Source: a virus. From it: a DNA stretch of 43,859 nt. The position numbers and the translations under genes are program-made. Positions 1 to 43,859 of the stretch are shown piece after piece (position 1 is the stretch's first letter; every line of letters starts with the position of its first letter). The notes under the pieces were generated by a model. That model was not told the origin of the DNA and searched no databases. It was given only the letters and a program-made list of their open reading frames with translations. The DNA lies in the IMG/VR virus record IMGVR_UViG_3300023203_000032, one strand, 5' to 3'.

Positions 1-53
1 CGCTACAGGGTGGATGAAGGGACTCGAACCCTCGGCACCTGGATCCACAATCC
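1..53. repeat. att direct repeat, left copy (identical to 43807-43859)
   Basis: Base-by-base identity of cgctacagggtggatgaagggactcgaaccctcggcacctggatccacaatcc at both window ends. Confidence 0.9.
9..53 (-). pseudogene. Duplicated 3' fragment of tRNA-His(GTG); not a complete gene
   Basis: Minus strand reads GGA-TTGTGGA-TCCAG-GTGCC-GAGGG-TTCGAGT-CCCTT-CATCCAC-C (anticodon loop with GTG, variable loop, T arm, acceptor 3' strand, discriminator C). Adjacent 54-90 gives GGGGA instead of the CTGGA needed for the anticodon stem, and no D arm or GTGGATG acceptor strand. Confidence 0.7.
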
Positions 54-133
54 CCGTACCAAATCGGTACTATCTGGCACAACCCGCACAACCAAATCCC
101 GAAAATCCGGCAGGACCGTTACAGGAGGCCGGA

Positions 134-493
134 ATGAACGAGCAGGTTGTGCTCGACCGGCTGCTCACGCTCCAGCGCGGCTGGGGCGGTCAGGACGAAG
201 AGCCGATTGCCCCGGCTATCGTTGCCGAGGCCCGGAAGCTGCTTGCGTTGCTTCCTGCCGACTGGCCGAAGCCGTGGGTTGGGCCCACGTTTGCCGGCGG
301 CGTGATACTTGAGTGGTTCGATACCCGCGAGTACCTCATCGAGTATCTCAGCATCGACACCTGCGGCTGGTACATTCTAGACAAGGCTGCACGGTGGGAC
401 GCCGAGGGTCAATGCAGTGCGGAGCCGGAGACTCTACTCGCCTTGCTCCGGCTATTTCGCGATGAGCGATTCCGGGTTGGAGAGGAGCCGTGA
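134..493 (+). CDS. Hypothetical protein (119 aa)
   Basis: Track ORF 14..493. Internal ATG at 134 is preceded by AGGAGG (122-127). The upstream part overlaps the att/tRNA fragment and is unlikely to be coding. Confidence 0.6.
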   Translation: MNEQVVLDRLLTLQRGWGGQDEEPIAPAIVAEARKLLALLPADWPKPWVGPTFAGGVILEWFDTREYLIEYLSIDTCGWYILDKAARWDAEGQCSAEPETLLALLRLFRDERFRVGEEP

Positions 494-599
494 GATTCTG
501 CCCGTGGTGTCAGTTTGGCGGCCCCATCCCGCCGTACTCGTTCGCAGACAGCGACGGCAGTAACGAACGCAATGAACGCTCTGGCAGCGCTGGAGAACC

Positions 600-869
600 T
601 CATCGCTTCGCAAGCCACTCCAGAATCGCTGCAACCTCGTCCGGCGTGAAAATTTGCCACTGATCGGGCCCGACCAATAGAGCCCGATACTCGCAGGCAT
701 CGGCAACCCGCCAGATCGTGCGAGTCTCGGGAATCGGTGGTCCCTCGCGTTCCCATCCGCTGATACAGCGTTGAGTGATCCCGAGCCGCTCGGCAATCTG
801 GACTTGCGTCAGGCCGGCGCGCTTTCGCATCTCGCGGATTGCCGCGGCGGTGGTAAAGGTTTGTCGCAT
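600..869 (-). CDS. XRE-family helix-turn-helix transcriptional regulator (89 aa)
   Basis: HTH motif AGLTQVQIAERLGITQRCISGWEREG. ATG at 869 has GGGAGA about 6 nt upstream; the track ORF begins at a TTG at 890. Confidence 0.8.
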   Translation of the reverse strand: MRQTFTTAAAIREMRKRAGLTQVQIAERLGITQRCISGWEREGPPIPETRTIWRVADACEYRALLVGPDQWQIFTPDEVAAILEWLAKR

Positions 870-942
870 CCGTTTCTCCCGCAGAATCAACCCCGCCCCG
901 GCCGCCCCGCGACGAGCCAGGCGACCGGGGGAGGTTTCGGGC

Positions 943-1320
943 TCACTCGGCCCGCATCGTAGCTTGAATCCAACGCTTCACGTCGCGGACGGCATCGGCC
1001 GCGACTCCATCGTATCCTGGAGGCAGAGTCGCTTTCGCCGACGCGCCGCCGCCGGACCACACACTGTAATCGTGCGAGTCGTAACACTCGCCGTGTGCCG
1101 CGAACCGGTAGATGCGTGTCTCGCATCGAATTTCTTCTGCCTCGTCGCCCTCGTTGAGCCACCAGGTTAGCTCAACCGTGAGGTAAACTGTGCCGGTGCT
1201 TGCTCGCGTGTAGTCGCAACACGCCTCAGCACCTGCGGCCTCTGCTGTCTTCTCGGCGGCATGAATCACCCGATCTATGTCTGCTTGCCGCGGGCCAGGC
1301 CTGTTCGGTCGGAAAGTCAT
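943..1320 (-). CDS. Hypothetical protein (125 aa), first gene of a two-gene operon with the XRE regulator
   Basis: ATG-initiated ORF directly downstream of the consensus-like promoter at 1377-1404. Non-repetitive protein-like composition; no motif recognised. Confidence 0.6.
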   Translation of the reverse strand: MTFRPNRPGPRQADIDRVIHAAEKTAEAAGAEACCDYTRASTGTVYLTVELTWWLNEGDEAEEIRCETRIYRFAAHGECYDSHDYSVWSGGGASAKATLPPGYDGVAADAVRDVKRWIQATMRAE

Positions 1321-1376
1321 CGCGTCGCCCTTTCGTTTCGTCGCCTGTCTTGCTCACTCTCACTCTCACTGTCTTT

Positions 1377-1404
1377 ATTATACACTTCGACCCCTACTAG
1401 TCAA
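1377..1404 (-). promoter_or_regulatory. Sigma70-type promoter candidate TTGACT-16 nt-TATAAT
   Basis: Minus strand reads TTGACT agtaggggtcgaagtg TATAAT inside an AT-rich island, about 55 nt upstream of the ATG at 1320. The predicted leader carries (GAGAGT)x3. Confidence 0.55.
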
Positions 1405-1613
1405 TACTTCTACTTGAATTTTCCGGGAATTTTTCTCAACCGGGGGGGGTGCCACCATTTTGCCGGCCTCAGCAAAAGCCCCCCGGCCGGGGTACGTGGC
1501 CGAGAATGGGCCTAGCTTCGCGTCTGGCGGGCTGTTCTGCCGGACGGCCAGAAAACCACGGCCTAGGGCGCGCATCGCAGCCACGGGGCGGCCAGGCGAC
1601 AGCACAACCGTTG

Positions 1614-1667
1614 CAACCGCTACAGGTGGCTCACGCCCGTCCACTGCGCACCTGGAACCACCATACC
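1614..1667. repeat. Degenerate internal copy of the att / tRNA-His 3' region
   Basis: caaccgctacagg-tgg ... gcacctggaaccaccatacc aligns with att caaccgctacagggtgg ... gcacctggatccacaatcc. There is an exact 13-mer plus a 9-mer at comparable spacing, but the central T-arm part has diverged. Confidence 0.5.
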
Positions 1668-1832
1668 GGGGGGTTGACCCGGCGGATGGCGGCTGCCGAT
1701 GATGAGAGACATGAGACTCGGTCGCGGAGCACGGATGCACCTGGCCGCTATTGGGGTCATGGCGGTCTACTTCCTTGGCCGCTGGGCGTGGGGTCTGCTG
1801 GAGAGTCTTCTCTGACCACCGGAAGCGTTCCG

Positions 1833-2042
1833 ATGCGATACCTGCTTGCCATTGTTTGTCCGCCGCTGGCGGTGCTCCTCTGCGGGAAGTTCTTTCAAGC
1901 GCTCATCAGCGTGCCGCTGACCTTGTGCTTCCTTCTGCCCGGCGTGATCCACGCGGTTTGCGTTGTCTCGTCTACGGAGAGTGAACGTCGGCACCGGGAA
2001 CTTTGCGCAACCGTGGCGGCTTCTGGTCGTGGACAAGTGTGA
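1833..2042 (+). CDS. YqaE/Pmp3-like small membrane proteolipid (69 aa)
   Basis: MRYLLAIVCPPLAVLL...LLPGVIHAVCVV matches the remembered UPF0057/Pmp3 pattern (LPPLxV ... PGxIHAxxV). ATG at 1833 within track ORF 1449..2042. Confidence 0.7.
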   Translation: MRYLLAIVCPPLAVLLCGKFFQALISVPLTLCFLLPGVIHAVCVVSSTESERRHRELCATVAASGRGQV

Positions 2043-2056
2043 TGGGAGGGCCGACG

Positions 2057-2323
2057 ATGAGGCGACGTGGATTCACGCTAACCGAATTGCTCATTGTTGT
2101 GGCCATTATCGGAATGCTGGCGGGCATGGCCTATCCAGTCATCTACAAAGCTCGGCAGAAAGCGTACATCGACGATACGAAACGCCTCGTCACGAAGCTG
2201 CACTACATCGTGCTTCGCAGATACGACGAGTTGCGACACCAACGTCTGCCGATGTCCATGCCGCAAGTCTACACGGCAGCCGGCATCCGGGGGGGGTTGT
2301 CCGGCTCGCGGCGGGTCGTGTAA
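2057..2323 (+). CDS. Prepilin-type N-terminal cleavage/methylation motif protein, short (88 aa)
   Basis: MRRRGFTLTELLIVVAIIGMLAGMAYP is a class III signal peptide (G/FTLxE plus a hydrophobic helix). GGGAGGG lies 7 nt upstream of the ATG at 2057. The ORF contains a G8 tract at 2289-2296. Confidence 0.75.
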   Translation: MRRRGFTLTELLIVVAIIGMLAGMAYPVIYKARQKAYIDDTKRLVTKLHYIVLRRYDELRHQRLPMSMPQVYTAAGIRGGLSGSRRVV

Positions 2324-2551
2324 AGTAGGATCGCACGATGTAGCAGGGCCCGGCGCTCTCACGTCCTCGCGTCAGGTCCTGCGCCTTTTCCAAATCTCGG
2401 CTGCCCGAAGGCAGATCACCATCAGTTGTGCCGTACTCCCGACATATCGCAAGGATGAGCGTCGTTGCGGCGGTAGTGACGGGGTTCTATCTAATGGCAC
2501 GCGCGGTGTGGATGGCAATCTCCGGAGTCGGCGAGTAGCGGGGGGCGATGG

Positions 2552-2959
2552 ATGAGCAGAGCAGACGATTCCTCTCCGGGCGCGTTTGACTTACAGGGGC
2601 CAGCGCAGAGTAGCGTGCGCCAGGCTGACTGTGACACCGAGGCGCGCGAGGGAATATCGCCGGGCAACCTTGTCGCGTGGATCATCATCATCGCCGGCGG
2701 AGCAATTGCCACGATCTTCGTGGCCGTCGGTCTTCTGTACGGATGGTCACGCGCAGTGGATGTCGTCACTTCGGTTGGGATGATATTCTTCGGCGTGCTG
2801 ATCTACTTTGCTCCGCGGATCAATGCGGGGCTGCGGGATCATCCAAACAAGGTAGCTATCGGCGTGTTGAATATCGCCTTGGGCTGGACGCTCTTGGGCT
2901 GGGTCGTCGCACTCGTGTGGTCATCAATGGCCATTCGCCGCGACGTGGAATACCGATAG
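2552..2959 (+). CDS. Superinfection immunity (T4 Imm-family domain) membrane protein (135 aa)
   Basis: C-terminal IYFAPRINAGLRDHPNKVAIGVLNIALGWTLLGWVVALVWS matches the remembered Imm_superinfect signature (HxNKxAIxxLNxxLGWTxxGWxxALxW). Two or more TM segments. Confidence 0.75.
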   Translation: MSRADDSSPGAFDLQGPAQSSVRQADCDTEAREGISPGNLVAWIIIIAGGAIATIFVAVGLLYGWSRAVDVVTSVGMIFFGVLIYFAPRINAGLRDHPNKVAIGVLNIALGWTLLGWVVALVWSSMAIRRDVEYR

Positions 2960-2969
2960 GGGCGGAAGG

Positions 2970-3518
2970 ATGAAGCGACGCGGCATCGCTCGGCGCACAA
3001 TCCTGATTGTCGGGCTAGTCTTGTTGCCGATCATCATTGCGAGTGTTGTGCTCGTGGGGACTGGATACGACCACGATGCGGCCGCTGAAGCACCAGTTCG
3101 TGAGACTGGTGCTACGCCTCCACGCAGCCCAGAAGAAGTCGCGTTCATCGAGAAGCTAGACGCATTTCTCGACTACTGTGACGGCACTGCACGATTGGCT
3201 GAAGAGCACCACGATATCACAGGCCGAGTTCAACAGACGGTTGATTTGTACGCTGCCATTCCCGAACCTGTGAACAACAAGGAGTGGACGCTGCACGCCC
3301 TCACAGCAGCCAAGGAGCTCAAGGAATACGTGTTTAGTGAAGCCGCAAGGGCGGAGAGAATCTCGCGGGATTTGGTTGACCTGTCTCGGCAACTCCACGC
3401 CGACAAGAAGGCGGTTTGGATTGCGGAAGATCAGCTCCGGCCTGAGTGGATAACGCTGAGAGCCACGACGATTGTGATGGCATCACAGGGAGAGGGTGGC
3501 CCTCCCATGACATCGTAA
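2970..3518 (+). CDS. N-terminally membrane-anchored hypothetical protein (182 aa)
   Basis: ATG with GGAAGG upstream. N-terminal TM RRTILIVGLVLLPIIIASVVLV followed by a soluble helical domain. Confidence 0.65.
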   Translation: MKRRGIARRTILIVGLVLLPIIIASVVLVGTGYDHDAAAEAPVRETGATPPRSPEEVAFIEKLDAFLDYCDGTARLAEEHHDITGRVQQTVDLYAAIPEPVNNKEWTLHALTAAKELKEYVFSEAARAERISRDLVDLSRQLHADKKAVWIAEDQLRPEWITLRATTIVMASQGEGGPPMTS

Positions 3519-3701
3519 TCATTTGAAGAGCTAAAAAGAGATGTTCTAGCAGATCAGGTGCTGGACTACGATAACTGTCAAAAACGAATGGTAGCAACAC
3601 GCGAGTCGCTAGAGTCGGCTGTGGCATTTGAACAGACTTGTAGGAAACTTGCTGTCGCACAAATCCGACATCGGATAAAGAAGATACGTTCGCTGAATGC
3701 T

Positions 3702-4241
3702 TCACTTTAGTTTCGCCCACTTCCCCTCAGGGCACTCTTCCGTCCGCATCTTAGCCTTGTTGCGGATTGCCAGCCCTTTGCACGAGACGCGGCAGCCGCA
3801 CTTGCCGCAGGCTTGCTTCTGGTGGTCGTAGTGATCGCACGATTCGCACGTGGCCACGCAGGCGGCGACCTCCTCAGCGGTGCGCCTCGGCCAGCCGGCC
3901 TTCGCCCAGCGGAGTAGAGCCGCCGCGTAGTGCTTCGCCTTCTCCAGGAGCGATGGGTCGCCTGTTTCCTCGGCCAGTCGGGCCGCCGCCTCCTGGACCT
4001 CGGCCGCCTTGGCGGCTTGAACCTCTTCGCGGACGGCCTCGTTCTCCGCTCGCCGGGTTTCGTCTTGCGTTCGCAGGCGAGCTCGCAGAGCGACCCGGCA
4101 TTCCGCTGCCGGCGGCTCGAACTCGGGACGCAAGTCGAGGGTCCGCCGACAGCCCGGGTTGCGGCACCGCCAGCGTATCTTGCCATCGTTTGTGCCGTCC
4201 TGCCCCCACTGGCACAGCAATGCCGGCTTTTGGTCTGTCAT
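3702..4241 (-). CDS. Cys-rich hypothetical protein with C-terminal zinc-binding-like cluster (179 aa)
   Basis: ATG overlaps the stop of the upstream gene (TAATG), with GAGGAGGAG upstream. C-terminal CESCDHY..CGKCGC..C..ECPEGKW cluster. Last gene of the long minus-strand late operon. Confidence 0.7.
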   Translation of the reverse strand: MTDQKPALLCQWGQDGTNDGKIRWRCRNPGCRRTLDLRPEFEPPAAECRVALRARLRTQDETRRAENEAVREEVQAAKAAEVQEAAARLAEETGDPSLLEKAKHYAAALLRWAKAGWPRRTAEEVAACVATCESCDHYDHQKQACGKCGCRVSCKGLAIRNKAKMRTEECPEGKWAKLK

Positions 4242-6355
4242 TACTCCTCCTCGTCTTCACAGGCCGGAATCACCACGGAGAAGTCAACCGGGTTGTGGTC
4301 GGCGTCCTCGTCTACGGGGATCGACACGTCGTCGCTGCAATCCAGTGGCCAGGCCAGCCGGGATTCGGGCTTGGTCGAGAACACTTGCGTGGCCTCGCCC
4401 TCGCACTCAAGCGTAATCTTCGCGCCGACCGTGAACGCTCCACCGCCGGTCGGCCGAAAGATCAGGATGCGGGCCGACAACGCTTCCGCAATGCACTCGT
4501 CGCATCCGGCCGGGTCGCCCTGGTCATAGACACCGGACCACCACACGTCATCCGTGCCGACCACGTCGGTCTCGACTCCAGCACAACTGGCCCGCTCCCG
4601 AACGATGAGTGCGGCACAACCCAGCGTTTCCATCCCCAGAATCTCGACCGCGAGCACCTCGCCTCGAATCCCGCCGTCGGGTTCGATGCACTGGTCCGCC
4701 TCGCACAGTTGCACCGTGCGGAACCAGTCGTAGTAAGACGCCGGCGTGTTTTTGCCAATGTGGTACTCGATCTGTTCGGAGAGCGCCTCGTCGGACGGAT
4801 AAATCTCGATATCGACTACTTCCAAGTCGCATAGCTGGATGCACGCTTCGGTAAAGGCCGTTGGTTTGGCTTCCGCGAAGGACCGCCAGATTCCGCAGTC
4901 CATTTCCTCGTCTGGGTCCAGGTCGATGTCGCAATTCGCGTTAATCCCGTCGCCGGTGATCGTCAGGCGGATCGTCGGCGTGCCCTCATCGTCGAGAAAC
5001 TCGACCTTGAAAAGGTATTCTTCAAGGCAGACTTCGCTGACCACTGTCGTCTGGTAGGTGCACAGCCCTTCCTCCAGATCGCGTGGCAGCGTCACCACCA
5101 GCAGTTGGCGGGGCGTACTGCCTTTGAAATTCTGGCAAAAGTAGGTTGGCGGAGCACCGCTGCGGTGTTCGGGCAGCCAGATTGCCAGGTGGATGTAGTC
5201 GCGGGTGGTGTCTTCCTTGCACTCGGGGCACTGCAACGGGTCGCAGAAGACAACCACGGCCAAATCGTCGAGCGTGAATGGGCCGCCCTCGACCACTTCG
5301 TCCAGCGGAATTTTGGCCCCGGTGTCCGTGGCACAGCTCATCGGCCAGGCCACTCGGCTTGCCGCAGCCGTCCGGATCAGGTGGTGGTTACCACCCATCC
5401 AGAAACTCAGCGTCGCCCCAACCTCGAAATCCTGCTGGCCCAGTTCACGGAAGACGATGACCTGAACGTCGATACTGTCGGCCTTTCCGCCGGTACATGT
5501 CAGGCCCGTCGAGGGTTCGTAGACGCCCGACCACCAGAACTCCTCGTTGTTCGGGAGATCGTAGACGTGCTCGATGCCCAGGCATGGGGCCTTTTCGCAG
5601 ACGAGCAACGTCGGCTCGCAACCCAACTCTTCCAGGTGGATCAATTCTACGGCCAGAATCTCGGCCGGCATATCGCAATCGTCCCAACACTCCGTACAGT
5701 TACACAAGAGAAGGTAGTTGATCCGCTCGAACACACACAGGGCCGTTGCACCCCCCGCCGGGCCGTCGGACGGCTGAACGATCATCGACGGGTACTTGCC
5801 ACGAAAGTCTCCGGGATCATGGCTGCAAGGCGTAAGAATGGGGCAGTACTCCAGATCGGTCATAAACTCGATCTGCTGGCCGCAATCTGGATCGACTTCT
5901 TCGTAGTTGTACCAACAGGTTGGATAATATAAATCGCTCTGCGGAATCTCCAGAAGCGTGGACCACGGTGGGTAGCCCAACATGTGGAACTCAGCCGAGA
6001 AGTAGAAAACGTCCATGCAATTCGGCGTGGTGAACTCGCGGGAATAGTGGCACCCCAACCCATACCGCTCATCCTGGTAGAGGTTCAGGATGATCTTCAT
6101 CTCCAGCGCAGCCAGGCATTGGCAGTACACGTTGGGCGCAAAATCCGTCAGGTCGGTGGGCGGACTCAAGACGAGAATGAGGTAGGACTTGGCCGACTCC
6201 TCATCGCACACGTCACACGGCAGCGTGGTGCAGCAACACGCCGGGTCCATGGCGATGTTGAACCCTTCACCATCATAGACAAACAGAATCACCGTCGAGT
6301 CGACAAGAGTGCCGCCCGCGCCAACCATGTAGGTGTTGATGAACTGGATCGCCAC
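4241..6355 (-). CDS. Large acidic, cysteine-rich distal tail protein candidate (704 aa) with internal domain duplication
   Basis: GTG start with a GGCGAGGAG RBS. About 42 Cys by hand count. Residues ~232-354 and ~566-684 are recognisably homologous (…AVE..LE.LGC…WWSGVY…RVAWP..C…). Downstream of the tape measure. Confidence 0.7.
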   Translation of the reverse strand: MAIQFINTYMVGAGGTLVDSTVILFVYDGEGFNIAMDPACCCTTLPCDVCDEESAKSYLILVLSPPTDLTDFAPNVYCQCLAALEMKIILNLYQDERYGLGCHYSREFTTPNCMDVFYFSAEFHMLGYPPWSTLLEIPQSDLYYPTCWYNYEEVDPDCGQQIEFMTDLEYCPILTPCSHDPGDFRGKYPSMIVQPSDGPAGGATALCVFERINYLLLCNCTECWDDCDMPAEILAVELIHLEELGCEPTLLVCEKAPCLGIEHVYDLPNNEEFWWSGVYEPSTGLTCTGGKADSIDVQVIVFRELGQQDFEVGATLSFWMGGNHHLIRTAAASRVAWPMSCATDTGAKIPLDEVVEGGPFTLDDLAVVVFCDPLQCPECKEDTTRDYIHLAIWLPEHRSGAPPTYFCQNFKGSTPRQLLVVTLPRDLEEGLCTYQTTVVSEVCLEEYLFKVEFLDDEGTPTIRLTITGDGINANCDIDLDPDEEMDCGIWRSFAEAKPTAFTEACIQLCDLEVVDIEIYPSDEALSEQIEYHIGKNTPASYYDWFRTVQLCEADQCIEPDGGIRGEVLAVEILGMETLGCAALIVRERASCAGVETDVVGTDDVWWSGVYDQGDPAGCDECIAEALSARILIFRPTGGGAFTVGAKITLECEGEATQVFSTKPESRLAWPLDCSDDVSIPVDEDADHNPVDFSVVIPACEDEEE

Positions 6356-6361
6356 GGCCGG

Positions 6362-7282
6362 TCACTCCTCGCCTTCGCACGTAACGCCCGTGTGGATCGT
6401 CTGGGCGTCCTCCTCCTCCTCCAACTGGAAGGCGAGTGTCTTGGTTTCCTTCACGTCGATATCCACATCGTTGACAGCTACGTCGGTGATCGGGGCCACC
6501 TCGCGGTAGTAGTTCATAATATAGTACTTGCCGCTGACCTCGACCGCCGTGCATTTGTAGCCGGAAGGCAAGACCGAGCCGGCCGGCAAAAGCGACCAGT
6601 CGTAGACAATCGCCCTGCTAGCGTTTTCCAGCGGGTCGTGCCCGAAGACCCACATTTCGGCCGCGCCGCCGGCCATGAGGTTTGTCGTGAGCCGGCCGAT
6701 GACGACGTTGGAGCCAGAGTGGCTGCTGCCGATGTTCACGATTGCCCACGCGATGGTCTCGGCCGTGGCCGAGGGGTCGAGCCAGAGAATCCGGACGCCC
6801 TTGTCGCCGGTGCCCAGCCAGACGGTCTCGCCGCCGCCCGTCTTGTAGTCGATCACGTCGCAGAACTCATCGGTGGTCGCGTTGACGTAGACGCGAACGA
6901 CGGCATGGCCCACCAGGACCGCGCGGGCGAAGCTCTGCCGATAGTCGGGCGCGCTCGAGGAGGCCAACGCCGGGGCAACCAGCGCGGCCCACTTGCCGCA
7001 ATGGTCCGGCTTGACCGGCGTCACGCCCGAGAAGGCCGGCAGGCCGTCGCATCGCACCGGATCGTCCACCGGCAAAAAGAGCGGCTCGTTGAGGCCGACG
7101 ATCTGGAACGCGGCCAGGTCGGACCCCGTGTCATTGCGGATGAGAATTTCAGCCGTGCTACGACGCGACGGCACGCGCCCCCCGTGGCCGGCCATGGACT
7201 CCGCAATCGCGTCGGCCTCCGAGCGCAACACCGCCCGATTGATCCGCGCGGCGGCGTCGTCGTCAATCCAATCGAACGGCAT
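6362..7282 (-). CDS. Hypothetical minor tail/tail tip protein (306 aa)
   Basis: ATG at 7282, 4 nt after the upstream stop. Assigned by position in the tail module; no motif recognised. Confidence 0.6.
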   Translation of the reverse strand: MPFDWIDDDAAARINRAVLRSEADAIAESMAGHGGRVPSRRSTAEILIRNDTGSDLAAFQIVGLNEPLFLPVDDPVRCDGLPAFSGVTPVKPDHCGKWAALVAPALASSSAPDYRQSFARAVLVGHAVVRVYVNATTDEFCDVIDYKTGGGETVWLGTGDKGVRILWLDPSATAETIAWAIVNIGSSHSGSNVVIGRLTTNLMAGGAAEMWVFGHDPLENASRAIVYDWSLLPAGSVLPSGYKCTAVEVSGKYYIMNYYREVAPITDVAVNDVDIDVKETKTLAFQLEEEEDAQTIHTGVTCEGEE

Positions 7283-7286
7283 GGCT

Positions 7287-8234
7287 TCACACAACCCACG
7301 GCGGAACGAGGTTCAACGGGGCGAACGACGCCTTGTTGACGCGGCGAAACTTGCAGAAGTAGACCGGAAACACGAGTGCGCCAGTGGTCGGGTTGCGTGG
7401 AACCAGCGATCCATCGGGCTTGAGCGGCTGCGGCTGGCCGTCGGTGACGCCCAGGTCGACGTGGGGGACCGGGACCTTCTTGCCATTGATCGTCACCAGC
7501 GACTTCGGCCCGGCGTTCAGGACGTAGTGGGGATCCCAGCCGCCTTTGCAGATCTGCTGGCCCTCCGTGTCGAGCGCCAATTCCACCGGGACGAGGATCT
7601 TCGGGTTGACCAGGACCGTGAACGTCCGCAAGAACCAGTACGCGCCCCACTCATAAACCTCTTCGGTCGCGATGTTCCGGACGAGCGCCGTGCCCGCCGC
7701 CGCGCCATTCCACGGGTCCGTGTTCGTCGCGTTCAGGTAGCCGCGGTCTGCGGTCCGGTTGAGCGTCGATTCGTAGCGCGTGATCGTCACCTCATCGACG
7801 AAAATGGGCAGGTCCGGCGGGGGCGCGAACTGGATGCCCGCCGTGTCGGCAAACAGCTTGCCGTCGAGGTCGTGGAACCACGATTGCGGGATCTCGATGA
7901 AGTTGAAACGCCATCTGGGGCGGCGCTGGTCCGGGGCCTTCTGGTCCTCTTGCGGGGCCCACTTCCCTCGCGTGACCGTGTTCCACTCCGCTCGCACGTC
8001 CCAGAAGTAGGGGTCGTCCCTGTTTCGCCGCGCGTCCACGTCGACGCAGATTGCGGCGGGATTCTCCGGGTGCGGACTGCCATAGATGGGCAGGAGCCCG
8101 CAGGCCAGAATGATCGCCCTCGATTCCGTCGGCGTGTCTGACTTGACGGTGTACTCGGTGAAGAACGTCTGCGAGCCGGCCTCATGCGAGCCCGCTCCGG
8201 CCGAACACTTCGGTTTGACGTATTCAACCGCCAT
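7287..8234 (-). CDS. Hypothetical minor tail protein (315 aa; distal-tail position)
   Basis: ATG at 8234, immediately after the tape measure stop (8238-8240). Protein-like composition; assigned by position. Confidence 0.6.
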   Translation of the reverse strand: MAVEYVKPKCSAGAGSHEAGSQTFFTEYTVKSDTPTESRAIILACGLLPIYGSPHPENPAAICVDVDARRNRDDPYFWDVRAEWNTVTRGKWAPQEDQKAPDQRRPRWRFNFIEIPQSWFHDLDGKLFADTAGIQFAPPPDLPIFVDEVTITRYESTLNRTADRGYLNATNTDPWNGAAAGTALVRNIATEEVYEWGAYWFLRTFTVLVNPKILVPVELALDTEGQQICKGGWDPHYVLNAGPKSLVTINGKKVPVPHVDLGVTDGQPQPLKPDGSLVPRNPTTGALVFPVYFCKFRRVNKASFAPLNLVPPWVV

Positions 8235-8237
8235 GGT

Positions 8238-10028
8238 CTACCTTCCGCCGATGCGAAACGTGGCTCCGTCGCTTCCAAGCCGCTGGAGCATCCGGTTCGT
8301 GTTCTTTTCGATTGCGTCCAGCTTCGCGTTGGCCGCCACCGCCAGCTTGACCTGCTGGCCGGCAAGCTGGCTCTGGACCACAGCCGCGTGGGCCTCCCTC
8401 GACCCGACCGCCATTGCGGCGGCAGGCGTCACGCGCTGGCTGACCTCGGTCAGGGCCTGGAACGCTGCCCGTCGCAGGTTGCGCTGGGCGTCGCGGAACT
8501 CCTCGTCCGAGAGCAGCCGCCGATCGGCGGCAAGCTGTCCGAGGCCGGCCGCGTAATCCTCCGCCCCGGTCGAGAGTCCGTAGGCCCGCTTCACGTCCAG
8601 GAAACGGCGTCCGACGAGGGTGTCCGTCGCAGCCGTGGGCCACCCCAGCGCCGCCCCCTGGCGACGGAGCATGTCGGCGGTCTCCTGCCACCGCTGGCCG
8701 GGGCTGAGCAGCTCTTGCCTGGCCGATTCGGTGTCCAGGCCCGTCCTCGTCTGGTAGTAGCCCTCCAGCTTGCGGAGGCGAAGCCGGTGGTATTCTTCCT
8801 CGTTGAGCTGCTTCTGCCGGTAGAGCCAGTCAAGCCGGCCCAGCTCGTCGCGGAGAACCTCGCCTGGATTGCGATTGGCCTCGACCATCGCCCGGGCCTC
8901 GACCTGTTCCCTGGCCCGATCCCGCGCCGCCCACTGCGCGTCAAACTGTTCAATTCGCCTTCGTACCTCTCCCGGGGCCACGCCTCCTTCGATCAGCCGC
9001 TTGGTCATGTCGTCGCGCTCGAACAGGTACCGCGTGTGCTCGCCGCCGGCAAGGATCGCCGTCTCGCGGGCCATGCTCTCGAGCATCTTGTCCGCGCCCT
9101 GCATCGCCGCTTCGCGCCGCTGGCGAACAGCTTGCTCCTGACGCGCTTGAGCGGCCAACTCCCGCGCGTGCAATCGCTGGGCCTCCTTCTCTTTCTCCAG
9201 GTCCGCCAGTGCGGATACATCCGCCATACCAAGGCTCGCGGCGTTGACCAGTTTGCCCCACGTCCACGCTGCCATACCTTTCAGACCCGACCATCCCGCG
9301 GTTGCTGCAAGGGCTCCGCCCTCGGTGGCGGGTCCGTAGGTCGAGAGCCCCTGCTGCTTCGCAAACTGCTCATAGGTCATTCCGAGGCGGTTCGCCTCCT
9401 CCCGGACCTGCTTGATCTCGCGGCCCAAGTCGGCGGCAAACCGGTGGGCCACCAACAGGCCGGCGGCAAACAGACCAACGCCCTTCGTTGCCGCCGACAT
9501 GCCTTCGGTCGCTCCAATCACGGCGCCGAACGGCCCGACCGCCGCGCGACCCAGAGCAAGACGGCCCAACGTGCGCAACGGCCCGAAGTCCTGCCCGCCC
9601 TGCATCTGGCCGCCCTGCATCGCCGCCCATTCCGCCTCGTCGCGGCTCAACTCCGTCCTGGTGGACATCCCGAACGGCAGGAGAGAGCGGAGACGGGTCT
9701 GGCGACGCAGGGCCAGATCGACCGGCGAGGCGGCGAGGTTTTCCATCGCGTACCAGCCGAGCATGTCTCGGCTGTTGGGGCGAGGATCGTATCCGCTGTA
9801 GTTGCGGACATCCTCCCTCAGACTCCGCATCGCGTCTCGCCATGCGTCGGCGCGGGTCTGGAGATCCCGCGCGAGGGCGTCCTGCGATTGGCGTACGCGG
9901 CCGGCCGTCCGCTCGTACTCCTCGGCAAAACTGCCCAGGTCCCGCCTCGCGTCGCGCGTCCCGGCGGTGAACTGCGCCGCGTTGGCCAGGAAGTCGATTC
10001 GGATTTGCCCAGCAACGGAAGCGCCCAT
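8238..10028 (-). CDS. Tail tape measure protein (596 aa)
   Basis: Immediately follows the G/GT chaperone. Long helical Ala/Arg/Gln/Glu-rich sequence with a central Gly-rich hydrophobic patch (GAVIGATEGMSAATKGVGLFAAGLLVA). Confidence 0.8.
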   Translation of the reverse strand: MGASVAGQIRIDFLANAAQFTAGTRDARRDLGSFAEEYERTAGRVRQSQDALARDLQTRADAWRDAMRSLREDVRNYSGYDPRPNSRDMLGWYAMENLAASPVDLALRRQTRLRSLLPFGMSTRTELSRDEAEWAAMQGGQMQGGQDFGPLRTLGRLALGRAAVGPFGAVIGATEGMSAATKGVGLFAAGLLVAHRFAADLGREIKQVREEANRLGMTYEQFAKQQGLSTYGPATEGGALAATAGWSGLKGMAAWTWGKLVNAASLGMADVSALADLEKEKEAQRLHARELAAQARQEQAVRQRREAAMQGADKMLESMARETAILAGGEHTRYLFERDDMTKRLIEGGVAPGEVRRRIEQFDAQWAARDRAREQVEARAMVEANRNPGEVLRDELGRLDWLYRQKQLNEEEYHRLRLRKLEGYYQTRTGLDTESARQELLSPGQRWQETADMLRRQGAALGWPTAATDTLVGRRFLDVKRAYGLSTGAEDYAAGLGQLAADRRLLSDEEFRDAQRNLRRAAFQALTEVSQRVTPAAAMAVGSREAHAAVVQSQLAGQQVKLAVAANAKLDAIEKNTNRMLQRLGSDGATFRIGGR

Positions 10029-10029
10029 G

Positions 10030-10395
10030 TCAGGCCTCTTCTGGGGGGGGCGCCGTCGGCGGGTTGGCTTTCACAATCCGACAGACGGCCTCAAACACGC
10101 GCTTCATTTCGTCCTGACTCTGAACCGCCGGCTCTCCTCGAAGCAGCCGCATGTATTCGACCGGGGCCTTGGGCTGGACGCCGTGGACCGCGGCAACATG
10201 GGCGATCAGCGTGCCGATCGCCTCGTCGAGTCGCTCGGCGTCCCACGGCTCCAGGTCGTAAAGCACACGCCACTGCTCGAACAACGCCGAGGGCGTGTCT
10301 GCTAGGAGCCGCTCGAAGTCGAGGCCGAAGCCGGTGTGGACGGTGCGGCACAGGAGCATGGCGAACCACTCTCGGCCGTGCTCGCGGAGTTTTTT
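10030..10395 (-). CDS. Tail assembly chaperone -1 frame extension (gpT-like), expressed as a G-T fusion
   Basis: The -1 frame is open from the slippery site to the stop at 10030-10032. After the slip it reads KKLREHGREWFAMLLCRTVHTGFGLDFERLL..., continuous with track ORF 10030..10359. Confidence 0.7.
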   Translation of the reverse strand, partial: KKLREHGREWFAMLLCRTVHTGFGLDFERLLADTPSALFEQWRVLYDLEPWDAERLDEAIGTLIAHVAAVHGVQPKAPVEYMRLLRGEPAVQSQDEMKRVFEAVCRIVKANPPTAPPPEEA

Positions 10396-10742
10396 CGCCA
10401 GCCCTCGCGGTTCTCCTCAGTCAGGCCGTTGTGGTAGCAGCCGGCCGAGTAAAGTCGCTCGATCGTCGGTCCCAACGTCGCCGACTGGCTGAGCCAGAGG
10501 ATGTCGTCGTCGTTGAAGATGCGGTTGCCGGCGGCGTCGCACGCCAGAAGCGCCACCAGCGTGGCCCGCGAGTCGGCCTCCAAGTCCTTGGCCGACGCGC
10601 GGAAGTAGTTGTTGATCACGCCCGTCGAAACGCGACGGACGTAGATTTGCCCGTCCCACTGGGGCAGGTCCGGCGTCGGCACGGCCAACGGCGGGGGTGG
10701 CGCGGACTGCGCAAATTCACGGATTTCGTCGCGGAGAGTCAT
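10302..10742 (-). CDS. Tail assembly chaperone (gpG-like, 146 aa in 0 frame)
   Basis: ATG at 10742 (MTLRDEIREF...) inside track ORF 10302..11066. Lies between the tube protein and the tape measure and contains the slippery site. Confidence 0.75.
   Translation of the reverse strand: MTLRDEIREFAQSAPPPPLAVPTPDLPQWDGQIYVRRVSTGVINNYFRASAKDLEADSRATLVALLACDAAGNRIFNDDDILWLSQSATLGPTIERLYSAGCYHNGLTEENREGWRKNSASTAESGSPCSCAAPSTPASASTSSGS
10389..10395 (-). other. Programmed -1 ribosomal frameshift slippery heptamer A_AAA_AAC
   Basis: Minus strand reads cgA AAA AAC in the 0 frame of the chaperone gene; frame arithmetic from the ATG at 10742 places A at codon position 3. The -1 frame matches the downstream ORF frame. 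Confidence 0.7.
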
Positions 10743-10801
10743 GCGAATAACCTCTGTCTGGGGGTCGTGGTGTTCTGACCGATCAGCGCTGGGCCGTCCT
10801 G

Positions 10802-11164
10802 TCACTCGCTGTCCGGCACGGTGGGACGCAACTCGGCCGTCCCGGTGATCGGCGCGTCCCAATCGCCGGTGTCTTCCATGGGGCCAACCTGCCACACGCC
10901 GGGCGCGGCCACCTGGGTGCCATCCGCCCACGCGATCGCGATGGCGCCCTTGGCTTTGTAGGTGAGCCCACAGTGCCCCTTGAACCTCACCCGGAGGGCG
11001 AAGTCCGGCTGACTGCTCACCTCCCAGAGCTTGTTGAGATCGGCCGGCTCGGTGACCTCCACCCACTGCCCCCCCGTGCTGTAACTCAACCCAGCCACCC
11101 TGGCGACCGGCGCGCCGGCGAAGTTGAGAACACTGCCGTTGAACATTCGTGTAACCAGTGCCAT
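10802..11164 (-). CDS. Putative major tail (tube) protein (120 aa)
   Basis: GGAGG RBS. Canonical position directly upstream of the G/GT chaperone. Small for a tube protein, so tentative. Confidence 0.55.
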   Translation of the reverse strand: MALVTRMFNGSVLNFAGAPVARVAGLSYSTGGQWVEVTEPADLNKLWEVSSQPDFALRVRFKGHCGLTYKAKGAIAIAWADGTQVAAPGVWQVGPMEDTGDWDAPITGTAELRPTVPDSE

Positions 11165-11179
11165 GGTCGTGGGCCTCCG

Positions 11180-11752
11180 CTAACTCCTGAGAAACGACGA
11201 AGCCTCGGTGAGGATCCGTTCCGTGGCCTCGCTGGTAATCGCCGACACAACCGTTTCCGCCCGCCGGAAGGCTTCTTCGACAAAGGGATCGGCCGGGGCC
11301 GCCGCAACGCTCCTGCCGAGAAACCGGTCGGTGCGGACGTCGTACAGGACCTTCTTGCCTGCTGCGTGAATCGCCTTTCGGCCGCCTGTGACCAGGTGCA
11401 GGTACTTGGCCGGGTTCTGCACGGGCAGCTCGACGTTCGCCGCGGACTTTCGCTTGCTGAGGTAGCGAAGCCTACCCCGCATCGAGGTCTCGATCCGCCG
11501 GCGGTACCCGCGACGGACACCGGCCGTGATGAAGAGCACGCCACTTCGGTAGACCCGCAGCGGCGACGTGCCGATCGCGGCTTGCAGGAGCCCGCTCTGC
11601 CGCGGGGCTCCCGCGCGCTCCTCCGCGGCAATCCTCGCGCCGCCTTCCCGCACGAGCGGCCTGAGCACGCGCTTCTGCGCGGCAGCCGGAAGCTGGGCAA
11701 ACATACGGAGGACCCTGCGGTCGCCCGTGATCTGCATGGACAGGCCACTCAT
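11180..11752 (-). CDS. HK97 gp10-like tail completion / neck protein (190 aa)
   Basis: ATGA start/stop overlap with the upstream gene. N-terminal pattern MQITGDRRVLRMFAQLPAAAQKRVLRPLVREGG resembles remembered gp10-family N termini. Position supports the call. Confidence 0.55.
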   Translation of the reverse strand: MSGLSMQITGDRRVLRMFAQLPAAAQKRVLRPLVREGGARIAAEERAGAPRQSGLLQAAIGTSPLRVYRSGVLFITAGVRRGYRRRIETSMRGRLRYLSKRKSAANVELPVQNPAKYLHLVTGGRKAIHAAGKKVLYDVRTDRFLGRSVAAAPADPFVEEAFRRAETVVSAITSEATERILTEASSFLRS

Positions 11753-12195
11753 TGTCGATCAAGCACGCGGTGCCAGGTGGTCTGAATCTCGGCGTAAAAA
11801 CGCCACGTCTCGTGGTAGTCCTTGAGGTTCCGCGCCGGGCTCCGGACCGTCTTGACGCACACGGCGCCCTGGATCACCGTCGTGCGACAGAACCGCGCCA
11901 GCTCGGACACCAGCGCCGAAAGCGCCCGGCACACCGCCGGCCGGTCGTCCTTCTCCGTCAGCTTCTGCTGCACCACCAAGAGGACGCCAAACTCCTCGAG
12001 GGGCACGCCTGCCCCCGACGCCGGCAGCAGGCTCTCGGCCACGTCCACCGCCCAGACCTGCGGCGCGAGCAACTCCGCGTCGGCAAGCTCGGCCAGGGCG
12101 TCGTCCTTCCACTGGGGCGTGAAAGGCAACGAAAAGGCCCCGGCAGCCAGCGCCGCCACAAGGTCGTCGGTAAGGTCCATCAGGGGGTCAGGCAT
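11749..12195 (-). CDS. Head-tail connector / head closure protein candidate (148 aa)
   Basis: Translationally coupled (8-nt overlap). Position between the capsid and tail genes. Confidence 0.5.
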   Translation of the reverse strand: MPDPLMDLTDDLVAALAAGAFSLPFTPQWKDDALAELADAELLAPQVWAVDVAESLLPASGAGVPLEEFGVLLVVQQKLTEKDDRPAVCRALSALVSELARFCRTTVIQGAVCVKTVRSPARNLKDYHETWRFYAEIQTTWHRVLDRQ

Positions 12196-12571
12196 GACCC
12201 ACTCTCTTGGTATAGACCCGGATCAAGTGCCCCGTGGGATCGCACTGCCGAAAACACTGTTTCCCGTCGGCCGGCAGGACCTCGAACAGCTGGCCGTCGC
12301 CGTGCTCCTGTTCGACAACCGTGATCCTGTCGCCCTGTTGCGGTGCGGCCAACCTCCCGCCGAGGATCAGGGCCTCGGCAGGAAAGATGAAGTCTCGATC
12401 GGTGTGCTCGATCCGCACGGTGTCGGCCGCCTCCACCTGAAACTCCGACCGGCCGAACGTCGCAGTGATCCAAACGGTTTCCGCCCCCCGCTCATAGATG
12501 ATCTGGCCGCCATGGACGCGCGAGCTTGCGCGCTGGGCCGCCTGAAGCACCTTGTCCAACAGTGGGGGCAT
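12188..12571 (-). CDS. Head-tail adaptor candidate (127 aa)
   Basis: ATG-initiated ORF in the connector block; assigned by position only. Confidence 0.5.
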   Translation of the reverse strand: MPPLLDKVLQAAQRASSRVHGGQIIYERGAETVWITATFGRSEFQVEAADTVRIEHTDRDFIFPAEALILGGRLAAPQQGDRITVVEQEHGDGQLFEVLPADGKQCFRQCDPTGHLIRVYTKRVGHA

Positions 12572-12592
12572 CGTTCCACTTCCCGCCGTTTG

Positions 12593-13003
12593 TCAGAACA
12601 CGAGCGAGGCAGCGAAGCTGCTTCCGCTCGCGTCTCCCGCGGCGCTCCCCGTGGCCTTGACGCGGATGTACCGCTTCACGTCGCTCGGCAGGGCCACGCG
12701 CTTCGACGCCGCCGCACAGCCAACGCCGCCGGCCCCCGCCTGCGTCAGGACGTTTCCGTACACTGCCGTCTCCGTGGCAAAGGCCTCATCGGCCGCGTGG
12801 AAGACCGCATACACCATCGTCTTGCCGTTCGGCATCGCCGTGGCATCGAGCGCGGGGGCCTCGATCAGGATCTCGAGCGGCATGTGATTGTCCGCCTTCT
12901 CCGACAGACCCAGGTCAATTCCGTTCGACGCGGCCGTGGCGGCGCCATTCGGGAGCGCCTTGGTGACGCTCAGTTGTTTGTCCTTCACCAAAAAACCAGG
13001 CAT
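12593..13003 (-). CDS. Putative head decoration / structural protein (136 aa)
   Basis: ATG at 13003 with GAGGT upstream (track ORF starts at a TTG at 13009). Immediately downstream of the major capsid gene. Ala/Gly/Ser-rich beta-like sequence. Confidence 0.5.
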   Translation of the reverse strand: MPGFLVKDKQLSVTKALPNGAATAASNGIDLGLSEKADNHMPLEILIEAPALDATAMPNGKTMVYAVFHAADEAFATETAVYGNVLTQAGAGGVGCAAASKRVALPSDVKRYIRVKATGSAAGDASGSSFAASLVF

Positions 13004-13067
13004 GGTCAACCTCGATGGTCAGGGTGTGTGATAGGTGGTCAGGCAATCGCGACGGAACGCGAACCTG

Positions 13068-14030
13068 CTACAGCGCCAACGGCTCGGTGTTCACAATCGA
13101 ATCGGTCACCGCGATGGGCACGCCATGCGACTCCTGGGGGAAGGGGGCAGGAACGCCCGTCGCGTTGGTCGCGGTGCGCGACTGCTGCAACTGCGCAAGC
13201 GAACGCCGCGACATGAACGCCACGTCGGGGAAGACGCCGACCGGGAACTTCAGGATCGCCTCGGCGATCAGGTCGTCGGTCAACCCCTTGCCCGCGTCGG
13301 TCGTGAGCTTCTTGATCCGCACCGCATGCTGCGTCGAAAGGAACTGCAGCCCGGGCAGGGCGAAGAGCTCCTGGTGGTAGCGCGAGTAGGGCTTGTTGTT
13401 GGCATCCAGGCTCTCGCGGATCTCCAGGTCGGATATCTGCATCTGGACGTCGTTCCCCCAGACCCACTGGAGAAACTCGGGGCCGAACGCGACCAGCCAC
13501 ACGCTGCTCCCCGTGTTGTCCGTGGTCCCACCGGCATCGACGACCATGTTCGTGGCGTCGTGGCCGGCCAAGAGTCCGGGAAAGCCCTTCGGATCGCCGA
13601 ACGTATCGTGTCGGCCGTAGTAGAAGCACTTGCAGACCTGCCGCCACGCGGCGCGCAAGTGCGCACTGGCCTGTCTGGCCATGATGACGTCGATCGGGTC
13701 CTTGGACCGCTTCGCGGCCAGGACGCCGACGCCCCATCGCGGGTTGAGGTTGAAGCACTCAGTCAGCCGCTCCTCTTGCCGAGCCTTCGTGTGGTTGGTG
13801 CCTTCGTTGATGTCGACGAACTTGACTTCCGGGTCCTCGACGGTCACCAGCGTGGGGTAATTCGTGCCCGGGATCCCCCGGGCCGCGCCGACGTTGGGAA
13901 TCTGAACCCACTGGCCGGCGTTTCGCGTTCGGCCGGAGATCTCGGGAAACGCCTGGAGCGTTTCCTCGATCAGCCCCTCCGCCATCTGGCCTTTCACGAG
14001 GTCCAACGTGGTCAACAAACCTGTGGGCAT
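13068..14030 (-). CDS. Major capsid protein (320 aa)
   Basis: Strong AGGAGG RBS. Size and position directly after the protease-scaffold gene. No family verified. Confidence 0.7.
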   Translation of the reverse strand: MPTGLLTTLDLVKGQMAEGLIEETLQAFPEISGRTRNAGQWVQIPNVGAARGIPGTNYPTLVTVEDPEVKFVDINEGTNHTKARQEERLTECFNLNPRWGVGVLAAKRSKDPIDVIMARQASAHLRAAWRQVCKCFYYGRHDTFGDPKGFPGLLAGHDATNMVVDAGGTTDNTGSSVWLVAFGPEFLQWVWGNDVQMQISDLEIRESLDANNKPYSRYHQELFALPGLQFLSTQHAVRIKKLTTDAGKGLTDDLIAEAILKFPVGVFPDVAFMSRRSLAQLQQSRTATNATGVPAPFPQESHGVPIAVTDSIVNTEPLAL

Positions 14031-14093
14031 GGTTCACGCCTCCTAGACGAAAATGGATGGTCTGAAAGGTCCAAATGGGGTCGGGGCGAGTTG

Positions 14094-15152
14094 CTACGCC
14101 GCGCCAGCCTTCGCCCCCCGCTGGGCGGCCACGAATTTGGCCAGGCCCGGGGTGAGCGCCGCCTGCAATTCCATCGGAATCGCCGGGGGTTCTCCGCCGC
14201 CGCTGACGGGCTTCTCCTCGCCCAGACTCAGCGAAGCCAAGCGGGCCTCGGCATCGGCTGCCTTCTTTTCCGCCTCGGCCAGCTTGGCCTGCAACTCGGT
14301 CACGACCGTTTTGTGGGCCGCGTCCCGGGCCTCCAAGGCGGCTCCGTGATCCGCCTGGAGCTTCGCCGTGAATTCGGCGTAGCACTCCAGGAGCGGCTTG
14401 TTCTCGCCAAGCGGGCCCCACTTCGCGGCCAACTCCGCGCCGAAGCGGGTGGCGTAGTCCTGGTTTGCGGCGACAAGCTCCGAGCGGATCTGGTCGGGCG
14501 TCTTCGGCTTCGTTTCCTTGGGTTCCGGAGTGGGATCGGCCATTTCGTGGGTCTCCCCGTGCTGTTGAATGGTAATGGAAACGTCGGCATCGTCGCCGGC
14601 GGCGGAAAACTCGCTTTGCGTGTACGGGTCAGCCCCGTACGGGCAGACGGCCACGCCGCGGATCAGACACTCGCGGACCACGGTCAAGGGACCGAGCTCC
14701 ATTCGCCCGTTCACCTGGGCCGGCACGCCGGCGCTGTACTCTTCGATGACAAGCTGGTTGTAGAGGTCGAACTTGATCGACGCCTCGTAGGGAACACCCG
14801 CCGGCCCCTTCACCAGAAGCTCGGCCGCCCGGTCGTCACGCTTGGTGCTGACCAGCTCGCCGGCGATCTTGAGTTGGCCGCCGGTCGCGTCGATCCGGTC
14901 GGCATACCCCACCACTTCGTCCTGGCGATGGCAGTAGTCGAGCGTCACCCGGGGTTTCGACAGCTTCATGCCCGACACGTCGAACACCATCGGCCCCCAG
15001 TACCAATGGTTGAACACCGCGCCGCTTGAGGCAATCAGTTGGATCGGCCCGCGGGAGTTGTTCCCCGACGGTTCGCCTGCCGCGAATTCGCACGCGCCGG
15101 CCACAAACTGGGACGCCCTGGCGGGCACCTTCCTGGTGACTTGCGTGACCAT
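14094..15152 (-). CDS. Prohead protease fused to a C-terminal scaffold-like coiled coil (352 aa)
   Basis: ATG at 15152, 5 nt after the portal stop. The N-terminal half has the HK97-type pattern ...VTLDYCHRQDEVVGYADRI...LKIAGEL. The C-terminal ~150 aa are an Ala/Glu/Lys-rich helix (ELQAKLAEAEKKAADAEARL). Confidence 0.65.
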   Translation of the reverse strand: MVTQVTRKVPARASQFVAGACEFAAGEPSGNNSRGPIQLIASSGAVFNHWYWGPMVFDVSGMKLSKPRVTLDYCHRQDEVVGYADRIDATGGQLKIAGELVSTKRDDRAAELLVKGPAGVPYEASIKFDLYNQLVIEEYSAGVPAQVNGRMELGPLTVVRECLIRGVAVCPYGADPYTQSEFSAAGDDADVSITIQQHGETHEMADPTPEPKETKPKTPDQIRSELVAANQDYATRFGAELAAKWGPLGENKPLLECYAEFTAKLQADHGAALEARDAAHKTVVTELQAKLAEAEKKAADAEARLASLSLGEEKPVSGGGEPPAIPMELQAALTPGLAKFVAAQRGAKAGAA

Positions 15153-15156
15153 CGCG

Positions 15157-16662
15157 TCAACTCTCCTTGGTTCGCGGCCGGGCGTCGGTAAGCTGCTTGG
15201 CCAGGTCGCCATCGACGGCCCAACTCAACGGCACGTCCCGGCTCTTGGCGTACTCGATGGCCTTGGCGATCTGGTCGACGTTCTCGTAGAAGTCGCCCTG
15301 GTCCGCCTCGATGCACACGCGCTGCGGCGTGGTCAACGCGCCGCCGATCGCCTTCAGGTTGGCTGTGACCTCTTCCAGCGGCCGCCACCACGGCATCCCG
15401 CGCGGCACCCACTCCCACGGCTTCCGCGCCAAGTCCATCTGGGACGGGAGCGTCAGTCGCTTGGCGCGAATCTGCTGGGCGTACTTGAACGCCGTGATCC
15501 GATCCAAGAGCCGGCGGACACGCCGCCGCTTCGTGTCGCAGGAACGGTCGTAGCTCAACCAGGCCGTCTTGTTTCCGAAGAAATTCGCTTCCGATTCGTC
15601 GAATAGCCCGTACGGCAGGTCCAGGCTCTTCAGCGCCACCAGCGTCACAAACCGCCAGAAGTCCTGGAGATTACCGCCCGGGTTGTCCGAGTCGAGGAAC
15701 TTGGCGTCGTCGCCGGGCTCCATGTCCAGAAGGACGGGACCGCGCCCCAAGTCGACCTGGTAGCTGCTGCGGATCGGGTTGCCGTTCTCGTCCGTCTCGA
15801 ACGTGACCGTGCCGGCCGACTGCGCAGCGTTTCGCGTGATCGCCATGGCGAACAGGCTGGCCACCTTGCTGCGGACCATCGCGTACTCTTCCGCCTCGTA
15901 CACGTCACGCAGTTGGTTGTAGGCCGTCGCCACCGGCGAGACGCCCCGCTGCTGATCGTACCGCGTGCGGTAAGCGTGCAGGTGGAAGTTCTTTGCCGGG
16001 ACCAGCCGCTCGAGCTCCAGCGAGCTCCAGCCGCCGACACGACGGTGGACGGCGTACTCCAGCGGCCGACCACTCTCCGTCGTCCGCACGCCGTTGTACC
16101 AGTGCTCGTCCCGGAGTCGGGAGTAGAGGCCAGGATAGGCCAGCCCGCCGCTCGGGTCCCGAACGCGATCTGCCTCGATACCCTGGATCCGACCTCCGTC
16201 GGCGTCGATAAAGAGCGTTCCACAGTCGCCATCCAGAACGGCCATGGCCTCGTTGATCTGGACGTACTCGGACAGGTCGCACAGGGTTCGCTCGTCGAGC
16301 CGGTCGGCCGCGAACTCCTCTGCCATCACAGCCTCGATCTCGTCGTCCAGGCCGTCGTCGCCGGTCCGCGACTGGAAGCGGTGCTCGCACACGTAGTTCA
16401 AGTGCTGCCGGACCATCCAGTCCAACAGCGACGAATTGCGGCGCAGGTCGCGCATCCCGCCGATGAGCCGCCGCCGCTGGTCCGGCCCGAGGTGGCGGTC
16501 CTCGTGCTGCGTTGCCCCGGAGGGGGCCTTGCGCCGTCCCTTCGGGTTCAACGCGTCGTAGGCCGACGGGACGGCGCCCTGATCCGACAGTTCCGCGACT
16601 CCCGCGGGGGTCACGTCACAGCAGGTACAGCCAAGAATCACGGTCATAATCCAGGCGGCCAT
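15157..16662 (-). CDS. Portal protein (lambda gpB-like by context, 501 aa)
   Basis: ATG at 16662 overlaps the gpW-like stop (TGATG). Size and position between gpW-like and the protease. The exact start is uncertain. Confidence 0.8.
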   Translation of the reverse strand: MAAWIMTVILGCTCCDVTPAGVAELSDQGAVPSAYDALNPKGRRKAPSGATQHEDRHLGPDQRRRLIGGMRDLRRNSSLLDWMVRQHLNYVCEHRFQSRTGDDGLDDEIEAVMAEEFAADRLDERTLCDLSEYVQINEAMAVLDGDCGTLFIDADGGRIQGIEADRVRDPSGGLAYPGLYSRLRDEHWYNGVRTTESGRPLEYAVHRRVGGWSSLELERLVPAKNFHLHAYRTRYDQQRGVSPVATAYNQLRDVYEAEEYAMVRSKVASLFAMAITRNAAQSAGTVTFETDENGNPIRSSYQVDLGRGPVLLDMEPGDDAKFLDSDNPGGNLQDFWRFVTLVALKSLDLPYGLFDESEANFFGNKTAWLSYDRSCDTKRRRVRRLLDRITAFKYAQQIRAKRLTLPSQMDLARKPWEWVPRGMPWWRPLEEVTANLKAIGGALTTPQRVCIEADQGDFYENVDQIAKAIEYAKSRDVPLSWAVDGDLAKQLTDARPRTKES

Positions 16663-16859
16663 CAGTCCCAATTCGGCACAATAGAGGAAGCAACGGGGCG
16701 TTTCGTCTGCATGATGGCATCTTCTTCCATTAAACGTTGAAGCTCATTTTCAAGAGTCTCCCGGTCAAACGACACGTGCAGCCCATCGACGGAAGTCGAG
16801 GAAGCCCCCGTCTGGAGGAATGCCCTGATCTCGGCGATTCGTGCGGCGTTGTCGGCCAT
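16662..16859 (-). CDS. gpW-like head-tail joining protein (65 aa)
   Basis: Size, position between TerL and the portal, and resemblance of MADNAARIAEIRAFLQTGASSTSVDGLHVSFDRETLENELQRL to lambda gpW as remembered. Confidence 0.65.
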   Translation of the reverse strand: MADNAARIAEIRAFLQTGASSTSVDGLHVSFDRETLENELQRLMEEDAIMQTKRPVASSIVPNWD

Positions 16860-16891
16860 GCCTCGAATCTACGACGAAAACCCGACGGCAC

Positions 16892-17203
16892 TCAAGCGCG
16901 CGATGTGTCGATTCCCGAAGAAGAATCGGGATTCTCGATTGTTTTTTCCGGCGCCACCCGGTTCTGGTGTTCCTGCTCGACGAAGTACTGGCCGCAACTG
17001 CGGCAACGAACGCGCCGCCACACGATGTGCGTCCGCGGTTGCCCCGTTCGTGTCAGGCCGGGCAAGCACCTTTCGCGGACGATCCGCACGGACTCGCGCT
17101 CGGTGCTTCCGCACTTCGGGCACGCCGCCGGGATCACCACCACGGTGGCGGCGGCGCTGTTGCGCGACCCCAGCGGACGTCCTGCGTTCTTGTTCTTCGC
17201 CAT
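16892..17203 (-). CDS. Zinc-ribbon protein (103 aa)
   Basis: Strong AGGAGG RBS. CPKCG...CRSCG pairs. Inserted between TerL and gpW-like. Confidence 0.65.
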   Translation of the reverse strand: MAKNKNAGRPLGSRNSAAATVVVIPAACPKCGSTERESVRIVRERCLPGLTRTGQPRTHIVWRRVRCRSCGQYFVEQEHQNRVAPEKTIENPDSSSGIDTSRA

Positions 17204-17214
17204 GTCATGGCCTC

Positions 17215-19488
17215 CTATAGGTATCTGACGTTCGATTCATTGGCTCGCCGCCGAGCGCGTCTGGCGGTCATCTGGATGCCAGGAACCGACACGCCAAGCA
17301 TCGATGCCGCCGCGGCACAGCCGACCGAGCAATCCCACCAATGGTCGTCAGGCCGCCCGAGCTTGGTCTGCCAGTGCCATTTTCCCGCGTCGCCCAACTG
17401 CCGCCATTCGCACTCCTGGGCGCACCAGTGCTCGGCGAACGGTTCATGGAGTCGCGGGTTCTTACCGTACAGACTCCAGCCGCCCGGGTCGTTGGGGGCA
17501 ATCCTGATTCGATCGGCCGCCATGGACTTCCAATGGTCCGTGTCGAGCAAGACGACGCGCAGGCCGTCTATCGGCGGCAGAATCCGCCAGTGATAGCCGG
17601 TTTGCCCTCCCGGCTTGGCGGCGAAGAAGGAATACCACTCCTGCCCCGGTTTCAGGTAGAACCCCTGCGCGGGCATCGTGATCGCGGCGTATCGTGACCG
17701 ACGGCACTGCGACTTGACCGCCTCCGTCTCCCACTTGCTGTCCTTCAACAGCCTCCCGATCCGCATGGCCGCGCCGTCCTCGCGTATCCACTCACGGCTG
17801 AGCAGCTTCTCCTCAAGCGCGTCAAGACCCGCGATAATCACGGCCGCGTCGCTCTGTCCTTTGTGCACGTCGCGTAGGCGCACGGGCGGGGACGCCTGCG
17901 AGAAGAACATGGTCGGCTGCTCGGGATGGGTGCCGTAGTCCAGGAAGTAGCCCGTGAAGTTCGATTCCCACCCCGCGACCACCCAATACAGGATGTCCTT
18001 GTGAACGTCGATGTAGCCCGACAGTTGCGAACACGGCAACGGGACCACGCCGCGATCGAGGCCGTTGATCTTGTGGCTCACCAGTTCCACGGTCAGTTGG
18101 AAGGCGTGCTTCAGCCCCTCGTCTTCCGGGTCGTTCTGGTATTCGGCATGGAAGGCGCGGAGGTCCTGAATCCGCAAGTTCATCGCGTGCTGAAGGGCGG
18201 ACGCCTCGCCTTGGAAGAGGAAGTGCTCGCACGCGACCTCCGCGCCGGCGTCCATTTCGTCGCGGTGCTCGAGATAGAACGCCGTCGCCTCGCTTCCGTC
18301 GCCGTCCGCCGCCAAGCTCTCCGCACGCAGCTTGGCATACTCGTCCCACATCTTCAGGTTCGACGGAAGCGACCATAACAAGGGCGTTCTCTCGCCCTGG
18401 TACTCTGGATGGCGTTTGCGATCCAATAACCGCGAGGCCAGGTCGCCCCGGCAGATCACCGTGACGGCCGCAAAGACGGAAATGCCCCGCACCGGGTCGG
18501 CCATGCCCATCACGTCGGCGAAGATCGTCGCCTCGCGGTCGTCCGTCTGGATCGCCGAGCGAGCGGACTCGCGGGTCTGCGGGTCGTCCAACAGAACGAA
18601 GTCGGGGCGAATCGTCGAGCCGTCCACGAGCCCGTGGGCCTGGCCGCGGACTTCCGACCCCGACAGACCGCACGCCGAAATGACCGACCCGCTGGCCGCC
18701 GATCCCGGAATCGACGGAAACACGATCTTGTCGCTCGACCACTCGATGTACGTCGACGCTCCAAGGTAGGTCTGCCCAAGAGCTCGTCCGGTCAATCGTC
18801 CCAATCGGCGGATCGGCACGAACACTTCCGGGAAGTCGGCCAACAGCAGGTCGTTCGTCTCACACCACTTCTTGATCTCGGCCAAACGCCGCAATGCCAT
18901 GGGGGACGATGCGCCGATCAAACACACGAACCGCCGCAGACCGTTCAGGATCGCCCATAGACAGGCCGCCTTGGCCAACGTGGATTTGCCGAATCCTCGG
19001 GGCATGGCAAACGCAAAGCAGCCGCCCTTTCGCACGGCCCGTTCGATCTTCCGAACGGCACGGCGGAGGCTCTTCGAGAACGGCCGAAAGAATGATGCCG
19101 CCAAGTACGTGGTGCAGAACGTCTCCAGCTTCGCCAGCGCCGCCGCTCGGCGTTGGGGATCCGCAACGGGAGGCAGCGGGCCGATGTCACGCCCGGCAGC
19201 CGATCGCTCCGCATTGCGCGATCGGGCTCGCTCTTTGATCTGGTCGTAGTCGGCACGGAGAACGCCAGGCGGCACGGTCGCCGGTTCAGGCGGGGCTTTC
19301 CATCGCGTACGCAACCATGCGGCGTACTTCAGCAGGTGAATCCGGCCGTCCGATCCAATCTGCAGGCCGGCCTCGTTCTGGTGGCGGCGGACGGCGCGCA
19401 CGTCGACCGGGAGAGCCCCTGGCGGCGTCTCCTGGTTGAGAAGCCTTGCGACGTCGGTCGGTCGCAATCGCGTGTAGTCAAGCGGCAC
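17215..19488 (-). CDS. terL: Terminase large subunit (757 aa) with N-terminal TerS-like DNA-binding extension
   Basis: Walker A-like AMPRGFGKST, large size, and position upstream of gpW/portal. GTG start overlaps the upstream gene by 11 nt. Confidence 0.85.
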   Translation of the reverse strand: MPLDYTRLRPTDVARLLNQETPPGALPVDVRAVRRHQNEAGLQIGSDGRIHLLKYAAWLRTRWKAPPEPATVPPGVLRADYDQIKERARSRNAERSAAGRDIGPLPPVADPQRRAAALAKLETFCTTYLAASFFRPFSKSLRRAVRKIERAVRKGGCFAFAMPRGFGKSTLAKAACLWAILNGLRRFVCLIGASSPMALRRLAEIKKWCETNDLLLADFPEVFVPIRRLGRLTGRALGQTYLGASTYIEWSSDKIVFPSIPGSAASGSVISACGLSGSEVRGQAHGLVDGSTIRPDFVLLDDPQTRESARSAIQTDDREATIFADVMGMADPVRGISVFAAVTVICRGDLASRLLDRKRHPEYQGERTPLLWSLPSNLKMWDEYAKLRAESLAADGDGSEATAFYLEHRDEMDAGAEVACEHFLFQGEASALQHAMNLRIQDLRAFHAEYQNDPEDEGLKHAFQLTVELVSHKINGLDRGVVPLPCSQLSGYIDVHKDILYWVVAGWESNFTGYFLDYGTHPEQPTMFFSQASPPVRLRDVHKGQSDAAVIIAGLDALEEKLLSREWIREDGAAMRIGRLLKDSKWETEAVKSQCRRSRYAAITMPAQGFYLKPGQEWYSFFAAKPGGQTGYHWRILPPIDGLRVVLLDTDHWKSMAADRIRIAPNDPGGWSLYGKNPRLHEPFAEHWCAQECEWRQLGDAGKWHWQTKLGRPDDHWWDCSVGCAAAASMLGVSVPGIQMTARRARRRANESNVRYL

Positions 19489-19672
19489 CTGTCACCTGCA
19501 TGTAAAGCCACCGGATGTACGCCAGCAGCGGGATTCTGCCGTCCGGCAACACGGGGGCGCCAGCAGCCATGTCCGATTCCACGTCGGCCGGGGTCACGAC
19601 GATCCCGCCATGACTCAGCAACTCCGCCACCTTCACCGCGGTCAACGCATCCTGCCGATCCTCGCTCGCCAT
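19478..19672 (-). CDS. Small terminase-like / DNA-recognition protein (64 aa)
   Basis: Directly upstream of and overlapping terL. Shares the motif VA.LL ... DGRI.LL.Y..WL with the TerL N terminus. Confidence 0.55.
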   Translation of the reverse strand: MASEDRQDALTAVKVAELLSHGGIVVTPADVESDMAAGAPVLPDGRIPLLAYIRWLYMQVTGAA

Positions 19673-19689
19673 CGCATTTCCGCGGAAAA

Positions 19690-19723
19690 CAAACTCAGTA
19701 CAAAAAGTCGAGGGCCCCTCGAC
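19690..19723 (-). terminator. Intrinsic terminator immediately upstream of the packaging genes
   Basis: Minus strand reads GTCGAGG-GGC-CCTCGAC followed by TTTTTGTACTGAGTTTGTTTT. Located between the GT-A-like gene stop (19793) and the terS-like start (19672). Confidence 0.65.
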
Positions 19724-19792
19724 CGGTCAGTTGGCGGGGGTGGCGGGAAGTACCTACGTGATTGGCGGCAGGGTGCCCGCACGCGTCGGCCC

Positions 19793-20560
19793 TCAGCAAC
19801 CGGGGATGGGCACGGACACTTTCGTGTTGAGGATGTTCCGGCCCGTGCTGTGCCGTCGGCCTTTGGTTCCGCCGGGGCGGATCATGCCGCGTCCCCACTT
19901 GGCAATGAGCCGCCGGATACAGACCCGCTCGGTCTCTGCCGTCCTCAGCGAGACGAAGCCGCCCGATCGCTTGCCGTGGTCGTGGACGTAGTGGTACTTG
20001 TTCACCCGGAGGGTCTTGTGGTACCGCTGGATGTTCTGCAACCAGAAGTCGTAGTCCTCCTTGGCTGGCACGGACTCGTCGTAGCGCAGCTCGGGCGACA
20101 GATGCCCCGTGAACGGTCCAAGGATCGGGGCCAGCAGATTGAACGGGCAGAACGCCTTGTACGAGGTCGGGTCGGAGTTCTGAGCGATGCCCCAGAGCCG
20201 CACGCCCAACTGCTCGGCCAACTCGAAGTGGTGCACGATCATCGAGGCAATCTGCTCCGGGGTGAGCCAATGCCGCCGCCCTCCCTCGAACATGCCGATT
20301 CGCGGGATGTCGTCGTCGAGGACGAGCGTCCACGCCTTGGGTGAACGGTCCAAGATCGCGTTGAACTTGCGGCTCGGGTTGCCGTCGCATTCGTCAGGGA
20401 TGGTGATTACCCGATCCCCATAGTGCTGGCGGTAGTCGTCGCCTTGGGACTCGGGCACCCAGACGTACGCGAACGGGAACGGGCCGAACGCATCGACCCG
20501 ACCCGCGCGCCGGTACGAACGGATGGCCACGTGAATTCGGTCGTCAATCGTCGCACTCAT
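19793..20560 (-). CDS. GT-A-fold glycosyltransferase-like protein (255 aa)
   Basis: ATG at 20560 with a GGGAG RBS. N-terminal strand IHVAIRSYRR, DxD-type LVLDDDI, later EDYDFW. The pattern is reminiscent of phage GT-A / TET-associated glycosyltransferase-like proteins (memory only). Confidence 0.55.
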   Translation of the reverse strand: MSATIDDRIHVAIRSYRRAGRVDAFGPFPFAYVWVPESQGDDYRQHYGDRVITIPDECDGNPSRKFNAILDRSPKAWTLVLDDDIPRIGMFEGGRRHWLTPEQIASMIVHHFELAEQLGVRLWGIAQNSDPTSYKAFCPFNLLAPILGPFTGHLSPELRYDESVPAKEDYDFWLQNIQRYHKTLRVNKYHYVHDHGKRSGGFVSLRTAETERVCIRRLIAKWGRGMIRPGGTKGRRHSTGRNILNTKVSVPIPGC

Positions 20561-21188
20561 AGCCCAACTCCCGAAGCACCACCTTGGCCGGAACCACTCG
20601 CCCGAGACCATGCTGCTGGAGCGTGCTGCTCGGGTCGATCACGGGGTTGGCGACCGCATGCACACCCAGCCGCTCGGTCAACACTTTCCAGTCCCACTCG
20701 TTGTCAAACGCGATCACCAGGTAGTCTTGCCGCTCGAACAGTTCCGGACTGATCGGCAGCCCCGTCACGTCCTTCTCCTTCTTTGCGGTCTGCTGGAGCA
20801 GACTGCCCACCAGGTCCGCCGCCGCTTCGCTCTTGAACTCCACACGGCCAAGCAGCGCGGCCAGCGCGTCCTTGTCGGCCGTGGCCATGCCGGCCAGCGG
20901 GTCGAGCGTGGCCAGCAGTTGGTCGGCCTCCCTCTCGTCCACGTCCAGCACGAGCACGGGCACGATCTCGTGGGGCGTTGTCTCCGCTCGCAGGTGCCCG
21001 TCGACGAGCTCAAGCGAACCGTCGGCCAACTCCCGGGCCAACAGGGCGTCGGCAATGCCGATCTCGGCCAATACCCCACGCAGGGCGTCCTTCTGCTCGG
21101 TCGGATGGGTCCTCCAATTCCTGGGGTTGGGCCTCAAGTCACAGGCCCGAACGTGCCGAAGTTCTTTGATCCGATTGCGTATCTGCAT
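20544..21188 (-). CDS. ParB N-terminal (ParB/Srx nuclease-like) domain protein (214 aa)
   Basis: LRPNPRNWRTHPTEQKDALRGVLAEIGIADALLAR...LELVDGHLR is the ParB-like NPR..H / DGHxR signature. ATG at 21188 with a GGAGGA RBS. Confidence 0.75.
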   Translation of the reverse strand: MQIRNRIKELRHVRACDLRPNPRNWRTHPTEQKDALRGVLAEIGIADALLARELADGSLELVDGHLRAETTPHEIVPVLVLDVDEREADQLLATLDPLAGMATADKDALAALLGRVEFKSEAAADLVGSLLQQTAKKEKDVTGLPISPELFERQDYLVIAFDNEWDWKVLTERLGVHAVANPVIDPSSTLQQHGLGRVVPAKVVLRELGYECDD

Positions 21189-21302
21189 AGCCCAATCCTC
21201 CACGCGAAACGCATGGCGGCCTGATTCAAGTAGATCGCTGTGTCAGGCCGGCTGGTGAAGTTCCCGCTTCCCGGCCAGCCGCTTCTGCTTTCGAGCGACT
21301 AT

Positions 21303-22946
21303 CTAAATGCACTTCAGACGAAAGCGGACCAGGATGACCTGCCCAGCCTCCGGCGTCAGCTTGTATTCCACGAGGTAGGACACCCCTGCCACCTCGAACG
21401 CTGGGTACTCGTCAACCTCCGGCGTGTGGCAGAAGTTCCAGTTGCTCCCGTCCAGGTCCGTTTGGAGCTCGTCGTAGAGGACGTCCTCCGGCTCCAGCGG
21501 CACGTCCACGTGTCCGCCGACCGGTGTGCGGCTGTCCGGGGCGTTCGCGTCGAGGACGAAGATCGAGTACGCGACCGAGGCGACGTCCGCCTGTTTGACG
21601 TACACGCCGTTGCGCCACACTTTGGCTAAGAGGCGGCGCGTGCCGTGCTTGAACACGGTGCCGTAAATGTCGGCCACGGAGGAGGGGGCATCGGGACCTG
21701 TCCCTGCCGCGGAGCCGGTCAGCGTTCGCGTCGAGTTGGTCCAGATCTCTTCGGCGCTCGCGCCGCCGCCAGTCCATGCTTCGTCTCCGTGGGTCTGCAA
21801 CTCACTGATCTGGCGGTTGAGGTCCACGTGCGACAACTGGGAACCGCTCCAGTAGATCTTGCCGCTGCTGGCGGCCTTGTCGGCCTCGTCGGGCGACGCC
21901 CCGAGCTGTCTGTACGCCGTCGCGCTCAACACGCCCTCGTCGACCTGGCTGGGCACGCTCGCCAGAAACCGCCCGCTGCTGGCCGGCGTCTCCGTCATCG
22001 GCAGGGCGAAGTCGCTGCGGTCGCCGCCCGATTCGTCTTGCCACTCTTCGTCCGTGGGATTCCAGGCCTCGGCGGGTCCCTCGCCTTTGCGGAGCACCAG
22101 GTAATAGGCCGCGCCGATCGAGCCGGCCAGTTCGATCGAGCCCGCCCAGCCGAGGCTCATCCGCTGGAGGCCGGCCAGCGCGGGCGACACCGCCTCGGCG
22201 ATCGCCGCGGTGTCCAGGGCGGGCTTGCCCGCGGACGTTTCCTCGGCCACGACGCGGAAAGTCATCACCGTGGTTCTGCTTGTCACTCCGTCGACGGTCG
22301 CGGCGGCCACGACGTTGTAGAACTTGTCGACTTCGTAGCCCCAGACGCCGTAGATGACGAACGAGCCGCGGTAGTGGCCCGTCCTGCCGGTGCGTTTGGT
22401 AAGGGAGCCGCTGGAGGCGGGCATGTCGATGCCCTCCTCAAAGACCTCGAAGGTCGGGGCGGCGTCGGCATCGGTGGCCTGGCCCGTCTTGGGATGGTGG
22501 GTCACAACGTCGAAGTGGACCGTTGTGTTGTACGGGATGTCCATGCCACCCCCGGCTGCGGCGATAACCGGCCCACCGCTGGTCGCGCATTGGACCGCGT
22601 TGACCTGGCGGAGCCGCGGCGTCACGGTGACATCGACGTCCGTGTCGCTGGCGTTGGAGCTTTTGAGGGTGGCCGAAAGGGTGGCGCCGCTGGCCACGAA
22701 GATCGGGCCCGTGCGGAACTGGACTCGTGTGCTATCGGCCTTGTAGACCGGCTGGGCCGCGCCGCCGACGACCTGGCCGCCGACGGTCAGCCGGACCGAG
22801 AGCGTGCCCAGGGCGGCGGCGAGATTCTTCGTGCCGTCGCCGACGTTGAATTCCAACTCATACTCGCCGTCGACCGTGGCCGTCTTGTTGTAGACCGTGG
22901 CCGCCGACGTGAGGTTGTAGTCGCCGTTCTGCGATTCAATGGCCAT
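21303..22946 (-). CDS. Fibre-like / beta-sandwich-repeat structural protein candidate (547 aa)
   Basis: Ala/Thr/Gly/Val-rich beta-type sequence with recurring modules (…TGHYRGSF…). Adjacent to the LamG protein. No family verified. Confidence 0.55.
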   Translation of the reverse strand: MAIESQNGDYNLTSAATVYNKTATVDGEYELEFNVGDGTKNLAAALGTLSVRLTVGGQVVGGAAQPVYKADSTRVQFRTGPIFVASGATLSATLKSSNASDTDVDVTVTPRLRQVNAVQCATSGGPVIAAAGGGMDIPYNTTVHFDVVTHHPKTGQATDADAAPTFEVFEEGIDMPASSGSLTKRTGRTGHYRGSFVIYGVWGYEVDKFYNVVAAATVDGVTSRTTVMTFRVVAEETSAGKPALDTAAIAEAVSPALAGLQRMSLGWAGSIELAGSIGAAYYLVLRKGEGPAEAWNPTDEEWQDESGGDRSDFALPMTETPASSGRFLASVPSQVDEGVLSATAYRQLGASPDEADKAASSGKIYWSGSQLSHVDLNRQISELQTHGDEAWTGGGASAEEIWTNSTRTLTGSAAGTGPDAPSSVADIYGTVFKHGTRRLLAKVWRNGVYVKQADVASVAYSIFVLDANAPDSRTPVGGHVDVPLEPEDVLYDELQTDLDGSNWNFCHTPEVDEYPAFEVAGVSYLVEYKLTPEAGQVILVRFRLKCI

Positions 22947-22949
22947 AAC

Positions 22950-23645
22950 TCAGACCGCCACCGTTCGTTGAATCAGTTCTCTCGCCACCGACGGACGTGG
23001 CGGCAACGCTACCACCGGATGCTCGCCCACGCCGCCGCTGTTGTCCGTCACCGAAAGTCCCGCGATGACCTCCCGAGCGTCCACTCGCATCGGCAGGCAC
23101 CAGGCCAAGCCGTCCCGCAGGGCCAGCGGGTTCTGCCCGGCAGCCAGCGCCTCAATCTCGCCCTGCACCAGCGTCCGGTCCCACTTGGCCCACTCGGCCA
23201 GAGCATCGCGGAATCGGTTTGAGCCGGCGCTTGTCGAGCCGATGTAGAACGACGCGGCCGGGTCGATCGTCCCCAGGCCGGCCGTGCCGTTGGTGTTGAC
23301 GTTTACCCCGTCGATCCAGCATCGGATGTAGCTGGCGTCCCGCGTCCAGGCGAGGTGGTGCCACAGGCCGTCATCGACGCGGACGCCTCCGCTGCCAAGT
23401 CCCCGTGTCACGGGGACCGAGTCGCTGAAGCTCGCGTAGAGCGTGCCCGGCGACGTGGCCGCATCCGATTCGACGACGCGGGCGTAGGTGCTCGGACTGC
23501 CGCTGCTCCAATACCACAGCTCGCCGTGCCAGTCGGTAGACTGCCGCTTGATCCAGCCGCCGATCGTCCACGCGGAACCCAACGTCAACGCCGCGTTGTC
23601 GGCGAGAATGAGGTTCTGGTTCGTGCCGTTGAACAGGAGGCCCAT
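22950..23645 (-). CDS. LamG / concanavalin A-like lectin domain protein (231 aa)
   Basis: LLFNGTNQNLILADNAALTLGSAWTIGGWIK ... WHHLAWTRD ... IRCWIDGV ... FYIGS is the typical Laminin_G_3 pattern. The start is taken at the ATG at 23645, 1 nt after the upstream stop. Confidence 0.7.
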   Translation of the reverse strand: MGLLFNGTNQNLILADNAALTLGSAWTIGGWIKRQSTDWHGELWYWSSGSPSTYARVVESDAATSPGTLYASFSDSVPVTRGLGSGGVRVDDGLWHHLAWTRDASYIRCWIDGVNVNTNGTAGLGTIDPAASFYIGSTSAGSNRFRDALAEWAKWDRTLVQGEIEALAAGQNPLALRDGLAWCLPMRVDAREVIAGLSVTDNSGGVGEHPVVALPPRPSVARELIQRTVAV

Positions 23646-23646
23646 A

Positions 23647-23910
23647 CTACCGCTCGCAGTTCCGTTCATGCCGTGCCATGGTTGCTGCACAGCTCATCCG
23701 CAAGGTGTTCAACGCTTCGCTGTTTGATTGAATCGCCTGCGTGATTGCAATGCGGTCCTCACGTTGGTTCTTGTGCTGAATCCAGAACAACGCGGCTAGG
23801 AAGGCGAGCGCGCCGCCCTGCACCACGCCGCCGACTTCGGGCCATACCGGCTCGATTGCTTGCCCGCAGAGAAACGCACTGAGACTCGCGGCGAACATCC
23901 CGTTTTGCAT
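23647..23910 (-). CDS. Small membrane protein, holin-like candidate (87 aa)
   Basis: GGTGAGGG RBS. Two hydrophobic segments (FAASLSAFLCGQAI; GGALAFLAALFWI) followed by a polar tail. Confidence 0.5.
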   Translation of the reverse strand: MQNGMFAASLSAFLCGQAIEPVWPEVGGVVQGGALAFLAALFWIQHKNQREDRIAITQAIQSNSEALNTLRMSCAATMARHERNCER

Positions 23911-23962
23911 CCCTCACCCACCCTCGACCGAATCCATGGTTGGCCCCTTGCGTGACTCCGAC

Positions 23963-24772
23963 TTAGAGTTGCGTTAGCGTTGCCCCAAAACCGTACAGCT
24001 CGTCCGGCACGGCACGCGAACCTTCAAGCTCGATTACGTCGTCCTCGTTGTGGCTATTGCGGAGCTTCCATCGCAGATTGTTCGTAGCCGATTCGTCCCA
24101 TTCCACGGCCACCAGCTCCAGGGCATGGCCCCACCAGTTGTACGCGATGTAGCACGGCGTCCCCGTCGCCAGAATCGAGATTGCGTGCTGAATCATCGCC
24201 TTTCGCGTGCTGTTGTCGGCGTCGAAGACCTCGCCTTCAGCCAACCGGTATTGCAGAGCGTTCTCTTCCCAGCCCTTTTCGTACTGCCGATGACTGCGGC
24301 TGTGCTGGTCCGGCGTGTACTTCATTTCGCAAACGCCGCGTTCCATGAGCCCGCGAATACAGTCCTCCAGGTAATTGCCCTGATTCCGCCAGTCGACAAG
24401 CCAGCCAAGACTTACTGGCGAGAGAATCGGGACGGGCTTACCCTCGCGTGCCCGGCAGTCCATCAGCGTTCCCGTGCCGCTCCAGGCCCAACAGTAGCCG
24501 AGGCCATTCTGATTCCACCGGAATCCAGGCGGGCCCCAGCTTGCACGCTGGTGATAGAGCGGGAAGCGTTGCTCGGCGTGGCAACGAAGAATCACTTCCT
24601 TGTAGTCGGCGGGCTTCACGAGCATGTCAGGATATTCGCCGACGGCCACCACGCCCGGGATGCGGCCGTAGCCCGTTCGCCGCGGCACAACGCCGTAGCC
24701 GCCGTGCGACTGGCAACCGTGGACGAGGTATTCAAAATCGGCGACGTTGTCGAGGTCGTAGCGTTGGATCAT
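23963..24772 (-). CDS. Papain-like (C1-type) cysteine peptidase (269 aa)
   Basis: WNQNGLGYCWAWSGTGTL matches the papain Q..G.CWAFS catalytic Cys motif. A later WWGHALELV provides a His candidate, and RNSH an Asn region. ATGA coupling to the upstream gene. Confidence 0.65.
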   Translation of the reverse strand: MIQRYDLDNVADFEYLVHGCQSHGGYGVVPRRTGYGRIPGVVAVGEYPDMLVKPADYKEVILRCHAEQRFPLYHQRASWGPPGFRWNQNGLGYCWAWSGTGTLMDCRAREGKPVPILSPVSLGWLVDWRNQGNYLEDCIRGLMERGVCEMKYTPDQHSRSHRQYEKGWEENALQYRLAEGEVFDADNSTRKAMIQHAISILATGTPCYIAYNWWGHALELVAVEWDESATNNLRWKLRNSHNEDDVIELEGSRAVPDELYGFGATLTQL

Positions 24773-25395
24773 CGCTTGGCCCCCTTTGCACCAGCAAGGA
24801 ACTCCAGTACAGCCGCGGCGTTCTCGGGCAAGGCCGCATCCCGCACGTTACCGCCGTCGAGCGGTGCGAACGCGATACGCGGGGTGCTCTTGCCCTTGAC
24901 GGCCCGGAAGTAGGCCGAGAGGTCAGGGCTCGTCGGCTTGTGCCCCGGTTCAGCGACCGCGTTGATGTCGAAAGAGCCGACGAAGTAGTGGCCCGCGTCG
25001 GTCAACGCCTTGCGGAATTTCAAGCCCTGCAAAACGTCGAGCTGCTCCTGACTGTAGTTGTCCAAGTCGAGCGATTGGTAAAAGAAGGCGACTTGCCACT
25101 TTGCGTTTGGCGTAGGGTCCGGGTCCGGGTCCGGATCGGGCCCAGGATCGGGGTCCGGTCCCGGGTCCGGCTGCACAAAGGGCACCAGCTTGAACGACCG
25201 GAAGTCGGTCAGTAGCAAGACCACCGTGCCAGGCTCGGTCCCCGGGACGAACATCGCCTGAATCGTACCGCCGTCGGCCCCGGGCATCTTGAACGGCTTG
25301 AACACGGCCACGTCCGGCTCGGCAGCACAGGCGACCGCGGCGGCCAACGACAGCAAGACCACAATCGCGGCCTCGCGGAAGACGGCACGTTTCAT
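24769..25395 (-). CDS. Secreted two-domain protein with (Pro-Asp)n linker (208 aa)
   Basis: Signal peptide MKRAVFREAAIVVLLSLAAAVACAA. Central QPDPGPDPDPGPDPDPDPDPTP linker. ATGA coupling on both sides. Confidence 0.7.
   Translation of the reverse strand: MKRAVFREAAIVVLLSLAAAVACAAEPDVAVFKPFKMPGADGGTIQAMFVPGTEPGTVVLLLTDFRSFKLVPFVQPDPGPDPDPGPDPDPDPDPTPNAKWQVAFFYQSLDLDNYSQEQLDVLQGLKFRKALTDAGHYFVGSFDINAVAEPGHKPTSPDLSAYFRAVKGKSTPRIAFAPLDGGNVRDAALPENAAAVLEFLAGAKGAKR
25115..25170. repeat. GGTCCG/GGATCG-type short tandem repeat encoding the PD linker
   Basis: gggtccgggtccgggtccggatcgggcccaggatcggggtccggtcccgggtccgg read directly. Confidence 0.8.
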
Positions 25396-25661
25396 GCTGT
25401 TACCCTCCTAAAACAGAAGATCGCAATGACCGCCGCCAACAGACCCGCCGTCAGAATGGCAAGCATGCCGGCCAGCCGACGCCAGAACCGCACGCCGTCG
25501 GTAACGCGGTATTCGATCCACAGATTCGTCGCCACATCATTGAACGTCTTGGACCGGCACGTCGGCGACGATTCACCGCAGCGGGCAAACTCGTGCCGGG
25601 CATCCGTCGGTTCGGGTTCTAAACTCGACGGACGGGGCGACCGGCGTGCAGGCTGGCTCAT
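25392..25661 (-). CDS. C-terminally TM-anchored small protein (89 aa)
   Basis: ATG at 25661 with an AGAGGAG RBS. C-terminal TM LAGMLAILTAGLLAAVIAIFCF. The stop overlaps the next ATG (ATGA). Confidence 0.55.
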   Translation of the reverse strand: MSQPARRSPRPSSLEPEPTDARHEFARCGESSPTCRSKTFNDVATNLWIEYRVTDGVRFWRRLAGMLAILTAGLLAAVIAIFCFRRVTA

Positions 25662-25839
25662 CGCAGGCACTCCTCTGGGCTCGACGGACCTTGACGCGAT
25701 GAACGACGCGGACCACCTTCACCACTTTAGCCGCGGCTCGCACGGCCTTGCGGACCGGACCACGGCAGCTACAGGCATTGGCCTCGCAGGCAAACGCGAG
25801 CGCCAGAAGGATGGTGGCAGCAAGAGCGAAACGTCGCAT
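25573..25839 (-). CDS. Small secreted/basic protein with N-terminal signal peptide (88 aa)
   Basis: ATG at 25839 with an AAGGAGA RBS. MRRFALAATILLALAFACEANA signal-like segment. The 3' end overlaps the next gene by ~89 nt in another frame, so the true end is uncertain. Confidence 0.5.
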   Translation of the reverse strand: MRRFALAATILLALAFACEANACSCRGPVRKAVRAAAKVVKVVRVVHRVKVRRAQRSACDEPACTPVAPSVEFRTRTDGCPARVCPLR

Positions 25840-25884
25840 GGGGTTCTCCTTGGGTTGGGGCAACTTGTAAGCGATGCTACAAGT

Positions 25885-26349
25885 TCACTTCCGGAACAGG
25901 TCGATGATCGCCTTGATCGCCATGATGATAGCGATGATGGTGTTCACGTCCCACTTGACCTCATCGCCAGCCGGTTGCGAGACAATCCGCGTGGTGATGT
26001 CCGGGCCAATCGGGTCGGCGGCATCAGGCCGCAGGTAGTCATAAATCAGGTCCCACAAGAAGTCGCTCTCGGCCACCTGGGCAATCATGGCGGCAAGCCC
26101 ATCGTCAATTGTCGTGTCCGTTTCCTCAGCCAGCGATTCGAGCGTGCCAGCCAATCGACGCACCCACGCTCGCGTCGCGTCCTTGTCGCTCAGGTCCGGC
26201 AGCGGAAGCAACTGGGCCAGCTCGCTGATATACTTCAGCAAAACCGTGAAGTCGATTTGCAGCGACGCGGCCAAAGCGACGAGCTTCCGCAACAGCTCCA
26301 AAATTCGCCCGCCGAACAAGGCCTCGGGCTGCGGGTCTACGCTTGACAT
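25885..26349 (-). CDS. Hypothetical protein (154 aa)
   Basis: Strong AGGAGGA RBS. Helical, acidic sequence with a hydrophobic C-terminal segment NTIIAIIMAIKAII. Confidence 0.65.
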   Translation of the reverse strand: MSSVDPQPEALFGGRILELLRKLVALAASLQIDFTVLLKYISELAQLLPLPDLSDKDATRAWVRRLAGTLESLAEETDTTIDDGLAAMIAQVAESDFLWDLIYDYLRPDAADPIGPDITTRIVSQPAGDEVKWDVNTIIAIIMAIKAIIDLFRK

Positions 26350-26364
26350 CGTGAATCCTCCTGT

Positions 26365-27459
26365 TTACTTGCATGCGGGAATCAGGTACTTTTCGACGAA
26401 CTTTTCGTGCGGCGATTCGCTGCCGTTCTTTCGCGTGTCTGCCGTCATTACGAACACCACGTTCTTGTCCGGGATCACATAGACCATTTGCGAGCCCCAG
26501 CCCCATGCCTGCCAGACTTTGCACCGGCTCATCGTGTCGGACCACCAGAACAGGCCGTAGCCGCTCTTGTGCGACGTGAAGCACGCATCGACGGCCCAGT
26601 CCGGGATGACTTGCTGCCCCTTCTGATTCTTGCCGTGGTTCAGGAAGAGCAATCCGAACGCGGCCATTTCTCGCGGGGTCAGGTACGTGTTGAATCCGCC
26701 GCAAGAGATTCCCTCGGGGTCCTTGCCCCAATGCTCTGTCTCGGCACCCAGCGGGGCGAGAATCTTAGCGTTCACAAACTTTTCGGTGCTCATCCCCGTG
26801 ACCGCTTGCAGCACGGCCGAGACGAGGTGGCTGTTTCCGGTGCTGTAGTTGAACACCTCGCCCGGCTTGACCGTGGTGGTCGAGCGTCGGCCGCCGTTGG
26901 TCGCCATGCCCTGGTCGAGGATTTGCTGGACCCAGTTCGTCTTCCGCTCGATTGTGTACTCCGTGGAATCCTCCGACCAGCGAAGCCCTGACGTGTGCGT
27001 CAACAGGTGCTCCAGCGTGATCGTGTTCCGCACGTCTGAAGCGGCGTACTTTGCGAAATACTTCGGGATGAGCTTGCTCACCGGCGTCTGCAAACTCGGG
27101 ATCAGGCCGCTGTCCACCGCGATGCAGCCCGCCGCCGAGAGCATCGACTTGCTCTTGCTGTGGACGTTGGCCGCCGTCGCTTTTGTTGCTCCGTGGTAAT
27201 AGGACTCGTGGATCAGGACGTTGTTCCGGATGAGCACGATCGAGAAGATGTCCTTGTCGGCCGCGAGCATCTTGACGCCGGCGGCCAGCTTGGTCGCGTC
27301 CACCTTCTGGCTGGCCGGCGTCCCTGTCACCCACGGCCCCGTGCCGTCGCTCGGGTCGCTGTAGAGCGGGCAGTCGTCGTACCAGGACGCGGCCAGGCAC
27401 GGACCAGAGAACGCCGCCAGGGCGGCCAGGAGGGCCGCTAGAAGGGCAATCCATCGCAT
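26365..27459 (-). CDS. Secreted serine hydrolase of the beta-lactamase/PBP fold (364 aa)
   Basis: Signal peptide MRWIALLAALLAALAAFSGPCLAAS. SxxK (HSKSKS). FNYSTGNSHLVSAVLQAVTGMSTEKFVNAKILAPLGAETEHW resembles the PF00144-type YxN region. AGGAG RBS at the ATG at 27459. Confidence 0.75.
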   Translation of the reverse strand: MRWIALLAALLAALAAFSGPCLAASWYDDCPLYSDPSDGTGPWVTGTPASQKVDATKLAAGVKMLAADKDIFSIVLIRNNVLIHESYYHGATKATAANVHSKSKSMLSAAGCIAVDSGLIPSLQTPVSKLIPKYFAKYAASDVRNTITLEHLLTHTSGLRWSEDSTEYTIERKTNWVQQILDQGMATNGGRRSTTTVKPGEVFNYSTGNSHLVSAVLQAVTGMSTEKFVNAKILAPLGAETEHWGKDPEGISCGGFNTYLTPREMAAFGLLFLNHGKNQKGQQVIPDWAVDACFTSHKSGYGLFWWSDTMSRCKVWQAWGWGSQMVYVIPDKNVVFVMTADTRKNGSESPHEKFVEKYLIPACK

Positions 27460-27493
27460 GGCAGGGGCTCCTGTTCTCGATTCCGGCAGGCCA

Positions 27494-27537
27494 AGAAACA
27501 AAAAAGGCACGGTGATGTGGTGGCACCACCATGCCTT
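27494..27537 (-). terminator. Strong intrinsic terminator
   Basis: Minus strand reads AAGGCATGGTGGTG-ccac-CACATCACCGTGCCTT (about 14 bp including wobbles) followed by TTTTGTTTCTT. Located between the gene ending at 27710 and the hydrolase gene. Confidence 0.7.
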
Positions 27538-27709
27538 CGTTTCTTGGCTCTTCCCGCCCGATGATCCGTCGATCTGGGCGGGTGCCGGAATCAGGTTGTT
27601 GGCCTAGCCGCTCGGCGGATCGTGCCGCGGGTCAGCCTCGGGGGGAATCACCCCTCTCTGCGCAGCCTACAGCGGATTCTCGAATTCCGTCTACCCAGCC
27701 GATGGGGGA

Positions 27710-27925
27710 TTAGCCCCATTCACTGTCCTTTGCCAGGTTCAACGCAATCGAGCGTGCCTTGGGCGGCAAGTCCGCCGTGCGGATGATCCGCTGGATCAGT
27801 GCCGCGACGGTCCGATACCTACGCCGCCGGTTCCGGGTGCGTTCATCCCAGCCGCGTTCAATAGCGGCACGCCGGGCCTCGTGCGCCGGCATCAGATCGA
27901 ATTGCAACTCGTCGGCCTCATCCAT
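27710..27925 (-). CDS. Hypothetical protein (71 aa)
   Basis: ATG-initiated ORF with Arg-rich helical sequence. Last gene before the terminator. Confidence 0.5.
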   Translation of the reverse strand: MDEADELQFDLMPAHEARRAAIERGWDERTRNRRRRYRTVAALIQRIIRTADLPPKARSIALNLAKDSEWG

Positions 27926-27939
27926 GATCGGCCCATGGG

Positions 27940-28518
27940 TTAGGCAACTTGCAGGGTTCGCTTCCGGCGGCGAGGTGCCTTCTTCGGCTGGTCGGTCGCC
28001 TTCCGGGCAATGACCTTTTCCGCGGCCATGAAGATCGGCACAAGTTCTGTAAGTGCCTGGTACTTTTCTTGCCAGTAGCGGAAGTCATCCAGTGCCTGGG
28101 CAAGAAACATCTCTCGAAGCCCTTCGTTTCGCATGACGGCGGCTAGCTCACGATAGCCGCCCTTCGGATTCGAGCGGTCTTGTTTCAGGCTCACGAACGC
28201 CTGAATTGGCCTGTTCGTCCCTACCGGCGTGAACTTGACTGTGACGATGAGGTTCCTGGCGCGCATAAGACGGTATTCGTGGGCGGCCTTAGTATCATCC
28301 CACTCGAAACAGCCGTGCAGAGCGCTGGACGGGTCGCGGGCAAAGCTAACCACGTCATTGAAAAGGGTTAAAGAGTTATCACGCTCACTTGTACCTCCTT
28401 GCACCGATCCTTCCCCGTCGTTCCGCGTACCGAAGCCGACGCGGATTCCCTTGGCCCGGACGATTAGCAGCACTCTCCGCCTTGCGTTTCGCCCGCGCCC
28501 GGGCAGTCGCCTCTTCAC
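27940..28518 (-). CDS. Hypothetical phage protein; start uncertain (between 28518 and ~28404)
   Basis: The convincing part begins around SERDNSLTLFNDVVSF...HGCFEWDDTKAAHEYRLMRARNLI. The N-terminal ~40 codons are Arg/Gly-rich and overlap the preceding gene. Confidence 0.55.
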   Translation of the reverse strand: MKRRLPGRGRNARRRVLLIVRAKGIRVGFGTRNDGEGSVQGGTSERDNSLTLFNDVVSFARDPSSALHGCFEWDDTKAAHEYRLMRARNLIVTVKFTPVGTNRPIQAFVSLKQDRSNPKGGYRELAAVMRNEGLREMFLAQALDDFRYWQEKYQALTELVPIFMAAEKVIARKATDQPKKAPRRRKRTLQVA

Positions 28519-28750
28519 ACCGCCGGGCCAATTCCTCCGGCATCGGCATGTCCGGCGTCGACCGCACGTCGATGAGCTTCTCGCCAGGCTCGGGTGACGC
28601 GATGCCCTGTAGCAACTCGTCGAGTTCCCATTCCATCATGCCCGAGCAGTAGAGTAGCACCTTACGCTCGGCGTCATGCTCGACGAGGTAGACCAGCTCG
28701 CCGAGCAAGTCATCGTCATAGAGCTGCGTCAGGCGGTGGGGGATTTTCAT
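28385..28750 (-). CDS. Hypothetical protein (121 aa)
   Basis: ATGA coupling with the methyltransferase stop. Acidic N-terminal domain MKIPHRLTQLYDDDLLGELVYLVEHD. Confidence 0.6.
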   Translation of the reverse strand: MKIPHRLTQLYDDDLLGELVYLVEHDAERKVLLYCSGMMEWELDELLQGIASPEPGEKLIDVRSTPDMPMPEELARRCEEATARARAKRKAESAANRPGQGNPRRLRYAERRGRIGARRYK

Positions 28751-29610
28751 TCGAATAGCATCCTTTCCGGTCTCGCAAGACTCGGGCCGTTTATCAAAAG
28801 AACTTCGGGGGCCTTGACCAAGCCGCCGCCCTTCTTGTGACTGCCGAGGCTCTTGACTGCCACGAGCGGCCGTTTCGTCCAGCGCCCGGGCGCGTACATC
28901 GTGTCGAGGTCCGGATGGTCGTAGTAGCTCACAAGTACCCGGGCGCGAGTGAATCGTGCGAGCTGCTCGGCAAGTCGCGGGTGATCCTCGCCAGCAAAAT
29001 CATACAGGTACGTCGCGCCCTTCTCGATATAGGGCGGGTCGCAATAGATCACCGTCCCGGGCGCATCCTCGATTCGCGGCAATAGGTCGAAGACATTCCG
29101 CTCCAGAATCGTGACGGTCCGCAGCCGACGCCGCCAGGCAGGAATCGAGTCGATTGCGTTGCACCATCGCATTGCGGAATGCCCGCCGTTGTTTGTGTAG
29201 CGAACGGAAAACGTCTGGCCCACTTCTCGCGTGCCGATCACGCCGGACCGTCCCATCCAGCCGAACACAAAATACTGGTATGCCCGGTCCAGGTCCGGCT
29301 CAGAGCCCCTCCAGTATGGATCGTCTTGGATCGTGCCGGCCGCCTCGGCGAACGTCCGCTCGTCGAAGAATGTGCGTCGCAATCGGCGATAGAGCGCCGG
29401 GCCAAGGAGTTCGTCCCGCACCACGCGGGCAAGGTTTATCACGTCGCCGTAAAGGTCGTTCACCGTTTCCGTCCGACACGCTGGCTTGTTCAGCGTAACG
29501 GCTAATGTGAAGGCGAACAAGTCCCACCAACAGTTGTGCGGACCGACCTCGGCAAGAATCTGCCCAACCAACTTCCGCTTCGCTCCGAACCCGGGCACAA
29601 TCGCGCGCAT
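28747..29610 (-). CDS. Dam-type (D12 class) N6-adenine DNA methyltransferase (287 aa)
   Basis: DPPY motif (VIYCDPPYI). N-terminal FGAKRKL...VNDLYGDVINLARVVRD is typical of the D12 class. ATG at 29610; the upstream 45 track codons are Arg/Gly junk. Confidence 0.8.
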   Translation of the reverse strand: MRAIVPGFGAKRKLVGQILAEVGPHNCWWDLFAFTLAVTLNKPACRTETVNDLYGDVINLARVVRDELLGPALYRRLRRTFFDERTFAEAAGTIQDDPYWRGSEPDLDRAYQYFVFGWMGRSGVIGTREVGQTFSVRYTNNGGHSAMRWCNAIDSIPAWRRRLRTVTILERNVFDLLPRIEDAPGTVIYCDPPYIEKGATYLYDFAGEDHPRLAEQLARFTRARVLVSYYDHPDLDTMYAPGRWTKRPLVAVKSLGSHKKGGGLVKAPEVLLINGPSLARPERMLFE

Positions 29611-29621
29611 CTTCGCCTCGT

Positions 29622-29831
29622 TCACGTCGCGTCCCTCCGCCTGCCCTTCCACGGCTCGATTCCATACGGCCACTCCACCTCGCCCTCGGCCAGCTCGCGC
29701 TTGGTCCATCGGCCGATGCGGATGCCGCAGACAACACATTCCCAAACGGACGTGCCGTCGTAGTGGGCGGGCTCATCACGGGCGTACTCGACGCCCATCA
29801 TCGGCTGCCCGCAGTGGGGTGGTATGCTCAC
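29622..29831 (-). CDS. Small zinc-ribbon-like protein (69 aa)
   Basis: GTG at 29831 preceded by AGGAAAGGA. HCGQP...CVVCG. The upstream part of the track ORF is Arg/Gly-rich. Confidence 0.5.
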   Translation of the reverse strand: MSIPPHCGQPMMGVEYARDEPAHYDGTSVWECVVCGIRIGRWTKRELAEGEVEWPYGIEPWKGRRRDAT

Positions 29832-30135
29832 GTCGCGTCCTTTCCTAACTGTTCGGCCGCGTGCTTCTCGGCCTCTTGCAGGCACGCTGCCAGCTCGCCT
29901 TCAAAAATCACGTTGCCGGCGTGTGGTGGCGAACCGAACGACAACCGTGCCGACACCCGACGGCCAGAGAAAGCCATTGCGTGTAATCCGATCTTGTGGA
30001 ATCCGTCGCAGAATCAGGACTTCGCCGTCCTCGTTTGTGTGCTTGTGAAAATCGAGCATAGATATCTCCTATTACAAAGGCCACTGGTCCCACATCACGC
30101 CGTCGAGCAGACGGCTGGCACGCTTCTTGCCGCTG

Positions 30136-30336
30136 TCACAAGGGCATGGGTCGTTGCGGCCCATCGCAGGAGAGCACGTCCATGCTGCCGTCACGCGAGG
30201 TCACTAGCACGTTATTGAATGCGTAACGACACGTCTCCTCTGTCGCGGTCGCGGTCGTGCTCGCCGCATATAGCAACCGCAGCGGCACCTTGGCGGTGGA
30301 TGCCTTCGGTTTGTCGCGTGAGTTCGTTTCGTTCAT
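30136..30336 (-). CDS. Hypothetical small protein (66 aa)
   Basis: ATG at 30336 with an AAGAGGA RBS. Hand count of third-codon positions is strongly G/C-biased in this frame. Confidence 0.55.
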   Translation of the reverse strand: MNETNSRDKPKASTAKVPLRLLYAASTTATATEETCRYAFNNVLVTSRDGSMDVLSCDGPQRPMPL

Positions 30337-30505
30337 AGTCTGATTCCTCTTTCGATTGAACGTGCCCGCGCCTATGGAGGATCGCGGCGACCGTGCTGCG
30401 GGCAACACCGAACCGCTTGGCCAGACGTCGAGCGCTCTGCTTGGTCGTCCTGGCCGACTTCACCACGGCGTTGGCAATACGCGCGTCAATCCGTTTGCCG
30501 GGCAT
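30212..30505 (-). CDS. Small helix-turn-helix DNA-binding protein (97 aa as read; 3' end overlaps the next gene)
   Basis: ATG at 30505 with a GGAGGG RBS. KQSARRLAKRFGVARSTVAAILHRRG is HTH-like. No in-frame stop until 30212. Confidence 0.55.
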   Translation of the reverse strand: MPGKRIDARIANAVVKSARTTKQSARRLAKRFGVARSTVAAILHRRGHVQSKEESDYERNELTRQTEGIHRQGAAAVAICGEHDRDRDRGDVSLRIQ

Positions 30506-30800
30506 CGTGAGATCCCTCCATTGCCTGAACCACGTCGGCCACGCACGTTGCCACAATGACCTGGGCGCCGGCCGCTCTCATTTCCGCCATCGTGTGCGCC
30601 TGGATCGCGGTGGCTCGACGCCCTGGTCGCTTGACCTCGATCCCCAACACGCGGCCACGATGGATCACAAGCAGGTCGGGCAGCCCGGCTCGCTGCATCG
30701 GCCCGCCGTGGAGTTTTACGAAGAAAACCGGCTCGCCTCTTGCCCGCCGCTGCTTGAGGTAGCGCACGACGCGGGCCAGCACTCTTCCCTCCGGGGTCAC
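30486..30800 (-). CDS. VRR-NUC domain nuclease (104 aa)
   Basis: GLPDLLVIHRGRVLGIEVKRPG (PD-(D/E)xK type D...ExK). GTG start overlaps the helicase stop (GTGA). Confidence 0.75.
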   Translation of the reverse strand: MTPEGRVLARVVRYLKQRRARGEPVFFVKLHGGPMQRAGLPDLLVIHRGRVLGIEVKRPGRRATAIQAHTMAEMRAAGAQVIVATCVADVVQAMEGSHDARQTD

Positions 30801-32455
30801 AGGTCCAGCCTCCAGCGGTATTTGGGGTTCGGCTCCTCCAGGATCAAGAGCCGCCGCTTGGCTCGCGTGACGGCCACGTACTTGCACCGCGTCTCCTCGT
30901 CGAACCCTTCGGGCGACTGGGCCGCGCGGAAGCAAGGCGCCGGGATCGAGGTCAACACGGCGACGTTGTCCGCCTCGCTGCCTTTGGCGCTGTGGATCGT
31001 GCCGACGCGGACCTTCGGATGGTCAACGGCCTCCTGCCCCCAGCGGCCCACGGCCGCCGAGTAGGCCCACGCGCCGTCGATCCACTGCCGCCAGCCGCCG
31101 GTCCGCACCCCCTCGGCCAGAAGCGACGTCGCGCCGACGTCGCCCAGGTCGCCGAGGTACATCCAGGGGTGGGCCTCCTGCGCTTCCTCGGGCGTCATGG
31201 CCTCGAAACGGGCCTTCGTACCGTGCACCAGAAGCGGACCATCCGGCAGCTTAGCGGGGATGTACTTGAGGATCGACTGCCACTCGCGGCCGTCGATCGG
31301 TCCGCCCGCCTCGAGGTTCATCATCGCGGCGATGGCCTCACTGCGGACCGGCGCGTTCCACGAGCCGCCCCCGCGGGTCGGCAACCACGGGACGTCGGCC
31401 GCGTCGAGCATCCTCGCCAAACGTGAGGCGAGGAAGTTGGTCCTCGCTAGGAACAACCAAGACTCGCGTGGGTCCACTTCCTCAAGCCCAGCGCCCAGCG
31501 GCAGAGAATCCACGGCCCCCTCGTGGTCGGCCGGTTGAATCGCCCGATCAAAGTAGTCCGAGCACTCCCGCAGGATCGTTTCGCCCAGCTCGAGGATGGG
31601 CGCAGGGCAGCGGTAGCTCTTGGACATGATCCGCCGCTTGACCGCCGGCCACCCGTTAAGGAAACACTTCGGGTCGGCTCCACACCAGCCGTAGATCGAC
31701 TGGAACGGGTCGCCGACCACGTAGACCCACTGGCACGAAGGCGAGCCGATCAGCCGCTGGCAGACCGAATGCAGGAGCGGCGAGGCGTCCTGCTGCTCGT
31801 CAAAGAACCAGACAGGCAGGTCCGGCGGCTGGCCGTCCGGTCGGCACGGCTCCGCGCCATAGGGCGTCAGGCTCCAGCCGGCGAATTTGGCTAACAGGTC
31901 TGTAAAATCCACGCGGTGGTCGAGCCGCTTGGCCTGCTCGTAGCGATCGACGATTTGCCGGCAGAACGCGAGGTCCGGCGTGCGGTCGGAATACTCGTCG
32001 ACCGCCTGCCACGTCTCGTCGTAGGGCCGCAGCCGGTTCCGCGCCGCGTCCCAAATGGCCAGGGCCTTGCCCGCGTCGGTCTCACACCCGGCAAACGGGT
32101 CGGCGAAGTCCTGGTCGAGCCCCGAGGCCGTCCCGTCCACGCTTTCCTGGAGAGCGTCCTGGATCCATTGGCGGTCAGCCTTGTTGCCGGTGAGGAGCTC
32201 TTCGCCGATGCCCAGTGTGCGATAGCACACACCGTGGACTGTGCGAAACCAACCTGCCTGCTCGAGCTCGGCGGGGCGCATGTTGAACCGATCCGCCGCC
32301 CGGCTGGACGCCTCGCGCCGGGCCGCGCGGGTGAAACTCGTGAAGCCGATCAGCCGCGGATCACGCAACCGCTCGACGATGCGGTCCATGATGCGCAGCA
32401 GGTCCGTGGTCTTGCCGGTCCCCGCGCCGCCGATCAATTGGGCCACTTGAGGCAT
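30797..32455 (-). CDS. UvrD/Rep-like superfamily 1 helicase (552 aa)
   Basis: Walker A GGAGTGKTT five residues after the ATG at 32455. C-terminal GTIHSAKGSEADNVAVL motif VI-like. The upstream 63 track codons cover the repeat array. Confidence 0.8.
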   Translation of the reverse strand: MPQVAQLIGGAGTGKTTDLLRIMDRIVERLRDPRLIGFTSFTRAARREASSRAADRFNMRPAELEQAGWFRTVHGVCYRTLGIGEELLTGNKADRQWIQDALQESVDGTASGLDQDFADPFAGCETDAGKALAIWDAARNRLRPYDETWQAVDEYSDRTPDLAFCRQIVDRYEQAKRLDHRVDFTDLLAKFAGWSLTPYGAEPCRPDGQPPDLPVWFFDEQQDASPLLHSVCQRLIGSPSCQWVYVVGDPFQSIYGWCGADPKCFLNGWPAVKRRIMSKSYRCPAPILELGETILRECSDYFDRAIQPADHEGAVDSLPLGAGLEEVDPRESWLFLARTNFLASRLARMLDAADVPWLPTRGGGSWNAPVRSEAIAAMMNLEAGGPIDGREWQSILKYIPAKLPDGPLLVHGTKARFEAMTPEEAQEAHPWMYLGDLGDVGATSLLAEGVRTGGWRQWIDGAWAYSAAVGRWGQEAVDHPKVRVGTIHSAKGSEADNVAVLTSIPAPCFRAAQSPEGFDEETRCKYVAVTRAKRRLLILEEPNPKYRWRLDL

Positions 32456-32465
32456 GATGGTCACC

Positions 32466-32635
32466 GGCGGTACACGTGGTACACCAGATCCGGTCCGTGG
32501 TACATCGCGTTTTCTTGAGTGGTGCCCGCCATAACTTGTTTCCACCAAACGACCTAGAGAGCGGTGGTACACGTGGTACACCGATTTTCTGTCAATCTGC
32601 CCCCGACGCGCCCATATTGGTGCCCGGTGTACCAC
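32466..32635. repeat. Array of GTGGTACAC(C) 9-10-mers (two tandem doublets, one single, one inverted copy)
   Basis: Copies at 32466-75 (8/9), 32476-85, 32497-505 (8/9), 32564-72 and 32573-82, plus an inverted copy at 32626-35. TGGTGCCCG is also repeated at 32519 and 32618. Confidence 0.8.
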
Positions 32636-34430
32636 CTGCCTCACGTGTCGCCTCGTCGATCATGGCCTGCAGCCGCTCGACGGCCGATCTGGGGAGGCAC
32701 TTGAACCGCGGCCGCTCGACGCCGCCCCCGAACCGCCGCCACACCGCCCCGAGCGCCTGCAGGAGTTTCGAGAGCTCGCCTTTCTCGACGCGATGGGGGC
32801 CCTGCCAGAGCTCTTCCCAGACCGTGTTGAACTTGAACACGATCGAGCCGTCCGGCATCAGGCTTGGCCGGCCGCGAGGATCGGGCTCCCGGCCTTCCTC
32901 CACGATCCGTTTCTTGCTCAGCTTCTCCCACAGGCAGTCCGCCACGACCAGGTGGCGTTGCTCCTCCAGCGGGGCTGCCCTGTGCTCGGCCGTGTGGATC
33001 AGCGTCTCGTAGAGCCCGCCGGGATCGCTCCAGAGCTTGTCGAAGGCCTTGGGCAATGCGCATTCGGCCTGCTCGAGCGCCTCGACCCGGATCGAGCCGG
33101 GGCTGTTCATTTGTCGGGCGTTCAGGACGATGAAGGGCGACTTGCAGAAGAGAGGCGAGTACAGCTCGTAACGCGGCGGATCGCTGTGGACGATGGTCAA
33201 CTTCCAGAGCCCGACCCGCCGCTGGCCCTCTTGGACCGCCTTTGCGGCCCCCTCGACCACACTCTCGGGCGACGGGTTCAAGACGGCCTCGGCCTGTTTC
33301 GCAATCCGACGCGATCGCTCGGCCTTCAGGTGCATCGTGAACACGGCCCGAAGCTCGTTGTCCGATAGCGGGTGTTCGCGGCGGTAGTTCTGCCCCTCGA
33401 TCGAGCGGAACAACTCGGTCACGTCCGACGTCTTCGACAGCGACTTCCAGTTGGCCACGCACACGGCAATGAAGTCGCTCATGTCCGGCGGTGGCCCGAC
33501 GCTGGCCAGAAAGGCAAACTCGTCGGTGACCTCCGTGTTCGTCGCCTCCGGCACGGTCGGCTCCCACCGCTTGGCCCGCCGCGGCTTCGTGGCGGTCGGT
33601 TCCTTGAGCTTGCTGCCGATCACGCCCAGGCCGTACTTCTCGGCCGACGCGGCGCAGTGGCGCAATTCCGCCTCATCCAGCGGGGGCTGGTTCCGTGCGT
33701 TCCACGCGACCAGAATCGGCCAGGCGTCCGTGGCGGACAAAGCGAAGTCGCGCAGCAGCACGCAGGCGACTCTGTAGCCACGCTGGTTCCGGCTGCCTGT
33801 AGCGCAACCCTCGATCGAGCCGACGTAGGCCGCGGCCCGTTCGACGGGCGTCGAGCCCCCACCCTCGCCGGCCGGCGGCGTGAGATCGTCGCCGGCCAGA
33901 TTCCAGAGACGAGCCAGGATCGCATCGGGCAACGCGGCCGGCGGGCAGTCGCCCGGGGGGACAAGCCACTGATAGAGCACGCCGCTCGGGTGAATCGACG
34001 GCGGGAAGACGCTCTGGGCCCCCTTGCCGCCGTTGCCTGTGCGGACCTCGATGTCGCCGAGCTTGACCACGGCCCCGCCCGGCAGGTCGTTGCGCCAGCG
34101 AAACAAGCGGTGCTTGCCCCGCTGACCCTGGTAGGTGGCCGTGACCGGCGGGTCGCCGTCGAACAGGGCCAAATACTCCTGCTCGGCCTTCGGGCTGTCG
34201 CACTCCAGATCGAGGATGCCCGACCCTTCGCCCAGACAGACGCCGACGTTGGCCGCCGGCCACTGGTCCCACCACGCGGTGATCTGCTTCCACTGGTCCG
34301 TGGCCGCCCGCTGCCACGCCTTAATGAAGGGCCGCTTGCTTGCCGGCTGGATCGGCAGCACGCGCCAGCCGTAGCCGGCGTACTCCAGCGCCGCTCGGAC
34401 GAGTCGATCGGCGTCGGCAGACGTGCTCAT
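32592..34430 (-). CDS. Bifunctional DNA primase/polymerase (prim-pol) domain protein (612 aa)
   Basis: ATG at 34430 with a GGAGG RBS. YAGYGWRVLPIQPASKRPFIKAW...ANVGVCLGEGSGILDLECD is the typical prim-pol N-terminal domain. No Walker A was seen in the C-terminal half. Confidence 0.8.
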   Translation of the reverse strand: MSTSADADRLVRAALEYAGYGWRVLPIQPASKRPFIKAWQRAATDQWKQITAWWDQWPAANVGVCLGEGSGILDLECDSPKAEQEYLALFDGDPPVTATYQGQRGKHRLFRWRNDLPGGAVVKLGDIEVRTGNGGKGAQSVFPPSIHPSGVLYQWLVPPGDCPPAALPDAILARLWNLAGDDLTPPAGEGGGSTPVERAAAYVGSIEGCATGSRNQRGYRVACVLLRDFALSATDAWPILVAWNARNQPPLDEAELRHCAASAEKYGLGVIGSKLKEPTATKPRRAKRWEPTVPEATNTEVTDEFAFLASVGPPPDMSDFIAVCVANWKSLSKTSDVTELFRSIEGQNYRREHPLSDNELRAVFTMHLKAERSRRIAKQAEAVLNPSPESVVEGAAKAVQEGQRRVGLWKLTIVHSDPPRYELYSPLFCKSPFIVLNARQMNSPGSIRVEALEQAECALPKAFDKLWSDPGGLYETLIHTAEHRAAPLEEQRHLVVADCLWEKLSKKRIVEEGREPDPRGRPSLMPDGSIVFKFNTVWEELWQGPHRVEKGELSKLLQALGAVWRRFGGGVERPRFKCLPRSAVERLQAMIDEATREAGGTPGTNMGASGAD

Positions 34431-34513
34431 CGAGGAGGCCTCCGTGCAAACGGGCCCGGGCGGGCTGCTCTGAGGGCGCATGCAAACCCGCCCGGGACCC
34501 AAGGGGGGGTACG

Positions 34514-35128
34514 CTACGTGGTCGTTGTCGCGGGCGTGCAGTACTCCGGATGGTCCCCCCAGAACGCCGCCAGGGCGTCGCAGACCGTCTCGCTGCCCTT
34601 CTCGCCAAGCCCCTTGATCTGCTTGGCCCACCACTCGCCTTGCTTCTCCATGTGCCGGACCAGCTCGTCGATCGTCGTCAGGCCGGCATCGACAAGGGCA
34701 TTGGTGACTCGCTTGGACAGTTTCAACTCGGCCAGCGGCAGCGCCCGCCAGGGCTCGTTGCCATTTGTCTGGACGTCGGCCGTTTTCGTGTCGGCCGCCT
34801 TCTTGTCGGCCACCTTCGTGGCGCCCTTCTTTTTGGCCGGCTGGTCGAACAGCGGGTGCTCTTCCTTGCGTGCGCGGCACAGCGTTCGCAGTTCCTCGAC
34901 GCGATCGGCGTAGGCCGACCGCGCCGTGCGGTAGGCTTCCTTGCGGACCTCGATGGCCGCACGCGCCTCCTGACACGCTTCCTCGGCAAGCTCGATCCGC
35001 GCCAGAAGCTCAGCCGCCTCGGCCAGCAGTTCGCTCTTGCACGGCCTCCTGGCCCTTGGCTTCGCCGGTTTGTCCGCAGCCGGCGTCTTCACGCTCCGTT
35101 TCTTCACGCTTACCTTCGTTGCACACAT
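34514..35128 (-). CDS. Lys-rich/coiled-coil protein with C-terminal RNA polymerase alpha-CTD-like helix-hairpin-helix domain (204 aa)
   Basis: LPLAELKLSKRVTNALVDAGLTTIDELV...IKGLGEKGSETVCDAL parallels the RpoA CTD pattern L.LS.R..N.L....I..(D/E)L....L..I.N.G.KS..EI. Confidence 0.65.
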   Translation of the reverse strand: MCATKVSVKKRSVKTPAADKPAKPRARRPCKSELLAEAAELLARIELAEEACQEARAAIEVRKEAYRTARSAYADRVEELRTLCRARKEEHPLFDQPAKKKGATKVADKKAADTKTADVQTNGNEPWRALPLAELKLSKRVTNALVDAGLTTIDELVRHMEKQGEWWAKQIKGLGEKGSETVCDALAAFWGDHPEYCTPATTTT

Positions 35129-35146
35129 CGTTTGGTCCCTTTGGGG

Positions 35147-35410
35147 TTAGAGGTTGTCACGGTCCTCGAAGTATCGGCAAGCCGCGTCCTTGGCGCGGAT
35201 GTCGGTACCTGGGCCGCTCGTCCAGAGCTCGCGCATGAGCCAGCACTTCTTGTAGCGGGCTCGGCTTCCTCGACTATAGTGCCGGCAGTCCTTACATTGC
35301 TTGCCGGCGGGCCCGGTGCCGATGGGCGCGGCGTGAGCTCGATCTTCCCGCCGCCGGCCGCATCGACGAACCGGCACGTCCGGAATCTCGTCGCCAAAGA
35401 GGCTTTTCAT
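35147..35410 (-). CDS. Hypothetical Cys-containing protein (87 aa)
   Basis: ATG at 35410 with a GGAGGGA RBS. CKDCRHY...YKKCW...DAACRYFE. Confidence 0.6.
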   Translation of the reverse strand: MKSLFGDEIPDVPVRRCGRRREDRAHAAPIGTGPAGKQCKDCRHYSRGSRARYKKCWLMRELWTSGPGTDIRAKDAACRYFEDRDNL

Positions 35411-35558
35411 CCGCACTCCCTCCGCGCGATCGGGAAAACGAGCCCGCGCCTGTGGATGACCGGTCGGCGGGCGCGACCCCCAAATCACCGCGAGTGGAAA
35501 GGAGGTCCCGGAATTCCTCGCGGCTAGTCTCGGCTCTCACGGCGTACCGGCCTCTCTT

Positions 35559-36275
35559 TCAGACTTCTTGCGGCTCGCCGTCCACCTCGGTCCTTTCGAT
35601 CGTGACCTGCTGGAACGTCTCCTCGTACCGTCGGATCGTCGCGATGATCTCGCGGTAGCTGTCCTCGTCGAGCTTGCCGACCATCTTGGCCGTCACCCGG
35701 GCGTAGGGCGTGCCGTCGCGGTTGGTTGCCCTCTCCAGCCCGAACTGCGTGACCACGCCGCAGTAGGGCATCCCCGCCTGCGACAGATCGAGCAGGTACT
35801 TCCGGGCGTTTTTGAGGCTCCCCGGCGACGCGGCCACGATGTCGGGCAAGACCTGCCCCTTGCGGAGCAGGAAGAAGAGACGCGCTTCCTTGCACGCCTT
35901 GCCGTGCCCGGTTGCCGCGGTCTCGAATTGATTGTGTGGGCAGTCGAGACAGACGCCCCCCGGCGCGCCGATGCCGATCTTCATGTCCGCGCTAGCGCAG
36001 TCCGGCGGCGAACCGGTGATGTTCGGGTTGGCCCAGTACGCCCGCCGCCGCGTCGTGCAGAGAATCACGCCTTCGATCACGTCCGCGCTCTCGGTGCCCG
36101 CGGCCGTTTCGATCTGCCACCGGGTGGCCCCGCTCGCCGGGATCTTGATCCGCGTGAAATCGGCCACGGAAAGCTGCTCGCCTCCCAGGTTCTGCTGCAT
36201 CAGTCTGACCCGATCGTTGTTCGGGTCCAGCGCCGGGTACTGCGCCGGCGGCAGGGTCACAAGTTCAGTGCTCAT
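35559..36275 (-). CDS. Hypothetical replication-module protein (238 aa)
   Basis: AAAGGA RBS. Conserved-looking core PPDCASADMKIGIGAPGGVCLDCPHNQF...GKACKEARLFFLL. Confidence 0.65.
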   Translation of the reverse strand: MSTELVTLPPAQYPALDPNNDRVRLMQQNLGGEQLSVADFTRIKIPASGATRWQIETAAGTESADVIEGVILCTTRRRAYWANPNITGSPPDCASADMKIGIGAPGGVCLDCPHNQFETAATGHGKACKEARLFFLLRKGQVLPDIVAASPGSLKNARKYLLDLSQAGMPYCGVVTQFGLERATNRDGTPYARVTAKMVGKLDEDSYREIIATIRRYEETFQQVTIERTEVDGEPQEV

Positions 36276-36318
36276 CGGTCGTTGTCCTTTGCCTTTGGGT
36301 CTTGGAAACGCGATAACC

Positions 36319-36756
36319 TCACGACAACCGAGTCCGCAGTCGCGGGATCGTGTCGTAGTTGAGGCAGTTGGCCAGCGCCTCGGGGATCTCCGAGCCCTCG
36401 GTCAACTGCTCTTTAACAAACGCCTTCAGGGAGGAGGCGTTGTAGCCCACCTGGATGCACCGGTCCAAGCCGGACGATCTCAGAACGTCGAGGAGTTGCT
36501 CCATGCTGATCTCGCCGCGCTTCGTGCAGTAGAAGTCGCGGGCAACGTAGACGGTCAGCCCGTCAACCCGGGCCGACTGCTGACCTCGCTCGGCCCACTC
36601 CTCGAGGATCGTGTCCTGCAGGCCGGCCTCTTCCTTCTTGATCGCGTCCAGCCGCTCCTCAAGGTCCCGGCGCTCGTGCTCCAGCGCGGCGAACCGGGCC
36701 AACGGATCGGCACACGGCTGGGCGGGAAACGGCGAGTCGGTCTTAGGTAGGCTCAT
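36319..36756 (-). CDS. Hypothetical protein with N-terminal coiled coil (145 aa)
   Basis: ATG-initiated, overlapping the upstream gene by 14 nt. ERRDLEERLDAIKKEEAGLQDTILEEW. Confidence 0.6.
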   Translation of the reverse strand: MSLPKTDSPFPAQPCADPLARFAALEHERRDLEERLDAIKKEEAGLQDTILEEWAERGQQSARVDGLTVYVARDFYCTKRGEISMEQLLDVLRSSGLDRCIQVGYNASSLKAFVKEQLTEGSEIPEALANCLNYDTIPRLRTRLS

Positions 36757-36925
36757 CGGCGACCTCGCTTTCCACCGCCTCTTCGATCAGGTTGAGCAGT
36801 TCCGCCACTTTGTCGAGCAACGCGATCTCCCTGTCTCGCGGCAACCGGCAATCGACCAGCTTGCGTCGCAACGCGACGGCCTGGTTGATCGCCTGCTCCG
36901 CGGACTTCTGCTTGACCTTACTCAC
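36743..36925 (-). CDS. Hypothetical small protein (60 aa)
   Basis: GTG start preceded by a strong GAGGAGGG RBS. Confidence 0.55.
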   Translation of the reverse strand: MSKVKQKSAEQAINQAVALRRKLVDCRLPRDREIALLDKVAELLNLIEEAVESEVADEPT

Positions 36926-36941
36926 GTCGATACCCTCCTCG

Positions 36942-37205
36942 TTACTTGGACTGTGAAACGCGAAAACTGGACGTACTCGCCTGCGGCCAGAGCCGCTTGC
37001 ACGCTTCGATCAAGGGGCCGCGGTCCGGCCCGTTGCAGACCAGCATGCCGGAGTCATAGACGTCGGCAATCTGGCCGCTTGTGAACACGAGCTGGTCCCC
37101 GTAGTTGTTGGGCAATCGCCGGTGGCTCTTCACCACGAATCCCGATTTCGCCAGCGCCGCGGCGACCCTCGACGCCAACCGGTTCGTTGTGCTAATTCGT
37201 TCCAC
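36942..37205 (-). CDS. Hypothetical protein (87 aa)
   Basis: GTG at 37205 with GGGAGA upstream, overlapping the SNF2 stop by 14 nt. The track ORF extends further into the SNF2 gene. Confidence 0.5.
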   Translation of the reverse strand: MERISTTNRLASRVAAALAKSGFVVKSHRRLPNNYGDQLVFTSGQIADVYDSGMLVCNGPDRGPLIEACKRLWPQASTSSFRVSQSK

Positions 37206-38883
37206 TCTTGAGTTCTCCCAAGACGGCGTCGATTGCGTCCTTTCTTGCCCGCAGCGCCGCATAGATGCGGCGGTCCACCGTGCGCTCGGCAATCAGGTGG
37301 TAATAGCAGACGGGCCGCGTCTGGCCCGGCCGGTGCAGACGGGCCAGCGATTGCTCGAACTCGGCCAACGAGAACCCGAGCGAGTAGTAAACGGCGTATC
37401 GCGCTCGGGTCAGGTCGATTCCAACACCGCCCGACTGGATCTGGCAGCCGAGGACGTCGATCGACGGGGACATTTCGCCCCGCTCATTCAGCCCGTCTTT
37501 TGCCGTGCCAGAGAGCTCGCCGTACCGCAACCGCCGCTTCTCGCAGATGTCCCGCACGGCGGCCAAGTCCGGCTTGAACCGGCAGAACACCACAAACGGC
37601 TCGCCGCCGGCGTCCTCCAGAAGATCGCTCAACAGGTCCTGCTTGCCCGTGTCGAGCCGGTGAAACCGGTTCGTGTCGTCCTCGACGAGGTAGCCGCTCG
37701 CGAGTTGTTGAAGCCGCAGGAGCCGCACCAGCGCGTTGTTGGCTGTGACCACGCCCGTGCCCAGATCGGCTAGAAGCTCCTCCTCGAGCTGGCGGTAGGC
37801 CTTTCTCGCGGCCGGCGAGAGCTCACACGTCCGCTCTTCGTGCATGACCTCCGGCAGGTCGAGCACGTCGGCTGCACTGCATTGGTAGGTAATCAGCCGA
37901 AACCGTTCCTGCAGCTCCTCCTGGTTCTTGTAGCCGGTGATCTGTTGCGGAACGTGCGGGTTTCCCTTGACCGCGTAGCGGTTGCTGAAGTGGTGCCAGG
38001 ACGTGCCGAAGAGGCCAGGGTCCAGGAACCGGAACTGTCCGAACAGGTCCAGCGGCGATTGGGCCAACGGCGTGCCCGTCAGGCAGAGCCGCCGCTTGGC
38101 CCGCCTGGCCAGCTTGGCCGCGTACTTACTGATTGCGGAATTGTGGGCCTTGATCCGGTGGCTCTCGTCGCAGATCACAAGGTCCCAATCCACCCCAAGC
38201 GACCAGGAGGCAAAGGGTTCCATCCTTGCCGTTTCGTAGTTGACCACCACGGCCACCGGTCGGCGAAGAGCCGCGCCCAGTTTCATCGCGCCGCTGGCGA
38301 CGTGGACCTTGTCCTTGGTCGAGCCTTTCTCGAGGACACAGACCGAGACGGGCCGTCCCGCATGTAGCTCGATCTCTCGTCGCCACACGCCACGGACCGA
38401 CACGGGGCAGAGAATCAGGATGGTCTCGCAATTCCAGTTGACGGCGAGGTCCACCGCGACCTTGCTCTTGCCCGTTCCCATGCCCATGCCCTGAAGCGCA
38501 GCATCCAGGATGTCGGCGAAGGCGAATCCGACGAGTTGGTGTCGCCAGGCGGTTGTCTTGCTGAGCGGCTGAGCGAGATAGACCTCGGGGTGCAAGCGGG
38601 TCCTTGCCAGATAGACGTGGGCGCCGAATCGGTGCCCCGCCACCACCAACGGGTCGTGGACGTGGTCGCGCAACGACTCCGATTCCGGTCGGGTAATCAC
38701 CCGCCACGCGGCGGCCGGCGTGAAGTCGCACGTCCACTGACACTCGTACTGCGACCACCGCGCCCCCGGCAAGCTCTGACAGAACTCCGTCCACGCCGGC
38801 GGTCCGGGCCCCAGGATGATCTTCTGGCCGTTGGCCGAAAGCCGCGCCGAACAGGCCGACAAGCGTCCGGGTGCAATGGGCAT
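37192..38883 (-). CDS. SNF2-family (DEAD/H-like) helicase/translocase (563 aa)
   Basis: Motif I GMGTGKSKVAVDL, motif II LVICDESHRIK, LCLTGTPLAQSPLDLFGQFRFLDPG, and a C-terminal helicase domain (RLHRPGQTRPV). ATG at 38883 with an AAGAGG RBS. Confidence 0.85.
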   Translation of the reverse strand: MPIAPGRLSACSARLSANGQKIILGPGPPAWTEFCQSLPGARWSQYECQWTCDFTPAAAWRVITRPESESLRDHVHDPLVVAGHRFGAHVYLARTRLHPEVYLAQPLSKTTAWRHQLVGFAFADILDAALQGMGMGTGKSKVAVDLAVNWNCETILILCPVSVRGVWRREIELHAGRPVSVCVLEKGSTKDKVHVASGAMKLGAALRRPVAVVVNYETARMEPFASWSLGVDWDLVICDESHRIKAHNSAISKYAAKLARRAKRRLCLTGTPLAQSPLDLFGQFRFLDPGLFGTSWHHFSNRYAVKGNPHVPQQITGYKNQEELQERFRLITYQCSAADVLDLPEVMHEERTCELSPAARKAYRQLEEELLADLGTGVVTANNALVRLLRLQQLASGYLVEDDTNRFHRLDTGKQDLLSDLLEDAGGEPFVVFCRFKPDLAAVRDICEKRRLRYGELSGTAKDGLNERGEMSPSIDVLGCQIQSGGVGIDLTRARYAVYYSLGFSLAEFEQSLARLHRPGQTRPVCYYHLIAERTVDRRIYAALRARKDAIDAVLGELKSGTN

Positions 38884-38969
38884 GACACGTACCTCTTCGC
38901 AGACAGTCCGCCCCGCCCGCGGCCGACGCAACGGGAATCGCCGACCGCGGGCCGTCGGGAGGACGAAAC

Positions 38970-39593
38970 TCAGGAAGAAACCTCGGCGGACTCGGGCTGC
39001 TGGTACGGCAGGGCCTGGTCGGCCTCGGCGGCCAGGTCGGCGATCGTGTCGCCACCCTCCGACAACATCGCCGCGGCCTGTCTCTCGTTGATCTTGGCCG
39101 CGGCCTCTGCGGTGACCTCCGCAAGGGTCTTGCCGTAGAAGAACTCCTTCCAGTCCAGGCCCGCGGCCGCCGTCGCTTTCCGTCGCCGCGGTAACGGCTT
39201 CCGCGACCGCCTAAGCTCCTCGACTTCCTCCAGAAGGCTGTCGACAAACGCTGGGTCGCGCGCCCCCTGACGGGACTTGAGGCAGCGTCCCAGGGCAACA
39301 AGGTCGTCCCACGTGATCTGGCTTGCGGTGCCCCTCGTGCCCTCGACCACGCGCCGGTACTTCTGATGGTGTGCCCTGCACAATCCACGGGCATGGATGA
39401 TCTGCGACGTGCAGCCCCAGTTCACAGCCAGATCAACAACCACCTTACTCTTGCCTGTGCCCATATCCATGGCGAGCATGGCGGTACGCTTCTCGTAGGC
39501 GAAAGCGTAGGCGTCGCGCTGGTGTGCCCAGCATTCCGTCTTGCGCTTGGCGGGCTCTTCCGCCACTTGCCTATCGTGCGGCTTGTCGATCAT
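38970..39593 (-). CDS. SNF2 N-terminal fragment paralog (motif I only) fused to a Cys/His knuckle and an acidic helical tail (207 aa)
   Basis: ECWAHQRDAYAFAYEKRTAMLAMDMGTGKSKVVVDLAVNWGC aligns with TAWRHQLVGFAFADILDAALQGMGMGTGKSKVAVDLAVNWNC of the downstream helicase. It then diverges into TSQIIHARGLCRAHHQKY. AAGAGGGGA RBS. Confidence 0.65.
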   Translation of the reverse strand: MIDKPHDRQVAEEPAKRKTECWAHQRDAYAFAYEKRTAMLAMDMGTGKSKVVVDLAVNWGCTSQIIHARGLCRAHHQKYRRVVEGTRGTASQITWDDLVALGRCLKSRQGARDPAFVDSLLEEVEELRRSRKPLPRRRKATAAAGLDWKEFFYGKTLAEVTAEAAAKINERQAAAMLSEGGDTIADLAAEADQALPYQQPESAEVSS

Positions 39594-39721
39594 CGGTACA
39601 TCCCCTCTTGCACTCGCATCGGCACCGGACAATCCGGCGTCCCCCACGTCGCCGCGACCTCAGTCGCAACGGCAACGGCTAGGAGACACAATGCCGCGAG
39701 AATCAGTCGGAAGAGTCGCAT
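39590..39721 (-). CDS. Small signal-peptide/TM peptide (43 aa)
   Basis: Not in the track (<60 aa). ATG with GAGGA upstream, sequence MRLFRLILAALCLLAVAVA..., and the stop overlaps the next ATG (ATGA). Confidence 0.4.
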   Translation of the reverse strand: MRLFRLILAALCLLAVAVATEVAATWGTPDCPVPMRVQEGMYR

Positions 39722-39879
39722 CGCTCATCCTCATAAAGTCCTGTTTGCGGATTGAATCCCTCGATGTTCACTTCCGGCGGCGGAAGCTGGTCGCGGTTGT
39801 TTTCCAGCCAGTCCAACCAGTCCAGCCAGTCCAGCCAGTCCAACCAATCCTCAATCTCGTGCCGCGTTCGTGGGCTCAT
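39703..39879 (-). CDS. Small ORF encoding a (DWL)5 repeat (58 aa)
   Basis: Not in the track. Sequence MSPRTRHEIEDWLDWLDWLDWLDWLENNRDQLPPPEVNIEGF...; the repeat is encoded by the 9-bp tandem array. Confidence 0.4.
   Translation of the reverse strand: MSPRTRHEIEDWLDWLDWLDWLDWLENNRDQLPPPEVNIEGFNPQTGLYEDERCDSSD
39804..39848. repeat. Five tandem 9-bp units ccaRccaRt
   Basis: ccagccagt ccaaccagt ccagccagt ccagccagt ccaaccaat read directly. Confidence 0.85.
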
Positions 39880-40099
39880 TGGGGGCCTCTGTGCGTAGTG
39901 CAGCTAATTGGCGCGCGTAACTCATGCCGCTAGTCGCGGCTCGAAACACCTTGTATAGCTGGGCCTCGACTTCGGAGAGGTCGCCACCTCGCCGAGCACG
40001 GCTGGCTCTCCGAGACCATTCTTCAGCATCCTCGCACATGTCGCGGATAAGCGACTCAAGCGCCGCGTGCTGGCTGGCAATCGGAATTATCGTGGTCAT
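39851..40099 (-). CDS. Hypothetical small protein (82 aa)
   Basis: ATG at 40099, 5 nt after the upstream stop. Helical sequence MTTIIPIASQHAALESLIRDMCEDAEEW. Confidence 0.55.
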   Translation of the reverse strand: MTTIIPIASQHAALESLIRDMCEDAEEWSRRASRARRGGDLSEVEAQLYKVFRAATSGMSYARQLAALRTEAPNEPTNAARD

Positions 40100-40103
40100 C
40101 GCG

Positions 40104-40301
40104 TCACCCCGTGCTATCAACCTGAAAATAGTACCCGCAGATTGGACACCAGAACACGCGACAGAATCCGTGATTCGACGGGTCGCGGTTTTGTTCGTAC
40201 AACGCATGCCCCAGGTCGCGGCAGCGGCGATACTCCGGCGGGTCGCTCTGCCAGCCGTTCATCCAGCCGAGGCCGCGGTACTGGGGCGTGGTAGTGCTCA
40301 T
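40104..40301 (-). CDS. Hypothetical small Cys-containing protein (65 aa)
   Basis: ATG at 40301 with a strong AAGGAGGAG RBS. FCRVFWCPICGYYF. Confidence 0.6.
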   Translation of the reverse strand: MSTTTPQYRGLGWMNGWQSDPPEYRRCRDLGHALYEQNRDPSNHGFCRVFWCPICGYYFQVDSTG

Positions 40302-40351
40302 CACTCCTCCTTCACGCCCGCCGCCGGCTCCTACCGACAGCGGGCAACGAG

Positions 40352-41014
40352 TCAGCGGCTTCCTGCCTCGGGGCTTCCTGCCGCCGACGGGGACTCAGTT
40401 GGAAATGCCTCACGTGCTTGCACAATCACCCGCCGCAGTTCTGCGTTTTCCGTTATTAGCTCCTCAATCCGCTTGTCCTTCTCCTGGCACTCGGCCGCGT
40501 GCTGACGGCTCTGGGCTTTGAGGCGGTCCTGCATCCCGGCCAGCTCGTTGACGTGGCAGACGTCGCCTTGGCTGATGAGCTGGCCGCAATGTGTGCACGT
40601 GATCTGCAATAGCGTGCAACCATCAGCCGTGACCGCCGTCCATGCTCCGCAGTGGCCGCACTGCACGTAGAAGGGCTGGCGTGGCTCCTCGGCGTGCAGA
40701 CGCTCTTGGGCGGCGATGCGAGATTCGAGGTCACTGTAGTCGGTCTTGAGTTTTGGTGATTCGGCTGGTGTCTCGTCCGGCGCGGCGTGCTTGGGCTCCT
40801 CCGCCTCCGCCTTCGTCTCCATTTCGGCGATGGCACTTCTTGCATCGTCGTAACGGCACAGGGCAATCGCCCGCAACCATTCGGCGAAAGGCTCCCCGTG
40901 TTGTCGTGTCGCCTCTTGTGCCGCACGGAAGCAGGAATCACAAAACGTCCAGCCCGTCTCCGGATCGGCAACGGGGTAAGTTGGATTCTCGATTTTGCAA
41001 ATCGGGCACACCAT
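40352..41014 (-). CDS. Zinc-ribbon / coiled-coil hypothetical protein (220 aa)
   Basis: MVCPICK...CDSC at the N terminus, a central CGHCG...CTHCG, and a C-terminal coiled coil. GGAAGGGGA RBS. Confidence 0.65.
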   Translation of the reverse strand: MVCPICKIENPTYPVADPETGWTFCDSCFRAAQEATRQHGEPFAEWLRAIALCRYDDARSAIAEMETKAEAEEPKHAAPDETPAESPKLKTDYSDLESRIAAQERLHAEEPRQPFYVQCGHCGAWTAVTADGCTLLQITCTHCGQLISQGDVCHVNELAGMQDRLKAQSRQHAAECQEKDKRIEELITENAELRRVIVQAREAFPTESPSAAGSPEAGSR

Positions 41015-41017
41015 GGC

Positions 41018-41287
41018 TCATCCCCTTCCAGGCCGTGCGACGGCTGCCAATGCCATCCGGTATGCCTCGTCCAGCCCAGGATTCAAACCGCCTGGATAGT
41101 TTGCAATGAACCCGCGAACCGCACAGAGCAATTCTGAACACTGGTTGATTGCTGTGAGTACGCTGCCCTCCTGGTCGGCTTCAACGGTGATGACTCCCGC
41201 GAGTGCGCCTTGCTGCCAGATTGCTATCCTGGCGTGCTTGGCGTTTCTGCCGTTGGAACGGGCACTTAGGATGAGTGGCGTGGGCAT
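41018..41287 (-). CDS. Hypothetical protein (89 aa)
   Basis: Strong GAGGAGA RBS 6 nt upstream of the ATG at 41287. Confidence 0.6.
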   Translation of the reverse strand: MPTPLILSARSNGRNAKHARIAIWQQGALAGVITVEADQEGSVLTAINQCSELLCAVRGFIANYPGGLNPGLDEAYRMALAAVARPGRG

Positions 41288-41299
41288 CTGTGTCTCCTC

Positions 41300-41410
41300 T
41301 CATTTCATTTCAAGCGGCGGGCCGCCTGCATCGTACCAGCGATCCTCACGGCACAGGGCAATCGCCCGCAACCACTCTGAGAACGGCTCGTGATCAGAAC
41401 TCGATCGCAT
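41300..41410 (-). CDS. Small ORF (36 aa) paralogous to residues ~40-55 of the 220-aa Zn-ribbon protein; may be a frameshifted gene remnant
   Basis: MRSSSDHEPFSEWLRAIALCREDRWYD... compared with ...HGEPFAEWLRAIALCRYDDA.... Contains a perfect 27-nt DNA repeat (41348-41374 = 40853-40879). Confidence 0.35.
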   Translation of the reverse strand: MRSSSDHEPFSEWLRAIALCREDRWYDAGGPPLEMK

Positions 41411-41615
41411 CGCCGTTTTTTTCGAAGACGATTATGCCCCCATCATTCCACGTCACATCGAAGTGCCCGCATTGTGTGCATGAGACCTTAATTGAATCAG
41501 GCCGCGTAATCGCAACGGCTCGCTTGCATCCGCACGATTCACATATCAGCATCGCTCCACACAATGGGCGAAACCCAAAAGGGACAAAAGGCTGCCGGCT
41601 GTCTGTTCTTTTCAT
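41394..41615 (-). CDS. Small zinc-ribbon protein (73 aa)
   Basis: CESCGC...CTQCGH. ATG-initiated, in an AT-richer block. Confidence 0.55.
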   Translation of the reverse strand: MKRTDSRQPFVPFGFRPLCGAMLICESCGCKRAVAITRPDSIKVSCTQCGHFDVTWNDGGIIVFEKNGDAIEF

Positions 41616-41618
41616 GTT

Positions 41619-41837
41619 TTAGCTTTTCTGCAGCAGACCGGCTTCTTCGCGGAGTTGACTGGTGGTTTGAACTCGCAATCGGTTTGCGTGGTCAACTACT
41701 TCGAGCGCTGCGCGCGAAAGATTGATCGCATTTTCAATGATTGCGTTTATATCAGCGCGCTCTGATGATTCGCAAAGAAGTTCGTGCCAGCGCTTGGTGT
41801 ACTCGATCCAGCAGTCAAGAAATTCTTTCGTACTCAT
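41619..41837 (-). CDS. Hypothetical helical protein (72 aa)
   Basis: AGGAGA RBS. Lower-GC coding sequence. First gene after the 455-bp non-coding region downstream of int. Confidence 0.55.
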   Translation of the reverse strand: MSTKEFLDCWIEYTKRWHELLCESSERADINAIIENAINLSRAALEVVDHANRLRVQTTSQLREEAGLLQKS

Positions 41838-42026
41838 TCTGTTCTTCTCCTAAAAACAACCGAACGTGGCGGGCCGGCTTCCCCACCCGGCTCCAGGCTG
41901 CATGTGTCTGGCCCGGACGGCGAGGTGCGTCGCTGGACGCACACGATAACCCGCCGCCGGCACAATCGCCTTTTTCGTCGCACCAAACCGGCCGCCAGCG
42001 CGGCCCCGCCGCGTTCGGACGAAACA

Positions 42027-42080
42027 CCCTGCCCCCACCGCGACCGAAAGGGCAATATCGCGGGAGTCCCGGGGGCAGGG
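42027..42080. other. 54-nt GC-rich two-tier hairpin / imperfect palindrome
   Basis: CCCTGCCCCC (42027-36) pairs perfectly with GGGGGCAGGG (42071-80). The inner stem is CCGCGA (42038-43) with TCGCGG (42058-63). Confidence 0.6.
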
Positions 42081-42294
42081 ATGTGTGAAAAGTGCTCGGC
42101 GTGCGGAGTTGCACCGCGCCCCGTTTGCTCGCACTGTGTGCGACCATCACGAGCATGAGGAGGAGCAAGAGCACACACGTCGCTCCTGGTTTTGTAGCCG
42201 GCGTCCCTGCGCGAGGACACAGGCATCCACTCGCCGAGCACGAGTCTTAGAAAACTGGTCGGGGAATGTATTGAAGCTGTCCCCGGCCGGCGTG

Positions 42295-43188
42295 TCACCG
42301 AAGATGTGGCGGCCGCGGTAAGAGGTCCGCAGCCTGGACGGCTCGCACAATTCGCGGATCGAGATACCGGGCGGTCACCGCGGGCGACGAGTGCCCGAGT
42401 TGTGCCGTCGGGTCGCCCCCGGCCGCCGCACAGTAGCTTGCCGTGCTCTTGCGGACGCGGTGGCAGATAGAGCCCGTGCCCCGCCAGGTGTCCACGCCAG
42501 CCCGATCCAAGATTGAGTGGAGCAAGCCGTAGAACTTCTTCCGGCCGTGCGGCCATTCCCACATCAGCGTTCGGGTGGGCGACCAGATCGTCCGCCAGGC
42601 TGCCACCGTGTCCGGATGCACCGCAAGCACCTGCCAGCGGTTTTGTTTCTGGGTTGCCGCCTGGAGTCGAATCTGGCCCTCGTCCAAGAGCACGTCGCAG
42701 GTTCTCGCCTGGAGAATCGCCCCGATCCGCGCGCCGGTATCGTACAACGTCAAGAAGAGCGACGTGAGCCAGTCGCAGGCCAGGACGCCAGCGATGAAGC
42801 CGTCGGTCTTCGAGCACTCGCGCAGAATACGAGCGAGCTCCTCGATCAAGAACGCTTGTGGCACCGGCAACGATTCCCGAAGCGGTGTGAACTCGGGCAC
42901 CTCGGGAATCAGGGGCGGTTTCCTCTTCGCCGCGAATCGCAGAAGAGCCATAACGTGCCGAAGAGACTTGTTCACCGTCGGCGGCTTGTGGCCGTCGAGC
43001 AGCCACGCCGCGAAACGAGCCAAGAGAACGTCGTCGATTGCGACGATCGGCACGGGCCCGGCGAACCGCTGCCAGTGATTCAGAGCAACAAGATACTGGA
43101 CTTCGGTGCTCTGCGGCTTGTTTGTTAGGCGGAGGGGCCGGTACAGGTCCCGGTAGAGGTCCGGCAGTGTTCTCGGTGGCAGAATCAT
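42295..43188 (-). CDS. int: Tyrosine recombinase / phage integrase (297 aa)
   Basis: Catalytic-type motifs TGARIGAIL (Arg), HRVRKSTAS (HxxR) and LGHSSPAVTARYLD (His...Tyr). Adjacent to the att repeat. Confidence 0.85.
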   Translation of the reverse strand: MILPPRTLPDLYRDLYRPLRLTNKPQSTEVQYLVALNHWQRFAGPVPIVAIDDVLLARFAAWLLDGHKPPTVNKSLRHVMALLRFAAKRKPPLIPEVPEFTPLRESLPVPQAFLIEELARILRECSKTDGFIAGVLACDWLTSLFLTLYDTGARIGAILQARTCDVLLDEGQIRLQAATQKQNRWQVLAVHPDTVAAWRTIWSPTRTLMWEWPHGRKKFYGLLHSILDRAGVDTWRGTGSICHRVRKSTASYCAAAGGDPTAQLGHSSPAVTARYLDPRIVRAVQAADLLPRPPHLR

Positions 43189-43411
43189 CGGAGCACCACT
43201 CGGCTGCCCCGCTATTCAAGGGTATCACACTCCCTTGCGGCGCGGGGTAAATCAACATCCGAGCGGTGGACGATTCCACGGCCTGCGCGCTCCGCCTGGT
43301 CGGCCTGTACCGGTTCTACCGGCTGGACCGATCAGGGATTCCTGGTCACTGCACCCAGGGCCCCAGAGAAGGGGGGCGGAGAGTGCTATTGTTTGCAAAA
43401 CGCTGGTGGCG

Positions 43412-43440
43412 ATTTTAGCCGATAGGCTACACGTCGTCAA
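43412..43440 (-). promoter_or_regulatory. Sigma70-type promoter candidate TTGACG-17 nt-TAAAAT directed toward int
   Basis: Minus strand reads TTGACG acgtgtagcctatcggc TAAAAT, starting 12 nt downstream of the XRE gene stop. Confidence 0.5.
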
Positions 43441-43451
43441 TAGGACTTGGC

Positions 43452-43685
43452 CTATTTTTCTGAGATTGTCCCAACTGGTTCTGAGACAAGGGCTTCGAGA
43501 GAGACTTCGAGGGCTCGGGCAATGCGTTCGCAGACCGGAAGCGTCGGATTCGACTTTCCGTGGAGCATTTTAGACAGCCACTCACGCGACAAGCCGGCCA
43601 AATCTGCCAGTTGCCCGAACGTCATACCTCGGAGTTTCGTGTACTTGACGACGTTCGCACGGAAGGCGTCGGTTTTCTGGGGCAT
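43452..43685 (-). CDS. XRE/Cro-CI-type helix-turn-helix regulator (77 aa)
   Basis: MTFGQLADLAGLSREWLSKMLHGKSNP HTH. GGAGG lies 10 nt upstream of the ATG at 43685; an alternative ATG is at 43694. Confidence 0.8.
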   Translation of the reverse strand: MPQKTDAFRANVVKYTKLRGMTFGQLADLAGLSREWLSKMLHGKSNPTLPVCERIARALEVSLEALVSEPVGTISEK

Positions 43686-43700
43686 TGCTACCATGCCTCC

Positions 43701-43729
43701 ATTGTGCTATAAAGGCTAAAGCGTGTCAA
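43701..43729 (-). promoter_or_regulatory. Sigma70-type promoter candidate TTGACA-17 nt-CACAAT
   Basis: Minus strand reads TTGACA cgctttagcctttatag CACAAT, immediately upstream of the XRE gene RBS. Confidence 0.45.
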
Positions 43730-43740
43730 GAGGGGCAAGT

Positions 43741-43810
43741 AGCGGTTGGAGCGGTTTGCACGGCAATAGCGACCGCCCGGGCCTCACGGCTTACGGCCGC
43801 TCCAACCGCT
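43741..43810. repeat. Perfect 14-bp inverted repeat (AGCGGTTGGAGCGG / CCGCTCCAACCGCT) with 42-bp spacer, abutting the att core
   Basis: 43741-43754 is the exact reverse complement of 43797-43810. The last 4 nt lie inside the 53-bp direct repeat. Confidence 0.8.
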
Positions 43811-43859
43811 ACAGGGTGGATGAAGGGACTCGAACCCTCGGCACCTGGATCCACAATCC
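43807..43859. repeat. att direct repeat, right copy (identical to 1-53)
   Basis: Base-by-base identity with 1-53. Confidence 0.9.
43815..43859 (-). tRNA. tRNA-His(GTG), 3' portion only; the 5' part is expected beyond the window end
   Basis: Same sequence as 9-53: anticodon loop TTGTGGA, T arm GAGGG-TTCGAGT-CCCTT, acceptor CATCCAC plus discriminator C, very like E. coli tRNA-His CUGGAUUGUGAUUCCAG...CCACC. The int-proximal copy is normally the intact gene. Confidence 0.6.

Follow-up and report, generated by a model that had tools for sequence, protein, structure and literature searches.

Small envelope proteins encoded on the strand opposite the lytic genes of a temperate tailed phage, probably of Planctomycetota, including a headless prepilin and an Imm-family protein

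Among the closest described counterparts of the gene cluster considered here are phage-encoded proteins that act on pili or at the membrane. D3112 gp05 (Tip) and DMS3 Aqs1 are small cytoplasmic proteins, which bind the pilus assembly ATPase PilB. T4 Imm is a protein of 83 aa and, to our knowledge, is the only member of the Imm family for which a function has been shown. Work on Pmp3/RCI2 proteins has connected them with membrane potential and with tolerance of stress, and not with phages; we know of no tie between Pmp3 proteins and phage exclusion. We also know of almost no cultured phages for Planctomycetota, and of no phage receptor or exclusion mechanism in these bacteria. T4 Imm is described as a block of DNA injection (PMC11436027). 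As to pilus subunits, prophage-borne P-FimU blocks pilus-tip-binding phages (Sztanko et al., Cell Rep 2026, PMC12952977), and truncated, N-terminal-only PilA copies of 60 residues are present in six Pseudomonas phages (PMC12952977). The pilus-subunit component of the cluster, which the original prediction had counted within a combination not previously described, is therefore not new as such, phage pilus subunits in defence, truncated ones included, having already been published.

The window analysed here is a stretch of 43,859 nucleotides of viral DNA (IMG/VR record IMGVR_UViG_3300023203_000032), which encodes a portal, TerL, a major capsid protein, tail proteins, a primase and helicases and is, thus, a phage. 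The phage is tailed and temperate and uses tRNA-His as its integration site. The att core (1-53) is the 3′ part of a tRNA-His gene read on the minus strand, extending from the anticodon loop to 7 nt beyond the acceptor end, and is repeated at the other end of the window (43807-43859). A mere overlap produced by circular assembly was considered for this 53-bp terminal repeat and rejected: in the JGI contig L152, which holds the integrated form, a complete tRNA-His passes into phage DNA precisely at the att core, and it is this exact coincidence with the host-phage boundary that identifies the repeat as the att core. Beside it lies the gene of a divergent tyrosine integrase (42295-43188, minus strand), with weak matches to XerA, XerC and XerD and a faint precomputed match to Pfam Phage_integrase.

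The host is probably a Planctomycetota bacterium, Pirellulales-like, as suggested by the names of homologues and not by the host flank, whose protein on L152 matches no Pfam domain. The tRNA-His is unfit to decide the matter because it is too conserved: tRNA-His genes in many genomes of many phyla contain a 25-mer of the att core, and full-length tRNA-His identity singles out no host taxon. The closest GenBank phage TerL is at most 28% identical, and a search with the tail protein encoded at 7287-8234 retrieved no related prophages from viral or genome collections.

The cluster occupies 1833-3518 on the plus strand and consists, as originally predicted, of four ORFs, here g1 to g4; both peptides quoted with the prediction, RRRGFTLTELLIVVAIIG and HPNKVAIGVLNIALGWTLLGWVVALVW, are found in the encoded proteins. 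JGI gene calls on contigs L001, L151 and L152, which jointly cover the element, uphold the claim that these are the sole plus-strand genes besides 134-493, all other called phage genes being on the minus strand, and g1 itself is left uncalled by the JGI gene caller. The intergenic gaps measure 14 bp (g1-g2), 228 bp (g2-g3) and 10 bp (g3-g4). All four ORFs display the coding-type pattern GC1>GC2<GC3, purine-rich Shine-Dalgarno-like motifs are found upstream of g2, g3 and g4, and the GC content of the cluster is 57-62% versus approximately 62-68% in most of the remaining phage DNA. Hydropathy (transmembrane, TM, threshold of 1.6) gives two TM segments for g1, one for g2, three for g3 and one, N-terminal, for g4. 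Two further small plus-strand ORFs may belong to the cluster, namely g0 (1699-1815), an uncertain candidate for a 38-aa hydrophobic peptide (GC1/2/3 of 0.66/0.47/0.71) with a hydrophobic stretch below the same TM threshold, and gs (2428-2538), an equally uncertain 36-aa single-TM candidate inside the g2-g3 gap, with coding-type GC and one hydrophobic segment. They are weakly similar to each other (the observed score is reached in 10 of 2000 shuffles), and no homologues were found for either of them.

On one side of the cluster, a gene for an HTH_3/XRE-type regulator and candidate prophage repressor (600-890, minus strand; 41.6 bits to Pfam HTH_3, with matches to PHROG transcriptional repressor/regulator families) forms, with 943-1320, a leftward operon that is divergent from the cluster. 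In a consensus scan, the 512-bp divergent control region between the two (1321-1832) contains a strong sigma70-like promoter on the minus strand (1404-1377, 11/12 matches) and a weak match only on the plus strand (1674-1703); the scan found no convincing plus-strand promoter or terminator for the cluster, and no Rfam family matches the cluster or its leader. On the other side, the end of the late operon (3702-6355, minus strand) is convergent on the cluster and encodes a tail-fibre-like protein of 704 aa (4241-6355, minus strand, from the ORF list) and a Cys-rich protein of 179 aa (3702-4241, minus strand, phrog_13558). At 1.8-3.5 kb from attR, the cluster therefore has the tail-fibre end of the late operon on one flank and the HTH gene on the other, which is a typical accessory-gene ('moron') position, of the kind expressed from the prophage, in agreement with the original prediction. 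Since the cluster and the lytic genes occupy opposite strands and the cluster diverges from the operon of the HTH regulator, its expression in the lysogen is most likely.

The second protein, g2 (2057-2323, plus strand; 88 aa), had been described as pilin-like on account of its N terminus. That part of the description stands: g2 scores 36.9 bits with N_methyl PF07963 (cut-off 21.2, E 2e-9) and 36.6 bits with TIGR02532 (cut-off 16.3), weakly matches phrog_3433 'pilin', and begins with a class III signal peptide, MRRRG/FTLTELLIVVAIIGMLAGMAYP (MRRRG/FTLTE), in which a short basic leader ending in Gly at -1 is followed by Phe at +1 and Glu at +5, with a hydrophobic stretch of approximately 20 residues. 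What does not stand is the notion of a complete pilin. In the AF2 model, predicted from the g2 sequence alone, a single alpha1 helix (residues 8-61, pLDDT of approximately 95) leads into a low-confidence, disordered tail of approximately 27 residues, and the globular alpha-beta head domain is absent. Equivalog models (PilA, GspG, GspH, ComG and others) all stay below their cut-offs and match at most the first 50 or so residues of g2, and the best PDB sequence matches are short Geobacter pilins (9egp, 7tgg and 2m7g; E 2.5e-7 to 6e-5). A word-indexed homologue search returned, for g2 as well as for g4, the query itself only, and a cluster look-up supplied no names.

The affiliation of g2 emerges from the comparison with a family of Planctomycete pseudopilins, whose 320-position HMM gives g2 69.8 bits at positions 21-91, other viral prepilins reaching at most 50.5 bits. 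Residues 27-88 alone match 60 of 120 family members, so that the similarity goes beyond the generic N_methyl motif. As modelled, g2 is the class III signal peptide and alpha1 of this family of approximately 320 aa, and not a complete pilin or pseudopilin. Members of the family carry Pirellulales or Thermoguttaceae names, and their genes adjoin those of two MshEN+T2SSE ATPases, a shorter T2SSE ATPase, a T2SSF platform protein and further N_methyl proteins, in operons that also encode a protein of 1661-1991 aa; judged by this gene content, the Pirellulales operons are those of a type IV pilus-like machine. Full-length family members also occur on two other viral contigs (L003 and L004), as opposite-strand islands, one of which is likewise convergent on a Cys-rich gene and a fibre-like gene. 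As a separate observation, a Cys-rich gene of L004, beside the prepilin gene of that contig, is weakly similar to 3702-4241 and has the same position.

The third protein, g3 (2552-2959, plus strand), is an inner-membrane protein of 135 aa, for which three TM helices are predicted, and its assignment to the Imm family is confirmed by Imm_superinfect PF14373 (54.4 bits against a cut-off of 27.9, E 1e-14, profile positions 1-41 of 42) and, concordantly, by phrog_1039 'immunity to superinfection' (64.4 bits, E 2e-17). The Imm_superinfect domain is C-terminal (residues 84-124), with the TM segments of the hairpin at 68-86 and 101-126, and is preceded by an N-terminal extension of 67-70 or so residues that holds a further TM helix. 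By tblastn, relatives of g3 are found in 859 GenBank phage records, T4-like phages included, many of them annotated as superinfection immunity; these phage relatives lack the N-terminal extension and match only residues 68-135 or so of g3. As for the first protein, g1 (1833-2042, plus strand; 69 aa), it is a Pmp3/YqaE-family proteolipid, as predicted, on the basis of Pmp3 PF01679 (42.7 bits against a cut-off of 22.9, E 5e-11, profile positions 3-48 of 49) and phrog_38199 (E 6e-16), its hydrophobic segments at 3-21 and 27-45 giving two TM helices and its size fitting the approximately 50-70 aa of the family. Relatives with 57-61% identity are present on four viral contigs, in three of the four directly downstream of a serine recombinase, and nine GenBank phage records hold relatives, Paenibacillus temperate phages included. 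Searches for the three Pfam families that had been proposed (Pmp3, N_methyl and Imm_superinfect) thus all gave matches above the curated cut-offs, while PADLOC-DB 2.0 defence models matched none of g1-g4 at E <= 0.01.

The fourth protein, g4 (2970-3518, plus strand), is indeed TM-anchored and 182 aa long, with one N-terminal TM segment followed by a predicted helical bundle on the periplasmic side. The family of g4 is unnamed and rare: Pfam, PHROGs, NCBIfam and PADLOC do not contain it, and a set of 1.84 billion representative proteins yielded only seven homologues, the majority of which bear a lipoprotein signal. Two further metagenome loci, both short, were identified; no relatives were found on viral contigs, at least one g4 relative is on a mobile element, and for two g4 relatives another small membrane protein comes next. 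The AF2 model has a pLDDT of 74 overall and above 90 in the core, and a Foldseek search with it against PDB and BFVD yielded generic helical-bundle noise (best E 0.15, none below 0.1). With g4, this rare lipoprotein family is now placed in a mobile-element context.

How these parts relate to one another is best approached through their distribution. The original prediction saw in them a single multi-layer entry-blocking module, i.e. one co-adapted system combining a pilus block, an injection block and a change of membrane potential. The tight spacing within the g1-g2 and g3-g4 pairs, the common strand, the envelope nature of all four products and the small membrane protein that comes next in two g4 relatives would agree with it. 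Against this, co-occurrence across related loci, the check proposed for the module, gave no second cluster member within 5-6 kb of 80 Imm-like, 4 Pmp3-like and 80 prepilin-like viral loci (0 of approximately 160), and no other cluster member is found beside those g4 relatives whose flanks, on short contigs, were examined; furthermore, the taxonomic spreads differ (859 phage records for g3, nine for g1, seven proteins in total for g4) and the block is split by the 228-bp gap. Each cluster gene has its own distribution and the four are not a conserved system, so that the module is very unlikely. The reading that we favour, to which we give roughly even credence, is that a temperate phage acquired these accessory genes independently of one another and that their products most likely act separately on the envelope. 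The cluster genes probably help the lysogen to resist other phages. Alternatively, they could serve lysogenic conversion without phage exclusion, Pmp3 providing tolerance to membrane or ion stress and the headless pseudopilin tuning adhesion or motility. The arguments from position and strand hold equally here, the Pmp3/RCI2 family is generally known for membrane potential and stress tolerance rather than for phages, and the target machine of g2 would be a pilus-like operon of the host; yet Imm_superinfect is named for T4 Imm, known to exclude superinfecting phage, and the sole phage-borne pilus subunits characterized by experiment serve in defence against phages, which makes this explanation rather unlikely.

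That g2 could instead be a non-functional remnant has also to be weighed. Relatives of g2, of phages as well as of cells, are far longer (277-502 aa, and 323-425 aa in another count), the similarity of g2 to them ends at residue 72 or so, the 228-bp gap lies behind g2, and the JGI gene caller skips g1: g2 might, then, be the stump of a full-length phage pseudopilin, cut by the insertion of g3-g4, in an at least partly neutral cluster of decaying cargo. Yet the missing C-terminal part of approximately 230 residues has left no frameshifted remnant in any frame of 1400-3700, so that g2 is not a recent pseudogene; its start, GGGAGGG ribosome-binding motif, GC3 of 0.74 and complete cleavage motif with Glu5 are all intact, and N-terminal-only PilA copies recur in the six Pseudomonas phages. 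Because all copies seen in metagenomes are identical, selection on the short form is not measurable; on the evidence listed, decay is quite unlikely. A lysis cassette was also considered, with the small TM proteins as holin or antiholin and g4 as an i-spanin-like protein. The type II anchor and helical periplasmic domain of g4 are as expected of an i-spanin, and g3 has a very weak match to a holin PHROG (E 0.11). This reading was rejected, and we regard it as extremely improbable, because the late genes lie on the other strand, because the cluster contains no endolysin and has no o-spanin lipoprotein ORF (lipobox) embedded in or following g4, and because a better candidate is found at 23647-27459 on the lytic strand, where a secreted enzyme of beta-lactamase fold is encoded together with TM and signal-peptide proteins; moreover, neither Pmp3 nor Imm proteins are known to serve as holins.

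In the favoured reading of separately acting accessory genes, four, possibly six, small envelope proteins would be made in the lysogen. Processed by the prepilin peptidase, g2 would enter the pilus-like machine of the host through its alpha1 helix and would then either sit in a filament devoid of the phage-binding surface or poison assembly, in both cases with the receptor for incoming phages being removed or changed. The hairpin of g3, of the T4 Imm type, would, by analogy with its family, hinder the passage of genomes through the inner membrane. The more specific proposal, that the headless pseudopilin, reduced to the cleavage site and assembly helix of a minor-pilin-like protein, serves the pilus-like machine as a 'bald' or dominant-negative subunit, paired with an Imm-type injection blocker in a temperate Planctomycete phage, is tentative and, as it stands, unlikely. 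If true, the full-length copies by the tail-fibre genes of related phages would point to an arms race between phages over a pilus receptor. Should g2 act as proposed, pilus-subunit mimicry would extend from Pseudomonas and Xylella to Planctomycetota, with a natural form reduced to the N-terminal helix in a temperate phage, and the poorly studied Pirellulales pilus-like operon would be pointed to as a likely phage receptor. Apart from the points concerning g2 and g4, the cluster consists of routine prophage accessory genes, every part being of a known kind.

Compared with described systems, g1 resembles the Pmp3/YqaE proteins of Paenibacillus larvae temperate phages, also small two-TM accessory proteolipids, often encoded near an integrase, but differs from them by a charged C-terminal tail of 20 residues. 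With T4 Imm, g3 shares a phage-encoded, conserved membrane hairpin, at a score approximately twice the Pfam cut-off, but it is a longer protein, of 135 aa, owing to an extra N-terminal cytoplasmic stretch and TM helix; also, imm is an early gene of a virulent phage, while the g3 gene occupies an accessory position in a prophage. Geobacter PilA-N ('Geopilin domain 1') has the alpha1-only architecture of g2, in 61-90 residues, but the match is limited to the N-terminal 37 residues or so, and PilA-N is chromosomal and paired with a separate PilA-C, no such partner being seen here. The phenotype expected of g2 is that of D3112 gp05/Tip and DMS3 Aqs1, i.e. a lysogen that resists pilus-dependent phages; unlike these cytoplasmic proteins, g2 is itself a pilin-like membrane substrate, and the mechanism would be filament mimicry or poisoning. 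Closest are P-FimU and P-PilA, like g2 phage-borne homologues of a type IV filament subunit. Their defence function was shown by experiment, whereas g2 is known here from its sequence; their hosts are Pseudomonas and Xylella, whereas that of g2 is probably of Planctomycetota, as deduced indirectly, and the pilin family differs. P-FimU is encoded between tail tube and chaperone genes, g2 in an opposite-strand accessory cluster by the tail-fibre end, and the truncated PilA copies of that publication belong to virulent phages, unlike the temperate one that carries g2. In these copies, as in g2, only the N-terminal assembly helix is kept (approximately 60 residues), while P-FimU is paralleled by the full-length relatives on L003 and L004, and the proposed outcome is the same, namely that the pilus receptor for other phages would be lost or changed.

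The window carries portal, large terminase, major capsid, neck and tail protein genes, together with replication and modification genes (primase-polymerase, helicases and a DNA methyltransferase), and represents a tailed phage. Its first 53 bases recur at its end (1-53 = 43807-43859) and correspond to the 3' part of a tRNA-His, a segment spanning the anticodon loop through to 7 nt beyond the acceptor end, with no encoded CCA. The phage is temperate and integrates at tRNA-His, with the repeat as att core, since on a metagenome contig with host flank (L152) a complete tRNA-His (2388-2469) passes directly into phage DNA exactly at the repeat, and is followed by an HTH gene and then a divergent tyrosine integrase. 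Another contig of the element, L001, is 99.99% identical to the window over 12.3 kb. The rest, positions 1-773, lies to the left of the att core, at the place that would precede window base 1, and differs from the opposite end of the window: it carries another 80-aa HTH gene and shares with window 43124-43393 a 272-bp stretch at 97.8% identity. This arrangement may reflect a prophage in tandem, or the remnant of one, at this tRNA, or else a variant whose immunity region has been exchanged.

The four ORFs under study (g1-g4, window 1833-3518, plus strand) lie 1.8-3.5 kb from attR in the prophage. In the JGI gene calls of three contigs jointly spanning the element, all phage genes besides these four and 134-493 are on the minus strand, as the original prediction had it. 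Convergent on the cluster are the last of the late genes, namely that of a 704-aa fibre-like protein (4241-6355, -) and, at the late-gene end, that of a Cys-rich protein with CxxC motifs (3702-4241, -; phrog_13558); on the other side lies a leftward operon with an XRE-type HTH regulator (600-890, -). The GC content of the cluster is 57-62%, against about 62-68% for most of the phage. Position, strand and GC fit accessory genes that were separately acquired and whose reading does not depend on the lytic programme. Promoter evidence for the cluster is weak: in the 512 bp upstream, the only strong sigma70-like site faces the HTH operon, away from the cluster. The only other plus-strand gene, 134-493, separates the att core from the HTH operon and gives weak PADLOC matches to the candidate defence protein PDC-M32A (E 5e-5, partial). 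By eye, a segment of about 130 residues appears to be duplicated within the translated fibre-like protein; the two copies, which start LAVELIHLEELGCEP and LAVEILGMETLGCAA, are both Cys-rich and without family match.

Pfam profile searches bear out the family assignments first made by inspection: g1 (1833-2042, 69 aa) is a Pmp3-like proteolipid (PF01679, 42.7 bits against a cut-off of 22.9), g2 (2057-2323, 88 aa) has a prepilin N terminus (PF07963 N_methyl, 36.9 against 21.2), and g3 (2552-2959, 135 aa) belongs to Imm_superinfect (PF14373, 54.4 against 27.9). PHROGs are concordant for g1 (phrog_38199) and g3 (phrog_1039, 'immunity to superinfection'), with weak matches for g2 ('pilin' phrog_3433 and others), while g4 (2970-3518, 182 aa) has zero matches in Pfam, PHROGs, NCBIfam and PADLOC. 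By hydropathy, g1, g2, g3 and g4 have 2, 1, 3 and 1 TM segments, respectively. GC by codon position is of the coding type in all four, and purine-rich ribosome-binding motifs stand ahead of g2, g3 and g4. Two unannotated hydrophobic plus-strand ORFs of 36-38 aa, 1699-1815 and 2428-2538, also have a coding-type GC pattern, the latter with a clear TM-like segment and the former with a weaker stretch; their mutual likeness is weak (the observed score was reached in 10 of 2000 shuffles), and their status as genes is uncertain. One of them precedes each gene pair.

The N terminus of g2 is a canonical class III signal peptide (MRRRG|FTLTE, Glu at +5), and the AlphaFold model is a single helix (residues 8-61, pLDDT about 95) followed by a disordered tail; a head domain is absent. 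Its best sequence matches among solved structures are short Geobacter pilins of 61-90 residues, and the NCBIfam equivalogs (PilA, GspG, GspH, ComG and others) all fall far short of their cut-offs. Residues 1-67 are 42-45% identical to two far longer prepilin-like proteins encoded on viral contigs, one of 425 aa on L003 and one of 323 aa on L004, each in an opposite-strand island among phage genes. A family HMM built from 120 members of the L004-like family, a Planctomycete pseudopilin family, matches g2 with 69.8 bits at model positions 21-91 of 320; without its N_methyl part g2 still matches 60 of the 120 members, and the other prepilin-like proteins on viral contigs reach at most 50.5 bits, over the generic N terminus only. 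Since g2 matches the HMM in this way and model positions 92-320 leave zero trace in any frame of window 1400-3700, it is a clean N-terminal-only derivative of the family, not freshly frameshifted. On L004 the prepilin gene converges on a Cys-rich gene (6010-6438, -), weakly similar to window 3702-4241 (C-terminal motif, E 3e-5), and then on a 686-aa fibre-like gene; the Cys-rich gene thus sits between fibre-like and prepilin genes, matching the position of 3702-4241 at the late-operon end. In both L003 and L004 a small TM ORF directly follows the prepilin gene.

Homologues of the L004 protein number at least 1540 and are 277-502 aa long; NCBI records label them type II secretion or GspH-family proteins of Pirellulales and Thermoguttaceae MAGs, and the contigs that carry them are chromosomal and reach 1 Mb. 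The neighbours of the family member are constant in two independent genomic settings: two MshEN+T2SSE ATPases, a shorter T2SSE ATPase and, directly upstream of the pilin-like genes, a T2SSF platform gene; the family member is flanked by further N_methyl proteins and then by a protein of 1661-1991 aa. Judging from operon content, these would be minor-pilin-like subunits and the large tip protein of a pilus-like machine. The operon, conserved in Pirellulales (L233, L234 and L235), includes several prepilin-like proteins of 313-407 aa. It seems to encode a type IV pilus-like machine that is so far uncharacterised and whose subunits are unusually large.

The four genes have quite different distributions. 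Relatives of g1, 57-61% identical, occur on four viral contigs, in three directly downstream of a serine recombinase, and Paenibacillus temperate phages carry more distant ones. What g3 has in common with other phage proteins is only its C-terminal hairpin (about residues 68-135), matched by 859 GenBank phage records, many annotated as superinfection immunity, T4-like phages included; by hydropathy, its N-terminal ~67 residues add an extra cytoplasmic stretch and a third TM helix. Homologues of g4 number only seven among 1.84 billion representative proteins, most starting with a lipoprotein signal; g4 is modelled as a TM helix with a helical bundle, for which a fold search returned no informative match. 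An 8.6-kb contig (L145) carries a g4-family lipoprotein with integrase and excisionase-like (HTH_17) genes, a HigB toxin gene adjoining an HTH gene, and its repeated ends suggest a ~7-kb circular element. Another g4 relative has on one side a putative toxin-antitoxin pair, recognised by eye, and on the other ordinary metabolic genes. In two independent contexts (L145/L231; L148) what follows the g4 relative is a small protein with two TM segments and a zinc ribbon.

The original prediction of one integrated entry-blocking system is quite improbable: within 5-6 kb, a second cluster member was found near none of 80 Imm-like, 4 Pmp3-like and 80 prepilin-like viral loci, nor near the g4 relatives with examinable flanks, mostly on short contigs. 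As no co-occurrence was found outside it, the combination is, as far as the data go, unique to this phage. This, with the differing distributions, argues against a co-evolved module and favours a build-up of independent accessory genes, which may have come in as two pairs, g1-g2 and g3-g4, with a 228-bp gap between them.

On position, strand and the two informative families, there is about an even chance that the cluster encodes envelope proteins which, expressed from the prophage, would reduce superinfection. Conversion functions unrelated to phages have a small share of the likelihood, and partly decayed cargo is unlikely. A lysis cassette is very improbable, the cluster being on the wrong strand for it and without a lysin, and a better candidate exists elsewhere. 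This probable lysis module (23647-27459, -) comprises a beta-lactamase-fold, DD-peptidase-like protein with signal peptide (26365-27459, -; PF00144, 92.8 bits; phrog_382, 'tail protein with lysin activity'), which as an endolysin would be of an unusual type, followed by four small proteins that carry TM or signal segments. Also in the window, a glycosyltransferase-like gene adjoining the terminase (19793-20560, -; phrog_842 beta-glucosyl-HMC-alpha-glucosyltransferase, E 2e-15; Pfam TAGT weak) and a Dam-type methyltransferase (28747-29673) suggest possible DNA modification, and a short run of CCAGTC/CCAGCC-type hexamer repeats (39800-39850) lies in or beside a small minus-strand gene.

The superinfection-reducing reading has precedents for both informative families. 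Prophage-encoded FimU copies join the Pseudomonas pilus and block tip-binding phages, and other phages carry PilA-like genes, including a family of N-terminal 60-residue copies, for which incorporation without a phage-binding surface, or assembly inhibition, was suggested (PMC12952977); these are a direct precedent for g2, as T4 Imm (PMC11436027) is for g3. Every recognisable part of the cluster is a known kind of phage accessory gene, and the pilin-mimic idea, truncated forms included, is already published. What is new is the phylum, probably Planctomycetota for this host from the names of family members, the specific pseudopilin family with its operon, and the fact that different phages carry, at comparable positions, both full-length and headless copies.
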